Source: Patescibacteria group bacterium (GTDB lineage: Bacteria > Patescibacteriota > Microgenomatia > Levybacterales > UBA12049). Taken from it: a stretch of 64,000 nt of DNA. Shown here in pieces: positions 1 through 64,000 of the stretch. Within the stretch, counting starts at the first letter, position 1; every line of letters starts with the position of its first letter. Position numbers and translations under genes: made by a program. The notes below the pieces were generated by a model, which was not told the DNA's origin, searched no databases, and saw nothing but the letters and a program-made list of their open reading frames with translations. Location of the stretch: assembly GCA_038062115.1 (NCBI GenBank), contig JBBTXS010000008.1, positions 12,484 to 76,483 of the forward strand. Direction: 5' to 3'.

Positions 1-25
1 GAAGTATAATTAAAGTATTAAAAAT

Positions 26-1363
26 ATGTTTACAAATAAAAAATCAGTCATTTTCATAACTAAATCTAAAATAACAGTTTCGGATGTAGTCCTTGGCGAC
101 AAGCCAAATGAAAAGATCATTGGCCAATTCGGTTGGACACCTTATACTTTAGATAATGTTCTATTACAAATCAAAAGAATTATCGATGGTACTATAAGAA
201 TACTTTTAAGCGAAGACTTTGTTTATGTAGTAAATTTGTCTTTGCCTTCAGGCTCAATCTTAAATAAAGACTTTGTTCTACAAAAAGCCCAAGAACTTAT
301 TCCCGAAAATCTCAGAGAAACAACATGGGATTTTAAAGAAATAGCAAGCCCATTACCCTCTTCTAGCAAACAGCTAATGACAACAATACAGGTGGTTGCT
401 GTAGTTAAAACTTTGTTTGAAGCATTAAGTAAATCAATTACAAAGGCAGAATTGCAAGTTGAGGCAATAGAGCCTTTGTCTTATGCTTTGGCTCGCTTTA
501 CCAAACAACAAGAAAAACCTTTCCTTTTTGTCTATGTAGATACGGAAACACTTTTAACTCTTGCTCAAAAAGAGGCAGTTTTGGCAACACAAAGGCTCAA
601 TAGTCTTACTCCAACAAACATAAATCAATTTATTATATTTGCAAAAGAGAAGTTTTTGGCAGAACCCCAAAATATAGTTTTTTGTGGAAATACCAACAAT
701 ATTGATTTAAAAGAATACGAGAATCTAAGCTTTAAAGCCGTAATCCAAGATATAAGTCCTGCAATATCTTTGTCTTATAAAGAGGATATTAAGGGTAAAG
801 ACGAAGATGTGCTAAATTTAGGATTATTAAAAATCTTGCACAAAGATAAAAATGAAATTTCAAACAACCTGCCAGCTAAAGCTCCTATACAAAAACATCA
901 TTCCCCAAATATACCTATAATTGCAATGGGTTTCTTCGTAGTGCTTGGGATTTTTGGAGTTTTGCTTATATACAACAACAATATGTCACTAAAAAACAAT
1001 AAGTTATCTCCTATTCCAACGTCTCTACCAACACTTTCTCCCACACCATTCGTAACACCAACTGCAAAAATTGATTTATCTAAATATAGTATTACAATAC
1101 TCAATGGAACTGGCAGGGCGAAAGAAGCAACAAATATAGAAAGTCTTTTAAAAGATAATGGTTTTAATGTAATAAAAACTGGAAACGCAGATAATTTTAA
1201 TTACGAAAAAACCGAAGTTAGTTTTAAAGAAAAAGTTCCAAATGAGTTCATCTTACTGCTTGACAAGTCCCTAAAAACTCTGTACGATTTTTCTATAGGC
1301 ACAAAATTAGAAGAAAAAGAAGATACTGACATCTTAATTATTATAGGTAAAAGCACTAAATAA
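26..1363 (+). CDS. Membrane protein with C-terminal LytR_C-type domain, possibly PilM-like pilus assembly protein
   Basis: 445-aa ORF from ATG 26. One central TM helix (IIAMGFFVVLGIFGVLLIY). C-terminal ITILNGTGRAKEATNIESLLKDNGFNVIKTGNADNFNYEKTEVSF fits the LytR C-terminal domain pattern. It ends 3 nt before a pilin gene, so the PilM-like role is contextual inference. Confidence 0.5.
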   Translation: MFTNKKSVIFITKSKITVSDVVLGDKPNEKIIGQFGWTPYTLDNVLLQIKRIIDGTIRILLSEDFVYVVNLSLPSGSILNKDFVLQKAQELIPENLRETTWDFKEIASPLPSSSKQLMTTIQVVAVVKTLFEALSKSITKAELQVEAIEPLSYALARFTKQQEKPFLFVYVDTETLLTLAQKEAVLATQRLNSLTPTNINQFIIFAKEKFLAEPQNIVFCGNTNNIDLKEYENLSFKAVIQDISPAISLSYKEDIKGKDEDVLNLGLLKILHKDKNEISNNLPAKAPIQKHHSPNIPIIAMGFFVVLGIFGVLLIYNNNMSLKNNKLSPIPTSLPTLSPTPFVTPTAKIDLSKYSITILNGTGRAKEATNIESLLKDNGFNVIKTGNADNFNYEKTEVSFKEKVPNEFILLLDKSLKTLYDFSIGTKLEEKEDTDILIIIGKSTK

Positions 1364-1366
1364 TAA

Positions 1367-1936
1367 ATGAAGAAATTATCAGTTCTCATCCGTCAGTTGA
1401 CGGATCAATTCTCAACTCGGAAGGGTTTTACCCTCATAGAGCTTTTAATAGTCATTACGATAATCGCTACATTAGCAGTTACAGTGTTTGTAGCTCTTAA
1501 TCCTGCGCAAAGGATCAAAGATGCAAAAGATGCAAGAAGAACTTCTGATATAGATTCTATTCTTACTGCTATTCATCAAGCGATCGTTGATAACAAAGGA
1601 AGCGTTCCTAGTAATTTACCAGCTAATCCTGGTGCAGGAAATCCACCTAACGAACGCCAATTGGGCACAGGGGATGCAACAGTAGCAGCAGGATGTGGTA
1701 CAGCCATAGCAACAAATGGATGCAATACGCCAACACTTACAGCCTGCGCAGATTTAATGACTGGAACAATAAATGTAAGTAAATACCTCAAGACTATGCC
1801 GATTGATCCATCTGGCGGAACAACGTACACCGCCGTAAAAACGGGATATAGTGTGGCGCGTGATGCTAACGATATAATTACTATAACAGCTTGCAATAAG
1901 GAGGGGACAGGAGCAAATATTCAAGCCTCAAGATAA
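1367..1936 (+). CDS. Type IV pilin / pseudopilin (prepilin-type N-terminal cleavage-methylation domain)
   Basis: 189 aa. Class III signal motif RKG|FTLIELLIVITIIATLAV (Gly-Phe cleavage site, Glu at +5, hydrophobic helix), followed by a Cys-containing globular part. Confidence 0.85.
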   Translation: MKKLSVLIRQLTDQFSTRKGFTLIELLIVITIIATLAVTVFVALNPAQRIKDAKDARRTSDIDSILTAIHQAIVDNKGSVPSNLPANPGAGNPPNERQLGTGDATVAAGCGTAIATNGCNTPTLTACADLMTGTINVSKYLKTMPIDPSGGTTYTAVKTGYSVARDANDIITITACNKEGTGANIQASR

Positions 1937-1941
1937 AATAC

Positions 1942-3231
1942 TTACTTATTATTTGCAATTACATTCCAAATATCATTATATTTTCCCTCATATCCAACCG
2001 CCCAGACTGCAACTCCACCTAAGTTCTGACTTTTTATAAATTCCATTTTTGCTCTTATTGACTTTTCATCTTCGTAATATATTTGTTTTATCGCTCCACT
2101 TTGTTCATATACTAACCATGGAGACATTGCCTTTTCGTCCCAATGCCTTACAATGTCTTTTCTGCCTCCCAAAAGCTCTTTTACTCGTTTGTAAGTTGCC
2201 AAAGCGCCACTATTAGGAACCACAATACTTTTATGTTTTCTATTTACAGTCTCCCACTCGTAACCATAAAATGGCACAGCTAAAATTACCTTGTCCATTG
2301 GCACGCGACCAACAAGAGAATTAATCGACTGTTTAATGCTATGTTCGTTTAACTCTGAATCCAAAGGAGCAACATGCCCAGCAACTAAAGAAGAGGGGGT
2401 ACGATAGTCATACGCCATAACAATTATTTGGTCTACCAACTCTCCTATCTTAACCATATCATACGCTTTATCAGATAACATTACAGTCGCATTTACATCA
2501 ATGCTAAGCAAATATTTTGGGTTTTCATTTTTAAGCGTTGTCGAAACATATTGCAAAAAGTCAGTCATGTATCTAACTGTTGGAAAATTAGAATCGGTAA
2601 AGTATTCAAAATCAAGATTTATACCGTCCAACTCATACTTTTTTAAAATATCAAGTGCGTATTTTGTAAATCGATTGGTTGATGTAGAATTACTTATTAG
2701 TTTATCTATACTTTCGTTGTCAAACATTTTAAAAGCAACTAACATTTTAGTTTTACTTTCTTGAGCCTCATTTTTAAGACGAGTAAAATAGTCAGATGTA
2801 AAATACTGCCATTCAAGAGTGGGCTCATTTTTCTCGTTAAACATAATTACTTCGCCATTGTCATTCACTCCAATACCAAAATAAATTATTTGAGTCATTG
2901 CTTTCGTATCAACCTTAATGTTTTGCGCAACCATCCAAGAAGGCAAAAAACCAATTACATGTCGGAAGTTTGTTTCCAAAGATTCGCTAAAGTATCTATT
3001 AGTACTCTCTGGCAATGCTTCTTTTCTTACTTTTTGAACTGGAGATATTAAAGAAGAATCATTAATCTTATCAGCGCTAATTAAGTATATTCCCCCAAAT
3101 ACAATAAAGAAAAAGATTGTTGTAATTAAATCTATCGCTATAATGTGTTTTTTGACAACGTTCTTAATTTTAAACAAAAATGGTTGATTTTTAAACTTGA
3201 TAAAAGCTTCATAAAGATTAGTGGGGTCCAT
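1942..3231 (-). CDS. Glycoside hydrolase family 18 (chitinase-like), N-terminal TM anchor
   Basis: GH18 signature LDGINLDFEY (DxxDxDxE with catalytic Glu, middle Asp replaced by Asn) and MAYDY motif. TM helix IIAIDLITTIFFFIVFGGIYLI. Start moved to ATG 3231 (MDPTNLYEAF) because the ORF-track start at 3285 would overlap the response-regulator gene by 44 nt. Confidence 0.75.
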   Translation of the reverse strand: MDPTNLYEAFIKFKNQPFLFKIKNVVKKHIIAIDLITTIFFFIVFGGIYLISADKINDSSLISPVQKVRKEALPESTNRYFSESLETNFRHVIGFLPSWMVAQNIKVDTKAMTQIIYFGIGVNDNGEVIMFNEKNEPTLEWQYFTSDYFTRLKNEAQESKTKMLVAFKMFDNESIDKLISNSTSTNRFTKYALDILKKYELDGINLDFEYFTDSNFPTVRYMTDFLQYVSTTLKNENPKYLLSIDVNATVMLSDKAYDMVKIGELVDQIIVMAYDYRTPSSLVAGHVAPLDSELNEHSIKQSINSLVGRVPMDKVILAVPFYGYEWETVNRKHKSIVVPNSGALATYKRVKELLGGRKDIVRHWDEKAMSPWLVYEQSGAIKQIYYEDEKSIRAKMEFIKSQNLGGVAVWAVGYEGKYNDIWNVIANNK

Positions 3232-3241
3232 GTTGTCAGAT

Positions 3242-3625
3242 TTATTTAGCTTCAATTGCCTCCAATATGCTTTTAATTTTATCAACTATAGTATCAGGAG
3301 TATTTGCGACTTTCTCAAGATACGCTTCCGCGCCAAATTCTAGTCCCTGTTTGACAATAATATCTTGATCCAAATTTGTAAGAAGCAACACTGGAACATT
3401 CTTTTTAAGACTATTCCCCTTTATTGCTTTTAATACATGTAAACCATTAATATCTGGAAGAACAATATCTAAAACTACCATATCATAAGTATTTTTATGA
3501 AACGCGTCGAGACCTTGCCCACCGGTAGGAAAACCGTCAACAGTAAACCCAGAAGCTTCTAGCTCCTCTTTATAAATTTCCCTTATATAGTCCTCGTCCT
3601 CAATAAGCAATATTTTTTTATTCAA
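3242..3625 (-). CDS. Receiver-only response regulator (CheY-like)
   Basis: 127 aa. KKILLIEDEDYIREIY acidic pocket, phospho-acceptor context MVVLDIVLPDINGL, conserved LLLTN and K-containing C-terminal part. No output domain. Confidence 0.85.
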   Translation of the reverse strand: MNKKILLIEDEDYIREIYKEELEASGFTVDGFPTGGQGLDAFHKNTYDMVVLDIVLPDINGLHVLKAIKGNSLKKNVPVLLLTNLDQDIIVKQGLEFGAEAYLEKVANTPDTIVDKIKSILEAIEAK

Positions 3626-3678
3626 TATTACTCCCTACAATATTAATTTAGTGTAGAAAACAAAAGTTGTCAACACCT

Positions 3679-3897
3679 TTAGTCAAAAAGCATCAATTGG
3701 CACATTTTTTTGATGAATTTTTGTAGAGATTTTTGCTCTATTTGCCTTATCCTCTCGGCTGATACTTTATATTTTTTACCAATAGTCTTAAGTGTTGTAT
3801 CTCTAAGTCTTTTTATTAATATGTCTTTTTCTTTTTTATCTAATTCTTTTGCTGTTTTAATTATTGTAATAAAGTATTTCGCAGTTTGACTACTCAT
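3679..3897 (-). CDS. Small sigma-70 region 4-like HTH protein
   Basis: 72 aa. IGKKYKVSAERIRQIEQKSLQKF resembles the region 4.2 HTH of sigma-70 factors. No regions 2 or 3 are present. Confidence 0.5.
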   Translation of the reverse strand: MSSQTAKYFITIIKTAKELDKKEKDILIKRLRDTTLKTIGKKYKVSAERIRQIEQKSLQKFIKKMCQLMLFD

Positions 3898-3955
3898 TTT
3901 ATATAGTGTTTTGCAATGATTATTATTATATACTTATAATGACCTTAATTTCTTA

Positions 3956-5086
3956 ATGAAAATAAGACTAATCATCCTTGCGATCCTAATTTTGCCTTTA
4001 TTGATAACTATAAATAACTCTACATCTCATAAAAACATAGAGTCCTCCACTCGCCCAGTTACAGTAAACAACAAAAAAGTCTCAAGCGAAATTTCTGCAA
4101 TTGTAGAAACTAACAACCTTGATAAACAAGTAGCCCTCTACAAAAAATTAATCGCTAGGGTTGGACCAGAAGCTGCTCAAGAAGAACTTTTGTACTCAGG
4201 TTTATCTTTTGATGGACAAACTCACCTCCTCAATCATACGGTTGGGGATTATCTGTACGATAAATACAAAACTTCTGGTCTTGCTTTTTGTAAAGATTAC
4301 TTTTTATCTTCTTGCTACCATGGTTTTGTTATAAGAGCAGTGGCCGATGGAGGATTTGATGCGCTTAAAGAAGTTATGTCTGTCTGTTGGCAAAAAGGAG
4401 AACCTGTAGCAGTACAATGCTCTCATGCAATTGGACACGGGCTTTTAGCCTGGATTGGCTATGCCAATTTAACAAAAGCTTTAAATGATTGTGACAAGTT
4501 AAGCCAAGAGTCAAAAGATTTTCCGCTTTACAATTGTCACGACGGCGTATTTATGGAAAATATTTGGGCAGTTCACGAGAATGGTAAACTATCTAAAGAT
4601 AGTTGGTTAAGTGAAGATCCTGTATACCCTTGCAACGATCCAAGAATAGATAGTAAATATATTCAAGCCTGTTGGTCAAATCAACCCATGCGAATGTATC
4701 AAATGTTTAAGGCAGATCTTGGAAAAGTTGGAGAAGAGTGTCTAAAGCTTACTGATAACACATACAAAATTACATGCTTTGATGGTTTGGCTCGCCAAAT
4801 CCACCCTTTAACCAAAGGAAATGCTCAAGAAGTATTCAAACTTTGCTCTACTATGCCAAGCGTTTGGGTTGATCCTTGTATAACATCTATTGCAAAGGCT
4901 GCTTTTTCGGTTGGCGACACCACAATTCCATTCAAACTTTGCTCTCAAGTCCACGAAAACTCAAAAGCATCCTGTTTTGAAACTCTTGCAGATATTATAC
5001 AAGCTTATACAAGAAACAATCTTAAAGAACGAAAAACATTGTGCGACAAAATTCCTAATATTATCTTTAGACAAAAATGCACATAA
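3956..5086 (+). CDS. Secreted Cys/His-rich protein, one copy of an unassigned domain (CYHG / CxHGxGHG / GVFME / YPCN motifs)
   Basis: 376 aa. Signal anchor MKIRLIILAILILPLLI. Motifs SCYHGFV, QCSHAIGHGL, NCHDGVFMENIW, PVYPCN, then repeated Cys-pair units. Same motif order as two segments of the ORF at 5259..7778. Confidence 0.65.
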   Translation: MKIRLIILAILILPLLITINNSTSHKNIESSTRPVTVNNKKVSSEISAIVETNNLDKQVALYKKLIARVGPEAAQEELLYSGLSFDGQTHLLNHTVGDYLYDKYKTSGLAFCKDYFLSSCYHGFVIRAVADGGFDALKEVMSVCWQKGEPVAVQCSHAIGHGLLAWIGYANLTKALNDCDKLSQESKDFPLYNCHDGVFMENIWAVHENGKLSKDSWLSEDPVYPCNDPRIDSKYIQACWSNQPMRMYQMFKADLGKVGEECLKLTDNTYKITCFDGLARQIHPLTKGNAQEVFKLCSTMPSVWVDPCITSIAKAAFSVGDTTIPFKLCSQVHENSKASCFETLADIIQAYTRNNLKERKTLCDKIPNIIFRQKCT

Positions 5087-5258
5087 TTTTTACTTTAATT
5101 GGAGTTGTTGGAATTATTTTATGATGAGTTCTCGCTTGTTAAAGCGTAGTATAAGAGAAAGTTTTCTCCTTTGTTTCTTTTTGTGCACATATATAATATA
5201 TAACTGTACTTGTTCACTTTCTGAAGTTGGTTGTATTACGGCACGAAGGGTTGGTGGT

Positions 5259-7778
5259 TTAGATTACGCTTAGGCACCAGGATCGCCCTTGGGAATCAGG
5301 GATTTTTTTGCATTCTTTTTTTGCAACATCTTTACTATTATTCCAATCCAAAACTCCATTGCCAATCTGCTTGAAACAACTTTCTCTATTTTGAGGATCA
5401 GTGAGTCCGCAAAAATCAATCATTTTTTGCATATTTCCTACAAAACGATAAGATAGGGAAGATACAACACCCGCAACACAAATATTTTTAAAATTCTCCG
5501 AAGGCATAAAATCACAATCTTTTTTCATTGTTTCTAAAGACGAAGTAAAGCCAACTTGATTTGTACCTATGGTTCTAAAACACCGGTCTTGATATTTGTC
5601 GGGGATTTGCAGACAAAGGTTAGCAACTTTTTTCCAGTCTTGGTTAGAAATAATAGAAAAATAAGAACTCTGATATTGCCAGCAGAGGGATTGATATTTT
5701 TCCTCCAGAATATTGCATGGATAAAACGGATCATCGGGCTTAATATAGATGCTGGCATGGTCAAAAGAGGTAGAGGAGGAGGAGTTTTCCATAAATACGC
5801 CCGTATAACATCTTTCCTTATACTGCTGATTTCCAATAGTGTCGCAAAGTTTTAAAGACTCCTTGAGTTCCATTTCCGTTACAAACATTGCCGCATGTCC
5901 CATGCCATGAAGACACTCATTGAACTCAATGGGTTTTTGGTAATCGTTTTGTTTTCCGCAAATTTTGGCAAACTGATTATCTAAATTAAATCCAGTCTCA
6001 TTTGTCTTCTCTTTTAAATAAGCCTCCAGAGTTCCGTGATAACATCCTCCATGACAAGTTGAATCACACTGGGCATAAACTTTGGCAATATTATTTTGCA
6101 AGGCATACTCCAAGCGAGATAAATAATGAGTTACCTCGTGACAGCGAGCATAAACTTCTGGATATTCTTCATTCTCTTTAAAAACTTTAAGTGTTTTAGC
6201 CAAACCGAATTGGTTATACAATACATCTGCAGCCTTTTTATAGCATCCGTCGCGGCCATTTGTCTCAAAGCACTTTTTTAATTGAGCCCTGACATACAGA
6301 TTAGTGTCTTCATTTTCTTCTTTTGGGGCAAAATTAATTTGTACCTGCCTATTATATTCCTTAATGAGTCTATCTACATTTTGCAAACATTCCTGGCTTT
6401 TTTCAAACGCATTGCAAACTTGTTTTGATTTTTCAGACCAGCCGGGTATTTCTTGGAAAACCAACTCTCCTGCGGCAGCTTTTGCGCATTTATTAACATA
6501 TTCCGGTACCTCCATTTTTTGGCAGCCCGCAATTATTTGGCTAACAGCGCCTTTGGATGCAAGAGAAAAACCTAACGCGTCAAAACAACTCTCTTTGAAA
6601 GGTTTTGATTGAGAAGAAAGACAAATTTCAACCACTTCGTCAAATCCCATATTAAATCTACTCATTAAAAGAGAGGCCTGGTTTCTTCCGCAGGATGAAG
6701 AGTAAGTATAGCCAAACTCTTTTTCAAGCTGATTACAGGGATAAAGAGGGTCTTCTTTTTGGAAAAAACTTAAAGGTGCAGATCGTACAAATTCCATGAA
6801 TACCCCGTCAAAGCAGTATTCTTTGCCCGATGTCAGCTTTCTACATGAAACAAGCGCTTTTTTTAAATCAGATGTTGAATAATAACTTGCAACTCCATGT
6901 CCAATTCCGTGGATACAGCTTGCAACAGGGCCGCTCCCATCAGGGCCTAACTTTAAGCAGGCACTCTGCGCATCCAGCAGATAATCAAGATTCTTTGAAA
7001 AAGCCTTATCTAAAAATCCATGATAACAACCAAAAGCAAATTGAGCAGAGCAGTCTTTGATACCTTCAAATCCATTTTTTTCATATATTAAAAGTCCTGA
7101 AAGGTGAGCCAAGTCGTGAATGTTGCCAGAGGACCCCCCTTCTCCTTTGAAAACATCTTTTATATATTCCCAAGCTTTTGAAGCACCGTTAGCATGGGCA
7201 AGTTTCTCAAGTGCTTTAGATTGAATATCATAAGAAAGTTTTTTGAAGCTTTCTTTGCTAGGTAGTTGTAGTTGTCCGCTATCTGGCGGGTTTGATGTTT
7301 TTCTAAAATTGAAAAGGTTTTTTAATTTGGTAAATAAATTATTGACTGTGTCCTTAAACTTTGTAATAAAAGTATTTAAAGAAAGATTTTGTTTCATTTC
7401 TTTTTGTGAATCTTGTGCGCTAGAGATCTCTTCATTAATAACTGTTATAATCCCTCTCATGTGGGGAAAAAGGTGATCATGGTATTTCCATACTCCTACT
7501 TTTTTAGTCTTAAATGCCCAGGATTCTCCCGGCTCAATTGCTTTTCTGGGGTCAAACTCGGGATATATCTGATGAGTCGGATGGGTATTGCTGGCAGGCC
7601 ATCTTGACTTAGTGTCTTTATTTACAAAGATTATGCTTGAGTTTTGATCTATCGTCACCTCAGCAGGCATAAAACCATCAGGGATCATTTCTATAACCGA
7701 AACTTCTGAATGGGCAAAAACATTCTTAGGTGCAAAAAAAATTACAACAATTAAAAAGAACAAAAATAACTTGAACAT
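5259..7778 (-). CDS. Secreted cupredoxin-like domain protein with two copies of the Cys/His-rich domain
   Basis: 839 aa. Signal peptide MFKLFLFFLIVVIFFAPKNVFA. N-terminal beta domain has NTHPTHQIYP and WKYHDHLFPHMRGIITV, the same motifs as the 144-aa ORF at 45308..45742. Two repeats follow with GCYHGFL/GCYHGTL, SCIHGIGHGV/ECLHGMGHAA, YCFDGVFMEF/RCYTGVFMEN, PLYPCN/PFYPCN. Confidence 0.7.
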   Translation of the reverse strand: MFKLFLFFLIVVIFFAPKNVFAHSEVSVIEMIPDGFMPAEVTIDQNSSIIFVNKDTKSRWPASNTHPTHQIYPEFDPRKAIEPGESWAFKTKKVGVWKYHDHLFPHMRGIITVINEEISSAQDSQKEMKQNLSLNTFITKFKDTVNNLFTKLKNLFNFRKTSNPPDSGQLQLPSKESFKKLSYDIQSKALEKLAHANGASKAWEYIKDVFKGEGGSSGNIHDLAHLSGLLIYEKNGFEGIKDCSAQFAFGCYHGFLDKAFSKNLDYLLDAQSACLKLGPDGSGPVASCIHGIGHGVASYYSTSDLKKALVSCRKLTSGKEYCFDGVFMEFVRSAPLSFFQKEDPLYPCNQLEKEFGYTYSSSCGRNQASLLMSRFNMGFDEVVEICLSSQSKPFKESCFDALGFSLASKGAVSQIIAGCQKMEVPEYVNKCAKAAAGELVFQEIPGWSEKSKQVCNAFEKSQECLQNVDRLIKEYNRQVQINFAPKEENEDTNLYVRAQLKKCFETNGRDGCYKKAADVLYNQFGLAKTLKVFKENEEYPEVYARCHEVTHYLSRLEYALQNNIAKVYAQCDSTCHGGCYHGTLEAYLKEKTNETGFNLDNQFAKICGKQNDYQKPIEFNECLHGMGHAAMFVTEMELKESLKLCDTIGNQQYKERCYTGVFMENSSSSTSFDHASIYIKPDDPFYPCNILEEKYQSLCWQYQSSYFSIISNQDWKKVANLCLQIPDKYQDRCFRTIGTNQVGFTSSLETMKKDCDFMPSENFKNICVAGVVSSLSYRFVGNMQKMIDFCGLTDPQNRESCFKQIGNGVLDWNNSKDVAKKECKKIPDSQGRSWCLSVI

Positions 7779-7818
7779 GTTTACAATCTACTATTATACA
7801 AAATTAGGCAGAGGAAAG

Positions 7819-10650
7819 TTAAGGACTACAAGGTCTACGGATAAGAGTGCCCCACAATGTCTGTAGAAAGCCATGATCGCAAGTAGCAACACCTTGCACT
7901 GGCGGGGTTGCGTAGCCAGATGGACTGCCGTAGGATGGGGTTCCGTAACTTGGTGTTCCATAGCTTTCTGAAGGAGTTCCATACGAAGGTGTGCCATACG
8001 ATGGTGTTCCATAGGATGATGGTGTTCCGTAGGCAGGGGTTCCATAGCTAGGACTGGGATAGCTGTAGCCAGTACTCGGTGTGGGATAGGCATAGGATGG
8101 GCTTGGATAGCTTGGTGTCCCATATGTTGGCGAAGGATAGGAATAACTAGTTCCAGGCGTTGGATAAGCATAGCCAGTAGATGGAGAAGGATAGCTGGTA
8201 TTTGAAGGTGTTGGATAGTAATAGGCTGTACCTGGTGATGGATATGTATAACTTGAACCTGGGGTTGGATATGAATAGCCTGTACCAGGAGTTGGGTATG
8301 GATAGGTCGTTGTTGTCCCCGGTGTAGGATAGGAATAAGGCGTTGGATAAGAAGGAGTTGTGTAATTCGGGTTTGACGGCGTGTAATAAGTCGGCGTGTT
8401 GTAAGGAGAATAATAAGGAGAAGTATAGGTAGTTGAAGGCGTAGAATAATCTGAAGTTGGCGATGTATAACCGCTTCCTGGAGTATAGTAGGGACTTGTG
8501 TATGTGCCGCCAGGCGTATAGTAGGATGGTGAGTAGTAGCTAGGTGTTGAATAGTTTGGAGTTACGTAAGGTGTGTAATAGCTTGGGCTGGTGTAATTTG
8601 ATCCCTCCGGAGGAGTGTAATATTGAGGGGTAGAGTAAGGTGTGTAGTAGTAAGGCGTTGGATAAAATCCGGGTGTGTAATAGGATGGTGTCGGATAAGA
8701 AGCCGGCGAATAGTAGCTGGGAGAAGTATAATTGCTGCTTAATGGTGGAGTTGGATAGTTTGGAGTGGTATAGGCAATAGGCGATGTATAGGTAGGAGGT
8801 GTTGGATATGTACCCGGTGTGTAATAATTTGGTGTTGAATAAGGAGGAGGTGGTGTGTAATAGCTTGGGCTAGTATAGGTTGAGCCTATCGGAGGAGTAT
8901 AGTAGGTAGGTGTTGTATAAACAGGCGGCGTGAAGTAAACAGGAGTTGTATAGCCGCCGCCAGTGTATGGCGTGTAATATTGAGGAGTTACGTATGGTGG
9001 AGGCGTTGAATAAGAAGGCGTTGTGTAATTTGAGCCAACGGGAGGAGTATAATAATAGGGTGTTGTATATTGGGGAGGAGTGTAATAGTAAGGTGTTGTA
9101 TAGCCGCTTCCCACAGGAGGTGTGTAATAAGTTGGGCTTGCATAAGTCGGAGTTGGATACTCACCTGTTGGAGTAGAATAATTGCTCCATGGAGTATAGT
9201 AGTTAGGCGTTGTATAGTTTGATCCTATCGGAGGTGTGTAGTAACTTGGGGTAGAGTACATACCAGGCGTATAGTATTGAGGTGTTGTATACGTCGAACC
9301 AACTGGCGGAGTGAAGTAAATAGGAGTTGTGTAGAAGTTAGTTGTAGGTGGACTGGCATAGATTACGTCTGCAGGAGGTGTGTAGTAGGTATCAGGAACA
9401 TAAATATCCAAGGGTCTTGGCGACCTGGAATTAAATCCTTCACATTGACCAGGATTTTCTTTACAATAGTCATAACAAGCACCAGGTGAATCACAATTGC
9501 CCATCTCCGGCTTTGGCTCAAATTTAACGTCAGTTCCGGGAGTGTAGTAGAGGTAAGGAGTATAGTCATCGGTTGGCCGTGAGGCGCTGGCATCAAAACC
9601 CTGACAGGAATTTGGATTAGCTTTACAGTAGTCGTAACATTCGCCTGGTGTTTTACAATTGCCCATCTCCGGTCTTGGTTCAAAATAGGCGCTTGCTATT
9701 TCCGGTGTAATTCCAAGAGGAAATGGACCATCGTTAATACAAGTATTACCATTCCAAAGTCCTCCAGCTTCTGCGCAATAGACTGCCAGTTTGTAATCCG
9801 GTATCTTTGTGCAAGAACCTCCGGGCCCGTGAACCTCATTTTGGCCGCAAGCGATAGGAACATAAACACCATTAGATCCAGGAGAGTAGCTTCGACATTC
9901 TTTAGGATTTTGTTCGCAGTAAGTTCGGCAGCCTGCTTCACTAGTACATCCACCAGGACCAGTATAGGGTCCGCTGGAAACAGTACAAAGTGTAAAATTA
10001 GCTGGATCAGAGCAGAAAGCACTGCAAGTGCCGGGAGTTTGGCAGCCGCCAGGACCCTCAACAACTTTCCCACCCAAAAGTCCTATTCTATCCGCAAAAC
10101 TACTACACTTATCAGCATTTGCAGGATTATCACAGAAAGTTGAACAAGTTGCGGCTGAATCACAACCTAGAACTTCTTTAGCAATAGTTAAGTATTCTGG
10201 TTTATCAGGTTCGCCAACATAACCTCCCGGAATATCACTCCTTTTGGCAAACGTACTACACGCATCAAAATTTGCTTCTTGTGAACAAAAATTCACACAA
10301 CCATCTCGGGAATTACATCCTAGCTCGCTTTGGGCATCCTGATAGAATTCATCCGTTGCATAAGTTGTCACATCATCTTGATAAAAACCGTTTTTCTTGG
10401 CAAAACTGCTGCAGCTGTTATAATTAACAGGATCTTCGCAATAATTTGTACATTCTTTTAAGTTATTACAGTCACCCAACTCCTTAACAGGAAAGTTAAG
10501 GTTAAAACTTCCCCCGGTGGCGGTGGTTGGTTGGACTGTTGGGCTTTGTGAGAAAACAGAAGTTGTTACAAAAAACAATACAAACACTGCCGCTAACGTC
10601 AAAATCAATGTTCTGATAGAATTTAATATTAAAGTTGTATTTATTGTCAT
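7819..10650 (-). CDS. Large surface protein: seven CX5CX3CX6/8C modules plus a ~500-aa Tyr/Thr/Pro/Ser-rich repeat region
   Basis: 943 aa. N-terminal hydrophobic signal/anchor (LILTLAAVFVLFFVTTSVFS). Modules such as CNNLKECTNYCEDPVNYNSC, CNSRDGCVNFCSQEANFDAC, CKTPGECYDYCKANPNSC. From about residue 410 it is nearly pure YYTPP / YTTP / SYGTP low complexity. Confidence 0.75.
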   Translation of the reverse strand: MTINTTLILNSIRTLILTLAAVFVLFFVTTSVFSQSPTVQPTTATGGSFNLNFPVKELGDCNNLKECTNYCEDPVNYNSCSSFAKKNGFYQDDVTTYATDEFYQDAQSELGCNSRDGCVNFCSQEANFDACSTFAKRSDIPGGYVGEPDKPEYLTIAKEVLGCDSAATCSTFCDNPANADKCSSFADRIGLLGGKVVEGPGGCQTPGTCSAFCSDPANFTLCTVSSGPYTGPGGCTSEAGCRTYCEQNPKECRSYSPGSNGVYVPIACGQNEVHGPGGSCTKIPDYKLAVYCAEAGGLWNGNTCINDGPFPLGITPEIASAYFEPRPEMGNCKTPGECYDYCKANPNSCQGFDASASRPTDDYTPYLYYTPGTDVKFEPKPEMGNCDSPGACYDYCKENPGQCEGFNSRSPRPLDIYVPDTYYTPPADVIYASPPTTNFYTTPIYFTPPVGSTYTTPQYYTPGMYSTPSYYTPPIGSNYTTPNYYTPWSNYSTPTGEYPTPTYASPTYYTPPVGSGYTTPYYYTPPQYTTPYYYTPPVGSNYTTPSYSTPPPYVTPQYYTPYTGGGYTTPVYFTPPVYTTPTYYTPPIGSTYTSPSYYTPPPPYSTPNYYTPGTYPTPPTYTSPIAYTTPNYPTPPLSSNYTSPSYYSPASYPTPSYYTPGFYPTPYYYTPYSTPQYYTPPEGSNYTSPSYYTPYVTPNYSTPSYYSPSYYTPGGTYTSPYYTPGSGYTSPTSDYSTPSTTYTSPYYSPYNTPTYYTPSNPNYTTPSYPTPYSYPTPGTTTTYPYPTPGTGYSYPTPGSSYTYPSPGTAYYYPTPSNTSYPSPSTGYAYPTPGTSYSYPSPTYGTPSYPSPSYAYPTPSTGYSYPSPSYGTPAYGTPSSYGTPSYGTPSYGTPSESYGTPSYGTPSYGSPSGYATPPVQGVATCDHGFLQTLWGTLIRRPCSP

Positions 10651-10901
10651 TATTTTGCAACCACAAAGGGATTTTTATATGCTTCAAACGGATTTACATA
10701 TTGGGTTTTTTTGTCAAAAGGATTATTGTATTTGGTTTTAATGGAGACTTTTGGTTCTTTTTGTTTTTGAAGGAAAGGTATAGTTTTGAGAGGGAAAGGA
10801 TCTTTGATAATTCCAAAGCGTACTAGCACAACAAAGACTATCCCGACAACGAGTAGGACTAACGGCAAACCAATAAATGCTTTCCTATTTTTAATATTCA
10901 C
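10650..10901 (-). CDS. Small membrane protein with three NPF motifs
   Basis: 83 aa. TM helix FIGLPLVLLVVGIVFVVLV. C-terminal YNNPFDKKTQYVNPFEAYKNPF. Its stop overlaps the start of the 943-aa gene by 1 nt (TAATG), suggesting translational coupling. Confidence 0.5.
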   Translation of the reverse strand: MNIKNRKAFIGLPLVLLVVGIVFVVLVRFGIIKDPFPLKTIPFLQKQKEPKVSIKTKYNNPFDKKTQYVNPFEAYKNPFVVAK

Positions 10902-10950
10902 TTTTCCCCTTTGATTAATCTAAGACACATCTTACAGTGTTTGTCAATAG

Positions 10951-11210
10951 CCAATTTTGTAACCGTTCAGGAGTTGACAAAACCTTCCTTGTCATTCCCA
11001 TGAAAATGGGAATCTATATAAATAACGTTCTGGATTCCCGCCTTCGCGGGAATGACATTGGAAACTCGTGGACGGTTACCCAATTTTGTAACCGTTCAGG
11101 ATTTGACAAAGGAATTGTCATTGCGAGCGTAGCGAAGCAATCTCATGAGATCGCCACGGCTACTTCGTAGCCTCGCGATGACAACGTTTTGTCAACTCCT
11201 GAACGGTTAC
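10951..11210. repeat. Composite of nested palindromic elements between divergent genes
   Basis: A ~30-nt unit CCAATTTTGTAACCGTTCAGGAKTTGACAAA occurs at 10951 and 11079 (direct) and as TTTGTCAACTCCTGAACGGTTAC at 11187 (inverted). The units bracket two hairpin elements: GTCATTCCCATGAAAATGGGAATC...GGATTCCCGCCTTCGCGGGAATGACA (10991..11057) and GTCATTGCGAGCG...CCTCGCGATGAC (11117..11182). Confidence 0.8.
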
Positions 11211-11221
11211 GAGACAGGGTA

Positions 11222-11251
11222 TTGACAACACCCTTTTTATATGCCTATACT
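11222..11251 (+). promoter_or_regulatory. Candidate sigma-70-type promoter for the 1640-aa gene
   Basis: TTGACA (11222..11227), 18-nt spacer, TATACT (11246..11251), 18 nt upstream of ATG 11270. Confidence 0.4.
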
Positions 11252-11269
11252 GAGTTATAGCTATTAATT

Positions 11270-14200
11270 ATGGCACGTATTTTAACTTATCATAATCCCA
11301 CTCCAAAGGAACTAAAGCAAAACCCTTTAAAATCTCTCTGGGAACAGTTTAAGTCTCTTGATAAATTTACAAGAGCCTTTATTATTGTAGTTTTAGCTAT
11401 TATTGTTGTAACTCCATATATTATTTCTCAATATCAAATATTTAATAGTCGTGGGGAGATTGACTTAACTAAAAGCGGAACTGTTGATGAAAATGGTATA
11501 TTTAACGAATATTTTGTCTGGAAAGGCGATCATGGCGCGATTATCGGAGGAGGTACTTCCAATACGGTATGGTGGAATGCTCACAATTGGGATGCTCGAG
11601 GGGATACTGCCCACAATGCGTTTGATGGAGGACCGAAAGGAGGTCAGGGAGGGGACCATATTGATGTCCATGTAGGCTCTCTAGATCTCACCGATGGAAA
11701 GCGGCTTAACAACAAATACGTGATCGGAGGAGACGGAGGTCCAGGAGTTGGAACCATGCATTTGGATATGGAGACGATATCGAGTGCTCGATTGAGAAAT
11801 CCCATGCTCATTTCTGGTGGCAGTCCAGGGATTGTAGAATTCAGAGCACCAACTTCTTTGACCAGTGGTCATTGGTGGGAGGTTGCGATAGCGCCAGCGA
11901 ATAAACCTGTGACAGGAGCAGAATTTACTGCTGCACCTTCGACTTCCGATGACATTGATGGACAGCAAGGACCAGGACATCGTCCTGCGGAAGATTCGAT
12001 CAACTTCGTTGTGTTTGGAAGAGACGATGTGCCCTGTACTAGTGGTTGGGGAATCAACACCGGAATCACAAAATCGATTGGGGGAAGTACAACAGACTCT
12101 CTCGGACCCATTATTACAACTGGAGCTAATCCTACAACGAGTGCGGACAAACTTTTTGCTTGGCGTCTTGAGTACTATCCCGACAAAATGAAACTCTTTG
12201 CAGATTTGAATGAAGATGGCACAAAAGAACTTCTCCACACGTTTAATGTTTCAGTTCCATGGAGCGAAGTAAATGTGTACCTTATGGGCGCTGCATATCA
12301 GGCGTATCATCATCCGCAAGGATTAGGCGACTGCCATAATCTAGGCCAAATCCGAGAGCTTCCATGGAAAGAAGTACGAATTGGTCCAGTAAAATACGCA
12401 AAGACAAGGGCTTATCCAAAGGAACAAGGTACCGATCGGGTTCAAAAGAAGACGGGATGGATGGGATTTGATATGCGAGACAGCCAGCGATTTGGCGTGG
12501 TAAATGGTATTGAACAGCCAAATGCTGCTTCCTACGACGAATGGAAATCTGCTGCGTTTTGTAGTATGGACACATGGTTCTGCGACAATCCAGTAACTAC
12601 CAAAACATTAACCTTCAATATTCCTGCAGAAGATGCAAGTGGCATTACTCACGCACAATTTATCTATGATATTCGATACAATGGAACCGCCACTATTGAA
12701 GTTAATGGAAAAGCCGTTCCTGGGTCTCTTCTTACGCAATCAAGCGTACCAGGACACGGAACCAATGGAGAGAAACATTGGGCGCAAAGATCAAAAGAGG
12801 TTGATCTTTCTTTCTTTCAGGCAGGGACGAATACGCTTGTCGTAAAAATGTCAGGGAGCGTGATGATGGATCGGCTTCAATTTGAATTTGGGTATGGGAA
12901 AGCTGCAGTCGTAACAGGATCTCCAACACCAACACCTACTCCAGTCTCTACACCAACACCCACTACAAAACTTACTCCAACACCGACTTCTCCGCCACCT
13001 ACCTCTCCACCTGGGAAAATCGTGTGTTCGGTTTCTGCTTTAGATCAACCAAAGGCAGTACCTCCTATGTGTAATTTGAATAAAGGGGAAGCAGCTCAAG
13101 TAACCCTTAAGGATGGAAGTAAACGGACGGTAACACTCGTTGATGTGCAGAAAGCAATTACTGAAAGCATTGTTGCAGACCAGGGACCATGTAACTTTAC
13201 CTTTCTTGCGAAGGCAACAGTGAATGTAGACGGAGAGCTTCGTGAGATGGGCGTTGCGATGGACCAGCCATATACGGTTGCAAAAGGGGTACGTATGTAT
13301 CCAATGAGATCCAAGATCTTTAATTCCGACAGTTGCTGGTCAGCGACATGGAATTCTGATCTTACCTTGATGTTCACCGATGCTTCTGCGCCGGCATTTA
13401 GTACCTCTGGGTATCACTACCCTCTTGAACAATTATGGGGACTCAACGAACACGCAGGCCGTGAGGCATATTCTGGTCGCCATCATGACGGCTATGATAT
13501 TGGCAGTCCGAATCAAGTGAGCCCCCCAGCAAAACTCTTAGCGCACATAGATGGCAAGATTTGGAGTTTTGGGCCAGTCTATGGTGGAGCAGAAGCAACA
13601 AATAATCGAATTGACCTTGCTCCAGCAGGTAATCAATGGGCAGACACGGGAGCCAGCTATTTCCACGCAGCCTCTCTAGCGTCTGGGGTATCGGTAGGGA
13701 GTTTGGTAACAAAAGGACAGTGGATTGGAAATGCAGGGCTTATTGACTCTCAAGGATATCCTCATCTTCATTGGGTTGGGGGTGAAGGATTGTTGATCAA
13801 CGAGTTTCCGTTCTTGAAAGAGAGCTATAACGCCACGATGATAACAAAATCCAAGTATCAAGGATATCCCAAAGACTGGCTTCTCATTGGTCCATTCTCT
13901 GACATAAATACAAATCGTTTATTCAATGATCATCTCGCTGGTCAGGAAACTACGATACAGCCATCAGAGGGTACAGTGACAAACGGAAAAACATGGAAAG
14001 GATACGACAATCTGGTAGTAGGTGCTGTTGATTTTGCGAGTGCGTTGAGCCCAGCCCCCTACAGTGGGTACGCAGGAAAAGTAAAGGACAATTACAAGAA
14101 CAGCATTGGGTATGCGCATATCTATATTAATTCTCCTATAGGGCAATCTGTTCAGCTTTGGTTAGGATACAATGATGGACTTCGTGCATGGTTGAATGGA

Positions 14201-16192
14201 AGCCTTGTGCATAGCGACAACGCGAATTATCTCTACGATTCCAAGAAAGGAAACGACATGGTACCAGATCAGGCAAAGATCAATATCAATCTTAATGCAG
14301 GATGGAATAGATTGCTCTTAAAGATAAGTCAAGATTCTAACGATATTGTTAGTGGTGGTCACTGGAATACTCCTCACTCATGGAAATTCTCCTCAAGAGT
14401 AGTTGATGCTTCTGGCAATCCTGTTAATAACTTAACCTATTCGCTTTCTCCTGGTGGTGTTGTGTCTACTCCAACACCTACTCCAATTTCAACTCCTACT
14501 CCTACTCCTACTTTTACTCCTTTAACCCCAACCCCAACTACGCCTCCAGGTATAGGAGGATTGCCTTGGCTTAAAACTTCTGGAAATAAAATTCAAACCG
14601 CAAGTGGACAAAATGTTGTGCTAAGAGGAGCAAATATTATGAGGTCTGAGTGGGTAGGGAATATGGATTTTGAGAAGAAAGCTTTTCCAGAGGTAAGTCA
14701 CAATTGGAAAGGTAATGTTATGTTAAGAGGTTTTGCTTCAGATCCAGTAAACAGCAATAATTCAACTTATTTAGGTTTTCTTGATGAAGAGCAAAAGCTA
14801 GCGGAAGCAAATAATATGTATATTATTTTTGCATGGCGGTCTAACGCTATAAATGGCGACCAGCCTACCATGCCAAATGATAGCGCACAACAGGCTTTGG
14901 TTAAATTGGCAACTAGGTATAAAGGCAAATCCAATGTAATATACGCTTTACAAGTAGAACCTCATGATGTTTCTTGGAGCACTCTTCTTCCTCGTTTTAA
15001 TAGTATGGTTACAGCTATTAGGCAAGCCTCTTCGCCAAACAAACCAATAATTATGATTCCTGGAACACAATGGAGTAGATACGTTCATTGGGCTATTACT
15101 CAACCTGTTACGGCAGATGGTGGAATAAATATTGTATATAAATCTCATCCTTACGATAATAGCCCTGAGTTCCAACAAGAATTTTTGGATACATACAATG
15201 CAAATTTGCCTGTATTTATTGGTGAATTTGGAACTGGTGCTTTCATGACCCAAGAGGATGTAAATACTTTGCTTACAATTACTCATGGGAAAAACATCTC
15301 ATGGGCAGCGTGGTTGTTTGATTCGGAAGGTTGTCCATGCTTATTAACCGATAGAACAACTTTTAATCCTACAAACCCCTATGGTGTATCTGTAAAAAAT
15401 GAAATGCTTACTACTCCTCCAATTCCTAATCTATCTCCAACCCCAACCCCCACACCACCTTCCACAGTAACCATTCAAGGAAGACATGTTGATAGTCTGG
15501 GGAATACACTTGTGTTGGCAGGACAAAAAGTAACACTTAATACTGGAGCGTCAACAACTGCTTCTCCAACTTGGTTCTTTAACACCTTAACTCCTGGCAC
15601 CTACACTGTAACAGCAGCTAATGTTACAGGCTATGCAATTTCTTACTCAGTCTGCGTCAATTGTACTAAACATGACTTTTACACTACAGGAAATTCTTTA
15701 ACTGTTAGTTTACCAGTTGGTGGAAACTATGCTGATATTTACTTTAAATATACACCAGTGGTACCAACCCCAACACCAACTCAGGCTTTAACTCCAACTC
15801 CTACATTTATTCCAAAACCTACTCCTACTCCTACTCCTACACCTACACCTACACCTACAGGTAAACCAATTCTAACTCCTACATTTATCCCAATTCCATC
15901 CCCTACATCTATACCTAAACCTACACCGACTCCTAGACTATATGAAACTCCATCCTATGGTTCACCCTCGTACGGTTCACCCTCGTACGGTACGCCTGGC
16001 TACGGAACTCCATCCTATGCTACACCAAGATCTGGAAAAGTTGGTGATCTAAACGGAGATGGAAAAGTAAATATATTTGATCTATCAAGACTTCTTAGAA
16101 ACTGGGGTAAAAGTGGAGTAGGCGATCTAAACAATGATGGAAAAGTAAACATATTTGATCTATCAATACTTCTTAGAAACTGGACTGGATAA
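11270..16192 (+). CDS. Multidomain surface enzyme: N-terminal TM anchor, unassigned region, M23 peptidase, jelly-roll-like domain, GH5 glycosidase, prealbumin-like domain, PT linkers, C-terminal dockerin
   Basis: 1640 aa. M23 motifs RHHDGYDIG (HxxxD) and GYPHLHW (HxH). GH5 string [42 protein letters not shown] aligns from memory with Cel5A-type NVIYEIANEPNG, GTGTWSQDV, FHFY, VSEWGTS. Duplicated dockerin segment [21 protein letters not shown] / [21 protein letters not shown]. Several PTPTPT linkers. Confidence 0.8.
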
Positions 16193-16215
16193 AAGATTGA
16201 CAATCATAGAAATTT

Positions 16216-17379
16216 ATGTTTAAAAAACTTTTTATTTTTTTAGTGTTTCTTATTGTATTTTTATTTGTTGTTAATTCTTCTTTTGCCTCAACATTTTATA
16301 TTTCTCCAAGAAGTGCCAATATCCCCTCTGGAAGTATAGTCTCAGTCAGTGTTGGACTTAATACTAATGGTGAATCTATTAATGGAATTTCTGCTTACCT
16401 TAGCTATCCTTCAGATAAACTTGAAGTTGCTTGGATTTCTTATGGAGGTGCTTTCTCGCTTCAGGCAGAAGGATCATATGGAGGAGGAGGTATACGAATC
16501 TCAAGAGGAAGCATACCTGGTGCTGTTGGAAACGTAAATGTAGCAACAATTGGCTTTAGGGGTAAAGCGCAAGGAACAGCAACAGTTTCTTTTATTGGTG
16601 GTTCTGCAGCTGTACGTACTTCTGATGGTTCTGACTCACTTAATCTTGGAGGAAGTAGTGGGGCAGTATTCACAATAGGTGCAGCCAAACCGGGCTCAAG
16701 TACAACAGTTTCGCCTCCAACAAAAGTTTCGCCTACAATAACAGTAGATACAACCAAACCCGTGATTAGCAATGTAAAAGTAGACTTAATTGCTACAAAT
16801 ACTGCAACTATTACTTGGCAAACAGATGAAAAAGCAAACTCTACTGTTGATTATGGACTAAGTGCAGATAAATATTTTATCAATGTTAATGACAATAATT
16901 TAACAACAGCACACACAATAAAACTTACAGGTGACTCCTTGACACCAGGAACAGTAATTAACTTTAGAGTTAAATCAAAAGATGGAGCAGGAAATGAAGA
17001 AGTTAGCAACAACATTACATTCCAATTAAAAGGCTATACTGTAATAATTAAGGTTTTAGATACAGCAAACAAACCAATAAAAGATGCAGAAGTTCTACTT
17101 TACACTCCTCCAGTAAGATCAATAACCAGCTTAAGCGGAGAGACAATATTTACCAATGTTACACCAGGAAAACACTTGGTAGTAGCAAAGCTTAATAATA
17201 ACCTTGAAAAGACAAAAGAGATAGACGTTGAGGATTCCCTTTTGTCCCAGAGCTTCTTCTTAAATATTGACACTCAATCCAATCAAGTTACCTCTACTAT
17301 TCTCTACTTTGTTATACTGGTTACTATTGTAGGAGCAACAGGAATATACGTGGTTGTAAGAAAAAGGGTGGTAGGTTAG
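16216..17379 (+). CDS. Membrane-anchored cohesin-like protein (cohesin, FN3-like, CarboxypepD_reg-like, C-terminal TM)
   Basis: 387 aa. Signal peptide. FYISPRSANIPSGSIVSVSVGLNTNGESINGISAYLSYPSDKLEV...VATIGFRGKAQGTATVSF resembles cohesin domains. TATITWQTDEKANSTVDYGL...FRVKSKDGAGNE is FN3-like. YTVIIKVLDTANKPIKDAEVLLY is prealbumin-like. C-terminal helix ILYFVILVTIVGATGIYVVV followed by RKR. Confidence 0.6.
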   Translation: MFKKLFIFLVFLIVFLFVVNSSFASTFYISPRSANIPSGSIVSVSVGLNTNGESINGISAYLSYPSDKLEVAWISYGGAFSLQAEGSYGGGGIRISRGSIPGAVGNVNVATIGFRGKAQGTATVSFIGGSAAVRTSDGSDSLNLGGSSGAVFTIGAAKPGSSTTVSPPTKVSPTITVDTTKPVISNVKVDLIATNTATITWQTDEKANSTVDYGLSADKYFINVNDNNLTTAHTIKLTGDSLTPGTVINFRVKSKDGAGNEEVSNNITFQLKGYTVIIKVLDTANKPIKDAEVLLYTPPVRSITSLSGETIFTNVTPGKHLVVAKLNNNLEKTKEIDVEDSLLSQSFFLNIDTQSNQVTSTILYFVILVTIVGATGIYVVVRKRVVG

Positions 17380-18302
17380 TTCATGTTTCTTTTGCCTTTC
17401 ATGAACACATCGTAAAAGTATTTAAAGTTGTTTGCAATTTGGTTTATTGCTTTCTCTCTTGAGATTTTACTGTTTTTTAAATCAAGTAATGGCTCCCAAA
17501 AAACAGTTCTGCCAACAGCAAAGCCTATTACGCCTTTAACCTTTGCTCTAGCAAGAATCCATTTTTCGACCGTCTCTTTAGTTTCTGCTCTACCAAGAAT
17601 AACTAAGCCAACCCTTCTTCGTCCATTAGTTTGTATTTGATTAACAACTGCAAGGTAATCTTTTGGATAATTCATGCCTTCGAGTTTCCAAACATCTGGG
17701 TCTACTTTGGCGCGTTGTAGTTCTTCTACCACACTAACAGTTAGTTTTGGCCTTAATTCTAAATCATACAACTTTTTATTTTCGTGAGCTTTTGCAAATT
17801 GAGAATCTGTTGGAGGGATTAAAACTTCGAGTAAGAGTTTGTATCCATTATTATGGCAATAATCGCTTAATATTTTTAACTGTTGTTGTTGCCGAATTTT
17901 TGACCCCTCATCATCTTCGGGATTATAATGGATTAATGCTTTTGCAAAAGTTGGTTTGTATTTTTCTATGTGTTTGGAAAAGTCACCATTGTATTCAAAA
18001 GTAAATTCTTTTTGCCCACTTTTTTCTGTTGTAAGAATAGTAGTAAATCCATTATTTCGAGCATCTCGAAGAATACGATCTCCAAATTGTTCATCAACTA
18101 AAATAGCAGCTTGATCTTTGGGAACATACTCTACTGCTATTTTAAAAGCTTCAAATATAGTTTCTTTTTCAGCAACAATTTGTTTTGTTGCTTGAGGCGT
18201 TAGATTTTTGCTTGTAATTTCAAGCATGTCTTTTATAAAAGACGATCTATGATCAAATGGAAGAATAAAAAGATTTTTATTATAACCTAAATCGTTAGCC
18301 AT
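17376..18302 (-). CDS. DUF2090 / LacD-like aldolase-fold protein (corresponds to the C-terminal half of long IolC proteins)
   Basis: 308 aa. N-terminal LFILPFDHRSSF recalls the DUF2090 motif. It directly abuts the PfkB kinase gene with no gap. Confidence 0.45.
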   Translation of the reverse strand: MANDLGYNKNLFILPFDHRSSFIKDMLEITSKNLTPQATKQIVAEKETIFEAFKIAVEYVPKDQAAILVDEQFGDRILRDARNNGFTTILTTEKSGQKEFTFEYNGDFSKHIEKYKPTFAKALIHYNPEDDEGSKIRQQQQLKILSDYCHNNGYKLLLEVLIPPTDSQFAKAHENKKLYDLELRPKLTVSVVEELQRAKVDPDVWKLEGMNYPKDYLAVVNQIQTNGRRRVGLVILGRAETKETVEKWILARAKVKGVIGFAVGRTVFWEPLLDLKNSKISREKAINQIANNFKYFYDVFMKGKRNMN

Positions 18303-19313
18303 TCAATTTTTCTCCATATAGTTTTTGTGTAAAAGTCCTGCCTGTGCTCCAACTTGTTCGATTACGCTTGCGGCATTTAATGCTCCCCACCTCATTGCCT
18401 CTTTTATAGATAATTCATGCAAAATAGCAGACAAAAATCCAGTTGAGTAACTATCGCCAGCGCCTGTTTTTTCTATAACTTTTGTTTTGATAGCATCTTG
18501 AGTAAACATTTCTCCTTTCTCGTCTATGGCGTACGATCCATTTTCTCCATCGGTAATTACAGCAATCTTAGGCCCTAGTTTTTGCAACATCTCTAAAAGT
18601 CGTTTTATCTCCTCTTTGTTTTGCCCTTGATTCATAATTCTTAATTCATAATTCACAATTTGAGCTGCTTCCTCTTTGTTAACAAAAAGAATATCTGTTA
18701 TCGATAAAACATCTGCTATCGTTTTATATCCTGCCTCAATCTGTAGGGTTCCTGGATTAAATGCGAGAAAACATTTAGTCTTCTTTACAAAACTAAACAC
18801 TTTTTTGTACGGCTTTTTCCATTCATGCCCAAGAGACGTAAGATAGACGGATTTTGTAGAAATGTTGTCAAAGTTAAAGTTATGGAGCCTATCAACGTGT
18901 TCGGAAAAGATCGTTCGTTCTCCCTTAAAGTTTATAATAATAGAAAAAGATGCTTCCCCCCCCTTTGTTTGTATCAGAAACTGTGTGTTAACGTTTTCTT
19001 TTTTAAGAGCTTTTAAAATCTTTTGAGATAACTCGTCATCCCCAATTTCTGCATAAATTGCAGATTTTAATCCTAAGCGAGATAGACCAACTCCTACATT
19101 AGCAGCGTTTCCGCCAAGTAAAAAATTGCATCTGTCTACTTCGATTTTTTGTCCAGATCTAACACATAATTCATTTGTTTCTTTGTTCAGCCTAAAACAG
19201 TCATTTGCTTCGTGGACTGAAAGAAAGGCATCAATTTTAGCACTTCCAATCGTGATCGCATCAAAAATATGAGGCATGGACTCTATGCTACAAAAAATTA
19301 AGACATTTTTCAA
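18303..19313 (-). CDS. PfkB-family carbohydrate kinase (ribokinase-like)
   Basis: 336 aa. GGNAANVGVGLSRLG N-terminal motif and TGAGDSYSTGFLSA C-terminal PfkB signature. Confidence 0.8.
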   Translation of the reverse strand: MKNVLIFCSIESMPHIFDAITIGSAKIDAFLSVHEANDCFRLNKETNELCVRSGQKIEVDRCNFLLGGNAANVGVGLSRLGLKSAIYAEIGDDELSQKILKALKKENVNTQFLIQTKGGEASFSIIINFKGERTIFSEHVDRLHNFNFDNISTKSVYLTSLGHEWKKPYKKVFSFVKKTKCFLAFNPGTLQIEAGYKTIADVLSITDILFVNKEEAAQIVNYELRIMNQGQNKEEIKRLLEMLQKLGPKIAVITDGENGSYAIDEKGEMFTQDAIKTKVIEKTGAGDSYSTGFLSAILHELSIKEAMRWGALNAASVIEQVGAQAGLLHKNYMEKN

Positions 19314-19495
19314 TAGCTCGCAATGTAAATATTCTATACCTCTTTGTACGCCTCCAATGCGATATCGTTAAGGAGACTGTCCTAAGATTTATTGTTACAG
19401 CTTTCTAAACTAAATATTGTTTTCGTACGCTATTTTTTTCTTGCTTCTAAGACTGCTTATTGAAAACAAGTTGAAAAGAATGTTAAGATAAATTA

Positions 19496-20389
19496 ATGAT
19501 AGAAGAACTGCATGAGGCAAAGCTAAAAGAGCTTGAGCTTAAGGCAAATAAGATTAGACAACTGATTATTGAGGCTTTAGTTGAGGCTGGGTCTGGACAT
19601 TCTGCAGGACCTCTTGGGATGGCTGACATTTTTACCGCTTTTTATTTTCATATACTAAACCATAATCCAAAAAATCCAGACTGGGAAGACCGTGACCGAT
19701 TAGTTTTGTCAAATGGACATATTTGTCCTGTAAGATATGCTGCAATGGCCTTGAGCGGATACTTCCCGCTTGAAGAATTGAAAACTTTAAGAAAACTTAA
19801 CTCTCGTCTTCAAGGCCACCCGCACCGAACGGCACTTCCTGGCGTTGAAACAACCTCTGGCCCTTTGGGAGAAGGAATTTCCCAATCAATTGGCATGGCA
19901 CTTGCTGCAAAACTTGATAACAAAAAATATCATGTATATTGCATTGCGTCAGATGGAGAACAGCAAGAAGGTAATACTTGGGAAGCAGTAATGTTTGCTG
20001 CAAAATACAAAATTAATAACTTAACTCTTGTTATCGATAGAAATAACATCCAAATTGATGGTTTTACCGAAAACGTTATGCCCCTTGAGACGCTTCGGGC
20101 AAAATATGAAGCATTTAACTGGGAAGTTTTGGAAGTCGATGGAAGCAATATTCGTGACTTTGTTGATAAAGTAAGAGAGGCAAGAGCAATTTTTGAAAAG
20201 CCAACTGTTATTATTGCCCATACAGTTCCTGGTAAGGGTGTTGATTTTATGGAAAATAGATTTGAGTGGCATGGCATGCCACCCGATTCTCAAGACGTAA
20301 AAGGCGCGCCCCCAAAAGGAGAGCAAGCCAAAAAAGCGCTTGAAGAACTAAGAACTTTGCAGGGAAAAATAGTTTCGGAACACCAATGA
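19496..20389 (+). CDS. Transketolase, N-terminal subunit
   Basis: 297 aa. GSGHSAGPLGMADIFTAFYF, DRLVLSNGHICPVRYAAM, LQGHP, CIASDGEQQEGNTWEA (thiamine diphosphate-binding motifs). Confidence 0.9.
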   Translation: MIEELHEAKLKELELKANKIRQLIIEALVEAGSGHSAGPLGMADIFTAFYFHILNHNPKNPDWEDRDRLVLSNGHICPVRYAAMALSGYFPLEELKTLRKLNSRLQGHPHRTALPGVETTSGPLGEGISQSIGMALAAKLDNKKYHVYCIASDGEQQEGNTWEAVMFAAKYKINNLTLVIDRNNIQIDGFTENVMPLETLRAKYEAFNWEVLEVDGSNIRDFVDKVREARAIFEKPTVIIAHTVPGKGVDFMENRFEWHGMPPDSQDVKGAPPKGEQAKKALEELRTLQGKIVSEHQ

Positions 20390-20402
20390 TCCGTCGCTCG
20401 GT

Positions 20403-20493
20403 GTCATTGCGAGGAGCGAGTGTAAACGAGCGACGTGGCAATCCCACTGTGAAAAAAGAGATTGCTTCTCAGGCTTCGCCTGATCGCAATGAC
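20403..20493. mobile_element. MITE-like palindromic element (GTCATTGCGAGG...GCAATGAC family) between the two transketolase subunit genes
   Basis: 91 bp with inverted ends GTCATTGCGAGG / GATCGCAATGAC. The inner GTGGCAATCCCA...GAGATTGCTTC matches, in opposite orientation, the copy inside tsaD (49488..49575) and the copy at 11117..11182. Confidence 0.75.
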
Positions 20494-20504
20494 ATATCAA
20501 ATTT

Positions 20505-21494
20505 ATGCTGAATCCCGTCTTAAAACTAAACCCAAAACTTTTCGATCCTGATGTTGAAGTAAAACCAACAAGGCACGGGTATGGGGATGGGTTGGTAGCT
20601 CTTGGTGAGCAAAATAAAGACACAGTGGTGCTCACTGCCGACCTTGCAGAATCTACTCAAGCCCATAAGTTTGCCGAAAAATTCCCTGATCGATTTTTTG
20701 AATGCGGGGTTGCTGAACAAAATATGGCGGCAATTGCTGCGGGGCTTGGAATAAGCGGCAAGATTCCTTTCATGTCTTCCTACGCCACCTTTTCTCCTGG
20801 CAAAAATTGGGAAACAATTAGAACGACCATTATCTACAATCAATCAAATGTCAAGATCGCTGGCCATCATGCTGGAATTGTTACGGGACCTGATGGTGCG
20901 ACTCATCAGGCAACAGAGGACATTGCCATTACACGCTCTTGGCCAGGGATTAAAGTTTTTGTCCCATGCGATTACTATGAAGCAAAAAAAGTAACTTTCG
21001 CAGTTGCTGATTTTGAAGGACCAGCATACCTTCGCTTTACAAGAGACAAAACTCCTATTATGACAACGCAAAGTTCGCCATTTGAAATAGGTAAGATCAG
21101 TGTATTTTGGACCAGTGATAATCCAAAGGCGGTCGTGTTTGGAACAGGCCACCTCCTCTACTATGCCATCCTTGCCGCACAAGAGTTGGAAAAAGAAGGA
21201 ATAAATGTGATTGTTGCCAATGTTGCTACAATTAAACCCCTTGATGAAGAGTCAATCATTGATCTTGCAGGAAAAACTGGCGCAGTAGTAACGGTTGAAG
21301 ATCATCAAATAGCTGGGGGGCTTGGAGGGGCAATTGCGGAACTGCTCGCAAGGGGAAAACCAACCGCTATGGAATTTATAGGCATGCAGGACACCTTTGG
21401 AGAATCTGGTAAACCAAGGGAGCTAATTGAAAAATATGGGATGGGGAAAGACTCAATCAAGCAAGCAGTGAAAAAGGTAATCGCAAGAAAATAA
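20505..21494 (+). CDS. Transketolase, C-terminal subunit
   Basis: 329 aa. PTRHGYGDGLVALG, FFECGVAEQNMAAIAAGLG, GATHQATEDIA motifs of the pyrimidine-binding and C-terminal domains. Confidence 0.9.
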   Translation: MLNPVLKLNPKLFDPDVEVKPTRHGYGDGLVALGEQNKDTVVLTADLAESTQAHKFAEKFPDRFFECGVAEQNMAAIAAGLGISGKIPFMSSYATFSPGKNWETIRTTIIYNQSNVKIAGHHAGIVTGPDGATHQATEDIAITRSWPGIKVFVPCDYYEAKKVTFAVADFEGPAYLRFTRDKTPIMTTQSSPFEIGKISVFWTSDNPKAVVFGTGHLLYYAILAAQELEKEGINVIVANVATIKPLDEESIIDLAGKTGAVVTVEDHQIAGGLGGAIAELLARGKPTAMEFIGMQDTFGESGKPRELIEKYGMGKDSIKQAVKKVIARK

Positions 21495-21497
21495 TAT

Positions 21498-21529
21498 CCA
21501 TTGTTATATTGTTAAATTGTTCCATTGTT
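21498..21529. repeat. Octamer tandem array (NNATTGTT x4)
   Basis: ccattgtt atattgtt aaattgtt ccattgtt. The same unit forms a 5-copy array inside tsaD at 49742..49781. A related NNGCAATN array lies at about 21575..21610. Confidence 0.8.
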
Positions 21530-21544
21530 AACCACCCCTTTTAT

Positions 21545-21570
21545 TCCCCTCCTTAGAAAGGAGGGGATTT
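21545..21570 (+). terminator. Possible intrinsic terminator after transketolase
   Basis: Hairpin TCCCCTCC-ttagaaa-GGAGGGGA followed by only TTT. The U tract is weak. Confidence 0.35.
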
Positions 21571-21617
21571 AGGGAAGGTAACAATGTAGCAATGAAGCAA
21601 TTTAGCAATTTTTCTTT

Positions 21618-23270
21618 ATGAACGAGAATCTCATTAATGAGTTAAAAAATCTTATAAAAGGAGACGTTTTAACCGATAAGGTAACTCTTAAAATGTACAG
21701 TCACGATGCTAGTCTTTTTGAGGTAAAACCCCACGTTGTTGTATTTCCCAAAGACGAAGAAGATGTAAAATCGCTGGTAAGATTTGTTGCTCAGAATAAA
21801 AAAAATAACCCATCTCTTTCCTTAACCGCCCGCTCTGCTGGAACAGATATGACCGGAGGCTCTATAAATGATTCAATTATCGTATGCTTTGAGAAATATT
21901 TTAACCATACTCCAAAAATTCAAGGCAACGTCGCAACCTCAGAACCAGGAGTTTATTACCGCGATTTTGAGAAAGAAACATTAAAGCATAATCTAATATT
22001 TCCATCCTATCCAGCATCACGGGAAATTTGTGCAATGGGAGGAATTGTGAATAATAATGCAGGAGGTGAGAAGTCATTGCATTATGGTAAAACCGAGAGA
22101 TATGTCAAGAGGATAAAAGTGGTTTTAAGTGATGGAAATACTTATACGCTCAAGGCTCTATCTCAAACAGAGCTTGAGAAGAAAATGCTGTTCAAAACAT
22201 TTGAAGGTGAAATTTATAGGAAAATGTATCATTTGATTATGGAAAACTTTGAAGAAATTGCTAAAGCAAAGCCCCAAGTGTCCAAAAACTCCGCGGGATA
22301 TTATTTGTGGGACGTATTCGACAAGGATAAAAAAACCTTTGACCCATCAAAATTATTTGTTGGATCCCAAGGAACATTGGGGCTTCTTCTGGAGGCAGAT
22401 ATTGGGTTAGTCCCTATACATAAACACCGAGAAATGATGATTATTTTTCTGCGTGATCTTTCTCATTTAGACCAAATTATTAGAGAGTCATTGCTTCTCA
22501 ATCCAGAAAGTTTCGAAGCGTACGATGACAGCACTTTAAAGTTAGCGCTGAGATTTTTCCCTGAATTTGCAAAGCTTTTGGGAACAAAAGGAATAATCCA
22601 AACAGCATTTGATTTTCTTCCCGAATTTCTTATGATTGTTTTTGGCGGTTTGCCAAAGCTGATTCTTCAGGTTGATTTTACAGGCAATGATCCTAATGAG
22701 TTGCAAGAAAAAATCCAAAAACTCAAAGAAAGACTAAAGCCTCTTCATCCCAAAATAAGAATTGCTGTAGAAGACCAAGAAAAAAAATACTGGGCTATAA
22801 GACGCGAGAGCTTTAATCTTCTTCGCCAGAAGATTCGTAACAAACACACAGCTCCTTTTATTGATGACTTCGTAGTCAAACCAGAATATCTTTCAAAAGT
22901 GCTACCTCTTGTAACTAATATTATTAAAAAATATAAGGGATTTATTTTTACAATCGCAGGTCATGTGGGAGATGGGAATTTTCACATTATTCCATTGGTG
23001 GACATCACCGATCCCAAAGTCAGAAAAAGCATTCCTCTTATTGCAAAAGAAGTCTATAATTTGGTAAACGAATACCATGGTTCCATAACAGGTGAGCATA
23101 ACGACGGCCTCATCCGAACGCCTTATCTAAAACAAATGTATGGAGAAAAAGTAATTTCTCTTTTTGAACAAACGAAATTAATTTTTGACCCTAACAACAT
23201 TTTTAACCCGCGCAAAAAAGTTAGTGGCGATTTAAACTTCGCCCTCTCCCACATTAGACAGAATTGGTAA
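21618..23270 (+). CDS. FAD-linked oxidase (GlcD / D-lactate dehydrogenase-like)
   Basis: 550 aa. N-terminal FAD_binding_4-type pattern VVFPKDEEDVKSLVRF...LTARSAGTDMTGG. C-terminal GSITGEHNDGLIR typical of FAD-linked oxidases. Confidence 0.8.
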   Translation: MNENLINELKNLIKGDVLTDKVTLKMYSHDASLFEVKPHVVVFPKDEEDVKSLVRFVAQNKKNNPSLSLTARSAGTDMTGGSINDSIIVCFEKYFNHTPKIQGNVATSEPGVYYRDFEKETLKHNLIFPSYPASREICAMGGIVNNNAGGEKSLHYGKTERYVKRIKVVLSDGNTYTLKALSQTELEKKMLFKTFEGEIYRKMYHLIMENFEEIAKAKPQVSKNSAGYYLWDVFDKDKKTFDPSKLFVGSQGTLGLLLEADIGLVPIHKHREMMIIFLRDLSHLDQIIRESLLLNPESFEAYDDSTLKLALRFFPEFAKLLGTKGIIQTAFDFLPEFLMIVFGGLPKLILQVDFTGNDPNELQEKIQKLKERLKPLHPKIRIAVEDQEKKYWAIRRESFNLLRQKIRNKHTAPFIDDFVVKPEYLSKVLPLVTNIIKKYKGFIFTIAGHVGDGNFHIIPLVDITDPKVRKSIPLIAKEVYNLVNEYHGSITGEHNDGLIRTPYLKQMYGEKVISLFEQTKLIFDPNNIFNPRKKVSGDLNFALSHIRQNW

Positions 23271-23298
23271 TTTATTATTTCAGGACTTACGCAATAAC

Positions 23299-23356
23299 TG
23301 TCATGCTGAACTTGTTTCAGCATCTCATAAGATCCTGAAATGAATTCAAGATGACA
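23299..23356. repeat. Palindromic element (TGTCATGCTGAA...TTCAAGATGACA)
   Basis: 58 bp. Inverted ends TGTCAT/ATGACA and inner hairpin ATGCTGAAacttgTTTCAGCAT. Same end sequences as the other TGTCAT...ATGACA elements in the window. Confidence 0.6.
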
Positions 23357-23412
23357 CAAAGTGCGTAACTCCTATATTTGACAAATGTTTTAGATTTCCA
23401 TAAAGTTAAATT

Positions 23413-24135
23413 ATGGATGAGGAGAATCTTTCTCAAGACAACTATAAAAACAACTTTAATTTTAAAAACTTGTTATCTATTAGAAATATAACAATTTTGC
23501 TTATAACTTTAACTCTTCTTAACTTAATTTACATAGATATTGTAACTCTTAGAAATCCCAAAACAACAATTATTGAAAAGGTAATCAACATTACCAAACC
23601 ATCAACGCCTTCCGAATCAAGTAGTACTAAAGTAACCGATCAAGTTTGCCCTCAAACCTGTATGGCCCAAATATATGAAGCGACCGCATCTTCTCGCATG
23701 CAACCAACCACAATACCTACAATAACGCCTACAATAACCTCTACAATCTCTTCAGCCCCAGAAGTAAGTATAGTCAAAGAATTCTTTATTCCATTTGGAT
23801 CAGGGTCAAGTACGGCTGGTGATTGGCAGGATATTGCCGGAATTCAAGCGACCATAGATACAGCTAATTTCCCAGGTTTAAAAAGTGTTACCTTTGAAGC
23901 TACGGTTCGAATACCAACAGGCAACGAGATTGCCTATATAAGACTTTATAACGTAACAGACAAGCATCCTGTATGGTTTTCTGAGCTATCATTAGAAGGC
24001 GGAACTCCTAAGCTACTTATTTCGAAACCAATTACCCTTGATGGAGGCACCAAACTCTATCAAGTACAAATGAAAACTAGTCTTAAATATCAGGCAATTT
24101 TTGACCAAGCAAGACTCCATATAATAACATACTAA
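23413..24135 (+). CDS. Hypothetical membrane-anchored protein
   Basis: 240 aa. N-terminal TM (ITILLITLTLLNLIYIDIV), Thr/Pro/Ile linker (TIPTITPTITSTIS), beta-rich C-terminal domain. No motif recognised. Confidence 0.55.
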   Translation: MDEENLSQDNYKNNFNFKNLLSIRNITILLITLTLLNLIYIDIVTLRNPKTTIIEKVINITKPSTPSESSSTKVTDQVCPQTCMAQIYEATASSRMQPTTIPTITPTITSTISSAPEVSIVKEFFIPFGSGSSTAGDWQDIAGIQATIDTANFPGLKSVTFEATVRIPTGNEIAYIRLYNVTDKHPVWFSELSLEGGTPKLLISKPITLDGGTKLYQVQMKTSLKYQAIFDQARLHIITY

Positions 24136-24198
24136 ACCTCGAAGATATTGACGGCAATTACTTCCAATTAATCCAAGTAAGAGAAAGTTAAGCTAAGC

Positions 24199-25011
24199 TT
24201 AGGCATTTTTAAATGCGCGGGAGGCCAACACAACTAAAATTGCCGTAAAAACAGTGATTATAATAAGTTCGTAGCCAACACTTATTACTTTTCCATTTAT
24301 TGTTGGACTAAGAGTAATAATAACTTGGGACGGAAGATTTAGGTTTTCAAAAACAATTCTTCGTAGAATATCAACTGCATACGTTATTGGATTTATCTTG
24401 GTTAAAATATCAAGCCAGATAGGTAAATTATGTAAAGGAAAAATTGCGCCAGAAAGCATTACTATTGGAAAAGCAATAAATTGAAATACATACTGTCCAG
24501 CGTCCAAAGATTTCATCCTGCTTGTTACTGCAACCCCAATACTACTTAAAACCAAAGACAACATAAACATTGCTGGAACAAGAAGAATAATCATTTTAAA
24601 GGTTAGAGTTACTCCAATTAATGGACCGAGTATAAAGACTGGCAATGATTGGATGGTAGCGGTGGTTGCTCCACCCAAAATTTTTCCAACAGCAATTGCA
24701 GTCCTATTGATTGGAGATACCAAAACTTCTTTTAAAAAGCCAAATTCTCTATCTTGCAAAATGGAAATTGCCGAAAACATAGCGTTAAATATAAGATACT
24801 GGGCAATAGCTCCCGGAAAAAGAAATTGGACAAACTTAAAATTTGGAACTGGGAGACTAAGCGATGCAGAAATTCCATTACCAAAAATTAAAAGCCAGAT
24901 TACAGGAAAAGAAAAACCAGTTACAACTCGTGTTTTGTTTCGCCAGAAACGCAAAAGATCTCTAAACCAGATAATATATATTCCTCTTAAGAAATTGCTC
25001 ATCGTCTCCAT
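24199..25011 (-). CDS. ABC-2 type transporter permease
   Basis: 270 aa with about six hydrophobic helices. Overlaps the upstream ATPase gene by 13 nt. Confidence 0.75.
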   Translation of the reverse strand: METMSNFLRGIYIIWFRDLLRFWRNKTRVVTGFSFPVIWLLIFGNGISASLSLPVPNFKFVQFLFPGAIAQYLIFNAMFSAISILQDREFGFLKEVLVSPINRTAIAVGKILGGATTATIQSLPVFILGPLIGVTLTFKMIILLVPAMFMLSLVLSSIGVAVTSRMKSLDAGQYVFQFIAFPIVMLSGAIFPLHNLPIWLDILTKINPITYAVDILRRIVFENLNLPSQVIITLSPTINGKVISVGYELIIITVFTAILVVLASRAFKNA

Positions 25012-25799
25012 ATCCCTCCTCCCTGTTTAAAGTTGACTCTTGACTGTGCTTCAACAGATAATTCTTCATCGCGAATTCCATGGCCTGTTGCTTCTATAAA
25101 CACAGCATCCATTGAATCTTGTTTGTATTTTTTCTTAAGTGTCTCCGGCGTTCCATAGCCAATAATTTTCCCTTTTTCAATTATCGCAACATTATCACAA
25201 TTTTCAGTTTCCGGTAAATAATGTGTTGTTAGCAAAATTGTCACATCTTCTCTTGCCCTGAAATCTTTAAGATAACGCCAAATTAAAGCTCTTGTTTGAG
25301 GGTCAAGACCAATGGTTGGCTCATCCAAAAAAAGAGCTTTTGGATGATGCAAAAGGCCACGGACAATTTCAAGACGTCTCTTCATTCCACCCGAGAAAGT
25401 TTTAACAATACTTTCTTTTCTATCGGTTAACTCAACCAAATCCAACAATTCTTTTGCTCGCTTTTTAAATAGATTATTCTCGACTCCATATAACTTTGCA
25501 TGAAGCCAAAGGTTCTCCCAAGCTGTTAGCTCAACATCTAACGATGGGTCTTGAAAAATAAGGCCAATCGAAGAACGCACTTGATCTCTTTGTGTTACCG
25601 CATCGAATCCATTTACTATTACTTTTCCTTTTGTTGGGGTTAACAGAGTCGCAAGCATGTTAATCGTTGTGGTTTTGCCAGCTCCGTTTGGTCCAACAAA
25701 ACCGAAAAACTCACCTTTTCCAACCGAAAAAGAAATATTATCAACAGCAATAAAACCGTTAAACTTTTTTGTTAAATTCTTTGCCTCAATCGCATTCAT
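24999..25799 (-). CDS. ABC transporter ATP-binding protein (DrrA-like exporter)
   Basis: 266 aa. Walker A GPNGAGKTTT, signature FSGGMKRRLE, Walker B LFLDEPTIGLD. Confidence 0.9.
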   Translation of the reverse strand: MNAIEAKNLTKKFNGFIAVDNISFSVGKGEFFGFVGPNGAGKTTTINMLATLLTPTKGKVIVNGFDAVTQRDQVRSSIGLIFQDPSLDVELTAWENLWLHAKLYGVENNLFKKRAKELLDLVELTDRKESIVKTFSGGMKRRLEIVRGLLHHPKALFLDEPTIGLDPQTRALIWRYLKDFRAREDVTILLTTHYLPETENCDNVAIIEKGKIIGYGTPETLKKKYKQDSMDAVFIEATGHGIRDEELSVEAQSRVNFKQGGGIWRR

Positions 25800-25807
25800 A
25801 AATAAGT

Positions 25808-26365
25808 CTATGATTTAAAAAGTAAAAAAGTTGAAGTAAGAAGAAATACGCCTATAGTATCCAAGATAAAGGCAATAATTACAAACTGATACTTTTTTAT
25901 TTTTGATAAACCCATTAAAGCTACTCCTATCTCATCTGGAAAAGGCGAAACAATTATTATTGCTCCAATAATTGGAAGAGTCCATCTTAAATACTTTGTG
26001 TGCAACAAATTTGATACGCGACTTAATCCAAGTCTATTCCACAATGGTTTTAATTCTTCTAATAAATTGTCTTTCATAAAGCGAAAAATTGTAAGATCTC
26101 CAACCGCACCACCTAATCCCGCAATAATAGCAATTTCTAAAGGCGAAAGTTTTTCTGCTAAGATTAACAAAATTACAGCACCAATGGCCGCGGTAAATGA
26201 CGAAACAAATAAAAACCCGCCAATGAATGCTCCTAAGTATCCCCAGTTTCCAAGGTCAAGAAGAAGTGTACGAAGTATTTCAATTCGAAAAACGATAAAA
26301 GAAGAAACGACACTTGCTATAAAAAAAGTAAGATTTTTGTATTTCCACGCTTTCCAATAATACAC
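25808..26365 (-). CDS. Hypothetical polytopic membrane protein
   Basis: 185 aa with 4-5 hydrophobic helices. No motif recognised. Confidence 0.5.
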   Translation of the reverse strand: MYYWKAWKYKNLTFFIASVVSSFIVFRIEILRTLLLDLGNWGYLGAFIGGFLFVSSFTAAIGAVILLILAEKLSPLEIAIIAGLGGAVGDLTIFRFMKDNLLEELKPLWNRLGLSRVSNLLHTKYLRWTLPIIGAIIIVSPFPDEIGVALMGLSKIKKYQFVIIAFILDTIGVFLLTSTFLLFKS

Positions 26366-26374
26366 AATTTCATT

Positions 26375-26483
26375 ATGACTGGGTCATTGTCATTTCGAGC
26401 TTGCCGAGAAATCTCCTTCAAAGAGATTCCTCGACTCGCTACACTCGCTCGGAATGACAAATGAGTATTTATGTCCTAGTCAT
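26375..26483. mobile_element. MITE-like element, family 1, full-length copy A
   Basis: 109 bp. Terminal inverted repeats ATGACTGGGTCAT / ATGTCCTAGTCAT (11 of 13 complementary). Inner inverted repeat TTGTCATTTCGAGC / GCTCGGAATGACAA. Flanked on both sides by AATTTCATT (26366..26374 and 26484..26492). Confidence 0.8.
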
Positions 26484-26623
26484 AATTTCATTATAGCAAA
26501 ATCACTACGTTCTATACTTGTCTAGTACCATCGCTACTTCGAAGGTGGCAAAGCATCGGAGCAAAGCCGTATAGTTCAAGACGATAAACATATTTCGTGA
26601 GAAAATATATGATACAATTAGTT

Positions 26624-26707
26624 ATGACTGGGTCATAATTGTCATTTCGAGCTTGCCGCTCGCTACACTCGCTCGGAATGACAAATGAGTATTTATGTCC
26701 TAGTCAT
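26624..26707. mobile_element. MITE-like element, family 1, copy B (internal deletion variant)
   Basis: 84 bp. Same ends as copy A but lacks the internal GAGAAATCTCC...GAGATTCCTC hairpin. It abuts the ftsK start region. Confidence 0.75.
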
Positions 26708-26716
26708 AATGATACT

Positions 26717-28831
26717 ATGCGAAGGAGACATTATAGGAGGGGTAAATTTAAGCTAAAGCTTAGAAAGGGTACAATTTACTCTATTTTTTCCTTTGGCTTA
26801 ATTGCGACTGGATTAATACTGCTGTTATCGTTTACCAAAAACGGAACAGCCTTTATTAGTATTAGCGATAATTTAGATAAAAATTTTGGGGTAATGTCTT
26901 TTTTTGCTCCTTTTATACTAATATTTTTTGGCTTTTTGTTTTTAAGAATCAAGATATTTTTATCTAAGCCTAATATTTCGATAGGATTTTTGCTTTTTTT
27001 TCTTAGTCTTGATGCAATACTTAAAGGAGGACGAACAGGAGAATATCTTTTTGGGATGCTAGCGGATATCTTGTCGGGACTTGGAGCAACTATTGTATAT
27101 ATAGCAGGTATACTTATTGGTCTTATTGTATTTTTTGATACATCAATAGATGAGATAGTAGATTTTTTTGCTCTACTTCTTCGCAATATTTATCGATTTT
27201 TCCCAACTAAACTTTTTGCTTTTTTCAAGACAAAAAAGCCTATTAGTTTTAGAGACAAGCAGATGACAATAAAGGGTGGTGGAATAAGAGAACTGCCCAA
27301 CCTTTCTCATAGTGATATTAAGTATAAAACACCAGTTGTTAAAAAAGATCTGCCTATTCTTTCGGATAAACTAGTAAGCAATCCATTAAATGCAAGTGGC
27401 ATTTGGGAATACCCACCTTATTCGCTTTTGTCCGATGTCGCGAACCAAAAAGCAGAAAGAGGAGACATAAAAAGAGTAGCATCGGTTATAGAAAAAACAT
27501 TACAAAGTTTTGGGATTGGAGCAAAAGTTGTGGAAGTAAACTTGGGTCCAGCAGTTACTCAATACGCTTTGGAGATTGCTTTGGGAACTAAAGTCTCAAA
27601 AATTACCTCTTTATCTAATGATCTTGCTTTAGCAACCGAGGCTCCAACTGGCCAAATTAGAATTGAGGCTCCTATTCCTGGCAGAAACTTGGTTGGCATT
27701 GAAATACCAAATAGAAGCTTAGAGATCGTAACCCTAAGAATAATGTTAGAGTCAAACGTCATGCAAAAAAGCAAATCCAAACTTACTGTGTCGCTTGGGC
27801 TTGATGTATCTGGTAGTCCTGTGGTTTCGGATATCGCGAAAATGCCGCATGTTTTAATTGCTGGAACAACGGGCTCTGGAAAATCTGTTCTTATAAACTC
27901 TTTTATTTCATCGCTTCTTTTTAGAGCATCGCCTAACGAACTAAAACTTATTCTTATTGATCCAAAAAGAGTTGAGTTATTGGGTTACAACGGCATACCA
28001 CATTTAATGACAGGAGTTATAGTTGAGGTTGAAAAGATACTCGCTTCTTTAAAGTGGGCAATGGAGGAGATGGATAGACGGTATAAAACATTTGCAGCAA
28101 GTGGGGTTAGAAATATAGATTCGTATAATGAGCTAGCGGGTTTTCAATCGTTGCCGTACATTGTTATTTTTATAGACGAGTTGGCAGATCTTATGGCATT
28201 TGCGCCAGTTGAGGTGGAAGACGCAATTGCTCGTCTTGCGCAGATGGCAAGAGCAACAGGTATGCATCTTGTGGTATCGACTCAAAGGCCATCCGTTGAT
28301 GTTATAACTGGGCTTATTAAAGCAAATATTCCATGCAGAATTGCTTTTAATGTTTCCTCCATGGTCGACTCAAGAGTTATTATTGACACGCCTGGAGCGG
28401 AAAAACTTTTGGGACGTGGAGATATGCTTTATATTCCGCCCGACCAAGCAAAGCCAACGCGTATACAAGGGGCATTTGTTTCGGAAAAAGAGGTAAAAAA
28501 GCTAGTTGATTTTCTGAAATTAAAAAATCCACCTGTTGAGTATACAGAAGAAATTACTTCTCGACCTCTTGTTGTCAAAAAAATTGGAGGATCTCTTGGA
28601 ACAGATGGTAAAGATGCTTTGTTTGAGGAGGCAATAAGAATCGTGTGTCAGTACGATAGAGCTTCGGCGTCTCTTCTTCAGAGACGTCTTTCTATTGGAT
28701 ATTCACGTGCAGCACGGATTTTGGATCAACTGGAAGAAAAAGGAGTAGTTAGCCATGCAGAAGGATCAAAGCCTAGAGATGTTCTTGCAAAGAATGCAGA
28801 TGAAATAATCAATAGTCTAAACCAAGGATAA
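26717..28831 (+). CDS. ftsK: DNA translocase FtsK/SpoIIIE
   Basis: N-terminal TM helices. Walker A GTTGSGKSV, FIDELADLM Walker B region, C-terminal winged-helix gamma domain ASASLLQRRLSIGYSRAARILDQLEEKGVV. Start set at ATG 26717 (MRRRHYRRGKF). The ORF-track start TTG 26639 lies inside MITE copy B. Confidence 0.85.
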   Translation: MRRRHYRRGKFKLKLRKGTIYSIFSFGLIATGLILLLSFTKNGTAFISISDNLDKNFGVMSFFAPFILIFFGFLFLRIKIFLSKPNISIGFLLFFLSLDAILKGGRTGEYLFGMLADILSGLGATIVYIAGILIGLIVFFDTSIDEIVDFFALLLRNIYRFFPTKLFAFFKTKKPISFRDKQMTIKGGGIRELPNLSHSDIKYKTPVVKKDLPILSDKLVSNPLNASGIWEYPPYSLLSDVANQKAERGDIKRVASVIEKTLQSFGIGAKVVEVNLGPAVTQYALEIALGTKVSKITSLSNDLALATEAPTGQIRIEAPIPGRNLVGIEIPNRSLEIVTLRIMLESNVMQKSKSKLTVSLGLDVSGSPVVSDIAKMPHVLIAGTTGSGKSVLINSFISSLLFRASPNELKLILIDPKRVELLGYNGIPHLMTGVIVEVEKILASLKWAMEEMDRRYKTFAASGVRNIDSYNELAGFQSLPYIVIFIDELADLMAFAPVEVEDAIARLAQMARATGMHLVVSTQRPSVDVITGLIKANIPCRIAFNVSSMVDSRVIIDTPGAEKLLGRGDMLYIPPDQAKPTRIQGAFVSEKEVKKLVDFLKLKNPPVEYTEEITSRPLVVKKIGGSLGTDGKDALFEEAIRIVCQYDRASASLLQRRLSIGYSRAARILDQLEEKGVVSHAEGSKPRDVLAKNADEIINSLNQG

Positions 28832-28843
28832 AATTCGAATTTT

Positions 28844-29476
28844 ATGGTAAAAGCTGGGCAAAGACTAAGATCACAGAGATTAAAAAAGGGCTTAACGCTT
28901 GAAGAAGTTTCAAAAGCAACAAAAATTAAGGTGCCGTTTCTTTTGGCTATAGAAAAAGGAGAATATCAAAAGTTGCCACCAGCGACCTATGCGCAAGGTT
29001 TTGTAAGGAATTACGCTGGGTTTTTAGGTATGTCGGAAAGAGAGATTTTGGCTATCTTTAGAAGGGAATACGATGAGGAAAAAGTAGTTAAGGTTCTGCC
29101 AGAAGGTCTTCTAAAAAGAGAAGACTTTCCACTTAAAAGATTTCGACTCCAACAAGCTACAAAACTTATAATTTTTATTTTTATTATTCTCTTGGGATAT
29201 ATACTTTTTCAGTATAGGTATGCAATTATTGATCCGCCTGTTCAAATTGACTATCCAAATGAAAACGAAGTTGTTTTTTCACAAACAATTAAAGTAGCAG
29301 GCAGAACTGATCCAAATGCTTCTCTCTTTGTGAATAATGACTCCGTGTCTTTGGATAGCAGTGGAAATTTTAAAAAAGCTCTTACCGTATTTACAGGCAA
29401 AACAACGATTACAATAAAAGTGATCAATTATTTTGGTAGAGAAACGGTTGTTGAAAGACATATAGAGGTAAAATAA
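28844..29476 (+). CDS. RodZ-like HTH membrane protein
   Basis: 210 aa. XRE-type HTH GQRLRSQRLKKGLTLEEVSKATKIKVPFLLAIEKGEYQKLP, a central TM helix, and a C-terminal beta domain. Confidence 0.6.
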   Translation: MVKAGQRLRSQRLKKGLTLEEVSKATKIKVPFLLAIEKGEYQKLPPATYAQGFVRNYAGFLGMSEREILAIFRREYDEEKVVKVLPEGLLKREDFPLKRFRLQQATKLIIFIFIILLGYILFQYRYAIIDPPVQIDYPNENEVVFSQTIKVAGRTDPNASLFVNNDSVSLDSSGNFKKALTVFTGKTTITIKVINYFGRETVVERHIEVK

Positions 29477-29830
29477 AATGTAGTCTCTTCATCCTCCTTT
29501 GGATGAAAGTTTAATATAAGGAATTCCTTAAACTACTTGAGTAGAAGCGGAAAAGTTTTTTTACCCCCTCTTATTTATAGATTAGGTAGAGGCCAATCGT
29601 CATTAGTAAAATTGCTATTGCTTTAATGCCCAAAGTTTTTGTGCTAAGTTCCTCTTTAAGTATTTTTGGCACCTATCAAAAGTTTATCTACAATATTATC
29701 CCCTGCCCATAAAGCCCGAGATATAAGAGTAAAAATTACCCAATTCATTCCTATGTAATTATATCAAGAATTCGGATTCAGGGAAATTTTTGAGGCTTGT
29801 TTTCTGTCACCTATAATAGTCTTATAGTTT

Positions 29831-29901
29831 TCGGGGAACGGAGAATTGAACTCCGACCACACCCACCCCATGGGCGCATTCTACCGTTAAACTACTCCCC
29901 G
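29831..29901 (-). tRNA. tRNA-Pro (anticodon GGG)
   Basis: Minus-strand sequence CGGGGAG TA GTTT AACGGTA GAAT G CGCCC ATGGGGT GGGTG TGGT CGGAG TTCAATT CTCCG TTCCCCG A folds as a 71-nt cloverleaf. 7-bp acceptor stem (one G-U), T arm CGGAG/CTCCG with TTCAATT loop, anticodon loop AU-GGG-GU. No encoded CCA. Confidence 0.85.
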
Positions 29902-29930
29902 TTCTGTAATGCAGAATTAAAAATTACCTC

Positions 29931-29958
29931 TTGTATTTTATCACAAAAGTATTACAAT
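29931..29958 (+). promoter_or_regulatory. Candidate promoter for recA
   Basis: TTGTAT (29931..29936), 16-nt spacer, TACAAT (29953..29958). The ATG is only 9 nt downstream, implying a very short or absent leader. Confidence 0.35.
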
Positions 29959-29967
29959 GGGCATGCT

Positions 29968-31056
29968 ATGGGCAGGACTCCTAATTCTCAAAAAAACAAA
30001 CTTCCAAATGGCCCAACGGAATCATCGCAAAAGCTTGCTGCAGTAAGACTTGCAATGGAGCAAATAGAGAAACAGTATGGTCGTGGTTCTATAATGCGGC
30101 TTGGAGAGGCAGGACAAAAGTTTGATATTTCGGTTATCTCGACAGGCTGCCTTCCTTTAGATTTGGCACTAGGCGTTGGTGGAGTACCAAGAGGAAGAAT
30201 TATAGAAATTTTTGGACCCGAAGCATCTGGGAAAACAACGGTTTGTTTATCTATTATTGCTCAGGCGCAAAAGCACGGCGGCATTGCTGCATTTATAGAT
30301 GCCGAGCACGCCCTGGATCCTTTATGGGCGCAAAGATTAGGTGTCAAGCTTGACGAGCTTTTGATTTCCCAACCTGACACAGGGGAACAGGCGCTTGAAA
30401 TTGCCGAAAGTCTTATTCGAAGCGGTGGTATTGATGTTTTGGTTGTAGATTCGGTAGCAGCACTAGTACCAAGGGCAGAGATAGAAGGAGAAATGGGCGA
30501 TGCGATGATGGGACTTCAGGCGAGGCTTATGTCTCAGGCATTGCGGAAACTAACAGGAGTTATTTCTAAATCAAAAACAGTTGCTATTTTTACTAATCAG
30601 TTGCGTCAAAAAATAGGCGTAATGTTTGGCAATCCCGAGACAACAACTGGCGGTTTGGCTCTAAAGTTTTATGCATCTATCCGTATGGATGTTCGAAAGA
30701 TAGAAACGCTTAAAGATGGGGATAAAGCGATTGGGTCGCGGCACAGAGTAAAAATAGTTAAGAATAAAGTTTCTGCTCCTTTTAGAATTGCGGAGTTTGA
30801 TGTAATGGGAGATACTGGCATATCGCGTGAGGGGGGAATTGTAGATGTTGGGGTTGAGATGGGAATTATCCAAAAGTCCGGAGCATTTTATAAATTTGTA
30901 GATTTGATGTTAGGACAAGGTAAAGAAGCAGTAAAGATGTTTCTTAAGGAAAAGCCAGACGTTGCAAAGAAAATTGTTGATGAGATTTTAAAGAAAAATA
31001 AAACTTCAGGAACTCCGGTTGAGGTGGGGGTTGAGGAAAAAGAACTAGCCGCGTAA
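29968..31056 (+). CDS. recA: Recombinase RecA
   Basis: [19 protein letters not shown], Walker [41 protein letters not shown]. Start set at ATG 29968 (MGRTPNSQ) because the ORF-track N-terminal extension is antisense to the tRNA-Pro gene. Confidence 0.95.
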
Positions 31057-31065
31057 AATTCCCTC

Positions 31066-31095
31066 TTGACACCAGAATAAATAGTCGGGTAGTAT
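31066..31095 (+). promoter_or_regulatory. Candidate promoter for lexA
   Basis: TTGACA (31066..31071), 18-nt spacer, TAGTAT (31090..31095), 8 nt upstream of ATG 31104. Confidence 0.35.
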
Positions 31096-31103
31096 ACGAA
31101 TAT

Positions 31104-31742
31104 ATGAATCTGCCCGTTACTTCTCGTCAAAAACAAATGCTGTCCATTATTTACAATTATATAAAAAATACTGGTTATCCTCCGACATTTGAAGAAATGC
31201 GTAAACAATTAGGCGTTTCCTCTAACCAGTCTGTTTTAGATCTTCTTAATAAGCTTGAAAAACATAGAATAATTAAACGCAATGAATCGGTTGCTCGTAG
31301 CATTGCAATTTTACCATTAGGGTATGAAGTTCTTGGAAAACCTCCTCTTGTTCCTTTTTTGGGAATTTCCCATGCTGGTTCCCCTATTACGGCAATTGAG
31401 ATTCAAGGCGAGTGGCAAACGCTATCTCCAAATGTTGCGCGATTAAATGAAGAAGTATTCCTTATTAGAGTTTCTGGAGACTCTATGATTAACGCTAGCA
31501 TTGAGGATGGAGATATAGTTTTGGTTAAAAATCAAAAAGAATTTGTTTCAGGAGACATTGTTTTGGCCGACATTGATGGAGAATCCGCAATAAAGCGGTT
31601 TATCTCCCAGGATAAGCCCCCATATTTGTATCTAAAACCTGAAAATCCAAATTATCCAATTATACATTTCACGAGCACGGTGGAAATGAAAGGAAAAATC
31701 ATATCAGTGTTAAAAGGCGGCCAGTGGCTATCTATAAACTAA
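31104..31742 (+). CDS. lexA: LexA repressor (S24 peptidase)
   Basis: 212 aa. N-terminal winged helix (GYPPTFEEMRKQLGVSSNQSVLDLLNKLEKHRIIKR), Ala-Gly cleavage site in ISHAGSPI, catalytic Ser in VSGDSMINA and Lys in SAIKRF. Confidence 0.85.
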   Translation: MNLPVTSRQKQMLSIIYNYIKNTGYPPTFEEMRKQLGVSSNQSVLDLLNKLEKHRIIKRNESVARSIAILPLGYEVLGKPPLVPFLGISHAGSPITAIEIQGEWQTLSPNVARLNEEVFLIRVSGDSMINASIEDGDIVLVKNQKEFVSGDIVLADIDGESAIKRFISQDKPPYLYLKPENPNYPIIHFTSTVEMKGKIISVLKGGQWLSIN

Positions 31743-31746
31743 ATAT

Positions 31747-33693
31747 ATGCCAACAGTCAAGCAGAATAAGGTACTTGGAGTTTTAGATAAAATATTTAAA
31801 GATCCAAGCGTTGTTTATGGCCTAAAAGAATTTGAGGGCATAAACTTTGAAGAGGTATTGTACGTATGGGAAGAAGACAAACGTTTCTATATAAAGGATA
31901 TAAAATCGGGTAATCCAAGAGTTGTCTTTGATGAGCAAAAACAAAGCAGCAAACCCGAAGAGATTATCCGTCAACTATGGCTTTATAAGCTGCACAGCAA
32001 TCTAAAATATCCACTCGATCGGCTTGAAACAGAAAAGAGTATCCACTTTGGAAGGGAAATTCACGCAAAAGCAGCAGACATAATCGTTTATAAAGAAGAT
32101 AAAGTTACCCCTTATATCATTGTCGAAGTAAAAAGCCCAAGTGAGGAAAAAGGAATAGATCAGCTAAAAAGCTATCTTAATGCGGAAGGATGTGAAATTG
32201 GCATTTGGTCAAATGGTATTGATCGGGTTATTCTATACCGTAACTATCCGAATCAATTTGAAGATACACTTTCAGAAATCCCACCAGCAGATAAAACAAT
32301 AGACGATATTTTAAGCGAGAAAAAAACACTTGGAGATACAGATTCGAAATATGATCTTAAGAGTGCCATAAAAATTATGGAAGAGTTAGTTTTAGCCAAC
32401 GCCGGCGTTGATGTTTTTACTGAAGTGTTTAAGCTAATTTATGCGAAGTTATATGATGAGATAGAAGCAGAAAAAAGACTGGATAACGAGATATTGTTTC
32501 GTAAATATAAAGATCCTCAAAAAACGTACTCTGCTATAAACAGTTTATTTAGAAGTGCTATTAGTAAGTGGCCAGATATTTTTTATGAGCAGGAAGTTAT
32601 TCGTCTATCGCCAGAGCACTTGTCGGTAGTTATAGGAGAGATGGAAAAAGCAAAACTTTTTGGCGCGGACATTTCGATTATTGATGAAGCGTTTGAATAC
32701 CTTATCCCGGAAGTTGCTAAGGGCAAAAAAGGACAATATTTTACTCCGCGTCATGTTATTGCCATGGCGGTAAAAATGCTCAACCCCAAACCAGACGAAT
32801 ATGTTATTGATCCCGCGGCAGGTTCTGGAGGATTTCTTATTTCTGCCATGCGTTGGGTTGATGAACAGTATACTAAAAATAACCAATCTAAACAAGAATA
32901 TGCTCAGCAGTATTTATATGGAGTAGACTTTGCCGACGAGACAGCAAAAGTGTCGCGAGCACTCATGCTTATTGCTGGAGACGGACGTTCCCATCTTTTT
33001 AAGCTTAACTCCCTTGATCCAAGAGAGTGGCAGGGAGAAAAGGACGAAAAATTGCACGCGAGACGAGAACTTCGTCAAAGACTGCTTAGGTATGAAGAGT
33101 ATGACGAAAAAGAGCAAAACGAAAAAACGTTCAAAAATTTTTCTTTTGACGTTTTACTTACTAACCCGCCATTTGCTGGAGAATTAAGAGATCCTGGGCT
33201 TTTAAGGCAATATGAGTTTGGCAAAAAGAACGGGAAGTTAGTGAATAAAGTTGAGCGTCATATTTTATTTATTGAGCGGGCGCTAGAGTTTGTAAAACCA
33301 GAAGGCAGAGTTGCAATAGTGTTGCCGCAAGGGGTTTTCAATAATACCAATATGGAATACATCCGTGAATGGTTGTTTGACAAAGCGCGAATACTTGCAG
33401 TCGTAGGCCTTCATGGTAATACGTTCAAGCCGCATACAGGAACCAAAACCTCGGTTTTATTCTTACAAAAATGGAGCGAGGATGAACAACCGCTAAAAGA
33501 CTATCCCATTTTTATGGCTGTTTCTAAAAAAGCAGGTAAAGATAACTCTGGAGAGTATGTTTATAAAAAAGACGAAAGCGGAAATTTTGTCTACAACGCC
33601 AATGGTCGCAAAGTCCTCGATCACGACCTCGACCAAATCGCAGAAAACTTTATTAAGTTTGCAAAAGATCAAGGATTTAGTTTTTGGAGGTGA
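31747..33693 (+). CDS. N6-adenine DNA methyltransferase with N-terminal PD-(D/E)XK (HSDR_N-type) nuclease domain
   Basis: 648 aa. Nuclease core AADIIVY...YIIVEVKSP (D...ExK). AdoMet motif VIDPAAGSGGFLISA. Catalytic motif LTNPPFAG (NPPF). Starts 4 nt after the lexA stop. Confidence 0.8.
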   Translation: MPTVKQNKVLGVLDKIFKDPSVVYGLKEFEGINFEEVLYVWEEDKRFYIKDIKSGNPRVVFDEQKQSSKPEEIIRQLWLYKLHSNLKYPLDRLETEKSIHFGREIHAKAADIIVYKEDKVTPYIIVEVKSPSEEKGIDQLKSYLNAEGCEIGIWSNGIDRVILYRNYPNQFEDTLSEIPPADKTIDDILSEKKTLGDTDSKYDLKSAIKIMEELVLANAGVDVFTEVFKLIYAKLYDEIEAEKRLDNEILFRKYKDPQKTYSAINSLFRSAISKWPDIFYEQEVIRLSPEHLSVVIGEMEKAKLFGADISIIDEAFEYLIPEVAKGKKGQYFTPRHVIAMAVKMLNPKPDEYVIDPAAGSGGFLISAMRWVDEQYTKNNQSKQEYAQQYLYGVDFADETAKVSRALMLIAGDGRSHLFKLNSLDPREWQGEKDEKLHARRELRQRLLRYEEYDEKEQNEKTFKNFSFDVLLTNPPFAGELRDPGLLRQYEFGKKNGKLVNKVERHILFIERALEFVKPEGRVAIVLPQGVFNNTNMEYIREWLFDKARILAVVGLHGNTFKPHTGTKTSVLFLQKWSEDEQPLKDYPIFMAVSKKAGKDNSGEYVYKKDESGNFVYNANGRKVLDHDLDQIAENFIKFAKDQGFSFWR

Positions 33694-33707
33694 CACAATC
33701 TTATTGT

Positions 33708-33756
33708 GTCATTCCCGCGAAACTTGTCCTCGAGAAATCGAGGAGCGGGAATCCAG
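33708..33756. repeat. Palindromic element (GTCATTCCCGCG...CGGGAATCCAG variant)
   Basis: Has the ends of the GTCATTCCCGCGAAAGCGGGAATCC hairpin family, with an inserted inner hairpin CCTCGAGAAATCGAGG. Lies between the methylase stop and the GIY-YIG gene. Confidence 0.7.
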
Positions 33757-33765
33757 AAAAATCAT

Positions 33766-34119
33766 ATGAAAAACTATTGTGTCTATATATTAGCAAGCAA
33801 AAGAAATGGAACGCTCTATATCGGTGTTACCAACAATTTAGAGAGAAGAATATATGAACATAAAAATAATATCATTAAAGGCTTTACTGCAAAATATAAC
33901 GTTCATCAGCTTGTTTATTTCGAGCAAACAGTAGATATTAATTCAGCTTTGCAAAGAGAAAAGCAGCTTAAGAAATGGAATCGGAAATGGAAACTTGCTT
34001 TAATCGAAAAAGAAAACCCCAATTGGGAGGATTTATCGGAGAGCTGGATGCCCGATCAGAGCTTGCCCCGTACGCGATACGGGGTCGGGCATGACAAAAA
34101 GGAAGCGGGGATTTATTAG
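33766..34119 (+). CDS. GIY-YIG nuclease family protein (small stand-alone type)
   Basis: YCVYILASKRNGTLYIGVTNNLERRIYEHK carries the GIY and YIG beta-strands, Arg and Glu. Start set at ATG 33766 (MKNYCVYIL) because the upstream part of the ORF-track model translates the palindromic repeat. The last ~20 codons also run into a palindromic element. Confidence 0.8.
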   Translation: MKNYCVYILASKRNGTLYIGVTNNLERRIYEHKNNIIKGFTAKYNVHQLVYFEQTVDINSALQREKQLKKWNRKWKLALIEKENPNWEDLSESWMPDQSLPRTRYGVGHDKKEAGIY

Positions 34120-34130
34120 TAGCTCTTGGT

Positions 34131-34321
34131 GTCATTCCCGCGAAAGCGGGAATCCAGAGAAAGATTACGACTGGATTCCCAATCAAGTTGGGAATGACAA
34201 AGTGATAGAAGGATAAATTAAACGATTTAGTTTTTGGAGGTAGCGAGGCTGTCATTCCCGCGAAAGCGGGAATCCAGAGAAAGAAGACAACTGGATTCCC
34301 AATCAAGTTGGGAATGACAAA
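34131..34321. repeat. Two tandem copies (120-bp period) of a double-hairpin palindromic element
   Basis: GTCATTCCCGCGAAAGCGGGAATCCAGAGAAAGA..AC..CTGGATTCCCAATCAAGTTGGGAATGACAAA occurs at 34131..34201 and 34251..34321. Each copy is followed by a copy of the 18-nt methylase 3' end. Confidence 0.85.
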
Positions 34322-34353
34322 GAGAGAGCGAGGGTTTAGTTTTTGGAGGTAAT

Positions 34354-34917
34354 ATGACAAAAGATGACCTTGAATTAGCAAAACAAGAATTTACTCGTGA
34401 TAGAGATCTTTGGACAGACTTATTACTTAAAAGACGTTTTTACTACCAAGATTTACTTACAAGAGTTACCGATCGACAAGTTAATCATATACTAACACTT
34501 ACTACTATTGCTGTCGCTTTAATTTCTATAGTTATTCCGATTACAAACTTGCCATTTTTTTCTATAATTCCATTTTGTTTGTTAAGTCTTAGTATCATTC
34601 TGGGAACTAGTTTAGTTTTATATACAATATTTCATGATAAAAATGGTATTCCCAAGACAAGAGATGCTGAGGTAGAAATTTATTCCAAATTCCAGTCAGC
34701 GGCCAACAGCAATTTTAACAAGGCTTACTCTGGAAATCTTACTTGGAATGATGTGAAGGATTATTTTGATTTAAGAAAAACGATCGAGGAAGATTTATCT
34801 AAGTTGAAGCCCAATAAAATTCTAGAGAAATTAAAAGATACTGTATACATCTCTTTTCTTGTTACCTTCTTCTTAGGATTAATAATTTTTTTGGGCTTAT
34901 TCTTTTATAAATATTAA
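34354..34917 (+). CDS. Three-TM membrane protein of unknown function, translationally coupled to the S subunit
   Basis: 187 aa. Helices ILTLTTIAVALISIVIPI, FSIIPFCLLSLSIILGTSLVLYTIF, VYISFLVTFFLGLIIFLGLFFY. A ~75-aa soluble loop. Stop and next start overlap as TAATG at 34915..34919. Confidence 0.6.
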   Translation: MTKDDLELAKQEFTRDRDLWTDLLLKRRFYYQDLLTRVTDRQVNHILTLTTIAVALISIVIPITNLPFFSIIPFCLLSLSIILGTSLVLYTIFHDKNGIPKTRDAEVEIYSKFQSAANSNFNKAYSGNLTWNDVKDYFDLRKTIEEDLSKLKPNKILEKLKDTVYISFLVTFFLGLIIFLGLFFYKY

Positions 34918-36293
34918 TGATTACCTTTTCAATAATCCAAAAATCTCAACTTGAAGGCGCTTATCGGCTAGATGCGGAATATTATCAGCCAGAATATTTA
35001 AAGGTAATAGAAAATATTAAAAGCAGAGAATTTCGTACCCTAGAAGATTTTGGTTGTAACGTTGTCAGTGGGCCTTTTGGCTCATCCCTTAAAAGTGAAG
35101 CTTATTTGGAACAAGGGATTCCATTTATTAGGATTAACGACTTAAAAGAATTTTTTATTCAGGAGGATAGTTTAGTTTACATTTCCGAAGAGGATAATAA
35201 TAGATTAAAACAATCTCAGCTTCATCCTTTTGATTTAGTTCTATCTAAAGTGGGAAATACCATTGGTATAGTATCAGCAATAACAGAAGAATTAGGTATT
35301 AGCAATATAAGCGAAAATAACATTGGTATAAAATTTAAAAATTCAAACCTAACTTTGGCTCATAAGTTATTTTTATTAACCTTTTTAAATTCCAGTTTGG
35401 GATACTTGCAGGTAAAAAGGAGTGTTAGCGGTAACGCACAACCTAAATTAAACATAAGCGATATTTCTCAACTGATAGTTCCTTCACCACAAATAAATCT
35501 TCTTAAAAAAATTGAAGAATTAATACTTGAAGCAAAACAAAGCTTGGATAGTTCAAAACTTTTATATGGGCAAGCCGAAAATTTGCTTTTGGAGGAGTTG
35601 GGGTTAAAGGATTTTCAGGCAAAAGATGATTTGAGTTTTGTTGTAAATCTTTCAGATGTAAAATCTGCAAATCGCGTAGACGCTGAATATTTTCAACCGA
35701 AGTATCAAAAGCTAGTCGAGCAGATTAAAAAGCAAAACCATAAACAACTAGGAGAATTAGTTTCAATGAAGAAAGGATTTGAATCTGGAAGCGAAGCATA
35801 TCAAGAAGATGGAAGATTATTTATTAGGGTAAGCAGTCTCTCTAAGTCTGGTATTGATAATAAAGATCAAAAATATTTAAGCGAAGAATTATATGAAAGA
35901 CTGCAAAAAGATTTTCAACCAGGACTTGGAGAAATTTTACTAACAAAAGACGCAACACCGGGAACTGCCTACGTTTTGAAAGAACCAATTGATGGAATTA
36001 TTTCTGGTGGCATTTTGCGTCTAAAAGTAAAAGGCGATACAGATCCTGAATATTTGGCGCTTTGTGTAAGCTCTATAATAGGGCAGATGCAAGCAGAACG
36101 AGATGCAGGAGGTTCGGTTATTGCTCATTGGAAGCCCGAACAGATTAGAAATTTATTGATGCCAATTTTACCAAAAGAAGTACAGCAGAAAATTGCTGAT
36201 TTGGTGAGGAAATCACATGAGGCAAGGAAAAAATCAAAAGAGCTTTTAGAGGAGGCAAAACGTAAAGTTGAGGAAATGATAGAAAATGGGTGA
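34917..36293 (+). CDS. hsdS: Restriction-modification specificity (S) subunit with two target-recognition domains
   Basis: 458 aa. Internal duplication (RLDAEYYQPEYLKVIENIKS / RVDAEYFQPKYQKLVEQIKK). Central and C-terminal coiled conserved regions (LLKKIEELILEAKQSLDSS... / QQKIADLVRKSHEARKKSKELLEEAKRKVEEMI). Confidence 0.8.
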   Translation: MITFSIIQKSQLEGAYRLDAEYYQPEYLKVIENIKSREFRTLEDFGCNVVSGPFGSSLKSEAYLEQGIPFIRINDLKEFFIQEDSLVYISEEDNNRLKQSQLHPFDLVLSKVGNTIGIVSAITEELGISNISENNIGIKFKNSNLTLAHKLFLLTFLNSSLGYLQVKRSVSGNAQPKLNISDISQLIVPSPQINLLKKIEELILEAKQSLDSSKLLYGQAENLLLEELGLKDFQAKDDLSFVVNLSDVKSANRVDAEYFQPKYQKLVEQIKKQNHKQLGELVSMKKGFESGSEAYQEDGRLFIRVSSLSKSGIDNKDQKYLSEELYERLQKDFQPGLGEILLTKDATPGTAYVLKEPIDGIISGGILRLKVKGDTDPEYLALCVSSIIGQMQAERDAGGSVIAHWKPEQIRNLLMPILPKEVQQKIADLVRKSHEARKKSKELLEEAKRKVEEMIENG

Positions 36294-36759
36294 TTTTGAG
36301 AAGTTTTATAATATTGCGCTTCGGTTTTTGGCATATCGTCCTCGGTCGGAAAAAGAAGTAAGAGACTATCTGACGCGAAAAAAAAATGAGTCTTCAATTA
36401 TTGAGAGAGTTATTGTCAAACTAAGAGAACAAAAGTTTGTTGACGATGAGGAGTTTGTGAAATGGTGGATCGAACAGCGATCTGCGTTCAAAACTAAAAG
36501 TATTAAGTTCATAAAAATGGAGCTACAACAAAAAGGCGTAGCTCAAGAAATAGCAGATCGCATAATTCATAATTCAGAATTCATAATTCAGAATGATTTG
36601 GAACGAGCGAAGAAGTTAATAGAAAAACGGCTAGAAAGGGTTAAGGGTTTATCTAAGCAGGAAATTTATCAAAAACTAGGCTCGTATCTTGCGCGAAGAG
36701 GGTTTGATTGGGAGACGATAAAACAATCCATTGACGAGGTGATTTTAAAAGGAGTATAA
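36286..36759 (+). CDS. recX: RecA regulator RecX
   Basis: 157 aa. FLAYRPRSEKEVRDYLTRKK plus three-helix repeats. Overlaps the S-subunit gene by 8 nt. Contains a heptamer array at 36562..36596. Confidence 0.75.
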   Translation: MGDFEKFYNIALRFLAYRPRSEKEVRDYLTRKKNESSIIERVIVKLREQKFVDDEEFVKWWIEQRSAFKTKSIKFIKMELQQKGVAQEIADRIIHNSEFIIQNDLERAKKLIEKRLERVKGLSKQEIYQKLGSYLARRGFDWETIKQSIDEVILKGV

Positions 36760-36833
36760 TAAAAATGTTAGACAATAGAGGGCATAAAGTCTTATGAGAA
36801 AAGTACTTAGGACACATATTATACCTCTTTCTC

Positions 36834-36856
36834 AATCCGTCATATGACGGATTTTT
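36834..36856 (+). terminator. Palindromic hairpin plus T tract after recX
   Basis: Perfect 20-nt palindrome AATCCGTCATATGACGGATT followed by TTTCT. This is the first terminator-like structure seen after recA. Confidence 0.5.
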
Positions 36857-36875
36857 CTATTGTCTTCAAAATATT

Positions 36876-38138
36876 ATGAATCCTCAAAATCGGGATTTAA
36901 TAATTCTTGAGAAAAAACTTCTTGAAAAAGAAGAGAGACTTGATCGTGAAAAAGACCACATAGAAAAGGAAAAAGAAGATCTTAATAAGATTAAAACTGA
37001 ATATCTTGATAAGCTCGAAAAAGCTTCAGGAATGACTAGCGATGAAGCAAAAAAAGAACTTCTTAAAGAAACCGAAGAAAAAGAAGCAAAAATTATTGCA
37101 AGAATTATTAAAGAGAAAGAAGAAGAAGCAAAACGAACTGCCGATAGAAAAGCCCAAGAAATTTTAATAGACAGCATGAGACACGGTGCAATTAATTATA
37201 TTGCCGAATATACAGTATCGACAATAAAAATTTCAGACGAGGACTTAAAAGGAAGAATTATTGGTAAAGAAGGTCGCAACATAAGAGCTTTTGAACAAGC
37301 AACTGGAGTGGATGTTGATCTTGATGAAGAAGGAATCATAAGACTTTCGTCTTTTAATCAGATTAGACGTGAAATAGCCAGGCGAAGCCTGGAAAAGCTA
37401 ATTAAAGATACGAGAGTGCAACCATTTAGAATTGAAGAAATTGTAGATCAGACAAAACTTGAAGTAGAAAAAATAATGAAGGAAGAAGGAGAAAAATTTG
37501 CCCACGAGGTTGGAGTTTTTAATCTGCCATCAGAACTTTTATCAATACTTGGCCGCTTTAAATTTAGAACATCTTATGGACAAAATTTAGTAGTTCATAC
37601 ATTAGAAGAAACTAAAATTGGACTTCATATTGCCTACGAGTTGGGAGCAGATGCTAATATTGTTAGACTAGGTTGTTTATTCCACGATATAGGTAAAGTA
37701 GTTGAGGGAGAAGGCAGCCATGTTACGCTTGGGGCTGATTTGCTAAAGCGTTTTAATATTCCAGAGCCTGTGATAAATTGTGTATTAGAGCACCACGAAG
37801 ACAAACCTTTTTCGGCAATGGAATCAGTCATTGTTTATATAGCAGATGCAATTTCTGGAGCAAGACCTGGGGCACGTTTCGAAGATGTAGAAGAATATGC
37901 TAAAAGACTAAAGGATATGGAGGAAATCGCAAAAAAGTATGAAGGCGTTGAAGATGCTTATGCATTCGAGGCTGGTCGAGAATTAAGAGTTATTATAAAT
38001 CCTGGAAGGCTTGACGATGCCCAAACCACATTGGTCGCACAAAAAATAAGAGACGAAGTTAGTCATAAACTTGCAGTTCCAGGAGAGGTAAAAGTTACTG
38101 CCATTCGCGAATTTCGTGCAGTTTCCCCTGAATCCTAA
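36876..38138 (+). CDS. rny: Ribonuclease Y (KH + HD domains), no N-terminal TM helix in this model
   Basis: 420 aa. Lys/Glu-rich coiled coil, KH motif IGKEGRNIRAFEQATGVDV, HD motif LFHDIGK ... EHHE. Confidence 0.85.
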   Translation: MNPQNRDLIILEKKLLEKEERLDREKDHIEKEKEDLNKIKTEYLDKLEKASGMTSDEAKKELLKETEEKEAKIIARIIKEKEEEAKRTADRKAQEILIDSMRHGAINYIAEYTVSTIKISDEDLKGRIIGKEGRNIRAFEQATGVDVDLDEEGIIRLSSFNQIRREIARRSLEKLIKDTRVQPFRIEEIVDQTKLEVEKIMKEEGEKFAHEVGVFNLPSELLSILGRFKFRTSYGQNLVVHTLEETKIGLHIAYELGADANIVRLGCLFHDIGKVVEGEGSHVTLGADLLKRFNIPEPVINCVLEHHEDKPFSAMESVIVYIADAISGARPGARFEDVEEYAKRLKDMEEIAKKYEGVEDAYAFEAGRELRVIINPGRLDDAQTTLVAQKIRDEVSHKLAVPGEVKVTAIREFRAVSPES

Positions 38139-38259
38139 GCCCTAATCTTCATTTTGCTTGTTGACAAAGTTTTATTCGCATTGTATTGTTAGTCTAATTG
38201 AAAAATATAGTCTAAGTTAGGTTGCCAATCCTTACTTTTTGGGAAGGGGGTGATATAAT

Positions 38260-38532
38260 TTGACAAAAAGAGAACTCATAGAAATTGTGGCTAAAAAAGC
38301 AAATCTAACAAGCAAAGCTGCAAGAGATTCGGTGCAGGGGGTTATTAACTCTATTCGCGATGCCTTAAAGCGAGGAGAAAAAGTTGTTATTACAGGATTT
38401 GGAACTTTTTCTGTTAGAAAAAGAGTTGAGCGAGTTGGAAGAAATCCAAAAACTGGAGAAAAAATAACAATTGCAGCCAGAAAAGCTCCAGGCTTTACTC
38501 CTGGAAAAACACTAAAAAAAGTAGTTAGATAA
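38260..38532 (+). CDS. hup: HU/IHF family DNA-binding protein
   Basis: 90 aa, TTG start. ITGFGTFSVRKRVERVGRNPKTGEKITIAARKAPGFTPGKTLK is the HU beta-arm signature. Purine-rich GGGAAGGGGGTGA lies upstream. Possible promoter TTGACA at 38161, 17-nt spacer, TATTGT. Confidence 0.9.
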   Translation: MTKRELIEIVAKKANLTSKAARDSVQGVINSIRDALKRGEKVVITGFGTFSVRKRVERVGRNPKTGEKITIAARKAPGFTPGKTLKKVVR

Positions 38533-38570
38533 AATAAAAGATCCTAACAGCTTTTTGGTATAATCAAAGT

Positions 38571-39536
38571 GTGATTATCTCCGTTTCTCATTTGTCAAAA
38601 TACTACCAAGCTTATCAAAAAGCGCCAGGTTTTTTAGGATCGGTAAGATCGTTGATATCACGAAAATACACAACAGTAAAAGCTGTTGATGGTATTTCAT
38701 TCGAAATTGATACAGGCGAGCTTGTTGGATTTATTGGACCAAATGGCGCTGGAAAAACAACAACTCTAAAATGTTTGTCTGGGCTTTTATACCCGACAAA
38801 TGGAAAAATTTCTGTTCTGGGATTTACTCCGTTTGAGCGAAAAAAAGAATTCTTAAAACAGATCTCTTTTGTTATGGGACAAAAAAATCAACTTTGGTGG
38901 GAGCTTCCAGCCTTGGATACATTGCTTCTAAATAAAGAAATTTACGATGTTCCTAATAATAAGTTTGATGAAGTTATTAAAGAATTATCAAAACTTTTAG
39001 AGGTTGAGGATTTATTAAAAATTCAAGTGAAAAAATTATCTCTAGGACAAAGAATGAAATGCGAACTTATTGCATCATTAATCCATTTCCCAAAAGTTTT
39101 ATTTTTGGATGAGCCAACAATAGGGCTTGATGTGGTTATGCAGAAAAAACTGCGTGAGTTTATCAAAGAGTACAATAAGCGATACAAAGCAACAATTATT
39201 TTGACTAGCCATTATATGGACGACGTTGAAGACCTTTGCAAGAGGGTAATCGTTGTTAATCGAGGTAAGATTGTCTTTGATGGAAACCTTTCAGACCTTA
39301 TAAAAAGATATGCTCCATATAAAATAATTAGTGTTACTCTCGAAGAAAATATTGATCCCAAGAGTATTGATAGTTCTTTAGAAGTTATTACTTTTCTTTA
39401 TCCAAGGCTTGTTCTCAAAGTGAAAAATGAAAAGGTGAACGATACGGCTTCTCAAATACTCAAAAATTTTAAGACAAGAGATCTTACAATTGAAGATGCC
39501 GACATAGAAGATGTGATTAGAAGAGTATATGAATAA
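38571..39536 (+). CDS. ABC transporter ATP-binding protein
   Basis: 321 aa, GTG start. Walker A GPNGAGKTTT, signature LSLGQRMKCE, Walker B LFLDEPTIGLD. Confidence 0.9.
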   Translation: MIISVSHLSKYYQAYQKAPGFLGSVRSLISRKYTTVKAVDGISFEIDTGELVGFIGPNGAGKTTTLKCLSGLLYPTNGKISVLGFTPFERKKEFLKQISFVMGQKNQLWWELPALDTLLLNKEIYDVPNNKFDEVIKELSKLLEVEDLLKIQVKKLSLGQRMKCELIASLIHFPKVLFLDEPTIGLDVVMQKKLREFIKEYNKRYKATIILTSHYMDDVEDLCKRVIVVNRGKIVFDGNLSDLIKRYAPYKIISVTLEENIDPKSIDSSLEVITFLYPRLVLKVKNEKVNDTASQILKNFKTRDLTIEDADIEDVIRRVYE

Positions 39537-40323
39537 ATATTTATTAGTTGCAAAAAACACTTGGTATGAAACTGTAGCCTACAGATTTAATTTTGTGATG
39601 TGGCGGATAAGAGTGGTTTTTCAGTTGCTAACGGTATATTTTTTATGGCTTGCAATAATACCAGAAAATGGAGATTTTTTGGGCTATACCAAGCCCCTAA
39701 TGCTTACTTATGTTTTGGGGACTTCTCTCATAGCTTCCATTGCTCTTGCTTCAAGAAGTTACGGGATTGGAGATGAAATCAATAATGGTAATCTTTCTAA
39801 TTTTCTGATTAAACCAATAAACTACTTTCTTTATTGGTTTTCAAAAGACATGGGAGATAAAGCTATGAATATTTTATTTTCTGTATTAGAGCTCACTATG
39901 CTATTTCTTCTTTTGCATCCGCCGATATTTATTCAGACTAACATATTTATTATTTTTCTTGCTCTTATTTCTTCGGTAATTGCTTTGATACTATATTTTT
40001 TGTTTAACATTTTATTAGGGCTTATAGGTTTTTGGAGTCCCGACGTTTGGGCGCCCAGATTTATTTTTATTATACTCCTAAACTTTTTTGCAGGATCTCT
40101 TTTTCCGCTTGATATTTTGCCAAAATCAGTATTTTATTTTTTGCGAGCTTTGCCTTTTACATACATTCTCTACTTTCCCTTAAAAATTTATCTTGGACAA
40201 TTATCTCAAATCGAAATTTACATAGGCGTTTTTATCTCAGCAATTTGGGTATTAATTATATATTGGTTTGTTAGAATTATTTGGGCAAAAGGAATTGCTG
40301 CTTATACAGCTTATGGTAGGTAA
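39529..40323 (+). CDS. ABC-2 family permease
   Basis: 264 aa with six predicted helices. Overlaps the ATPase gene by 8 nt. Confidence 0.7.
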   Translation: MNKYLLVAKNTWYETVAYRFNFVMWRIRVVFQLLTVYFLWLAIIPENGDFLGYTKPLMLTYVLGTSLIASIALASRSYGIGDEINNGNLSNFLIKPINYFLYWFSKDMGDKAMNILFSVLELTMLFLLLHPPIFIQTNIFIIFLALISSVIALILYFLFNILLGLIGFWSPDVWAPRFIFIILLNFFAGSLFPLDILPKSVFYFLRALPFTYILYFPLKIYLGQLSQIEIYIGVFISAIWVLIIYWFVRIIWAKGIAAYTAYGR

Positions 40324-40345
40324 ATATTTAAAAATTTGGTGGACT

Positions 40346-41098
40346 ATGACAAGAATTGCTTCACAAATTGCTTTTGTTTCGCGGTTTGGCGCTATAATTT
40401 TTATTCTTGGAAAGATTTTGCGATTTGCATTTTTCCTTTTGTTTCTTCTTCTTTTAATATCAAAAACAAAAGTAATAGTAGGATATGAAATTTGGCAGGT
40501 AATTCTTTTCTTTGCGACATTTAACTTAATAGACACAGTCGTACAATTTTTTTTAAGGGAAGTCTACAGATTCCGTTCTTATGTTGTATCGGGAGATTTT
40601 GATTACTTTTTAATAAAACCAATCTCGCCTCTTTTTCGTTCGCTTTTTGGTGGAAGCGATGTATTGGATATATCGATGCTTTTGATTTCGGTTGGCTTTG
40701 TAATTATGTCCATCTTTAAAATTGGAGATATTTCGCTAAGCGGAGTATTAGTGTATCTTTTGCTTATCTTAAATGCGTTTTTAATTGCGCTTACCTTCCA
40801 CATTTTTATTCTCGTGGTAGGCATTTTGACAACAGAGGTAGATAATACTTTGTGGCTTTATAGAGATATAACTCAAATGGGTCGCTTGCCTATTGATATC
40901 TATAAAGAACCAATACGTGGGATACTTACCTTTATACTTCCTGTTGGAATCATGATGACGTTTCCACCCAAAAGTTTGATGGGGCTTTTGTCTATACAAT
41001 CAGTAATGATCGCACTTGTGGTAAGCACTGTATTGCTGTATGTAAGTCTTAAGTGTTGGAAATTTGCAATTTCGCGCTATGCCAGCGCAAGCAGTTGA
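40346..41098 (+). CDS. ABC-2 family permease (second subunit)
   Basis: Hydrophobic throughout. Start set at ATG 40346 (MTRIASQIAF), preceded by GGTGG. The ORF-track start at 40268 would overlap the previous gene by 56 nt. Confidence 0.65.
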   Translation: MTRIASQIAFVSRFGAIIFILGKILRFAFFLLFLLLLISKTKVIVGYEIWQVILFFATFNLIDTVVQFFLREVYRFRSYVVSGDFDYFLIKPISPLFRSLFGGSDVLDISMLLISVGFVIMSIFKIGDISLSGVLVYLLLILNAFLIALTFHIFILVVGILTTEVDNTLWLYRDITQMGRLPIDIYKEPIRGILTFILPVGIMMTFPPKSLMGLLSIQSVMIALVVSTVLLYVSLKCWKFAISRYASASS

Positions 41099-41107
41099 AA
41101 TAAAAAT

Positions 41108-41422
41108 CCTAGGAAGAGAATAAGCCAGATTCTGTTTTAGTTGCAATCTATCTATGCCCTCAAGCATCGGTACTAGGGTAAAGAACCTTAAAACGTACCA
41201 GTCGGAGGTTGCAGCGGGTAGGATTGCCCGTTTCACTCCCACTCGTCTCTGTTGCTCTCAAGTCTTGTCAATTCAAGACCTGTTCCAAACTCCACATGTG
41301 GGTAAAGAGTTTGGATACCAGCGCTTTCGCGTCGGAGCTTGCGCTCCATCCCCGTCTTTACGCCTGTCTGGACTTTCCTCTACGTTCATGTAACTGAACG
41401 CAGCAGCAACCTTCTTCCTAGG
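41108..41422 (-). ncRNA. rnpB: RNase P RNA, bacterial type A, compact (~315 nt)
   Basis: Minus strand contains GAGGAAAGTCCAGACAGG (P4 5' strand, consensus GAGGAAAGUCCGGGC) and ACAGAATCTGGCTTAT (P4 3' strand, consensus ACAGAACCCGGCUUA). The ends CCTAGGAAGA / TCTTCCTAGG pair as P1. Confidence 0.85.
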
Positions 41423-41501
41423 TACGCATATTTTATCAAAAAGTAACTCAAAAAGCGATCGGGCATTTGTAGACTAGAGAACATTAGGGTATAATATTTT
41501 T

Positions 41502-41921
41502 ATGTTAACAAGCAGTGAGAAAGCACAAATTATTGAATTTGTAAAAAGTAAGCCTATTGAGGTGGTGTATATTTTTGGCTCTCAGGCAACAGGTAAAGTA
41601 ATGCCTTTATCTGATTACGATTTTGCAGTGCTTTTTGATGAGTCAATATCAGCTCATGAAAGATTTGAGCTAAAACTAGATTTTATTGCCTTCCTTTCAA
41701 AACTGCTTAAAACAGACAAAGTTGACGTTGTAGATCTTAACAGCGCTCCGCTTCCGTTTCGCTACTCAGCGATCAAGCCCCGCATGGATATTTATACAAG
41801 ATCCAAAACAAAAAGAGATGAATTTGAATTAAAAACCTTTCGAGAATTTCTTGATAGGGTATATTATATAAAGCGCCATACGCAAGAGAGTTTAAGATTA
41901 TTTGCTAAGCATGGATTGTAA
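41502..41921 (+). CDS. mntA: MntA-type nucleotidyltransferase (antitoxin of a HepT/MntA pair)
   Basis: 139 aa. NTase motif IFGSQATGKVMPLSDYDFAVLF (GSx10-ish DxD). Confidence 0.75.
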   Translation: MLTSSEKAQIIEFVKSKPIEVVYIFGSQATGKVMPLSDYDFAVLFDESISAHERFELKLDFIAFLSKLLKTDKVDVVDLNSAPLPFRYSAIKPRMDIYTRSKTKRDEFELKTFREFLDRVYYIKRHTQESLRLFAKHGL

Positions 41922-41933
41922 GAGTCTTAATCT

Positions 41934-42353
41934 ATGGATCATATTGATAAAATCAACTTACGAATTGAAAAGCTTAAAGAATACGTTAATAGCCTAAAAA
42001 AACTAAAAGGTGTAACCGCAAAGGACCTTGTGGAAGATGAAGATAAGCGCCTCAAAGCAGAAAGACTTCTGCAACTTGCAATTGAGGCATGTGTTGATAT
42101 TGCAGAATTGATTATTGTGGACCAAAGACTTCGTGCTCCAATTGACGCTGCGCAAGCCATAGAAATTCTGGGGGAAGAGAAGATCATAGATTCTTCTTTT
42201 GCAAAAGGTTTTGCAAAAGCGGTTGGTTTTAGAAACATATTAGTCCATGACTATATTGATATTAATTACGAAGAAGTGGCAGATAAGATCAACAAAAGAC
42301 TTGGTGATTTCGACAGATTTGCTCAAGAAGTGGCGAAATTTTTGACTCTCTAA
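41934..42353 (+). CDS. hepT: HepT-type HEPN (DUF86) toxin
   Basis: 139 aa. Rx4HxY motif in FRNILVHDYIDI. Starts 12 nt after mntA. Confidence 0.75.
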   Translation: MDHIDKINLRIEKLKEYVNSLKKLKGVTAKDLVEDEDKRLKAERLLQLAIEACVDIAELIIVDQRLRAPIDAAQAIEILGEEKIIDSSFAKGFAKAVGFRNILVHDYIDINYEEVADKINKRLGDFDRFAQEVAKFLTL

Positions 42354-42414
42354 AACAGAATTGATTTACTCTCTTCATAGGGCACTTTTGAAAGTAAAAA
42401 AGATTCCTAATTAT

Positions 42415-45282
42415 TTAATTTGTATTGCACAACATTTTATATTCGCAGTTTTGGCAGATGATTGAATGACTGCAAGCAAAATCGCTTTTTTCGATTTCTC
42501 CGATTTTTTCAATAAGCTGTGACTCTAATTTGTCTAAATCTTCCTGTTGAAAGTTCATAGATTTTTTAGTATTTCCTTCCAGGAAATGAAGTGTTAAAGT
42601 AATGTCTTTAGGATTTCGATTTAGAACTTCATCTTTTACCCGCGTTGCGGCAAGCGCATACATGGCAAGCTGAAGCCTGTGGGTTTTGTCTGCTTTGGGA
42701 TTATCTATACCGGTTTTATAATCTATAATTTCAATGCCATTGCCTTTTTTGTCTACGCGGTCAATCTTTCCAAAAACCTTTACGTTATTTTTTAAAACAA
42801 AAGAAAATGGGAGCTCCAGCGCTAATGGTTTTATACGGGTTTTGAATTCTGTTTTATAAAATTCTTCGAGTATTTTAATTGCCTGGGAAAAGCGTTCTTC
42901 TTCATGTTTTTTGCCATCGTATCCGTCGCTAAGCCATTCTTTCTTAAGAATTTCAATTAATTGTGTAAGGGGTAGAGCTTCCCTTTCCATGAGTCGTTTA
43001 TAAAAATTATACAAAGTATTATGGACAGAAATACCAAAACTTTGAACAGCGGCAGCAGGAGTTGGAATATTAAAAATCACTTTTGCTTTGTAATGCAGTG
43101 GGCAAATATCAAACATCTGAAGGTTTGAAAAGGTAATATAACTTAACTTAAGCGGCCGTTTCTCTTCTTTTCTCTCCTCGGTTTTCTCATAAACAGAAAG
43201 AACTTCCGTAAGAGACAGCTGCTCGATACGATTTTTTGCTTCGTCTTGTTCTTTGAGCTTGGGAAGAGTTTCATAAACAAAAGGGGAAAGTGGTCTTGGC
43301 CGTTTTGCTGTTCCATAATAGGACGCAGATGTTAAATATAATCTTTCTTTTGCTCGAGTCATCCCGACATAAAAAAGTCTTCGTTCTTCTTCCAGGTGAA
43401 AATCAGTATCGAGAGGTATATTTTCTTTCATAATCCCAACAGGCAATGGAATCTTTTCACTTCTTTCGCGCGAGGGAAAACGATCAGACACAAGATTTAC
43501 CAAGAATACAACTTTAAACTCGAGTCCTTTGGAAGAGTGCACTGTTAGAATATTAACGACATTTCTATCTCTTACGTCAATATCGGCAGCTCTGGGGCTT
43601 TCTCCCATTTTAAGCATAAGATTTAACCATTCAGAAAGCGTAAATATATTTGCATCAGCACGTTCTGTCTCAAAGTTTTTAATCCTGTCAAAAAACTTAG
43701 CAATATTTTGGACACGCCGTTCTTCCCTAACGGAATTAGTAGAGTTAAGTGTTTCAAAAAGCTTTGAGTCGATCAAAAAGTAATAAAGAATTTGTCCTCC
43801 GGAGTCTTTTTTGCTCCTTTCCAGATGACGTTTGGCCATTTCCCTAAAAGTTATAAGTTTTTCCCGTGTTTCAGGTTTCAAAAATGACTGGTCAACATTG
43901 ACAAGCGCTTCAAAAAGAGTAAGGTTTCTCTTCTTTGCAAAATTTAGAAGATAGTTTAATTCAATATAAGGAATATTAAATATGTCCATAGAAAGTAGCC
44001 TAAAAAGAGAAACAGAATCTGAAAGATTTGTTAAAAATGTCAGGTAGGCAATTAAATCTTTTATTTCCTCCTGCTGGAAAAGGTAGCCGGGCCCTAAAAA
44101 TTGAAAAGGAATCCTATGTCTTTGTAACGCATTTGTAATAAGTTGAGAATGATTATTTGCACGGACCAAAATTGCGATATCTTTATATTCGTACTTTTGT
44201 TCTAAAAGTTTTTCTATGGTGATAGCTATTTTATCTGCTTCGTCTTCTGACCGATTCTCATGGATTAACTCAATTTCTTTTTTGGGAGAGATAGAATGGC
44301 TTTTAAGTTTTTTATCAATGCTTTCAACTATCTCAAGTCTATTAGGATTGTTATGTTGGATTAGCTGGTAAGCTGCATCTAGAATAGGCTGAGTAGATCT
44401 GTAGTTATCATTCAAAGTCACAATTTCCGTATCTGGGAAATTTTTCTTAAATTGTAAAACATTTGAAACCGCAGCGCCTCTAAATCTGTAGATTGATTGG
44501 TCGTCATCGGCAACTACGGTAATATTTTTATCATCCCCTGCAAGTGCAATCGCCAGTTCGTTTTGGGCGTAGTTTGTATCCTGGAATTCATCAACTAAGA
44601 CAAACTTGAACTGATTTTGATATTTTTTTAAAATATTTCTTCTTTTTCGAAATAGCAATAAAGTATTCGAGATAAGGTCTGAAAAATCCATAACTGATTC
44701 TTTGACTTTCAATTCTTCATATTTCTTATAAGAATTTGCGAGTTCTAGATACTGCTGTGTTTCTTCTTCTGACTCATTATTTTTGACCCATTTGATATAC
44801 TCAGTTGGTGATATGTCTTCATCTTTAAGTCTTGAGAAGTGAGTTAAAAGAGCATCTAGAAATTTCGTAGGATTACCAAGAGGTCTAAAATTTTTTAACT
44901 CTAAATTAAAAATATTTTTCTGAAGCAGAAGTACAGACTCTGATTCTGAGATTAACTTGTAACTTGGGTCTAGTCCTATGGCATGAGCTTCGTTTCTTAA
45001 GATCCTATCGCAAAAGGCGTGAAAAGTTGATATCCACATTTGGGTATATCCGTATGGCATTGCTATATCAACACGCTCTTCCATTTCTGCTGCCGCTTTT
45101 TCTGTAAAGGTAAGGGCGAGGATTTGGGAAGGATTAACTTCTTTTTTGAGGATCAAATATTTAATGCGTTCTGTAATAACTGTTGTTTTACCAGTTCCAG
45201 CGCCTGCTATGATAAGAAGTGGACCGCCATTATACTTAATAGCCTCCATCTGCTCTCTGTTGAGAGTTTTTATGTTTGTCAT
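42415..45282 (-). CDS. UvrD/PcrA-type helicase fused to a C-terminal PD-(D/E)XK, Cas4/AddB-like Cys-cluster nuclease
   Basis: 955 aa. Walker A AGAGTGKTT, VDEFQDTN (motif II), TVHSSKGLEF, YVGMTRAK. C-terminal DICPLHYK, GKIDRVD, IEIIDYKTG and CSHSIICQNCEYKMLC. Confidence 0.8.
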   Translation of the reverse strand: MTNIKTLNREQMEAIKYNGGPLLIIAGAGTGKTTVITERIKYLILKKEVNPSQILALTFTEKAAAEMEERVDIAMPYGYTQMWISTFHAFCDRILRNEAHAIGLDPSYKLISESESVLLLQKNIFNLELKNFRPLGNPTKFLDALLTHFSRLKDEDISPTEYIKWVKNNESEEETQQYLELANSYKKYEELKVKESVMDFSDLISNTLLLFRKRRNILKKYQNQFKFVLVDEFQDTNYAQNELAIALAGDDKNITVVADDDQSIYRFRGAAVSNVLQFKKNFPDTEIVTLNDNYRSTQPILDAAYQLIQHNNPNRLEIVESIDKKLKSHSISPKKEIELIHENRSEDEADKIAITIEKLLEQKYEYKDIAILVRANNHSQLITNALQRHRIPFQFLGPGYLFQQEEIKDLIAYLTFLTNLSDSVSLFRLLSMDIFNIPYIELNYLLNFAKKRNLTLFEALVNVDQSFLKPETREKLITFREMAKRHLERSKKDSGGQILYYFLIDSKLFETLNSTNSVREERRVQNIAKFFDRIKNFETERADANIFTLSEWLNLMLKMGESPRAADIDVRDRNVVNILTVHSSKGLEFKVVFLVNLVSDRFPSRERSEKIPLPVGIMKENIPLDTDFHLEEERRLFYVGMTRAKERLYLTSASYYGTAKRPRPLSPFVYETLPKLKEQDEAKNRIEQLSLTEVLSVYEKTEERKEEKRPLKLSYITFSNLQMFDICPLHYKAKVIFNIPTPAAAVQSFGISVHNTLYNFYKRLMEREALPLTQLIEILKKEWLSDGYDGKKHEEERFSQAIKILEEFYKTEFKTRIKPLALELPFSFVLKNNVKVFGKIDRVDKKGNGIEIIDYKTGIDNPKADKTHRLQLAMYALAATRVKDEVLNRNPKDITLTLHFLEGNTKKSMNFQQEDLDKLESQLIEKIGEIEKSDFACSHSIICQNCEYKMLCNTN

Positions 45283-45307
45283 GAAGGTATTCTAACATAA
45301 CAAGTAT

Positions 45308-45742
45308 TTACTCAACCACTACTGTTCCTGTTCGAGTCGGATTTAAGTGATCGTGATATTTATATGTTCCTTGTTCGTCAAAAACAAGAGACACAGACTC
45401 ACTGTCAGAAACACGATTAAGGTTAAGCGGTGGATAGATTAAGTGTGTCGGGTGCAAAGCAGAATTAACTGTTGCAGCGCTACCGCTTTTGTTTGCCCAC
45501 ACTACTTTTGTTCCAGCTTCAATATTGACTGTTTCAGGTTCAAATCCAGAACTTGTTATTGTAATAACTGCTGCTTGAGTTTGTTCTTCAGCTTGAGTTG
45601 CTGTCTCTGTAGCTGGTGGATTTTGTTCTATTGCTTGAGGGGCTATTTCAGGCCCGCCTTTTTTGTTAGAAACCAATATAAATCCTACAACTACAATTAC
45701 AGCTATTGCTCCAAACAGAATTTTGTTGTTCATTTTTTTCAC
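45308..45742 (-). CDS. Secreted cupredoxin-like protein (HPTH / YHDHL motifs)
   Basis: 144 aa. N-terminal TM/signal. ITITSSGFEPETVNIEAGTKVVWANKSGSAATVNSALHPTHLIYP...YKYHDHLNPTRTGTVVV. Same motif pair as the N-terminal domain of the ORF at 5259..7778. Confidence 0.65.
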   Translation of the reverse strand: MKKMNNKILFGAIAVIVVVGFILVSNKKGGPEIAPQAIEQNPPATETATQAEEQTQAAVITITSSGFEPETVNIEAGTKVVWANKSGSAATVNSALHPTHLIYPPLNLNRVSDSESVSLVFDEQGTYKYHDHLNPTRTGTVVVE

Positions 45743-45826
45743 CTCCTCTCGTTAGCGTTTAGTTAATTAGCGTCTAGCGTCTAGTTTTAGTATATTGTTT
45801 TTTTAGAAATGGAGCAATAGTTGTTT

Positions 45827-46630
45827 TTATCTTAGTTTAAAGAAAACTAAGTTTCCTAATAGAAGGGAGAAAACAAGGGGATCAATTGAGTTGAAAGTTG
45901 AGAATTGAGAATTGAGAATGGGCGAAGATACAATAAGAGAAATTAGGGCAACAAAAATTCCAAAAATAATTTGCTTGGTATGATTATTCGGTGAAGTCAA
46001 TGGTTCTGGAAGCATGACAATTGAGAAAAATAGGACTGTTGGATCGAGAATAGTATTTAGTATTAAGTATTTAGTACTAAGTAGGATAAGAAAGGAGTAG
46101 GTAAGTAAGAAGGATACTGTAATTCGATATCGCCCCATACGGTAAGAAGAAATGAGAGACGGCGAGAGAAGAATCAGAAAATAAATTATGAATTCTATCC
46201 CGCCTTTGGCGGGACTAAATTGTTGCCAAGAAACTGCCCACCAAGAAATAGCGTGTCTAAAGATTATTGCGCCAACAAGCAATCCAAACCCTGCGGGGTT
46301 AAAGATGTGACGATTTGAAAATCTTATGAAATTTTTTGAGAACATCGCAATAACACCAACTACAACCGGGATATACCAAGTAAAATCAGGGGCTGTTAAA
46401 AGCCCAACAATGCTTCCAGTGACAAGGGCTGCACTTGGAAAAAACCACTTAATATTTCGAAGTCTTACAAATAAAAGATCTGCGCTTACTGCTGATATTA
46501 TAGATAATAGAAAAACAAGAAGAATTTTTTGTGAAGGGTTATTTAGAAATGCAGTTATAAAAATGAGCGTTAGAAAAAACCCCATTTGGGTTTTTGAAGT
46601 TTTAAATAAATTAATAAAATATTGCATCAT
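45827..46630 (-). CDS. Polytopic membrane protein, possibly NqrB/RnfD-like
   Basis: 267 aa with about eight helices. The HIFNPAGFGLLVGAIIF segment recalls the NqrB/RnfD family, but this is a weak assignment. Contains heptamer arrays at about 45885..45919 and 46051..46085. Confidence 0.4.
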   Translation of the reverse strand: MMQYFINLFKTSKTQMGFFLTLIFITAFLNNPSQKILLVFLLSIISAVSADLLFVRLRNIKWFFPSAALVTGSIVGLLTAPDFTWYIPVVVGVIAMFSKNFIRFSNRHIFNPAGFGLLVGAIIFRHAISWWAVSWQQFSPAKGGIEFIIYFLILLSPSLISSYRMGRYRITVSFLLTYSFLILLSTKYLILNTILDPTVLFFSIVMLPEPLTSPNNHTKQIIFGIFVALISLIVSSPILNSQFSTFNSIDPLVFSLLLGNLVFFKLR

Positions 46631-46647
46631 GATATAATCATAGCACT

Positions 46648-46759
46648 ATGACTGGGTCACAATTGTCATTTCGAGCTTGCCGAGAAATCTCCTTCAACGA
46701 GATTCCTCGACTCGCTACGCTCGCTCGGAATGACAAATGGGTATTTATGACCCAGCCAT
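46648..46759. mobile_element. MITE-like element, family 1, copy C, with perfect flanking direct repeat
   Basis: 112 bp, same ends and inner hairpins as copy A. Flanked by AATCATAGCACT at 46636..46647 and 46760..46771. Identity extends to 17 nt (46634..46650 and 46758..46774) where the flanks overlap the element ends. Confidence 0.85.
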
Positions 46760-46771
46760 AATCATAGCACT

Positions 46772-47536
46772 ATGGGAATCTTAGCGAAAGAGTTTTACTT
46801 ACCGTTTATCAAAAAAGAGAAGCTCGTAAAAGACACGTATTCATTTTATTTCGACCGCGTCAGACGCGGTTTAAGTTTTTTACCCGGACAATACATGCGC
46901 ATGATTCTTGATATCAAAAATCCAGATGAACGTGGGAACTCGCGTTTTTTTACAATCGCATCTTCTCCTTTAGAAAAGGATTATATTATGATAACTACCA
47001 AAATTACACAAAGCCCCGTACCAGACGGTACAGGGGAAAGCTCTTTCAAAAAAAGACTGATAGAATTAAAGGCTCAAGAAAAAGTGCAATTTTTTGGACC
47101 AATGGGAGAATTTGTGTTGAATGAGGAAAAAAAAGAAGATCGTGTATTTCTGGCAGGAGGGATTGGAATAACGCCATTTCATAGCATGCTAACCTATGCT
47201 TATCAAAAAAATCTTTCCATCCCTATAGCTCTTATTGTCTCATTTTCAACAGCACAGGATATTTTTTGGCACAAAGAACTGCAAGAGATAGCAACAAATA
47301 ATCCCAGTATTAAAGTTATCTACACAGTAAGTCGTCCGGAAAAGTCGAACACAAAGTGGAATGGCGAAACAGGAAGGATTTCGGATGTGCTGATTAAAAG
47401 TCATGTGCCAGATTTTTTAAGACCCCTATATTATATTGTTGGTCCTCCAGCAATGGTTGCCGGAATTGAGGATGTTGTAAAAAAAATAGGCGTGTCATCC
47501 GAAAAAATCTTTATAGAGAACTTTACTGGATACTAA
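46772..47536 (+). CDS. Ferredoxin-NADP reductase-like FAD/NAD(P)-binding oxidoreductase
   Basis: 254 aa. PGQYMRMIL, RFFTIASSP (RxYS-type FAD motif), LAGGIGITPFHSML (NAD(P) motif), YIVGPPAMV. Confidence 0.75.
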   Translation: MGILAKEFYLPFIKKEKLVKDTYSFYFDRVRRGLSFLPGQYMRMILDIKNPDERGNSRFFTIASSPLEKDYIMITTKITQSPVPDGTGESSFKKRLIELKAQEKVQFFGPMGEFVLNEEKKEDRVFLAGGIGITPFHSMLTYAYQKNLSIPIALIVSFSTAQDIFWHKELQEIATNNPSIKVIYTVSRPEKSNTKWNGETGRISDVLIKSHVPDFLRPLYYIVGPPAMVAGIEDVVKKIGVSSEKIFIENFTGY

Positions 47537-47545
47537 ATAAAATTT

Positions 47546-48691
47546 TCAGTTTTCAATTTCTAATTTTTCTGTGTCTGACAGAACGGAGCTTTCAGAAATT
47601 AAATCTGATTTGGATTCTTCAAGTCTTATTTTATCTACAGTCCTTACTAATTGTTTTGTTCTAGTCGAGTTAACTTTATCGTATTGTTCAGATAATGCGT
47701 CAATCCTTATGCCAATTTTTTCAAATTCTTCATTATATTTCCTGAATTCATCTTCAAATACTTTTATAAATGTAATTATTTTATGAATATTTTTTTGATA
47801 TTTAAAGTTACTGTATGATTGTCGAATTAATCTTAAAACAGCAGTAAAATTAAAAGGCCCAGCCAAAATTACTTTCTGTTTCATTGCATCGGACCAAACG
47901 CGATTCATCCGATCATAGATAAAAGAGAAAATCATCTCGTTTGGAATAAACATAATGACAAAATCAACAGTATTATTCGCTGGATTGATATAATCTCTGG
48001 TTGTTACTTGCTTAATTTTTTCCTTTATGTCTACCTCGAATGCCTTTACGTGTTCTTGTTTAGAAGACTTGTCTTCGGTTTCTGTCATTTTTTGAAGGTT
48101 AGAATAGGGGAATTTTGCATCAACATTAATTTTTATGCCATCTGGCAGTAGTATAGTAAAATCGGGTCTAGTGGAAGAATCTTCCTGCCTCTTGTTTTTT
48201 AAATAGTCGACTCCGTTTACAAATCCAGACATCCTTAATAAATCTTCGGCAACTTGTTCGCCAAATTGACCCCTTAATTGATTATTTGATAGGACTTTTT
48301 TTAACCCTTCAGTAGTTGCAGATAGCTGTTCTGTTATTACTTTATGTCCCTCTAGCTCTTGTTGAAGCGCTCGAAACGAACCTACCCGTTCTTTATCTGA
48401 GTCCTCAACCTTCTTATTGTTTTGTTTAATCTCATCTTTAAGTTGTTTTATTAAATCTTCAATTGCAGTTTTTTTGTTCGATAAATCCGTTTTTATGTCT
48501 TGGTTTTCTGCTTTTAGTTTTTCATTAGCAATCTTAATTAATTGATCTACGGCTTTACTAAGAGAACTTGGAACAATCTCATTTAGTTTTTGTTCTATTT
48601 TTGAGCTTGTATCGGTGGAGAAAAACTTGCTTTTAACAACAACAGCAATGATTATGCCCATAAGTATTCCTAGGATTAAATAAATTTCCAT
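47546..48691 (-). CDS. rmuC: DNA recombination protein RmuC
   Basis: 381 aa. N-terminal TM and coiled coil. RGQFGEQVAEDLL, RPDFTILLPDG, DAKFPY, DFVIMFIPNE. Confidence 0.8.
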   Translation of the reverse strand: MEIYLILGILMGIIIAVVVKSKFFSTDTSSKIEQKLNEIVPSSLSKAVDQLIKIANEKLKAENQDIKTDLSNKKTAIEDLIKQLKDEIKQNNKKVEDSDKERVGSFRALQQELEGHKVITEQLSATTEGLKKVLSNNQLRGQFGEQVAEDLLRMSGFVNGVDYLKNKRQEDSSTRPDFTILLPDGIKINVDAKFPYSNLQKMTETEDKSSKQEHVKAFEVDIKEKIKQVTTRDYINPANNTVDFVIMFIPNEMIFSFIYDRMNRVWSDAMKQKVILAGPFNFTAVLRLIRQSYSNFKYQKNIHKIITFIKVFEDEFRKYNEEFEKIGIRIDALSEQYDKVNSTRTKQLVRTVDKIRLEESKSDLISESSVLSDTEKLEIEN

Positions 48692-48734
48692 AAAGTTGGT
48701 AAATTATACATCAATTTTAAGCAAAGTAGAAGAA

Positions 48735-50024
48735 TTAATCAAAGTACAACTCTGGATCTGCCGTAATTTTGCTCCAATGGAATGGTTTGTGATTAAAAAA
48801 AGCTGCGGAGGCGATCATCGCCCCATTGTCCGTACAGAGATTTTTCGACGGTACGGACAATGAGATTTCTAATTTCAAATTTCTAATTTCTAATGCAAAT
48901 TGATCACGAAGTTTTTGATTGGCTGAGACGCCACCTCCTAGGAGAATTGATTTGACGTTGTATTTTTGGGCTGCTTTTAGGGTTTTAGCAATTAATACGT
49001 CAACAATTGCTTGTTGGACAGAGGCGCTGAGATCTGACAACAATTGTTCTTTTTCATTGGTCATTCTGGCAATCCCGACTTGTCGGGAACGTCCAGAATC
49101 TCCTACGTCAGTACGTTGAGAGATTCTGGAGTCGTCCTCCACGCTTCCGCTCTGAGTCGTCCCCAGAATGACGGAGACTTTAGGATCTTTTTTGATCAAA
49201 TATAAAACAGATGTTTTTAAACCGCTGAAACTAAAGTCCAAATCGTCGGAGTCAATCATCGGTCGTGGAAATTGGAATGCTTTTGGGCTGCCGTTTTTAG
49301 CGGCTTTTTCAATTGATGGGCCACCTGGATAAGGTAATCCTAAAAGTCTTCCTATTTTGTCAAATGCTTCGCCAGCAGCATCATCACGCGTGCCACCAAG
49401 CCACTTAATTTTTCCATGATCTTTCATCAGGACCAAGTCAGTATGGCCTCCCGAAACAATTAGAGCAAGAATAGGGAAGGTTATTTTGTCATTGCGAGGA
49501 TCCCGACTTGTCGGGAGACGAAGCAATCTCTTATCCGATGGGATTGCCACGCTCCTTTCAGTCGCTCGCAATGACACAGAAGCGAAAGGCTTTTCTTCAA
49601 TGAAATTTGCATAGATGTGTCCGATAAGGTGATTGACTGGGATTATTGGCTTCTGCCAAATATAAGATAGAGTTCTTGCAGTTTCAACTCCTACCAAAAG
49701 AGAACCGATAAGACCGGGACCTACGGTGACAGCGATAACATCTATTGTTTCATTGCTCAATTGTTTCATTGTTCCATTGTTAGTTCTCGACTCGCTACGC
49801 TCGCTCGAAGAATAAACAGCAAGGGCTTTTTTAATTACTGGAATTATATATTTTACCTGTTCGCGGGCGGCAACTTCTGGAATAATTCCGCCTGTCTTTG
49901 AGTGAAGACGTAAAGAAGATGCAACCACATTAGAAATAAGTTTGACTTTTCTATCACCTTGATTTGCCTCAATAATAGAGGCAGAAGTTTCGTCGCAGCT
50001 AGTTTCTATCCCTAAAATTCTCAT
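48735..50024 (-). CDS. tsaD: tRNA N6-adenosine threonylcarbamoyltransferase TsaD, with repeat-derived in-frame insertions
   Basis: MRILGIETSCDETSASI, VTVGPGLIGSLLVG, LALIVSGGHTDL, LCTDNGAMIA. 429 aa, against 337 aa for E. coli TsaD. The extra segments coincide with repeat copies at 49742..49810, 49488..49575, 49060..49172 and 48865..48899. Confidence 0.9.
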   Translation of the reverse strand: MRILGIETSCDETSASIIEANQGDRKVKLISNVVASSLRLHSKTGGIIPEVAAREQVKYIIPVIKKALAVYSSSERSESRTNNGTMKQLSNETIDVIAVTVGPGLIGSLLVGVETARTLSYIWQKPIIPVNHLIGHIYANFIEEKPFASVSLRATERSVAIPSDKRLLRLPTSRDPRNDKITFPILALIVSGGHTDLVLMKDHGKIKWLGGTRDDAAGEAFDKIGRLLGLPYPGGPSIEKAAKNGSPKAFQFPRPMIDSDDLDFSFSGLKTSVLYLIKKDPKVSVILGTTQSGSVEDDSRISQRTDVGDSGRSRQVGIARMTNEKEQLLSDLSASVQQAIVDVLIAKTLKAAQKYNVKSILLGGGVSANQKLRDQFALEIRNLKLEISLSVPSKNLCTDNGAMIASAAFFNHKPFHWSKITADPELYFD

Positions 50025-50470
50025 ACATTATCTAGTCTCATTACATCGCCTTCTTTAAAGTTATATTTTTCCGAAAGACCAGCGTTTATTTCCAAGACTA
50101 TGTCTGCCGGCTCGGAAGATCTATAAATAGGTGGGTTTTCGTTAGAGTTTGTCGGAGGTTTTACATTTTTATGAATCGTTACGATCCGACCATTCCTAAT
50201 AAAAATAATATCTATGGGAAATTTCATATCTTTAATCCAAAAACTATAAAAATCTGGTTTATCAAATAAAAAAATCATGCCAAAATTTTGAGGAATATTA
50301 TTATATTTAGAAAGTCCTATTTCTCGATCTTTTGGAGTTTTTGCAACGTACAGATTAAACGTATACTTATTTATGGTTACAGTTGGTCTTTTATCTTCTA
50401 GAATATTTCCTATGAAAACTAGCAAAAGAAAAATAAAAATTATTCTAATTACCCAATAAATTTTTTTCAC
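50021..50470 (-). CDS. DUF192 family protein
   Basis: 149 aa. N-terminal TM. GLSKYNNIPQNFGMIFLF ... FWIKDMKFPIDIIFI ... VLEINAG pattern. 4-nt overlaps with both neighbouring genes. Confidence 0.6.
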   Translation of the reverse strand: MKKIYWVIRIIFIFLLLVFIGNILEDKRPTVTINKYTFNLYVAKTPKDREIGLSKYNNIPQNFGMIFLFDKPDFYSFWIKDMKFPIDIIFIRNGRIVTIHKNVKPPTNSNENPPIYRSSEPADIVLEINAGLSEKYNFKEGDVMRLDNV

Positions 50471-50955
50471 AATGCTTCTACTTTAGTCAAACCTGCAATT
50501 CTACTTGTTGATTGATCAGAAACTCTTTTGCTAACGTATGCTACTTCTCCATTAATTAATTTTGCTTGGCGCTTTTTGTGGCCAACATTTGGGTCGTTAG
50601 CTGTTGTTGCAATAATTGATGGATGAATTTTTGTTATAATTCCGTCGTACTCACTATCTGTTTTTGAGTTTGTGAGCATAACCACGAAATCTACATAAGA
50701 TATGGCAGAGAGGACTATCGCTCTATCTTGTTGATTATTAATTGGTCTGTTATCTCCCTTAATTCTTTTTACTTTCTCGTCACTTTCTAAAAGAACAAAT
50801 AATACGTCGCCACGTTGTTTTGCTTTATTGAGAAATATTACATGACCAGCATGGATTATATCAAAACAGCCACCAGCCAGAACAATAGTTTTTCCATGAC
50901 TTCTAAGTTTTTTGGCAATCTGAACTGATTTTTGTATAGAAATCACCTTATTCAT
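50467..50955 (-). CDS. Cytidylyltransferase-like nucleotidyltransferase (RfaE domain II / TagD-like)
   Basis: 162 aa. GGCFDIIHAGHVIFL (HxGH motif) and C-terminal STSRI. Confidence 0.7.
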   Translation of the reverse strand: MNKVISIQKSVQIAKKLRSHGKTIVLAGGCFDIIHAGHVIFLNKAKQRGDVLFVLLESDEKVKRIKGDNRPINNQQDRAIVLSAISYVDFVVMLTNSKTDSEYDGIITKIHPSIIATTANDPNVGHKKRQAKLINGEVAYVSKRVSDQSTSRIAGLTKVEAL

Positions 50956-51007
50956 AATTTAGAATCTAGAATTCAGAATTAAGAATTAAATTCAGAATGT
51001 AGAATTA
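50953..51007. repeat. Heptamer tandem array (NAGAATT, about 8 units), intergenic
   Basis: cataatt tagaatc tagaatt cagaatt aagaatt aaattc agaatgt agaatta. Confidence 0.85.
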
Positions 51008-51041
51008 GTTCTTACTATAATTTTAAACTCTAAATTTTTAC

Positions 51042-52457
51042 TTACTCCTTCGTTCCCCTTAAGTATACTGCTCTCCAAGGCTGAAAATTTGAGACAAATT
51101 TGTCAGACAAAATTGTGTTTCCATCTTTTGTAACTTGTCTAGTAAAAGTAACTTTTGCTCCCTCTGCCGCAAAATCAACTTGTTTAATTGCTCCTTTTGG
51201 AAGACTTGAATCATCCTGATATGTATCTGGAAGTGGAGGAGTTAGATTTGCAACAACTGGTTCGCTTATAACTACTTCTCTTCCATCAGATGTGCCAAAA
51301 AGAGAAAAAGTTAGTTTTTGAGTATCTAGATCTATTGATGTTTGGACTAATATATATTTTCCAGTATCATTTTTAAACCTTAAATCGACAGACGGCGAAT
51401 ATATTGTTGCATCAAAGCCTGGAGGACTATTTTGTTCGTAATACGAAACTCTATATGCGTGAGCATGTCTTTCTATAATTGGGAGACCAGCATTAAGAAT
51501 TGCTCGAAAAAGTGTGGTTGATACTTGGCAAACTCCGCCGCCGTCTCCTAGAACCGTTTTTCCATTTTGAATAATATATGCTTGTTTGTATCCTGTAAAT
51601 GCAGAAATATCTCCTAATGCTTTGTTAAACGAAAATACTGCGTCAGGCGCAATTAAGACACCATTTAACCTTATGGCAGCAAGTGTAACATTGTAAATTC
51701 TACTTGGAATTGAGTGTTGGAAAAACGAGACGCCTTCTCCAATAAGTTCTTTAATTCCAAGATTATTAACTTTTTCGGTTGTGATATTGGGTTTTAGAAC
51801 TTTAATAGGAATATTGATAACTATAGCTTGCGGTTTATCTAAAAGCATTACTTTTGCAAAGTTAGATTCCAACTTATTTTTTATTGCTTCTAAATCGGCT
51901 TCTTGCCCATCTAAGGATTGTTTAAACGTAGTTACTTTACCGTTTTTGTATGCAAAAATTGCATCTATTGGATCAACGTGAAGTTTTTCTACGATAGGCT
52001 TAAGAGCAGTCAATAATTTGGCTTCTGAATAGTGATGGGCTTCTTGTAAATATATGCCATTAAGATAGGCTGTAACAATTAAACTTATATCAGAAAAAAC
52101 ATTTTTAGACCTACCGATGCTCATTGCCTGCTTTGTAATTAACTCTTGGTCAAATCCATAGCCAATTTGGGCTGCAGAAACCGTAGCTACTCCAATATCG
52201 CTTACAAAAACAAAGTCCGTTTTGCCAATATTTTCATTTTTTTTGGCAAACATTTCATTTATTTGCGATGGTGTTTTTCTGCCCAAATCCATGCCGCCAA
52301 TAATGACTCCTGGATAAACAACATTGGTATTAATTTTTTGGAAAATGATAAAAGCAAAGCTTACAAACAAAAATAAGCCAAATATCGCGCCTATTGCGAA
52401 CCAAAATAATATTTTTGTGGCACTTAAGATATATTGTCTAAAAATCTTAATTCTCAT
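51042..52457 (-). CDS. VanW family protein
   Basis: 471 aa. N-terminal TM. GGGVCQVSTTLFRAILNAGLPIIERHAHAYRVSYY is the VanW core. Confidence 0.8.
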   Translation of the reverse strand: MRIKIFRQYILSATKILFWFAIGAIFGLFLFVSFAFIIFQKINTNVVYPGVIIGGMDLGRKTPSQINEMFAKKNENIGKTDFVFVSDIGVATVSAAQIGYGFDQELITKQAMSIGRSKNVFSDISLIVTAYLNGIYLQEAHHYSEAKLLTALKPIVEKLHVDPIDAIFAYKNGKVTTFKQSLDGQEADLEAIKNKLESNFAKVMLLDKPQAIVINIPIKVLKPNITTEKVNNLGIKELIGEGVSFFQHSIPSRIYNVTLAAIRLNGVLIAPDAVFSFNKALGDISAFTGYKQAYIIQNGKTVLGDGGGVCQVSTTLFRAILNAGLPIIERHAHAYRVSYYEQNSPPGFDATIYSPSVDLRFKNDTGKYILVQTSIDLDTQKLTFSLFGTSDGREVVISEPVVANLTPPLPDTYQDDSSLPKGAIKQVDFAAEGAKVTFTRQVTKDGNTILSDKFVSNFQPWRAVYLRGTKE

Positions 52458-52491
52458 TTGATATAGAATATCTTTGGTATTATACTAAAAT

Positions 52492-53841
52492 ATGGATATG
52501 GATGAAAACTTAATTTTTGATAATCCTCAATCTTTGCCTTCTCAACCTTTACTCAAGAAGATTATAAAACTAGTATTTGGAGTTTTGGCGGTTATTTTTT
52601 TGGGATTTGTTATTTTTGGCTTGGTTGTTCCAATTTTACATAAAAAACCAAAGAGTGAAAAAACTACACTTTTGTATTGGGGATTATGGGAAGATTCTAA
52701 AGTGATGCAACCTATAATTTCTGACTTTGAACGACAATATCCAAATATTACAGTGAATTTCGTTAAACAGGATATAAAACAATATAGAGAACGGCTAGTA
52801 ACTAGAATTCAAAATGGTACAGGACCAGATGTTTTTCGTTTCCACAATACTTGGTGGCCGATGCTTTCGAATATTTTAGTTCCATTGCCTAAAGATACTA
52901 TAACAAAAACTGATTTTGAAAAATGGTTTTACAAAGTTGCCCAAAACGATTTAGTTAAAAATGGCGCTATATACGGCATTCCACTTGAAATAGACACTCT
53001 TTCTTTGTATATAAATACCGAGGTATTTAAAGCTCGCGGATTATCTAGTCCTAAAGATTGGATAGATTTTTCCAATATAGCTCGTCAACTTACTGTAAAA
53101 GATGAGAGGGGAAAAATAGCAACTGCAGGTGCGGCAGTTGGAACTTTTGGTAATATTACGCATGCAGGCGACGTAGTATCTTTATTTCTTGTTCAAAACG
53201 GGACAGACTTAAACGATATCTCCTCAACAGAGCAATTAGCAAGTGAAGCTTTAAGTTTTTATACCTCTTTTGCTTTAAATGATAAAGTTTGGGATGATAC
53301 ATTTGACCCATCTGTATTATCTTTTGCCCAAGGAAATCTTGCCATGCTTTTTGGTTATTCTCGGGATTTTTTTACAATAAAATCTATCGATCCCAATCTT
53401 TCATTTGAAATCTATCCAGTTCCTCATCTCCCACAGCAAAATATGACTATAGCAAGTTACTGGGTGGAAGGAGTATCCATAAAAAGTAAATATCAAAAAG
53501 AAGCAATGCTTCTTATAAAATATTTAGCTCAAAAAGAGACACAACAGAAATTATTTACCGAACAATCAAAAACAAGAGCGGTAGGCTTGCCGTATGGAAG
53601 GCGCGATCTTGCGAATTTGCTAAAAGATAACGCAAATGTATATCCATTTATCTCTCAGGCAGAAGGTGCTATATCTTCTTTTTTTGCAAGCGACACTTAT
53701 GATAATGGTTTAAATTCTCAAATGAATAATTACCTTGAAGACGCAGTTAACGCAATTCTTACTGGCTCCTCGTCCCAAACCGCAGTCGATACTCTCCAAA
53801 AAGGCGTTTCGCAAATATTGCAGCAATATGCTACAAAGTAG
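52492..53841 (+). CDS. Membrane-anchored extracellular solute-binding protein (family 1, sugar-type)
   Basis: 449 aa. TM anchor. LLYWGLWEDSKVMQPIISDFERQYPNITVNF and general SBP_bac_1-like pattern. No adjacent permease genes. Confidence 0.65.
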   Translation: MDMDENLIFDNPQSLPSQPLLKKIIKLVFGVLAVIFLGFVIFGLVVPILHKKPKSEKTTLLYWGLWEDSKVMQPIISDFERQYPNITVNFVKQDIKQYRERLVTRIQNGTGPDVFRFHNTWWPMLSNILVPLPKDTITKTDFEKWFYKVAQNDLVKNGAIYGIPLEIDTLSLYINTEVFKARGLSSPKDWIDFSNIARQLTVKDERGKIATAGAAVGTFGNITHAGDVVSLFLVQNGTDLNDISSTEQLASEALSFYTSFALNDKVWDDTFDPSVLSFAQGNLAMLFGYSRDFFTIKSIDPNLSFEIYPVPHLPQQNMTIASYWVEGVSIKSKYQKEAMLLIKYLAQKETQQKLFTEQSKTRAVGLPYGRRDLANLLKDNANVYPFISQAEGAISSFFASDTYDNGLNSQMNNYLEDAVNAILTGSSSQTAVDTLQKGVSQILQQYATK

Positions 53842-53858
53842 CTCACAAAAGATAATTA

Positions 53859-55970
53859 TTATTGCGTTCCCACTCGGCCTGTAAATGTGGATTTAGCTAG
53901 CATCTGTTCTTGAATATTTTTTGGAACTTCCTCGTAGTGAGAAGGCTCCATGTAATAAGACGCTCTGCCTTTAGACATACTCCTTAGTGTTGTTGAATAA
54001 CCAGAAAGTTCAGAGAGTGGAACCAAAGACAGAATAATTGTTGCTCTACTTCTTTCTTCGGTTCCTATAATTTGCCCTCTTTTTGCAGATAAATCTCCAA
54101 TAACATCTCCCAAAAACTCAGATGGAGTTGTTACTTCTGTCTTCATAATTGGCTCAAGAAGAGTAAGATCTGCTTTTTTTGCTGCTGCCTGTATTGCCTT
54201 GCTTGCTGCAATCTTAAACGCAATATCCGAAGAGTCAACCTCGTGATAGCTTCCATCGTAAACAGTAACTTTAGTATCAACCATTGGAAAACCAAGAAGA
54301 ATTCCGTTTTCCATGGCTTCTTTTACACCTTTTTCGATTGATCTTATAAATTCAGATGGAATTGCCCCACCCTTTATAGCATCCACAAACTCATTTCCTT
54401 CGCCTCTTTGTTTTGGCTCAATCCTCAAAAAACAATGTCCATATTGCCCGCGTCCGCCAGATTGTCTGATATACTTACCCTCTCCCTCTGCTCTTTTTCT
54501 AACTGTTTCTTTGTATGCAACTTGTGGCGCGCCAACATTTGCCTCAACACCAAAATCACTTTTCATGGTATTTACCTTTACTTCAAGTTGCAATTCTCCA
54601 ACTCCTGAGATAATTGTTTGCCCTGTCTCGTGATTTGCTTTTACATGAAATGTTGGATCTTCATCCATAAGACGCTTTAGCGCATATCCAAGTTTTTCTT
54701 GGTCTTGGGTTGTTTTTGGTTCGATTGCCAAAGAAATAACTGGCTCTGGGAAAGAAATTTTTTCCAAAACAATTGGTTTTGTCTCATCGCATAATGTATC
54801 TCCAGTGCCAGTATCTTTAAGCCCTACTATTGCAACTATTTCTCCTGCAAATCCTTCTTTTAGTTCTTCTCTTTGGTTTGCATGCATTAACAAAAGTCTT
54901 CCTACTCTTTCCTTTTTATTTTTACTGCTGTTATAAACATATGATCCGCTACTCAATTTTCCAGAATAAATTCTAAGATAAGTTAGTTTTCCAACATGAG
55001 GATCGTTTTGAATTTTAAAAGCAAGGCCACAAAAAGCTTCTTCTGGTGCAAGTTTTCTAATTTCCTCTGCATTGGTTTTAGAATTTATTCCTTTTACTTC
55101 TTTTAAATCGTGAGGGGAGGGCAGATAATCAATAACGCTATCCAGAAGTGGCTGAACACCTTTATTTCTTAAAGATGATCCAGCAAAAATAGGAACAAGT
55201 TTGTATGCAATTACAGCCCGTCGCAAAGCTCCCTTTAACTCATCGACCGTTGGCTCTTGACCGCTAAGATATTTTTCCAAAAGTGTATCATCTGTTTCTG
55301 CTATTTTTTCTATAAGTTTATTTCGATATTTTTCAACTTCATCTTTCATTTCAGAGGGCATCTTGTCTGACACGTCAAATTTTAAACCTTGCTCGTCTGA
55401 TCCCCAAACTGAGGCTTTTCTAGTTAGCAAATCAACAATCCCCTTAAAGCTTGCCTCAACTCCTATTGGCAAAACCATGATGGCTGGGCGCGCTCCAAGT
55501 CGATCCTCGACAGATTTAATTGTTGCAAAAAAATTAGCACCAACTTTATCCATTTTATTTACAAAACATATCCTTGGAATCTTATATTTATCTGCTTGTC
55601 TCCAAACTGTTTCGGATTGAGACTGCACTCCTTCCTCTGCATCCAAAACTGTAATTCCACCATCTAAAACTCGAAGAGACCTCTCAACTTCTGCTGTAAA
55701 GTCAACATGGCCCGGGGTATCTATAATGTTTATCCTATAACCTTTCCAATAGGTTGTAGTTGCTGCGGATACAATAGTAATACCGCGCTTTCTTTCTTCT
55801 TCCATCCAGTCCATAACTGTTGTGCCTTCGTCAATATCGCCTATTTTATAAGTTTTGCCAGTGTAAAAAAGAATGCGCTCGGTTGTAGTTGTTTTTCCCG
55901 CATCAATATGAGCAATAATACCAATGTTTCTAATTTTAGAAAGCTCTGTAGTACGTTTCTGGTCAGCCAT
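53859..55970 (-). CDS. fusA: Elongation factor G
   Basis: 703 aa. IGIIAHIDAGKTTTTERIL, NIIDTPGHVDF, FVNKMDK, and domain IV/V motifs. Confidence 0.97.
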   Translation of the reverse strand: MADQKRTTELSKIRNIGIIAHIDAGKTTTTERILFYTGKTYKIGDIDEGTTVMDWMEEERKRGITIVSAATTTYWKGYRINIIDTPGHVDFTAEVERSLRVLDGGITVLDAEEGVQSQSETVWRQADKYKIPRICFVNKMDKVGANFFATIKSVEDRLGARPAIMVLPIGVEASFKGIVDLLTRKASVWGSDEQGLKFDVSDKMPSEMKDEVEKYRNKLIEKIAETDDTLLEKYLSGQEPTVDELKGALRRAVIAYKLVPIFAGSSLRNKGVQPLLDSVIDYLPSPHDLKEVKGINSKTNAEEIRKLAPEEAFCGLAFKIQNDPHVGKLTYLRIYSGKLSSGSYVYNSSKNKKERVGRLLLMHANQREELKEGFAGEIVAIVGLKDTGTGDTLCDETKPIVLEKISFPEPVISLAIEPKTTQDQEKLGYALKRLMDEDPTFHVKANHETGQTIISGVGELQLEVKVNTMKSDFGVEANVGAPQVAYKETVRKRAEGEGKYIRQSGGRGQYGHCFLRIEPKQRGEGNEFVDAIKGGAIPSEFIRSIEKGVKEAMENGILLGFPMVDTKVTVYDGSYHEVDSSDIAFKIAASKAIQAAAKKADLTLLEPIMKTEVTTPSEFLGDVIGDLSAKRGQIIGTEERSRATIILSLVPLSELSGYSTTLRSMSKGRASYYMEPSHYEEVPKNIQEQMLAKSTFTGRVGTQ

Positions 55971-56086
55971 AATAACAAAAGCTTAAAGCGCAAAAGTCAA
56001 AAATACAACTCAAAACTATATATAAAGAGCTTTAAGCTTTGCGCTGTGGCTTTTCGCTTTGCACTTTGAGCTTTAAGCTAAATCAA

Positions 56087-56095
56087 AGTATACCA
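56087..56095 (-). promoter_or_regulatory. Candidate extended -10 promoter for fusA
   Basis: Minus strand reads TGgTATACT. It would give a ~110-nt leader containing three copies of the AAGCTTAAAGC/GCTTTAAGCTT motif. Confidence 0.3.
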
Positions 56096-56175
56096 TATTT
56101 TTCATTCCCATTCTAGGAGAATATATCTCGATTGCTACTCTGGGGTTTTTACGATTACGCGATTTCGATAATGAT

Positions 56176-56514
56176 TTACCTGCCCTTTCGCTTCGGAATT
56201 TGAAAATCTTTTACTGGAAACGGTCTACCCTTTAATTCATTTTCTCTTATCTTTTTAAAAGACTTTGTAGGAAGATATCCACTTACAAGATCCGTATAAT
56301 AGCCCTTTTTCATCTGATTTCCAGCAATTTCAGCAAGCTGAGGATGTGGATATACATTAACTATAGTTACTCTTGATAATTCTTGTTCCCTTTCTTTTTT
56401 AACTTCTTCGGGCAACTCAATCTCTACCTGTTGCATCAATTGTCTATCTATAGGAACAAAGGCATCTGTATATGTAGACTTAATTATTCCTTTGATCTCA
56501 TAAAAACGAAGCAT
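56176..56514 (-). CDS. Hypothetical protein
   Basis: 112-aa ORF upstream of fusA on the same strand. No motif recognised. Lys/Arg-rich C-terminus. Confidence 0.4.
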   Translation of the reverse strand: MLRFYEIKGIIKSTYTDAFVPIDRQLMQQVEIELPEEVKKEREQELSRVTIVNVYPHPQLAEIAGNQMKKGYYTDLVSGYLPTKSFKKIRENELKGRPFPVKDFQIPKRKGR

Positions 56515-56707
56515 CCCTCATAGATGTATCTTTTTCATCTGAATTAAATGGATATATTCTTCTAGTGTAGAAGTTCTTGTGCAACTTTTTCTAATGCTGA
56601 TCGTTGAACTTCTCTGGGTTCTCCTTCTGGCATATAGGGAATATATGCTATTTGGGAGCAATTGTCAACTATAAGTCTTACTGTAACGATATGATATAAT
56701 TGAATAA

Positions 56708-57307
56708 ATGAAAAAGTATATTTTGTTTGGAATAGTTGTTTTACTAGGTATATTTGGATTAACCATGTTTCAGAAGTCATCCCAACCTCCGTCTACAACA
56801 CCCAATAAAACAGAAGATCAACCACTATCTACTATTTCCGATCAGACGACGCAATCCACTCCATCTAGTATAATAATCGATGTGAATGATGCACAAAAAG
56901 CTATTATAAAAACAAGCAAAGGCGAAATAACCTTAACCCTATATCCCAATGATGCGTCCAATACTGTTGTTAATTTTATTGCAAAAGCAAAAAGTGGATT
57001 TTATAAGAGTCTTACTTTTCATAGAGTAGAAGATTGGGTAATTCAAGGTGGAGATCCTTTGGGGGATGGAACAGGAGGAGGAGAAATGCCGACCGAGTTA
57101 AACAATAAACCATTTTTTGCTGGGTCATTAGGAGTTGCTAGAGGGGAAGATATAAAAATTTCAAACGATGCTCAGTTTTTTATAACCAAAAAAGATTCGG
57201 CTTTTCTTAATAGTCAATATACAAATTTTGGCATAGTAACAAAAGGTATGGATATTGTGGAAAAAATTGAGGTAGGCGATAAAATCCTCCAGATATCTAC
57301 AGAATAA
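56708..57307 (+). CDS. Cyclophilin-type peptidyl-prolyl isomerase, membrane-anchored/secreted
   Basis: 199 aa. N-terminal TM. FHRVEDWVIQGGDPLGDGTGGG and QFFITKKDSAFLNSQYTNFG cyclophilin motifs. Confidence 0.85.
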   Translation: MKKYILFGIVVLLGIFGLTMFQKSSQPPSTTPNKTEDQPLSTISDQTTQSTPSSIIIDVNDAQKAIIKTSKGEITLTLYPNDASNTVVNFIAKAKSGFYKSLTFHRVEDWVIQGGDPLGDGTGGGEMPTELNNKPFFAGSLGVARGEDIKISNDAQFFITKKDSAFLNSQYTNFGIVTKGMDIVEKIEVGDKILQISTE

Positions 57308-57368
57308 TACTTATCTTAAACCTATAGTATTAGAATCTATTTGCGACCGCTTTAGAAGGCTAAAAGAC

Positions 57369-57463
57369 CTACCATTTGAAGTGAGCAAAAGCGCTATTCG
57401 CTTGCGCCATTCTTAAAACTGCGTCTCTTTTCTTGATTGCTTCTCCTCTATTTTCTGCTGCAT
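57369..57463 (-). pseudogene. Orphan duplicate of the last 31 codons plus stop of rpsG
   Basis: 95 nt align without gaps to 58461..58555 with 84 identities. It translates to [30 protein letters not shown]-stop, against ...ANRAFAHFKW-stop in rpsG. An in-frame stop lies 3 codons upstream of the homology. Confidence 0.85.
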
Positions 57464-57474
57464 AGAGTAATTAA

Positions 57475-58239
57475 TTACCCAGGGTTTGCAATTTTTCCAT
57501 TTCTAGCTACAACTGCTCTTATCCATTCACCTTGCCCTACGACCTCAAAATGAGGACGATGATCGGTTCTAAGTCCTTCCAAAAGCGGAGAAGATGTTTG
57601 AAATCCGCATTTCATAAATTCACCATCAATTTCCCGATAAGTATCATGACCTAATTTGAGGTAAATGTTAGGAGATAAAGTTATATGAGGACCTTTCCCA
57701 ACCCAAAACATATTATCAGGTATAGAAAAATTCGGATCAATTTTTTCAGCATTAGAGTCAAACCACTCACGAAACTCCGCAAAAGTTCCTTCTTCTGATA
57801 CGCGAATAGGTTCTAAGGACGGAGGAATCCAAAAACGTTGTCCTTTGTCAATTCTTAACCATATTTCCGTTGCCTCTTCCACCCCTTCTGAATTCGCTTT
57901 ATAGCCTATTCTCCAATTTCTTCCTTCCTCACCTTCTATACAAATATCTTTTTTTTCTTCGCTACCCAGAATTTGTTCCAATTCTTTCCCCTTAATATAT
58001 GCCGCGTCAGGTACGAAGAAAAAATGAAATAGTTTTGACTCTTTGCCCAATTCTACAGGACGCAAACCATAGTTTGTCACCGGAAGCTCTACGATTGCCT
58101 CTTTCTCTTTTCCGGGTATTCCTATTAGTTTCAATCTTTCAGAAAAAGATTCAGTATCTACATGTAATCCTAAATGCGCATACCTGCTTCTAGCATGAGG
58201 CTCTAACTGCTCAAGAACTTCTCTGGGCACATTGGTCAT
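57475..58239 (-). CDS. Hypothetical protein in the rpsG-associated insert
   Basis: 254 aa from ATG 58239 (MTNVPREVLEQ). The ORF-track start is a TTG one codon upstream. No motif recognised. Sampled lines are more GC-rich than neighbouring genes. Confidence 0.55.
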   Translation of the reverse strand: MTNVPREVLEQLEPHARSRYAHLGLHVDTESFSERLKLIGIPGKEKEAIVELPVTNYGLRPVELGKESKLFHFFFVPDAAYIKGKELEQILGSEEKKDICIEGEEGRNWRIGYKANSEGVEEATEIWLRIDKGQRFWIPPSLEPIRVSEEGTFAEFREWFDSNAEKIDPNFSIPDNMFWVGKGPHITLSPNIYLKLGHDTYREIDGEFMKCGFQTSSPLLEGLRTDHRPHFEVVGQGEWIRAVVARNGKIANPG

Positions 58240-58429
58240 CAAAAAAAGGCAAATTGCTGCGGTTTAACGCAAAAGAAACTATAGTGGCACTTTCTGGTTT
58301 TATTGTTTTAGGTTGATCAACCATTAACGGTTTTCCCCGCCACAACAGATCGTCAAATCCGCTTCTCTCTAAAGCTAAAGCTTGTTGATCTTTACTACGG
58401 ACAAAGCGTGGTTTTTCTACTGAAGGCAT
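58211..58429 (-). CDS. Hypothetical small ORF, possibly the frameshifted N-terminal part of the downstream ORF
   Basis: 73 aa from ATG 58429 (MPSVEKPRF). The ORF-track start TTG 58480 lies inside rpsG. Overlaps the next ORF across a T7 run (58241..58247); deleting 1 nt would fuse the two frames. Confidence 0.35.
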   Translation of the reverse strand: MPSVEKPRFVRSKDQQALALERSGFDDLLWRGKPLMVDQPKTIKPESATIVSFALNRSNLPFFDDQCAQRSS

Positions 58430-58460
58430 AACACAAAGGCAGTCTATATAGACTACTAGA

Positions 58461-58934
58461 CTACCACTTAAAATGGGCAAAGGCGCGGTTTGCTTGCGCC
58501 ATTCTTAAAACTGCATCTCTTTTCTTGATTGCTTCACCTCTATTCTCTGCTGCATCCAAAAATTCTTGAGCTAATTTTTCCGAAAATCTGTGATATTCCT
58601 TATTTGGCTTGGTTTTTGCTGCTTGAATTAACCAACGAATTGCAATAGATGTTCTTCTATCGGCTCTTACTTCAATCGGAATCTGGTAAGAAGCGCCTCC
58701 CACCCGTCTTGGCCTAACTTCTTGTCTTGGACCAACATTTTGGATAGCCTTCTCAAAAAGAGAAATAGCGTCCTGATTTTTATTTTTAAGAATGTCAAAA
58801 GAACTATACAAAACGTTCTTTGCAACAGTTTTCTTACCATTTTTCATAAGATAATTTACAAACTTTGCAACCAAAACGCTTTTATATTTTTTATCTTGTT
58901 CGATTTGTCTATTTTCTGCTTTTTTATGTCGCAT
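58461..58934 (-). CDS. rpsG: 30S ribosomal protein S7
   Basis: 157 aa. [67 protein letters not shown]. Confidence 0.97.
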   Translation of the reverse strand: MRHKKAENRQIEQDKKYKSVLVAKFVNYLMKNGKKTVAKNVLYSSFDILKNKNQDAISLFEKAIQNVGPRQEVRPRRVGGASYQIPIEVRADRRTSIAIRWLIQAAKTKPNKEYHRFSEKLAQEFLDAAENRGEAIKKRDAVLRMAQANRAFAHFKW

Positions 58935-58937
58935 AAA

Positions 58938-59399
58938 TTATGTGGCTGCTGGTGTAGCAGGAGCTCCTGCTACAACTCGTGGTGCGCCAATACCACTTTT
59001 TTTAGTGCCATACTTGCTTCGTGATCTTTTCCTACCTGTAACCCCCAAAAGATCAAACTTGCCGCGAACTATGTGATATTTAACTCCAGGCAAATCCTTA
59101 ACCCTTCCTCCGCGAACAAGAACTATTCCATGCTCGGTAAGGGAATGTCCTATACCTTGAATATAGGCTGTAACTTCCATTTTATTGGAAAGCCTAACAC
59201 GAGCAACCTTACGAAGTGCAGAGTTTGGCTTTTTTGGAGTCATAGTTTTTACAAGAGTAACTACCCCTCTCTTTTGAGGAGCTACAATGTTTTTATATTG
59301 ACGCTCTCTTGCATTAAAAAGACGTCGTAATGCCGTAGACCTGCTTTTTTTAGTTTTTCTATTTCTTCCCCTTTTAACAAGTTGTGATAATGTTGGCAT
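58938..59399 (-). CDS. rpsL: 30S ribosomal protein S12 (with Ala/Pro-rich C-terminal tail)
   Basis: 153 aa. [44 protein letters not shown]. About 15 extra C-terminal residues, [18 protein letters not shown]. Confidence 0.95.
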
Positions 59400-59407
59400 A
59401 TATTTTA

Positions 59408-62400
59408 TTATACCTCATCTTGCTGTCTACCTTCAACGGGTATAAGACGGCCAATAATAACGTTTTCTTTAAGTCCAACAAGTTTATCTTCGCGTCCCTC
59501 TAAAGCTGCCTCTGTTAATACTTTAGTTGTTTCTTGGAACGATGCTGCCGAAAGCCACGAATCAGAAAACAAAGCAGACTTAGTGATTCCCAATATAGTT
59601 TGTCTCGCGGTCGACGGCTCTCCTCCTTGGGAAATTACATCTTGGTTAATCTCGCCAAATTTTGTTTTTGTTACAAAGGCACCTGGAATTAGTGACGTAT
59701 CTCCTACAGTTTCTACGACTACTTTATCCGACATCTTGCGAAGCACTACTTCAAAATGTTTATCGTTAATAGTTATACCCTGAGATTCATATACCTTTTG
59801 AGCCTCAGTTATAATGTATCTTTGTGCATCTGTTAAGCCTAGAATTCTAAGAATTTCTTTTGGATCAAGATACCCAACAGCTAGTTGTGCTCCCGTTCTA
59901 ACTTCTTCACCATCCATTACACTAAGTTTCGAAGTTTTAGGAATAAAGTATTCTCTTTCTTGAGCTTTTGCCCCTTTTATTCTTAAAATATATCCATCAT
60001 CTGTAGTTTCAATTTTTACTCGTCCGTGTACTTCGGAGATTGGGGATAAATTTTTGGGTGTTCTCATTTCAAATAATTCTTCAACCCGAGGCAAACCTTG
60101 AGTAACATCAGACATAACAACTCCGCCAAAATGTCTAACTCTCATTGTCAACTGAGTACCTGGTTCTCCAATTGACTGAGCAGCAATTACACCAACTGGG
60201 ACCCCAACTTCTACAATCTTTCGAGTAGAAAAGTCCCAACCATAACAATCTGTACATATACCATACTTTAATCTACAAGTAATAGGAGATCTAACAACTA
60301 TCTCATTAACATCATTATCTGCTATTTGTTTTGCTTTTTCCTCTGTTATTACCTCTCTGCTATTAAGTATTACTTTTTTAGTCTTTTTGGATACAACGTT
60401 TTCGGCAACCACCCTTCCTAAAATTCTGCTAACAAATGGGGTCATTATCTCAGCTTCATCTTTTCTTATAAGAATTCCCTCTTTACCTCCGCAATCCTCT
60501 TCTCTAACAATTACATCATGGGATGCATCAACTAGTCTTCTTGTTAAATAACCAGCGTTTGCGGTTTTTAAGGCCGAGTCTGTGAGACCTTTTCTAGATC
60601 CGCGAGCAGATGCAACATATTCAAAGATAGACAATCCTTCTCTAAAGTTTGATTTAATTGGAAGCTCGACTATTTTTCCCAATGGATCAAGAATAAGTCC
60701 CTTCATCGCAGAGAGTTGCTTTAATTGCTCTTTACCAGCTCTTGCTCCTTCGGAGTCAATAATAACTTTAATAACATTTGTATCTTTTAAGTTATCCCAT
60801 GTAAGATCAGCTATTTTGTCTGCTATCTTAAGCCAAACATCGTTTGATAATCGCTTTTTTTCATCGATTGTGATAAGTCCTTTTTGATAATCTGCTTCAA
60901 TTTCTGCCACCTTTTTTTCAGCGCCCCTAATAAACCGTTCTCTTTCTTTAATCATCTCGTTGTCAAAGACAGAAACTGATATTCCAGAGATTGTAGCCCC
61001 ATAAAATCCAAGTGACTTAATAGAATCAATTAAGGCTTGAGTCTCGTCAGGCTTGGAAACTGCAATTGCTTGCGTTATTATTCTTTTAATTCCCGTTGCA
61101 TTAATAGAGTAATTAACAAAATCAAAAGATTCTGGCAGATGCTCATTGAAGAAAATTCTACCAATTGTTGTTTCTATAATTTTATTGTTAATTCTAACTT
61201 GAATAGGCTCTCTAAGTGTTACAATCTTTAGGCTATGTGCCAAAATTGCATCTTGTATATCTTTAAATACCAAAGGTTCTTCTTTTCGTTGGGATTCATC
61301 TGTGGTTGTTAGGTAATAGATTCCAACCGCCATCTCTTTATTAGGAAGTGTTATAACGCTTCCATCCGCTGGCTTGAGTAAATTATGTTTTGGCATCATA
61401 AGATTTAATGCTTCTTCCTGAGCCCTTTTTGAAAGAGGAATATGAACCGCCATTTGGTCCCCATCAAAATCTGCATTATAACCAGCACATACACATGGGT
61501 GAAGCGCTATTGCTAAGCCTTCTATAAGAATTGGATAAAATGCCTGAATACTAAGCTTATGCAGTGTTGGAGCACGGTTTAGTAAAACTGGATGATTCTT
61601 TGTAATTTCTTCTAAAATATCAAAAACTTCTGGTGGTCCTTTGTCTATAAATCTTTTCGCAGATTTTATATTTGTAGCGAAACCTCGTAAAATAATTTCT
61701 CTAAGAACAAAAGGCTTGAACATCTCAAGTGCCATTTCTTTTGGAAGACCACATTGTGAAAGATTAAGTTGTGGACCAACCACAATGACAGAACGGCCAG
61801 AATAATCAACTCTTTTTCCCAAGAGGTTTTGTCTAAATCTCCCTTGCTTACCCCTGAGCATATCGGAGAGCGATCTAAGAGGAGAGGCTACAACTTGATT
61901 AGTTCTTTGAGATATATCTATAAGAGAATCAACTCCCTCTTGAAGCATTCTTCTTTCGTTTTTAAGAATTATTCCTGGTGCACCAAGAGACATTAAATGT
62001 TTTAATCTATTGTTTCTGTTAATTACTCTTCTATATAAATCATTTAGATCTGAAGTTGCAAAACGTCCTCCAGATAATTGAACCATAGGACGAAGGTCAG
62101 GCGGAATTACTGGCAAAACCGAAAGAAGCATAAAAGAAGGTTGTACTCTTGCCCTTCGCATTGCTTCAATTAATCTTAGTCTTTTTATAAGCTTTAGATA
62201 CTTTTGTCCCTTAGCTTTTTCGATTTGTTTCCGAAGCTTGATAATAAGAGAGGGTAGATCTATTTTTTCAAGCAAATCCAATATACCTTCCCCCCCAGTT
62301 TTATATGTGAAAAATATTGGAATATCGTATTCTAAAATCTTAAAGTATTCGTCTTCGGAAAAGACTGCTCCCACTTTTAGACTTTTAAGAAGATTTAAAA

Positions 62401-63115
62401 ATACATCGAAAACTTCATCTTGTTTTTTGCTTTCTTCTTCAAAGCGCAAAGTTACAGCAGCAATTTTTTGTCTTCTTTCAAGCTCTAGTTCTTGTTCAAT
62501 AAGCTCTTTCTGTTCGGGCTCAACTTTACTTGCCTGCATTTCTTTTTTCTTAATCTTTATTTCCTCATTTACTCTTTTCTCCCCTAAAGCCTTCTCTTCT
62601 TTTTGTCGTTTTCTTCTTTTTTCTACGTTCTGGTTAAATACTTTTATGGCCTCTTCTTTTTTGTCTTCATCAATATCGATTATTAAATAAGACGCATAAT
62701 ATATAACAGATTCAAGATTTTTTTGAGGCATGTCTAAAATAAGAGATATTGGCGAAGATGAACTTTTAAAGAACCAAACGTGTGCTACGGGAGAAGCCAA
62801 TGTTATATGCCCCATTCTTTCACGTCTAACGCGAGATAAAGTAACTTCTACTCCACATTTATCGCACACTATTCCTCTATATCTGACTCTTTTATATTTT
62901 CCACAATAACATTCCCAATCTTTTGTTGGTCCAAAAATCCTCTCGTCAAAAAGTCCGTCTTTTTCCGGCCTAAGAGTTCTATAATTAATAGTTTCTGGTT
63001 TGGTAACTTCGCCATAAGACCAAGATAAAATCTCCTCCCGGCTTGCTAAAGAAATTTTTAGAGCTTTAAAGTCTAATATTGTTATATCTTTCATTTTTTT
63101 ATCGATATTATTCAT
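59408..63115 (-). CDS. rpoC: DNA-directed RNA polymerase subunit beta'
   Basis: 1235 aa. Zn motif [23 protein letters not shown], catalytic [12 protein letters not shown], trigger-loop and bridge-helix regions. Includes a Lys/Glu-rich lineage-specific insertion near residues 150-300. Confidence 0.97.
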
Positions 63116-63116
63116 A

Positions 63117-64000
63117 CTATTTAGTTAATGCTTTCTCAAGCTCTTTTGCCTCCTCTTCTTTTTTGTCTTCCAATTTCTCTCCCTCCCCTGTCTTTGTTGT
63201 AGAAAGAGCAGTTAACTGTTCTTGTGCAACTGTTGCTCCAATGGGGCTAATATTTAACGAAAGCGAAGCTAGTTCTTTCATTAATACTTTAAAAGATTCT
63301 GGAACTCTTGGTGTTGGAATGTCTAATCCCTTAACAATTGCCTCAAATGCCTTGGCGCGTCCAACAACATCGTCTGACTTTATGGTTAACATTTCTTGCA
63401 AGGTATACCTTGCCCTGTGGGCGTCCAGTGCCCAAACCTCCATCTCCCCCAACCGCTGACCTCCCATTTGTGCTTTTCCACCAAGTGGTTGTTGAGTAAC
63501 TAAAGAGTATGGACCAGTTGATCTGGCATGAGTTTTGTCCTCGACCATGTGGATAAGCTTCATCATGTATTCAACTCCAACAACAACCGGATTTTCGTAT
63601 GCCTCCCCGGTTCGACCATCATAGAGAACTGATTTACCATCTTCTGGAAGGTGTGCCTCCTTAAGACTTGCCACAATTTTATCTTCCCCTACCTCTTCAA
63701 ATACTGGCACTCCTACCTTAATGTTTAATCGTTTACAGGCAAGCCCAAGATGAGCCTCCAAAAGTTGACCCAAATTCATACGAGCCAAAACACTAATTGG
63801 AGAAATGACAATATCAATTGGAGTTCCATCTGCAAGGTATGGCATGTCACTTTCTGGCAAAATTTTAGAAATAACCCCTTTATTTCCATGACGTCCTGCA
63901 AGCTTATCACCAACAACAACGTGTCTAAACTGTGCAACCTCAACAATAATTTTTTTAACAGCTCCAGGCTCCAACTCCTCCCCCTTTTTTCTGTCTAAAA
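63117..64000 (-). CDS. rpoB: DNA-directed RNA polymerase subunit beta, C-terminal part (runs off the window)
   Basis: [41 protein letters not shown]. The reading frame stays open to the window edge. Its stop lies 1 nt before the rpoC start. Confidence 0.95.

Follow-up and report, generated by a model that had tools for sequence, protein, structure and literature searches.

TsaD is an essential tRNA-modification enzyme, the t6A transferase of the TsaD/Kae1/Qri7 family, and solved bacterial TsaDs have 327-343 amino acids. In the window studied here (the whole analysed stretch of 64,000 nucleotides from an ultra-small groundwater bacterium of the Patescibacteria group, or CPR), an ORF at 48735..50024 on the minus strand encodes a TsaD of 429 amino acids. 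Is this still a true TsaD, and where did its extra residues come from? The ORF starts with ATG and is intact. It matched the TsaD family in a profile search (Pfam PF00814, E 8.5e-81) and TsaD sequences in the PDB (E 1e-70), and the best Foldseek matches of its model were YgjD/TsaD structures, with a target-normalised TM of 0.85 for the core. The SGGHT and GPGL blocks, which are invariant in the TsaD alignment, are present. So are H132, H136 and D399 (the metal-binding HxxxH motif and the C-terminal Asp motif), also invariant across the alignment. The gene order VanW / CTP-transferase / DUF192 / TsaD / RmuC is conserved and was found to be syntenic in five relatives. A preliminary description of the window had reported a 429-aa TsaD ORF with intact conserved blocks, and both points were borne out by these results. 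ORF 48735..50024 is a true, intact and syntenic tsaD ortholog.

As for the extra residues, we think that three loops of this true tsaD were colonised by ORF-less derivatives of a GIY-YIG unit, which were kept in frame. We give this reading a probability of roughly 0.78.

The boundaries of the inserts were defined by codon alignment with P0020, a syntenic TsaD ortholog of 338 amino acids from the same aquifer. It is without all three inserts and thus represents the empty site. Compared with P0020, the 429-aa TsaD has 91 extra residues in three blocks (aa 71-94, 151-179 and 285-322). The TsaD of T. maritima has gaps at the same three blocks (aa 70-87, 144-179 and 282-322 of the 429-aa protein). 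At the DNA level, these blocks and one further site consist of the following features, which are listed without strand:

49785..49814, site A part 1: half element that corresponds to the left arm of the 'family-1' MITE; its end is degenerate
49744..49781, site A part 2: octamer array of 4.8 copies (AACAATNN on the gene strand), read as NNGTMKQLSNETI
49488..49575, site B: complete element of 88 nt (GCGAG subfamily), read as aa 151-179 (SLRATERS...DPRND)
49060..49172, site C: complete 113-nt palindromic element, read as aa 285-322 (VILGTT...GIARMT)
48865..48894, site D: heptamer array (AGAAATT on the gene strand) of 4.3 copies with 91% matches

Both complete elements, at 49060-49172 and 49488-49575, are exact GTCATT...AATGAC elements, so the 113-bp and 88-bp segments with inverted ends that had been proposed there were real, and the translations quoted for them were correct. 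Site C has the layout GTC-[ATTCTGG...CCAGAAT]-CTC...GAG-[ATTCTGG...CCAGAAT]-GAC, with a folding z-score of -5.8, and its subfamily was also found at site A of the tsaD of another relative, P0001. Site B has the layout GTCATTGCGAGG...GAAGCAATC...GATTGC...CTCGCAATGAC (z = -5.7) and is very similar to a copy found in a different Patescibacteria genome, from well H51. P0001 and about seven further homologs have an element in the same frame at this position. A Patescibacteria MAG from H51, L064, is not the source genome, since blastn gave no match between it and the window. An identical 17-nt hairpin is common to the two elements. At site A, part 1 is read as YSSSERSESR (aa 71-80), and this half element is shared with P0002. 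Positions 49786-49807 are identical to 46706-46727 over 22 nt (E 2e-7). The octamer array at 49744-49781 resembles another array at 21500-21531, and P0020, P0012 and many further homologs have an array of the same type at site C (MKQLNNETI). The earlier suggestion of an octamer array combined with the core of a family-1 MITE therefore held.

Three to four insertions had been proposed in total. Three of them stood. The heptamer array at site D is a real 7-nt array, but it is not an insertion: its peptide, LEIRNLKLEIS (aa 378-388), aligned with ordinary TsaD residues and added only 0-2 amino acids, so we counted three insertions rather than four. At the position of site D, the orthologs have arrays of different units.

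In an AlphaFold model of the protein, pLDDT values below 50 were confined to aa 84-86, 146-174 and 289-321, the latter two corresponding to sites B and C. All three segments lay between secondary-structure elements. In this model, inserts A, B and C are surface loops between secondary-structure elements and are predicted to be disordered. Since the elements are G+C-rich (55%, versus 37% in the window as a whole) and almost half of the frames through them are open (27 of the 60 frames in ten elements), the inserts are most likely read through as disordered loops of 24, 29 and 38 amino acids, with the core and active site of TsaD unchanged. One example of a predicted tryptic peptide from an insert-encoded region is ISQRTDVGDSGR.

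The elements in tsaD are members of a dispersed family. We found ten GTCATT...AATGAC pairs in the window, while about 0.7 was expected from shuffled sequences. The elements are multicopy, 42-113 nt in size, with inverted ends and without an ORF, and they fold strongly (z-scores from -3.6 to -6.2). The following copies lie outside tsaD and are likewise listed without strand:

10991..11056: intergenic element, CCCGC/CCCAT subfamily
11117..11182: intergenic element, GCGAG subfamily, with the right end GCGATGAC
20403..20493: intergenic element, GCGAG subfamily, between two transketolase halves
26389..26458: intergenic 'family-1' element, TCGAGC subfamily, inside a larger inverted repeat
26641..26682: short 42-nt version of family-1
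46665..46734: intergenic family-1 element, which provides the 22-nt match to site A

They have a common architecture: GTC, an ATT...AAT hairpin, a short central stem-loop, a second ATT...AAT hairpin, and GAC. With these GTC/GAC termini and ATT...AAT hairpins, the two complete elements in tsaD (B and C) belong to one superfamily together with the half element of site A. It had been stated that several unrelated types of repeats were stacked in the gene. This was true of the tandem arrays, which are a separate class, and not of B, C and the half element at A. The claims that the extra segments match repeats in non-coding DNA, and that the element at site B is of the same family as 20403..20493 and 11117..11182, were both confirmed, as intergenic copies of the same families were found and these three are all of the GCGAG subfamily. 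Most copies are flanked by T...A, possibly as part of the ends; in tsaD this holds for site B, and site C has C...C on the gene strand. No consistent target-site duplication was seen when the element flanks were compared. Composite family-1 copies had flanking direct repeats of 17 nt and 11 nt. No Rfam family matched the elements in a gathering scan of the whole window or an E-value scan of tsaD. In wider collections, at least 120 stretches with such elements were found among genomes and at least 120 among viral sequences, and the superfamily extends over many phyla and viral contigs.

The insertions are not confined to this one gene copy. Extra segments of at least eight residues were present at site A in 41, at site B in 23 and at site C in 24 of 121 TsaDs, and 22 of these segments had peptide signatures of element ends. 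The tsaD of P0001 has three elements at the DNA level. Diverse repeat-derived peptides thus occupy the same three loops in dozens of the 120 related TsaDs, and therefore these three loops are lineage-wide hot spots of insertion. All of the inserts seen in tsaD were in frame and free of stop codons, in a set of homologs that is biased to intact ORFs because genes split by out-of-frame elements escape retrieval. In about 295 kb of related DNA scanned, all of the genuine elements within long ORFs were in tsaD. This concentration in tsaD appears to be undescribed. GTCATT...ATGAC pairs in other long ORFs (at 11868 and 22487 of the window and at 1498 of a related locus, L155) had no palindrome and were regarded as chance occurrences.

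In other bacteria, the regions of TsaD that bear these inserts contact TsaB and TsaE (PMC6009658), so the tolerance of the inserts is not self-evident. It could be supposed that the extra segments are lineage-specific functional loops under selection at the protein level, and that their likeness to repeats is secondary. The expansion of the same three loops in many relatives would fit such selection, as would the 'SLRA...PRND' peptide of site B, found in the same frame in about 9 proteins, and the position of sites A and C near partner-binding surfaces in other bacteria (PMC6009658). However, the insert peptides of close relatives were wholly different, and the conserved part was the DNA palindrome with its ends. 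Identical types of elements also occur in non-coding DNA, P0020 does without the inserts, and the segments were modelled as disordered. We consider selection for function an improbable origin of the segments, although an inserted loop may have been exapted later.

In the preferred reading, the short elements descend from a longer unit that carries a gene. Such a unit is present in the window, followed by two short copies with the same ends (the short copies are listed without strand):

33708..34095, plus strand: full-length hairpin-ended unit of 388 nt; the same architecture was found in 66 of 80 related loci
33766..34119, plus strand: GIY-YIG nuclease ORF of 117 aa (Pfam PF01541, E 3.5e-18)
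34131..34198: ORF-less 68-nt copy, CCCGC subfamily, with ends as in the GIY-YIG unit
34251..34318: second ORF-less 68-nt copy, 94% identical to 34131..34198

The ends of the unit are GTCATTCCCGC..GCGGGAATCCAG on the left and CTGGATGCCCGA..TCGGGCATGAC on the right. The ORF lies within the central loop, and its 3′ end crosses the right hairpin. The GIY-YIG domain fills residues 1 to about 95 of the 117-aa protein and is its sole domain; the domain search found no transposase domain. The protein had no match in a PDB sequence search and no relative among the viral contigs searched, and its family comprises 15,760 clusters at 50% identity. Among the 80 related loci, the left end was present in 71, the right end in 67 and both ends in 66. 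The related units are 314-564 nt long, and their 127 flanks fell into 82 clusters. In the end hairpins, 96.5% of the cells were paired. Double changes numbered 14, compared with 3.4 in shuffled alignments, and 0 of 500 shuffles reached this number. One compensatory change, from ATT/AAT to ATG/CAT, occurred within a single hairpin. Apart from a 1-nt gap, the hairpin CCCGACTTGTCGGG of sites B and C in tsaD is the same as the hairpin at the right end of the units, and one related locus (L209) has a full GIY-YIG unit with GCGAG-type ends.

Judged from these shared terminal hairpins, the short elements are ORF-less, MITE-like derivatives of GIY-YIG units of about 0.35 kb, and the nuclease is presumably the mover of the elements. 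In 120 genome stretches of 8 kb, no GIY-YIG ORF was found near short elements of the GCGAG type, even at E <= 10. This absence is compatible with non-autonomous copies, and proximity lends no support, so the relation to a partner gene is drawn from the shared ends, the one GCGAG-type unit and the CCCGC subfamily. The proposed course of events would be as follows. Palindromic elements would arise as ORF-less derivatives of mobile GIY-YIG units of about 0.35 kb, and the nuclease would recognise their terminal hairpins and move them. They would insert into tsaD and persist there only with a length that is a multiple of three, without a stop codon and in a tolerant loop. The retained inserts would be translated as disordered loops, and the core function of TsaD would be kept.

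Paired ends could also be thought to join splice junctions, in which case the elements would be removed from the mRNA like introns and be absent from the protein. The ends are able to pair and all of the elements fold strongly. In seven loci, full GIY-YIG units were found at the same conserved position of a Bro-N/DinD-like gene, whose frame they break. Group I introns are classic carriers of GIY-YIG genes, and the 117-aa protein had a weak match to the NCBIfam group I intron endonuclease TIGR01453 (23.6 bits, cut-off 56). However, exact excision of the GTCATT...AATGAC spans of 113 and 88 nt would shift the frame, and splicing would not need every tsaD insert to be in frame and stop-free. The covariation supports two terminal hairpins and not pairing from end to end. 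A gathering-threshold scan of the whole window, the GIY-YIG unit included, found no Rfam intron, and no other family matched. Removal from the mRNA seems quite improbable to us.

Could this tsaD instead be a decaying paralog or pseudogene, with the working copy elsewhere in the genome? The window covers only 64 kb of the genome, and the gene lies in a stretch of about 10 kb that is far more diverged from a close relative than the flanking DNA. However, the ORF is intact with all of the invariant residues, it keeps its syntenic place, and relatives with two or three inserts also have an intact tsaD. A second intact copy was sought among the ORFs of the 64-kb window, and no further TsaD-like ORF was found, so 48735..50024 is the sole copy there. 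Decay is very improbable on this evidence. Dispersed repeats are a known cause of metagenome misassembly, but the chance that repeat copies were wrongly joined into tsaD is practically negligible, as the contigs of three samples, from two wells and assembled separately, show 100% identity over the gene region, the reading frame runs unbroken through the three inserts, and relatives from other sites have inserts of the same kind.

The elements are often accompanied by tandem arrays. In-frame heptamer and octamer arrays occur in loops of tsaD and of other genes of the lineage, and their units vary between close relatives at orthologous loop positions. Hairpin elements were often found within or beside such arrays, and arrays were often split by small G+C-rich hairpins. 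The arrays were called with TRF; a stricter periodicity scan yielded only three period-7 arrays. A more far-reaching proposal can be built on these observations. The elements might form a new cross-phylum class of mobile DNA, also present on viral contigs, with an autonomous unit of about 0.35 kb whose minimal Slx1-like GIY-YIG nuclease would cut its own terminal hairpins or cruciform. The derivatives in CPR would prefer the three tsaD loops, perhaps with heptamer/octamer arrays as landing pads, and TsaD would be a fast-evolving mosaic of translated mobile DNA. We regard this larger picture as tentative, and as a whole it is more probably wrong than right.

CPR/Patescibacteria have tiny genomes that are thought to be under strong streamlining. 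Selfish palindromes in frame in essential genes are known mainly from Rickettsia and are now seen in this group, and the three recurrent loops of TsaD, a universal enzyme, offer a natural experiment on fold tolerance and the targeting of insertions. A very widespread and unnamed repeat now has a defined partner, the gene of a minimal GIY-YIG nuclease between covarying hairpins. If the nuclease mobilises the repeats, they would represent a mobile element of a new kind in bacteria, one whose mechanism can be tested. Annotation is also affected: gene callers give over-long TsaDs and many false small ORFs, and the repeat often gives rise to spurious 'hypothetical proteins' (...SLRAKRSN..., ...DSRFRGND...).

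Several known systems share some of these features. The STRR sequences of cyanobacteria are heptamer repeats. Like the arrays described here, they are made up of 7-nt units in short tandem series that are scattered over the genome, whereas our arrays lie in frame inside genes, at orthologous loops, and are often split by hairpins. A literature search on heptanucleotide arrays in Patescibacteria found nothing relevant.

The stand-alone 'Slx1-like' GIY-YIG proteins of bacteria are a minimal group (PMC1564403). The 117-aa protein resembles them in having the catalytic domain as a core of about 95 amino acids without an extra domain. The superfamily also has mobile members, the homing endonucleases. 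The classic ones, however, are equipped with DNA-binding modules and are found within introns or phage genomes; our protein has the catalytic domain, without residence in an intron or an additional DNA-binding module. No description of hairpin-bracketed GIY-YIG genes or their ORF-less derivatives was found in the GIY-YIG literature searched, and searches on GIY-YIG with MITEs or palindromic repeats and on UPF0213/YhbQ/COG2827 returned nothing relevant. A GIY-YIG nuclease as partner of palindromic repeats appears to be undescribed.

In REP/REPIN-RAYT systems, the RAYTs are HUH/Y1 enzymes and the REPs carry GTAG or CGTC tags and are extragenic by definition (PMC3733652). Both systems have hairpin repeats, a small nuclease-type gene flanked by repeats, and a structure that is conserved over sequence. 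In contrast, the elements here end in GTCATT/AATGAC with GTC...GAC tags, the associated gene encodes a GIY-YIG enzyme, and they occur in many phyla and on viral contigs.

The bacterial MITEs (Correia/CREE, ERIC, RUP, Nezha and others; PMC10969869, PMC3184786) are small, multicopy and non-coding with inverted ends, share those ends with a longer gene-carrying unit, and are occasionally fused in frame to genes. The ORF-less elements agree with them in these respects, with 33708-34095 and the unit at L209 as the longer forms. They differ in that the only domain of the partner is that of a minimal GIY-YIG nuclease, not of a DDE or other known transposase, in that no regular target-site duplication was seen, and in having two covarying terminal hairpins instead of simple inverted repeats.

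We know of no partner gene for the Rickettsia palindromic elements (RPEs), which were reported as 44 insertions in dozens of unrelated genes of R. conorii (Ogata et al. 2000, summarised in PMC10969869); none is mentioned in PMC10969869. A literature search on in-frame palindromic elements in CPR found nothing relevant. RPEs are short palindromic repeats that are dispersed both between genes and in frame within genes, including housekeeping genes, where they are kept as peptides compatible with the fold. The elements in tsaD are likewise palindromic repeats with intergenic and in-frame intragenic copies. The preliminary description had called them RPE-like, that is, dispersed palindromes kept in frame as extra loops, and the intergenic copies, the empty site and the intact fold support it. 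They differ from RPEs in the phylum of the host, in the restriction of the intragenic copies to three recurrent loops of one gene, and in the existence of a full-length form with a GIY-YIG gene. By analogy of architecture, and with no claim that they belong to the RPE family, these elements work like RPEs.

The ORF at window positions 48735..50024 (minus strand) has an ATG start, and its length of 429 aa agrees with the preliminary description. Its product matched the Pfam TsaD family (PF00814) with an E value of 8.5e-81 and solved bacterial TsaDs (327-343 aa) with E about 1e-70. The alignment with T. maritima TsaD fell into three pieces, with gaps at query residues 70-87, 144-179 and 282-322. 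An identical protein was encoded on separately assembled contigs of three Hainich groundwater samples from two wells (H51 and H41), which matched the window at 100% identity over as much as 7.3 kb; an assembly artefact is thus very unlikely. The synteny VanW / CTP-transferase-like / DUF192 / TsaD / RmuC was repeated in five relatives, all residues invariant among 26 TsaDs were kept (including H132, H136 and D399), and no second TsaD-like ORF was found in the 64-kb window. A decaying copy is also very unlikely, and the window tsaD is a real, intact ortholog.

The gene has three blocks of extra residues, sites A, B and C, and a heptamer array, site D:

49060-49172: site C element, 113 nt, starting GTCATTCTGG and ending CCAGAATGAC, translated as aa 285-322
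49488-49575: site B element, 88 nt, starting GTCATTGCGAGG and ending CTCGCAATGAC, translated as aa 151-179
Site A (aa 71-94), first part: exact 22-nt match to the intergenic element 46706-46727 (E 2e-7)
Site A, second part: octamer array of 4.8 copies
48865-48894: site D array, 7-nt unit, 4.3 copies, 91% matches, peptide LEIRNLKLEIS

The elements at sites B and C lie exactly where they had been placed and the peptides quoted for them are true translations; the proposed third site, an octamer array with a match to the 'family-1' (TCGAGC) elements, was also confirmed. Three to four insertions had been claimed. The heptamer array is genuine, but its peptide pairs with normal TsaD sequence and lengthens the protein by no more than two residues, so the insertions are three and the fourth falls away.

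The syntenic ortholog P0020, from the same aquifer, has 338 aa and lacks all three inserts; the 91-aa difference lies fully within blocks A, B and C. In the AlphaFold model of the window protein (mean pLDDT 71.5), the only residues with pLDDT under 50 were aa 84-86, 146-174 and 289-321, i.e. the three inserts, each of which was located between secondary-structure elements. The modelled core matched YgjD/TsaD crystal structures with a target-normalised TM of 0.85. The intact syntenic ortholog, the empty site and the position of the inserts in loops support the earlier proposal of in-frame palindromic inserts like the Rickettsia palindromic elements (RPEs). Site A comes after alpha1, site C is part of the helical region, and in other bacteria these regions contact TsaB and TsaE (PMC6009658). 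Inserts at such positions may affect partner binding.

The 120 TsaD homologs compared (53-64% identity), found by a protein search that is biased to intact ORFs, ranged from 335 to 415 aa. In the alignment of 121 sequences, at least 8 extra residues were present at site A in 41 proteins, at site B in 23 and at site C in 24, and no position outside these sites was equally variable. The extra peptides were dissimilar between close relatives, yet recognisable as translated repeats. The termini of 22 segments in 15 proteins were in-frame peptide signatures of GTCATT / AATGAC, the ends of the short palindromic elements (e.g. RHSG...ARMT, SLRA...PRND and VIL...QDD). At the DNA level, the tsaD of homolog P0001 carried three elements: an ATTCTGG-type element at site A (in the window, site C has this type); a GCGAG-type element at site B that shares its position, frame and 3' flank with the window copy and has different inner hairpins; and, at site C, a short element. 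Across ~295 kb of related DNA, made up of the window, L004-L007 and L128-L207, all genuine elements within long ORFs were in tsaD. Three other in-ORF hits were rejected as chance hexamer pairs with no palindrome. The genes adjoining tsaD had constant lengths among relatives.

In place of the site D array, the orthologs had arrays built from different units, with unchanged length: a perfect (GGAAATT) x 4.5 in P0020, (GAAAATT) in P0002 and (CTAAACG) in P0012. Homolog P0012 also had a 36-nt (CTAAACG) array at site B, nearly identical to its site D array. Most relatives had the octamer array (MKQLNNETI) at site C; the window and P0002 had it at site A. The site C and D arrays of L208, another genome, were split by small G+C-rich hairpins. 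One speculative idea is that arrays may act as landing pads for hairpin elements. As in tsaD, the RnfD-like gene had in-frame heptamer arrays, two in number (45898-45919 and 46051-46083); at the orthologous loops in three relatives the unit differed each time and the length was the same, as if each array had been homogenised in place. In-frame period-7 arrays were present in other genes too:

36561-36594: RecX
18630-18660: PfkB kinase
47541-47567: 3' end of RmuC

Intergenic octamer arrays of the tsaD unit type were seen at 21500-21531 and 21578-21609, in inverted orientation with a hairpin (CCCCTCCTTAGAAAGGAGGGG) between them.

We also compared window 41100-51030 with the close relative L004. 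Both flanks had 92-95% DNA identity, with an EF-G protein 96.7% identical, and the ~10 kb between them, tsaD included, was only 67-78% identical; RmuC was only 29% identical (381 aa vs 332). The pattern resembles that of a divergent island or of a mosaic produced by recombination. The UvrD/PD-(D/E)XK helicase (42415-45282, minus strand) has 955 aa, and its counterpart L004:14237-18271 has 1344 aa with Hint/intein domains. Elsewhere, two very large ORFs (7819-10650, minus strand; 11270-16192, plus strand) were packed with degenerate tandem repeats, one with 15-33-nt units and the other with Thr/Pro-rich 6-24-nt units and two 78-nt dockerin-like repeats (16039-16183). They are probably surface proteins.

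The window contained 10 GTCATT...AATGAC pairs, 42-113 nt long, compared with ~0.7 in dinucleotide-preserving shuffles. Seven elements were folded, and all gave much more stable folds than shuffled sequence (z -3.6 to -6.2). All copies followed one plan: GTC, an ATT...AAT hairpin, a central stem-loop (often AATCCAG...CTGGATT), a second ATT...AAT hairpin and GAC. Their G+C content was 55%, against 37% for the genome, and 27 of the 60 reading frames across the ten elements were open. The GCGAG subfamily was found in at least 120 genome stretches, with hosts including Alpha- and Gammaproteobacteria, Bacteroidota, Chloroflexota, Planctomycetota, Cyanobacteria, Nitrospirota and Patescibacteria; the site B copy was closely similar to one in another Patescibacteria MAG from well H51. 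Elements of this type were also on at least 120 predicted viral contigs (IMG/VR, L210-L289 among them), several with 2-3 copies, and such contigs may have helped them to pass from one phylum to another. Viral contigs yielded no close relative of the window GIY-YIG protein.

Transketolase was encoded by two ORFs for its N-terminal and C-terminal halves (19496-20389 and 20505-21494), and a GCGAG-type element (20403-20493) sat precisely in the gap. The 'family-1' element was nested in a larger inverted repeat, GACTGGGTCA...TGACCCAGC (46634-46774 and 26366-26494). Direct repeats bordered this composite, 17 nt long in one case (46634 and 46758, the latter including the next gene's start codon) and 11 nt in the other (26366 and 26484).

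Ends like those of the short palindromic elements also bounded a nuclease gene:

33708-34095: full unit, with left end GTCATTCCCGC...GCGGGAATCCAG immediately 5' of the GIY-YIG start codon and right end CTGGATGCCCGA...TCGGGCATGAC crossed by the 3' end of the ORF
33766..34119: ORF within this hairpin-ended element, 117-aa GIY-YIG nuclease (PF01541, E 3.5e-18)
34131-34198 and 34251-34318: ORF-less 68-nt copies with the ends of the unit, directly after it

We surveyed 80 metagenome loci encoding GIY-YIG relatives (62-95% identity). GTCATT occurred at most 130 nt upstream in 71/80, a 3'-end [AC]ATGAC in 67/80 and both in 66/80; the units were 314-564 nt long, most commonly 354 nt. Their 127 outer flanks fell into 82 sequence clusters, so the unit occupies many different contexts. 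In the right-end hairpin 96.5% of cells were paired, and there were 14 double-change cells vs 3.4 in shuffles (reached in 0/500 shuffles). One of these compensatory changes was ATT/AAT to ATG/CAT. Conservation therefore concerns the hairpin itself. The protein family comprised 15,760 clusters at 50% identity, and the N- and C-terminal extensions of its members read like translated end hairpins of many types (including SFPRKRESS, VIPAKAGNQ, CHPELVEGS, VIASTRSNP, WIPAFAGMT, DSRFRGND and SLRYAQND). A full unit with GCGAG-type ends (L209: GTCATTGCGAGTACTCGAAGCAATCCAG, ORF, CTGGATTGCTTCGAGTACTCGCAATGAC) ties the subfamily at tsaD site B to the nuclease. The hairpin CCCGACTTGTCGGG, common to sites B and C, is the usual right-end hairpin of nuclease units save for a 1-nt gap.

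In a Bro-N/DinD-like gene, a full unit was inserted at one conserved position, right after ...KVGYERIEEIEDPE(L/K)A, and broke the frame (L135, L137, L140, L142, L150, L159 and probably L139). Either site-specific homing or the inheritance of an old insertion could explain this. Several units had repeats within repeats, a smaller hairpin (CTTGTCCTCGA...TCGAGGA / ...CGGGGA) lying within the left-end hairpin loop (window 33723-33744; L129, L130, L137, L147, L148 and L164). The 16-nt motif TTTAGTTTTTGGAGGT occurred at window 33676, 34226 and 34335, before the unit, the second ORF-less copy and the next gene, and also 5' of units in L128, L130, L132 and L134; possibly it represents a gene end or ribosome-binding region that was duplicated.

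Shared ends and many genomic contexts show that the short elements act like non-autonomous derivatives of the unit with the nuclease gene. We infer that the GIY-YIG nuclease mobilises them. As the elements have 55% G+C and nearly half of their frames open, an insertion adding 3n bases would have a fair chance of not interrupting the reading frame. Where the gene is essential, selection would retain only insertions in tolerant loops, and the tsaD inserts would be translated into disordered loops. The alternative is that the inserts are removed at the RNA level. Every insert observed, in a protein set biased to intact ORFs, was in frame and free of stops, which argues for translation and against such removal.

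In a literature search of limited coverage, which leaves novelty unproven, no link of GIY-YIG genes to such repeats and no account of in-frame repeats in CPR genes was found. Across a CPR lineage, mobile DNA that is probably translated is concentrated in three loops of a single enzyme, one that is universal and essential. In addition, a palindromic repeat of very wide occurrence now has an identified parent that carries a nuclease gene. The window nuclease agrees with the minimal GIY-YIG proteins of bacteria that stand alone and are termed 'Slx1-like' in PMC1564403, a paper in which flanking repeats are unmentioned. The elements have the features of MITEs with two exceptions: the partner gene is no transposase, and a regular target-site duplication was not seen. 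In having a nuclease gene between structured repeats they are like REP/RAYT systems, from which they differ in enzyme and sequence tags (PMC3733652). Functionally, the situation is the same as that of the RPEs in Rickettsia (reviewed in PMC10969869), the likeness drawn here being one of behaviour.
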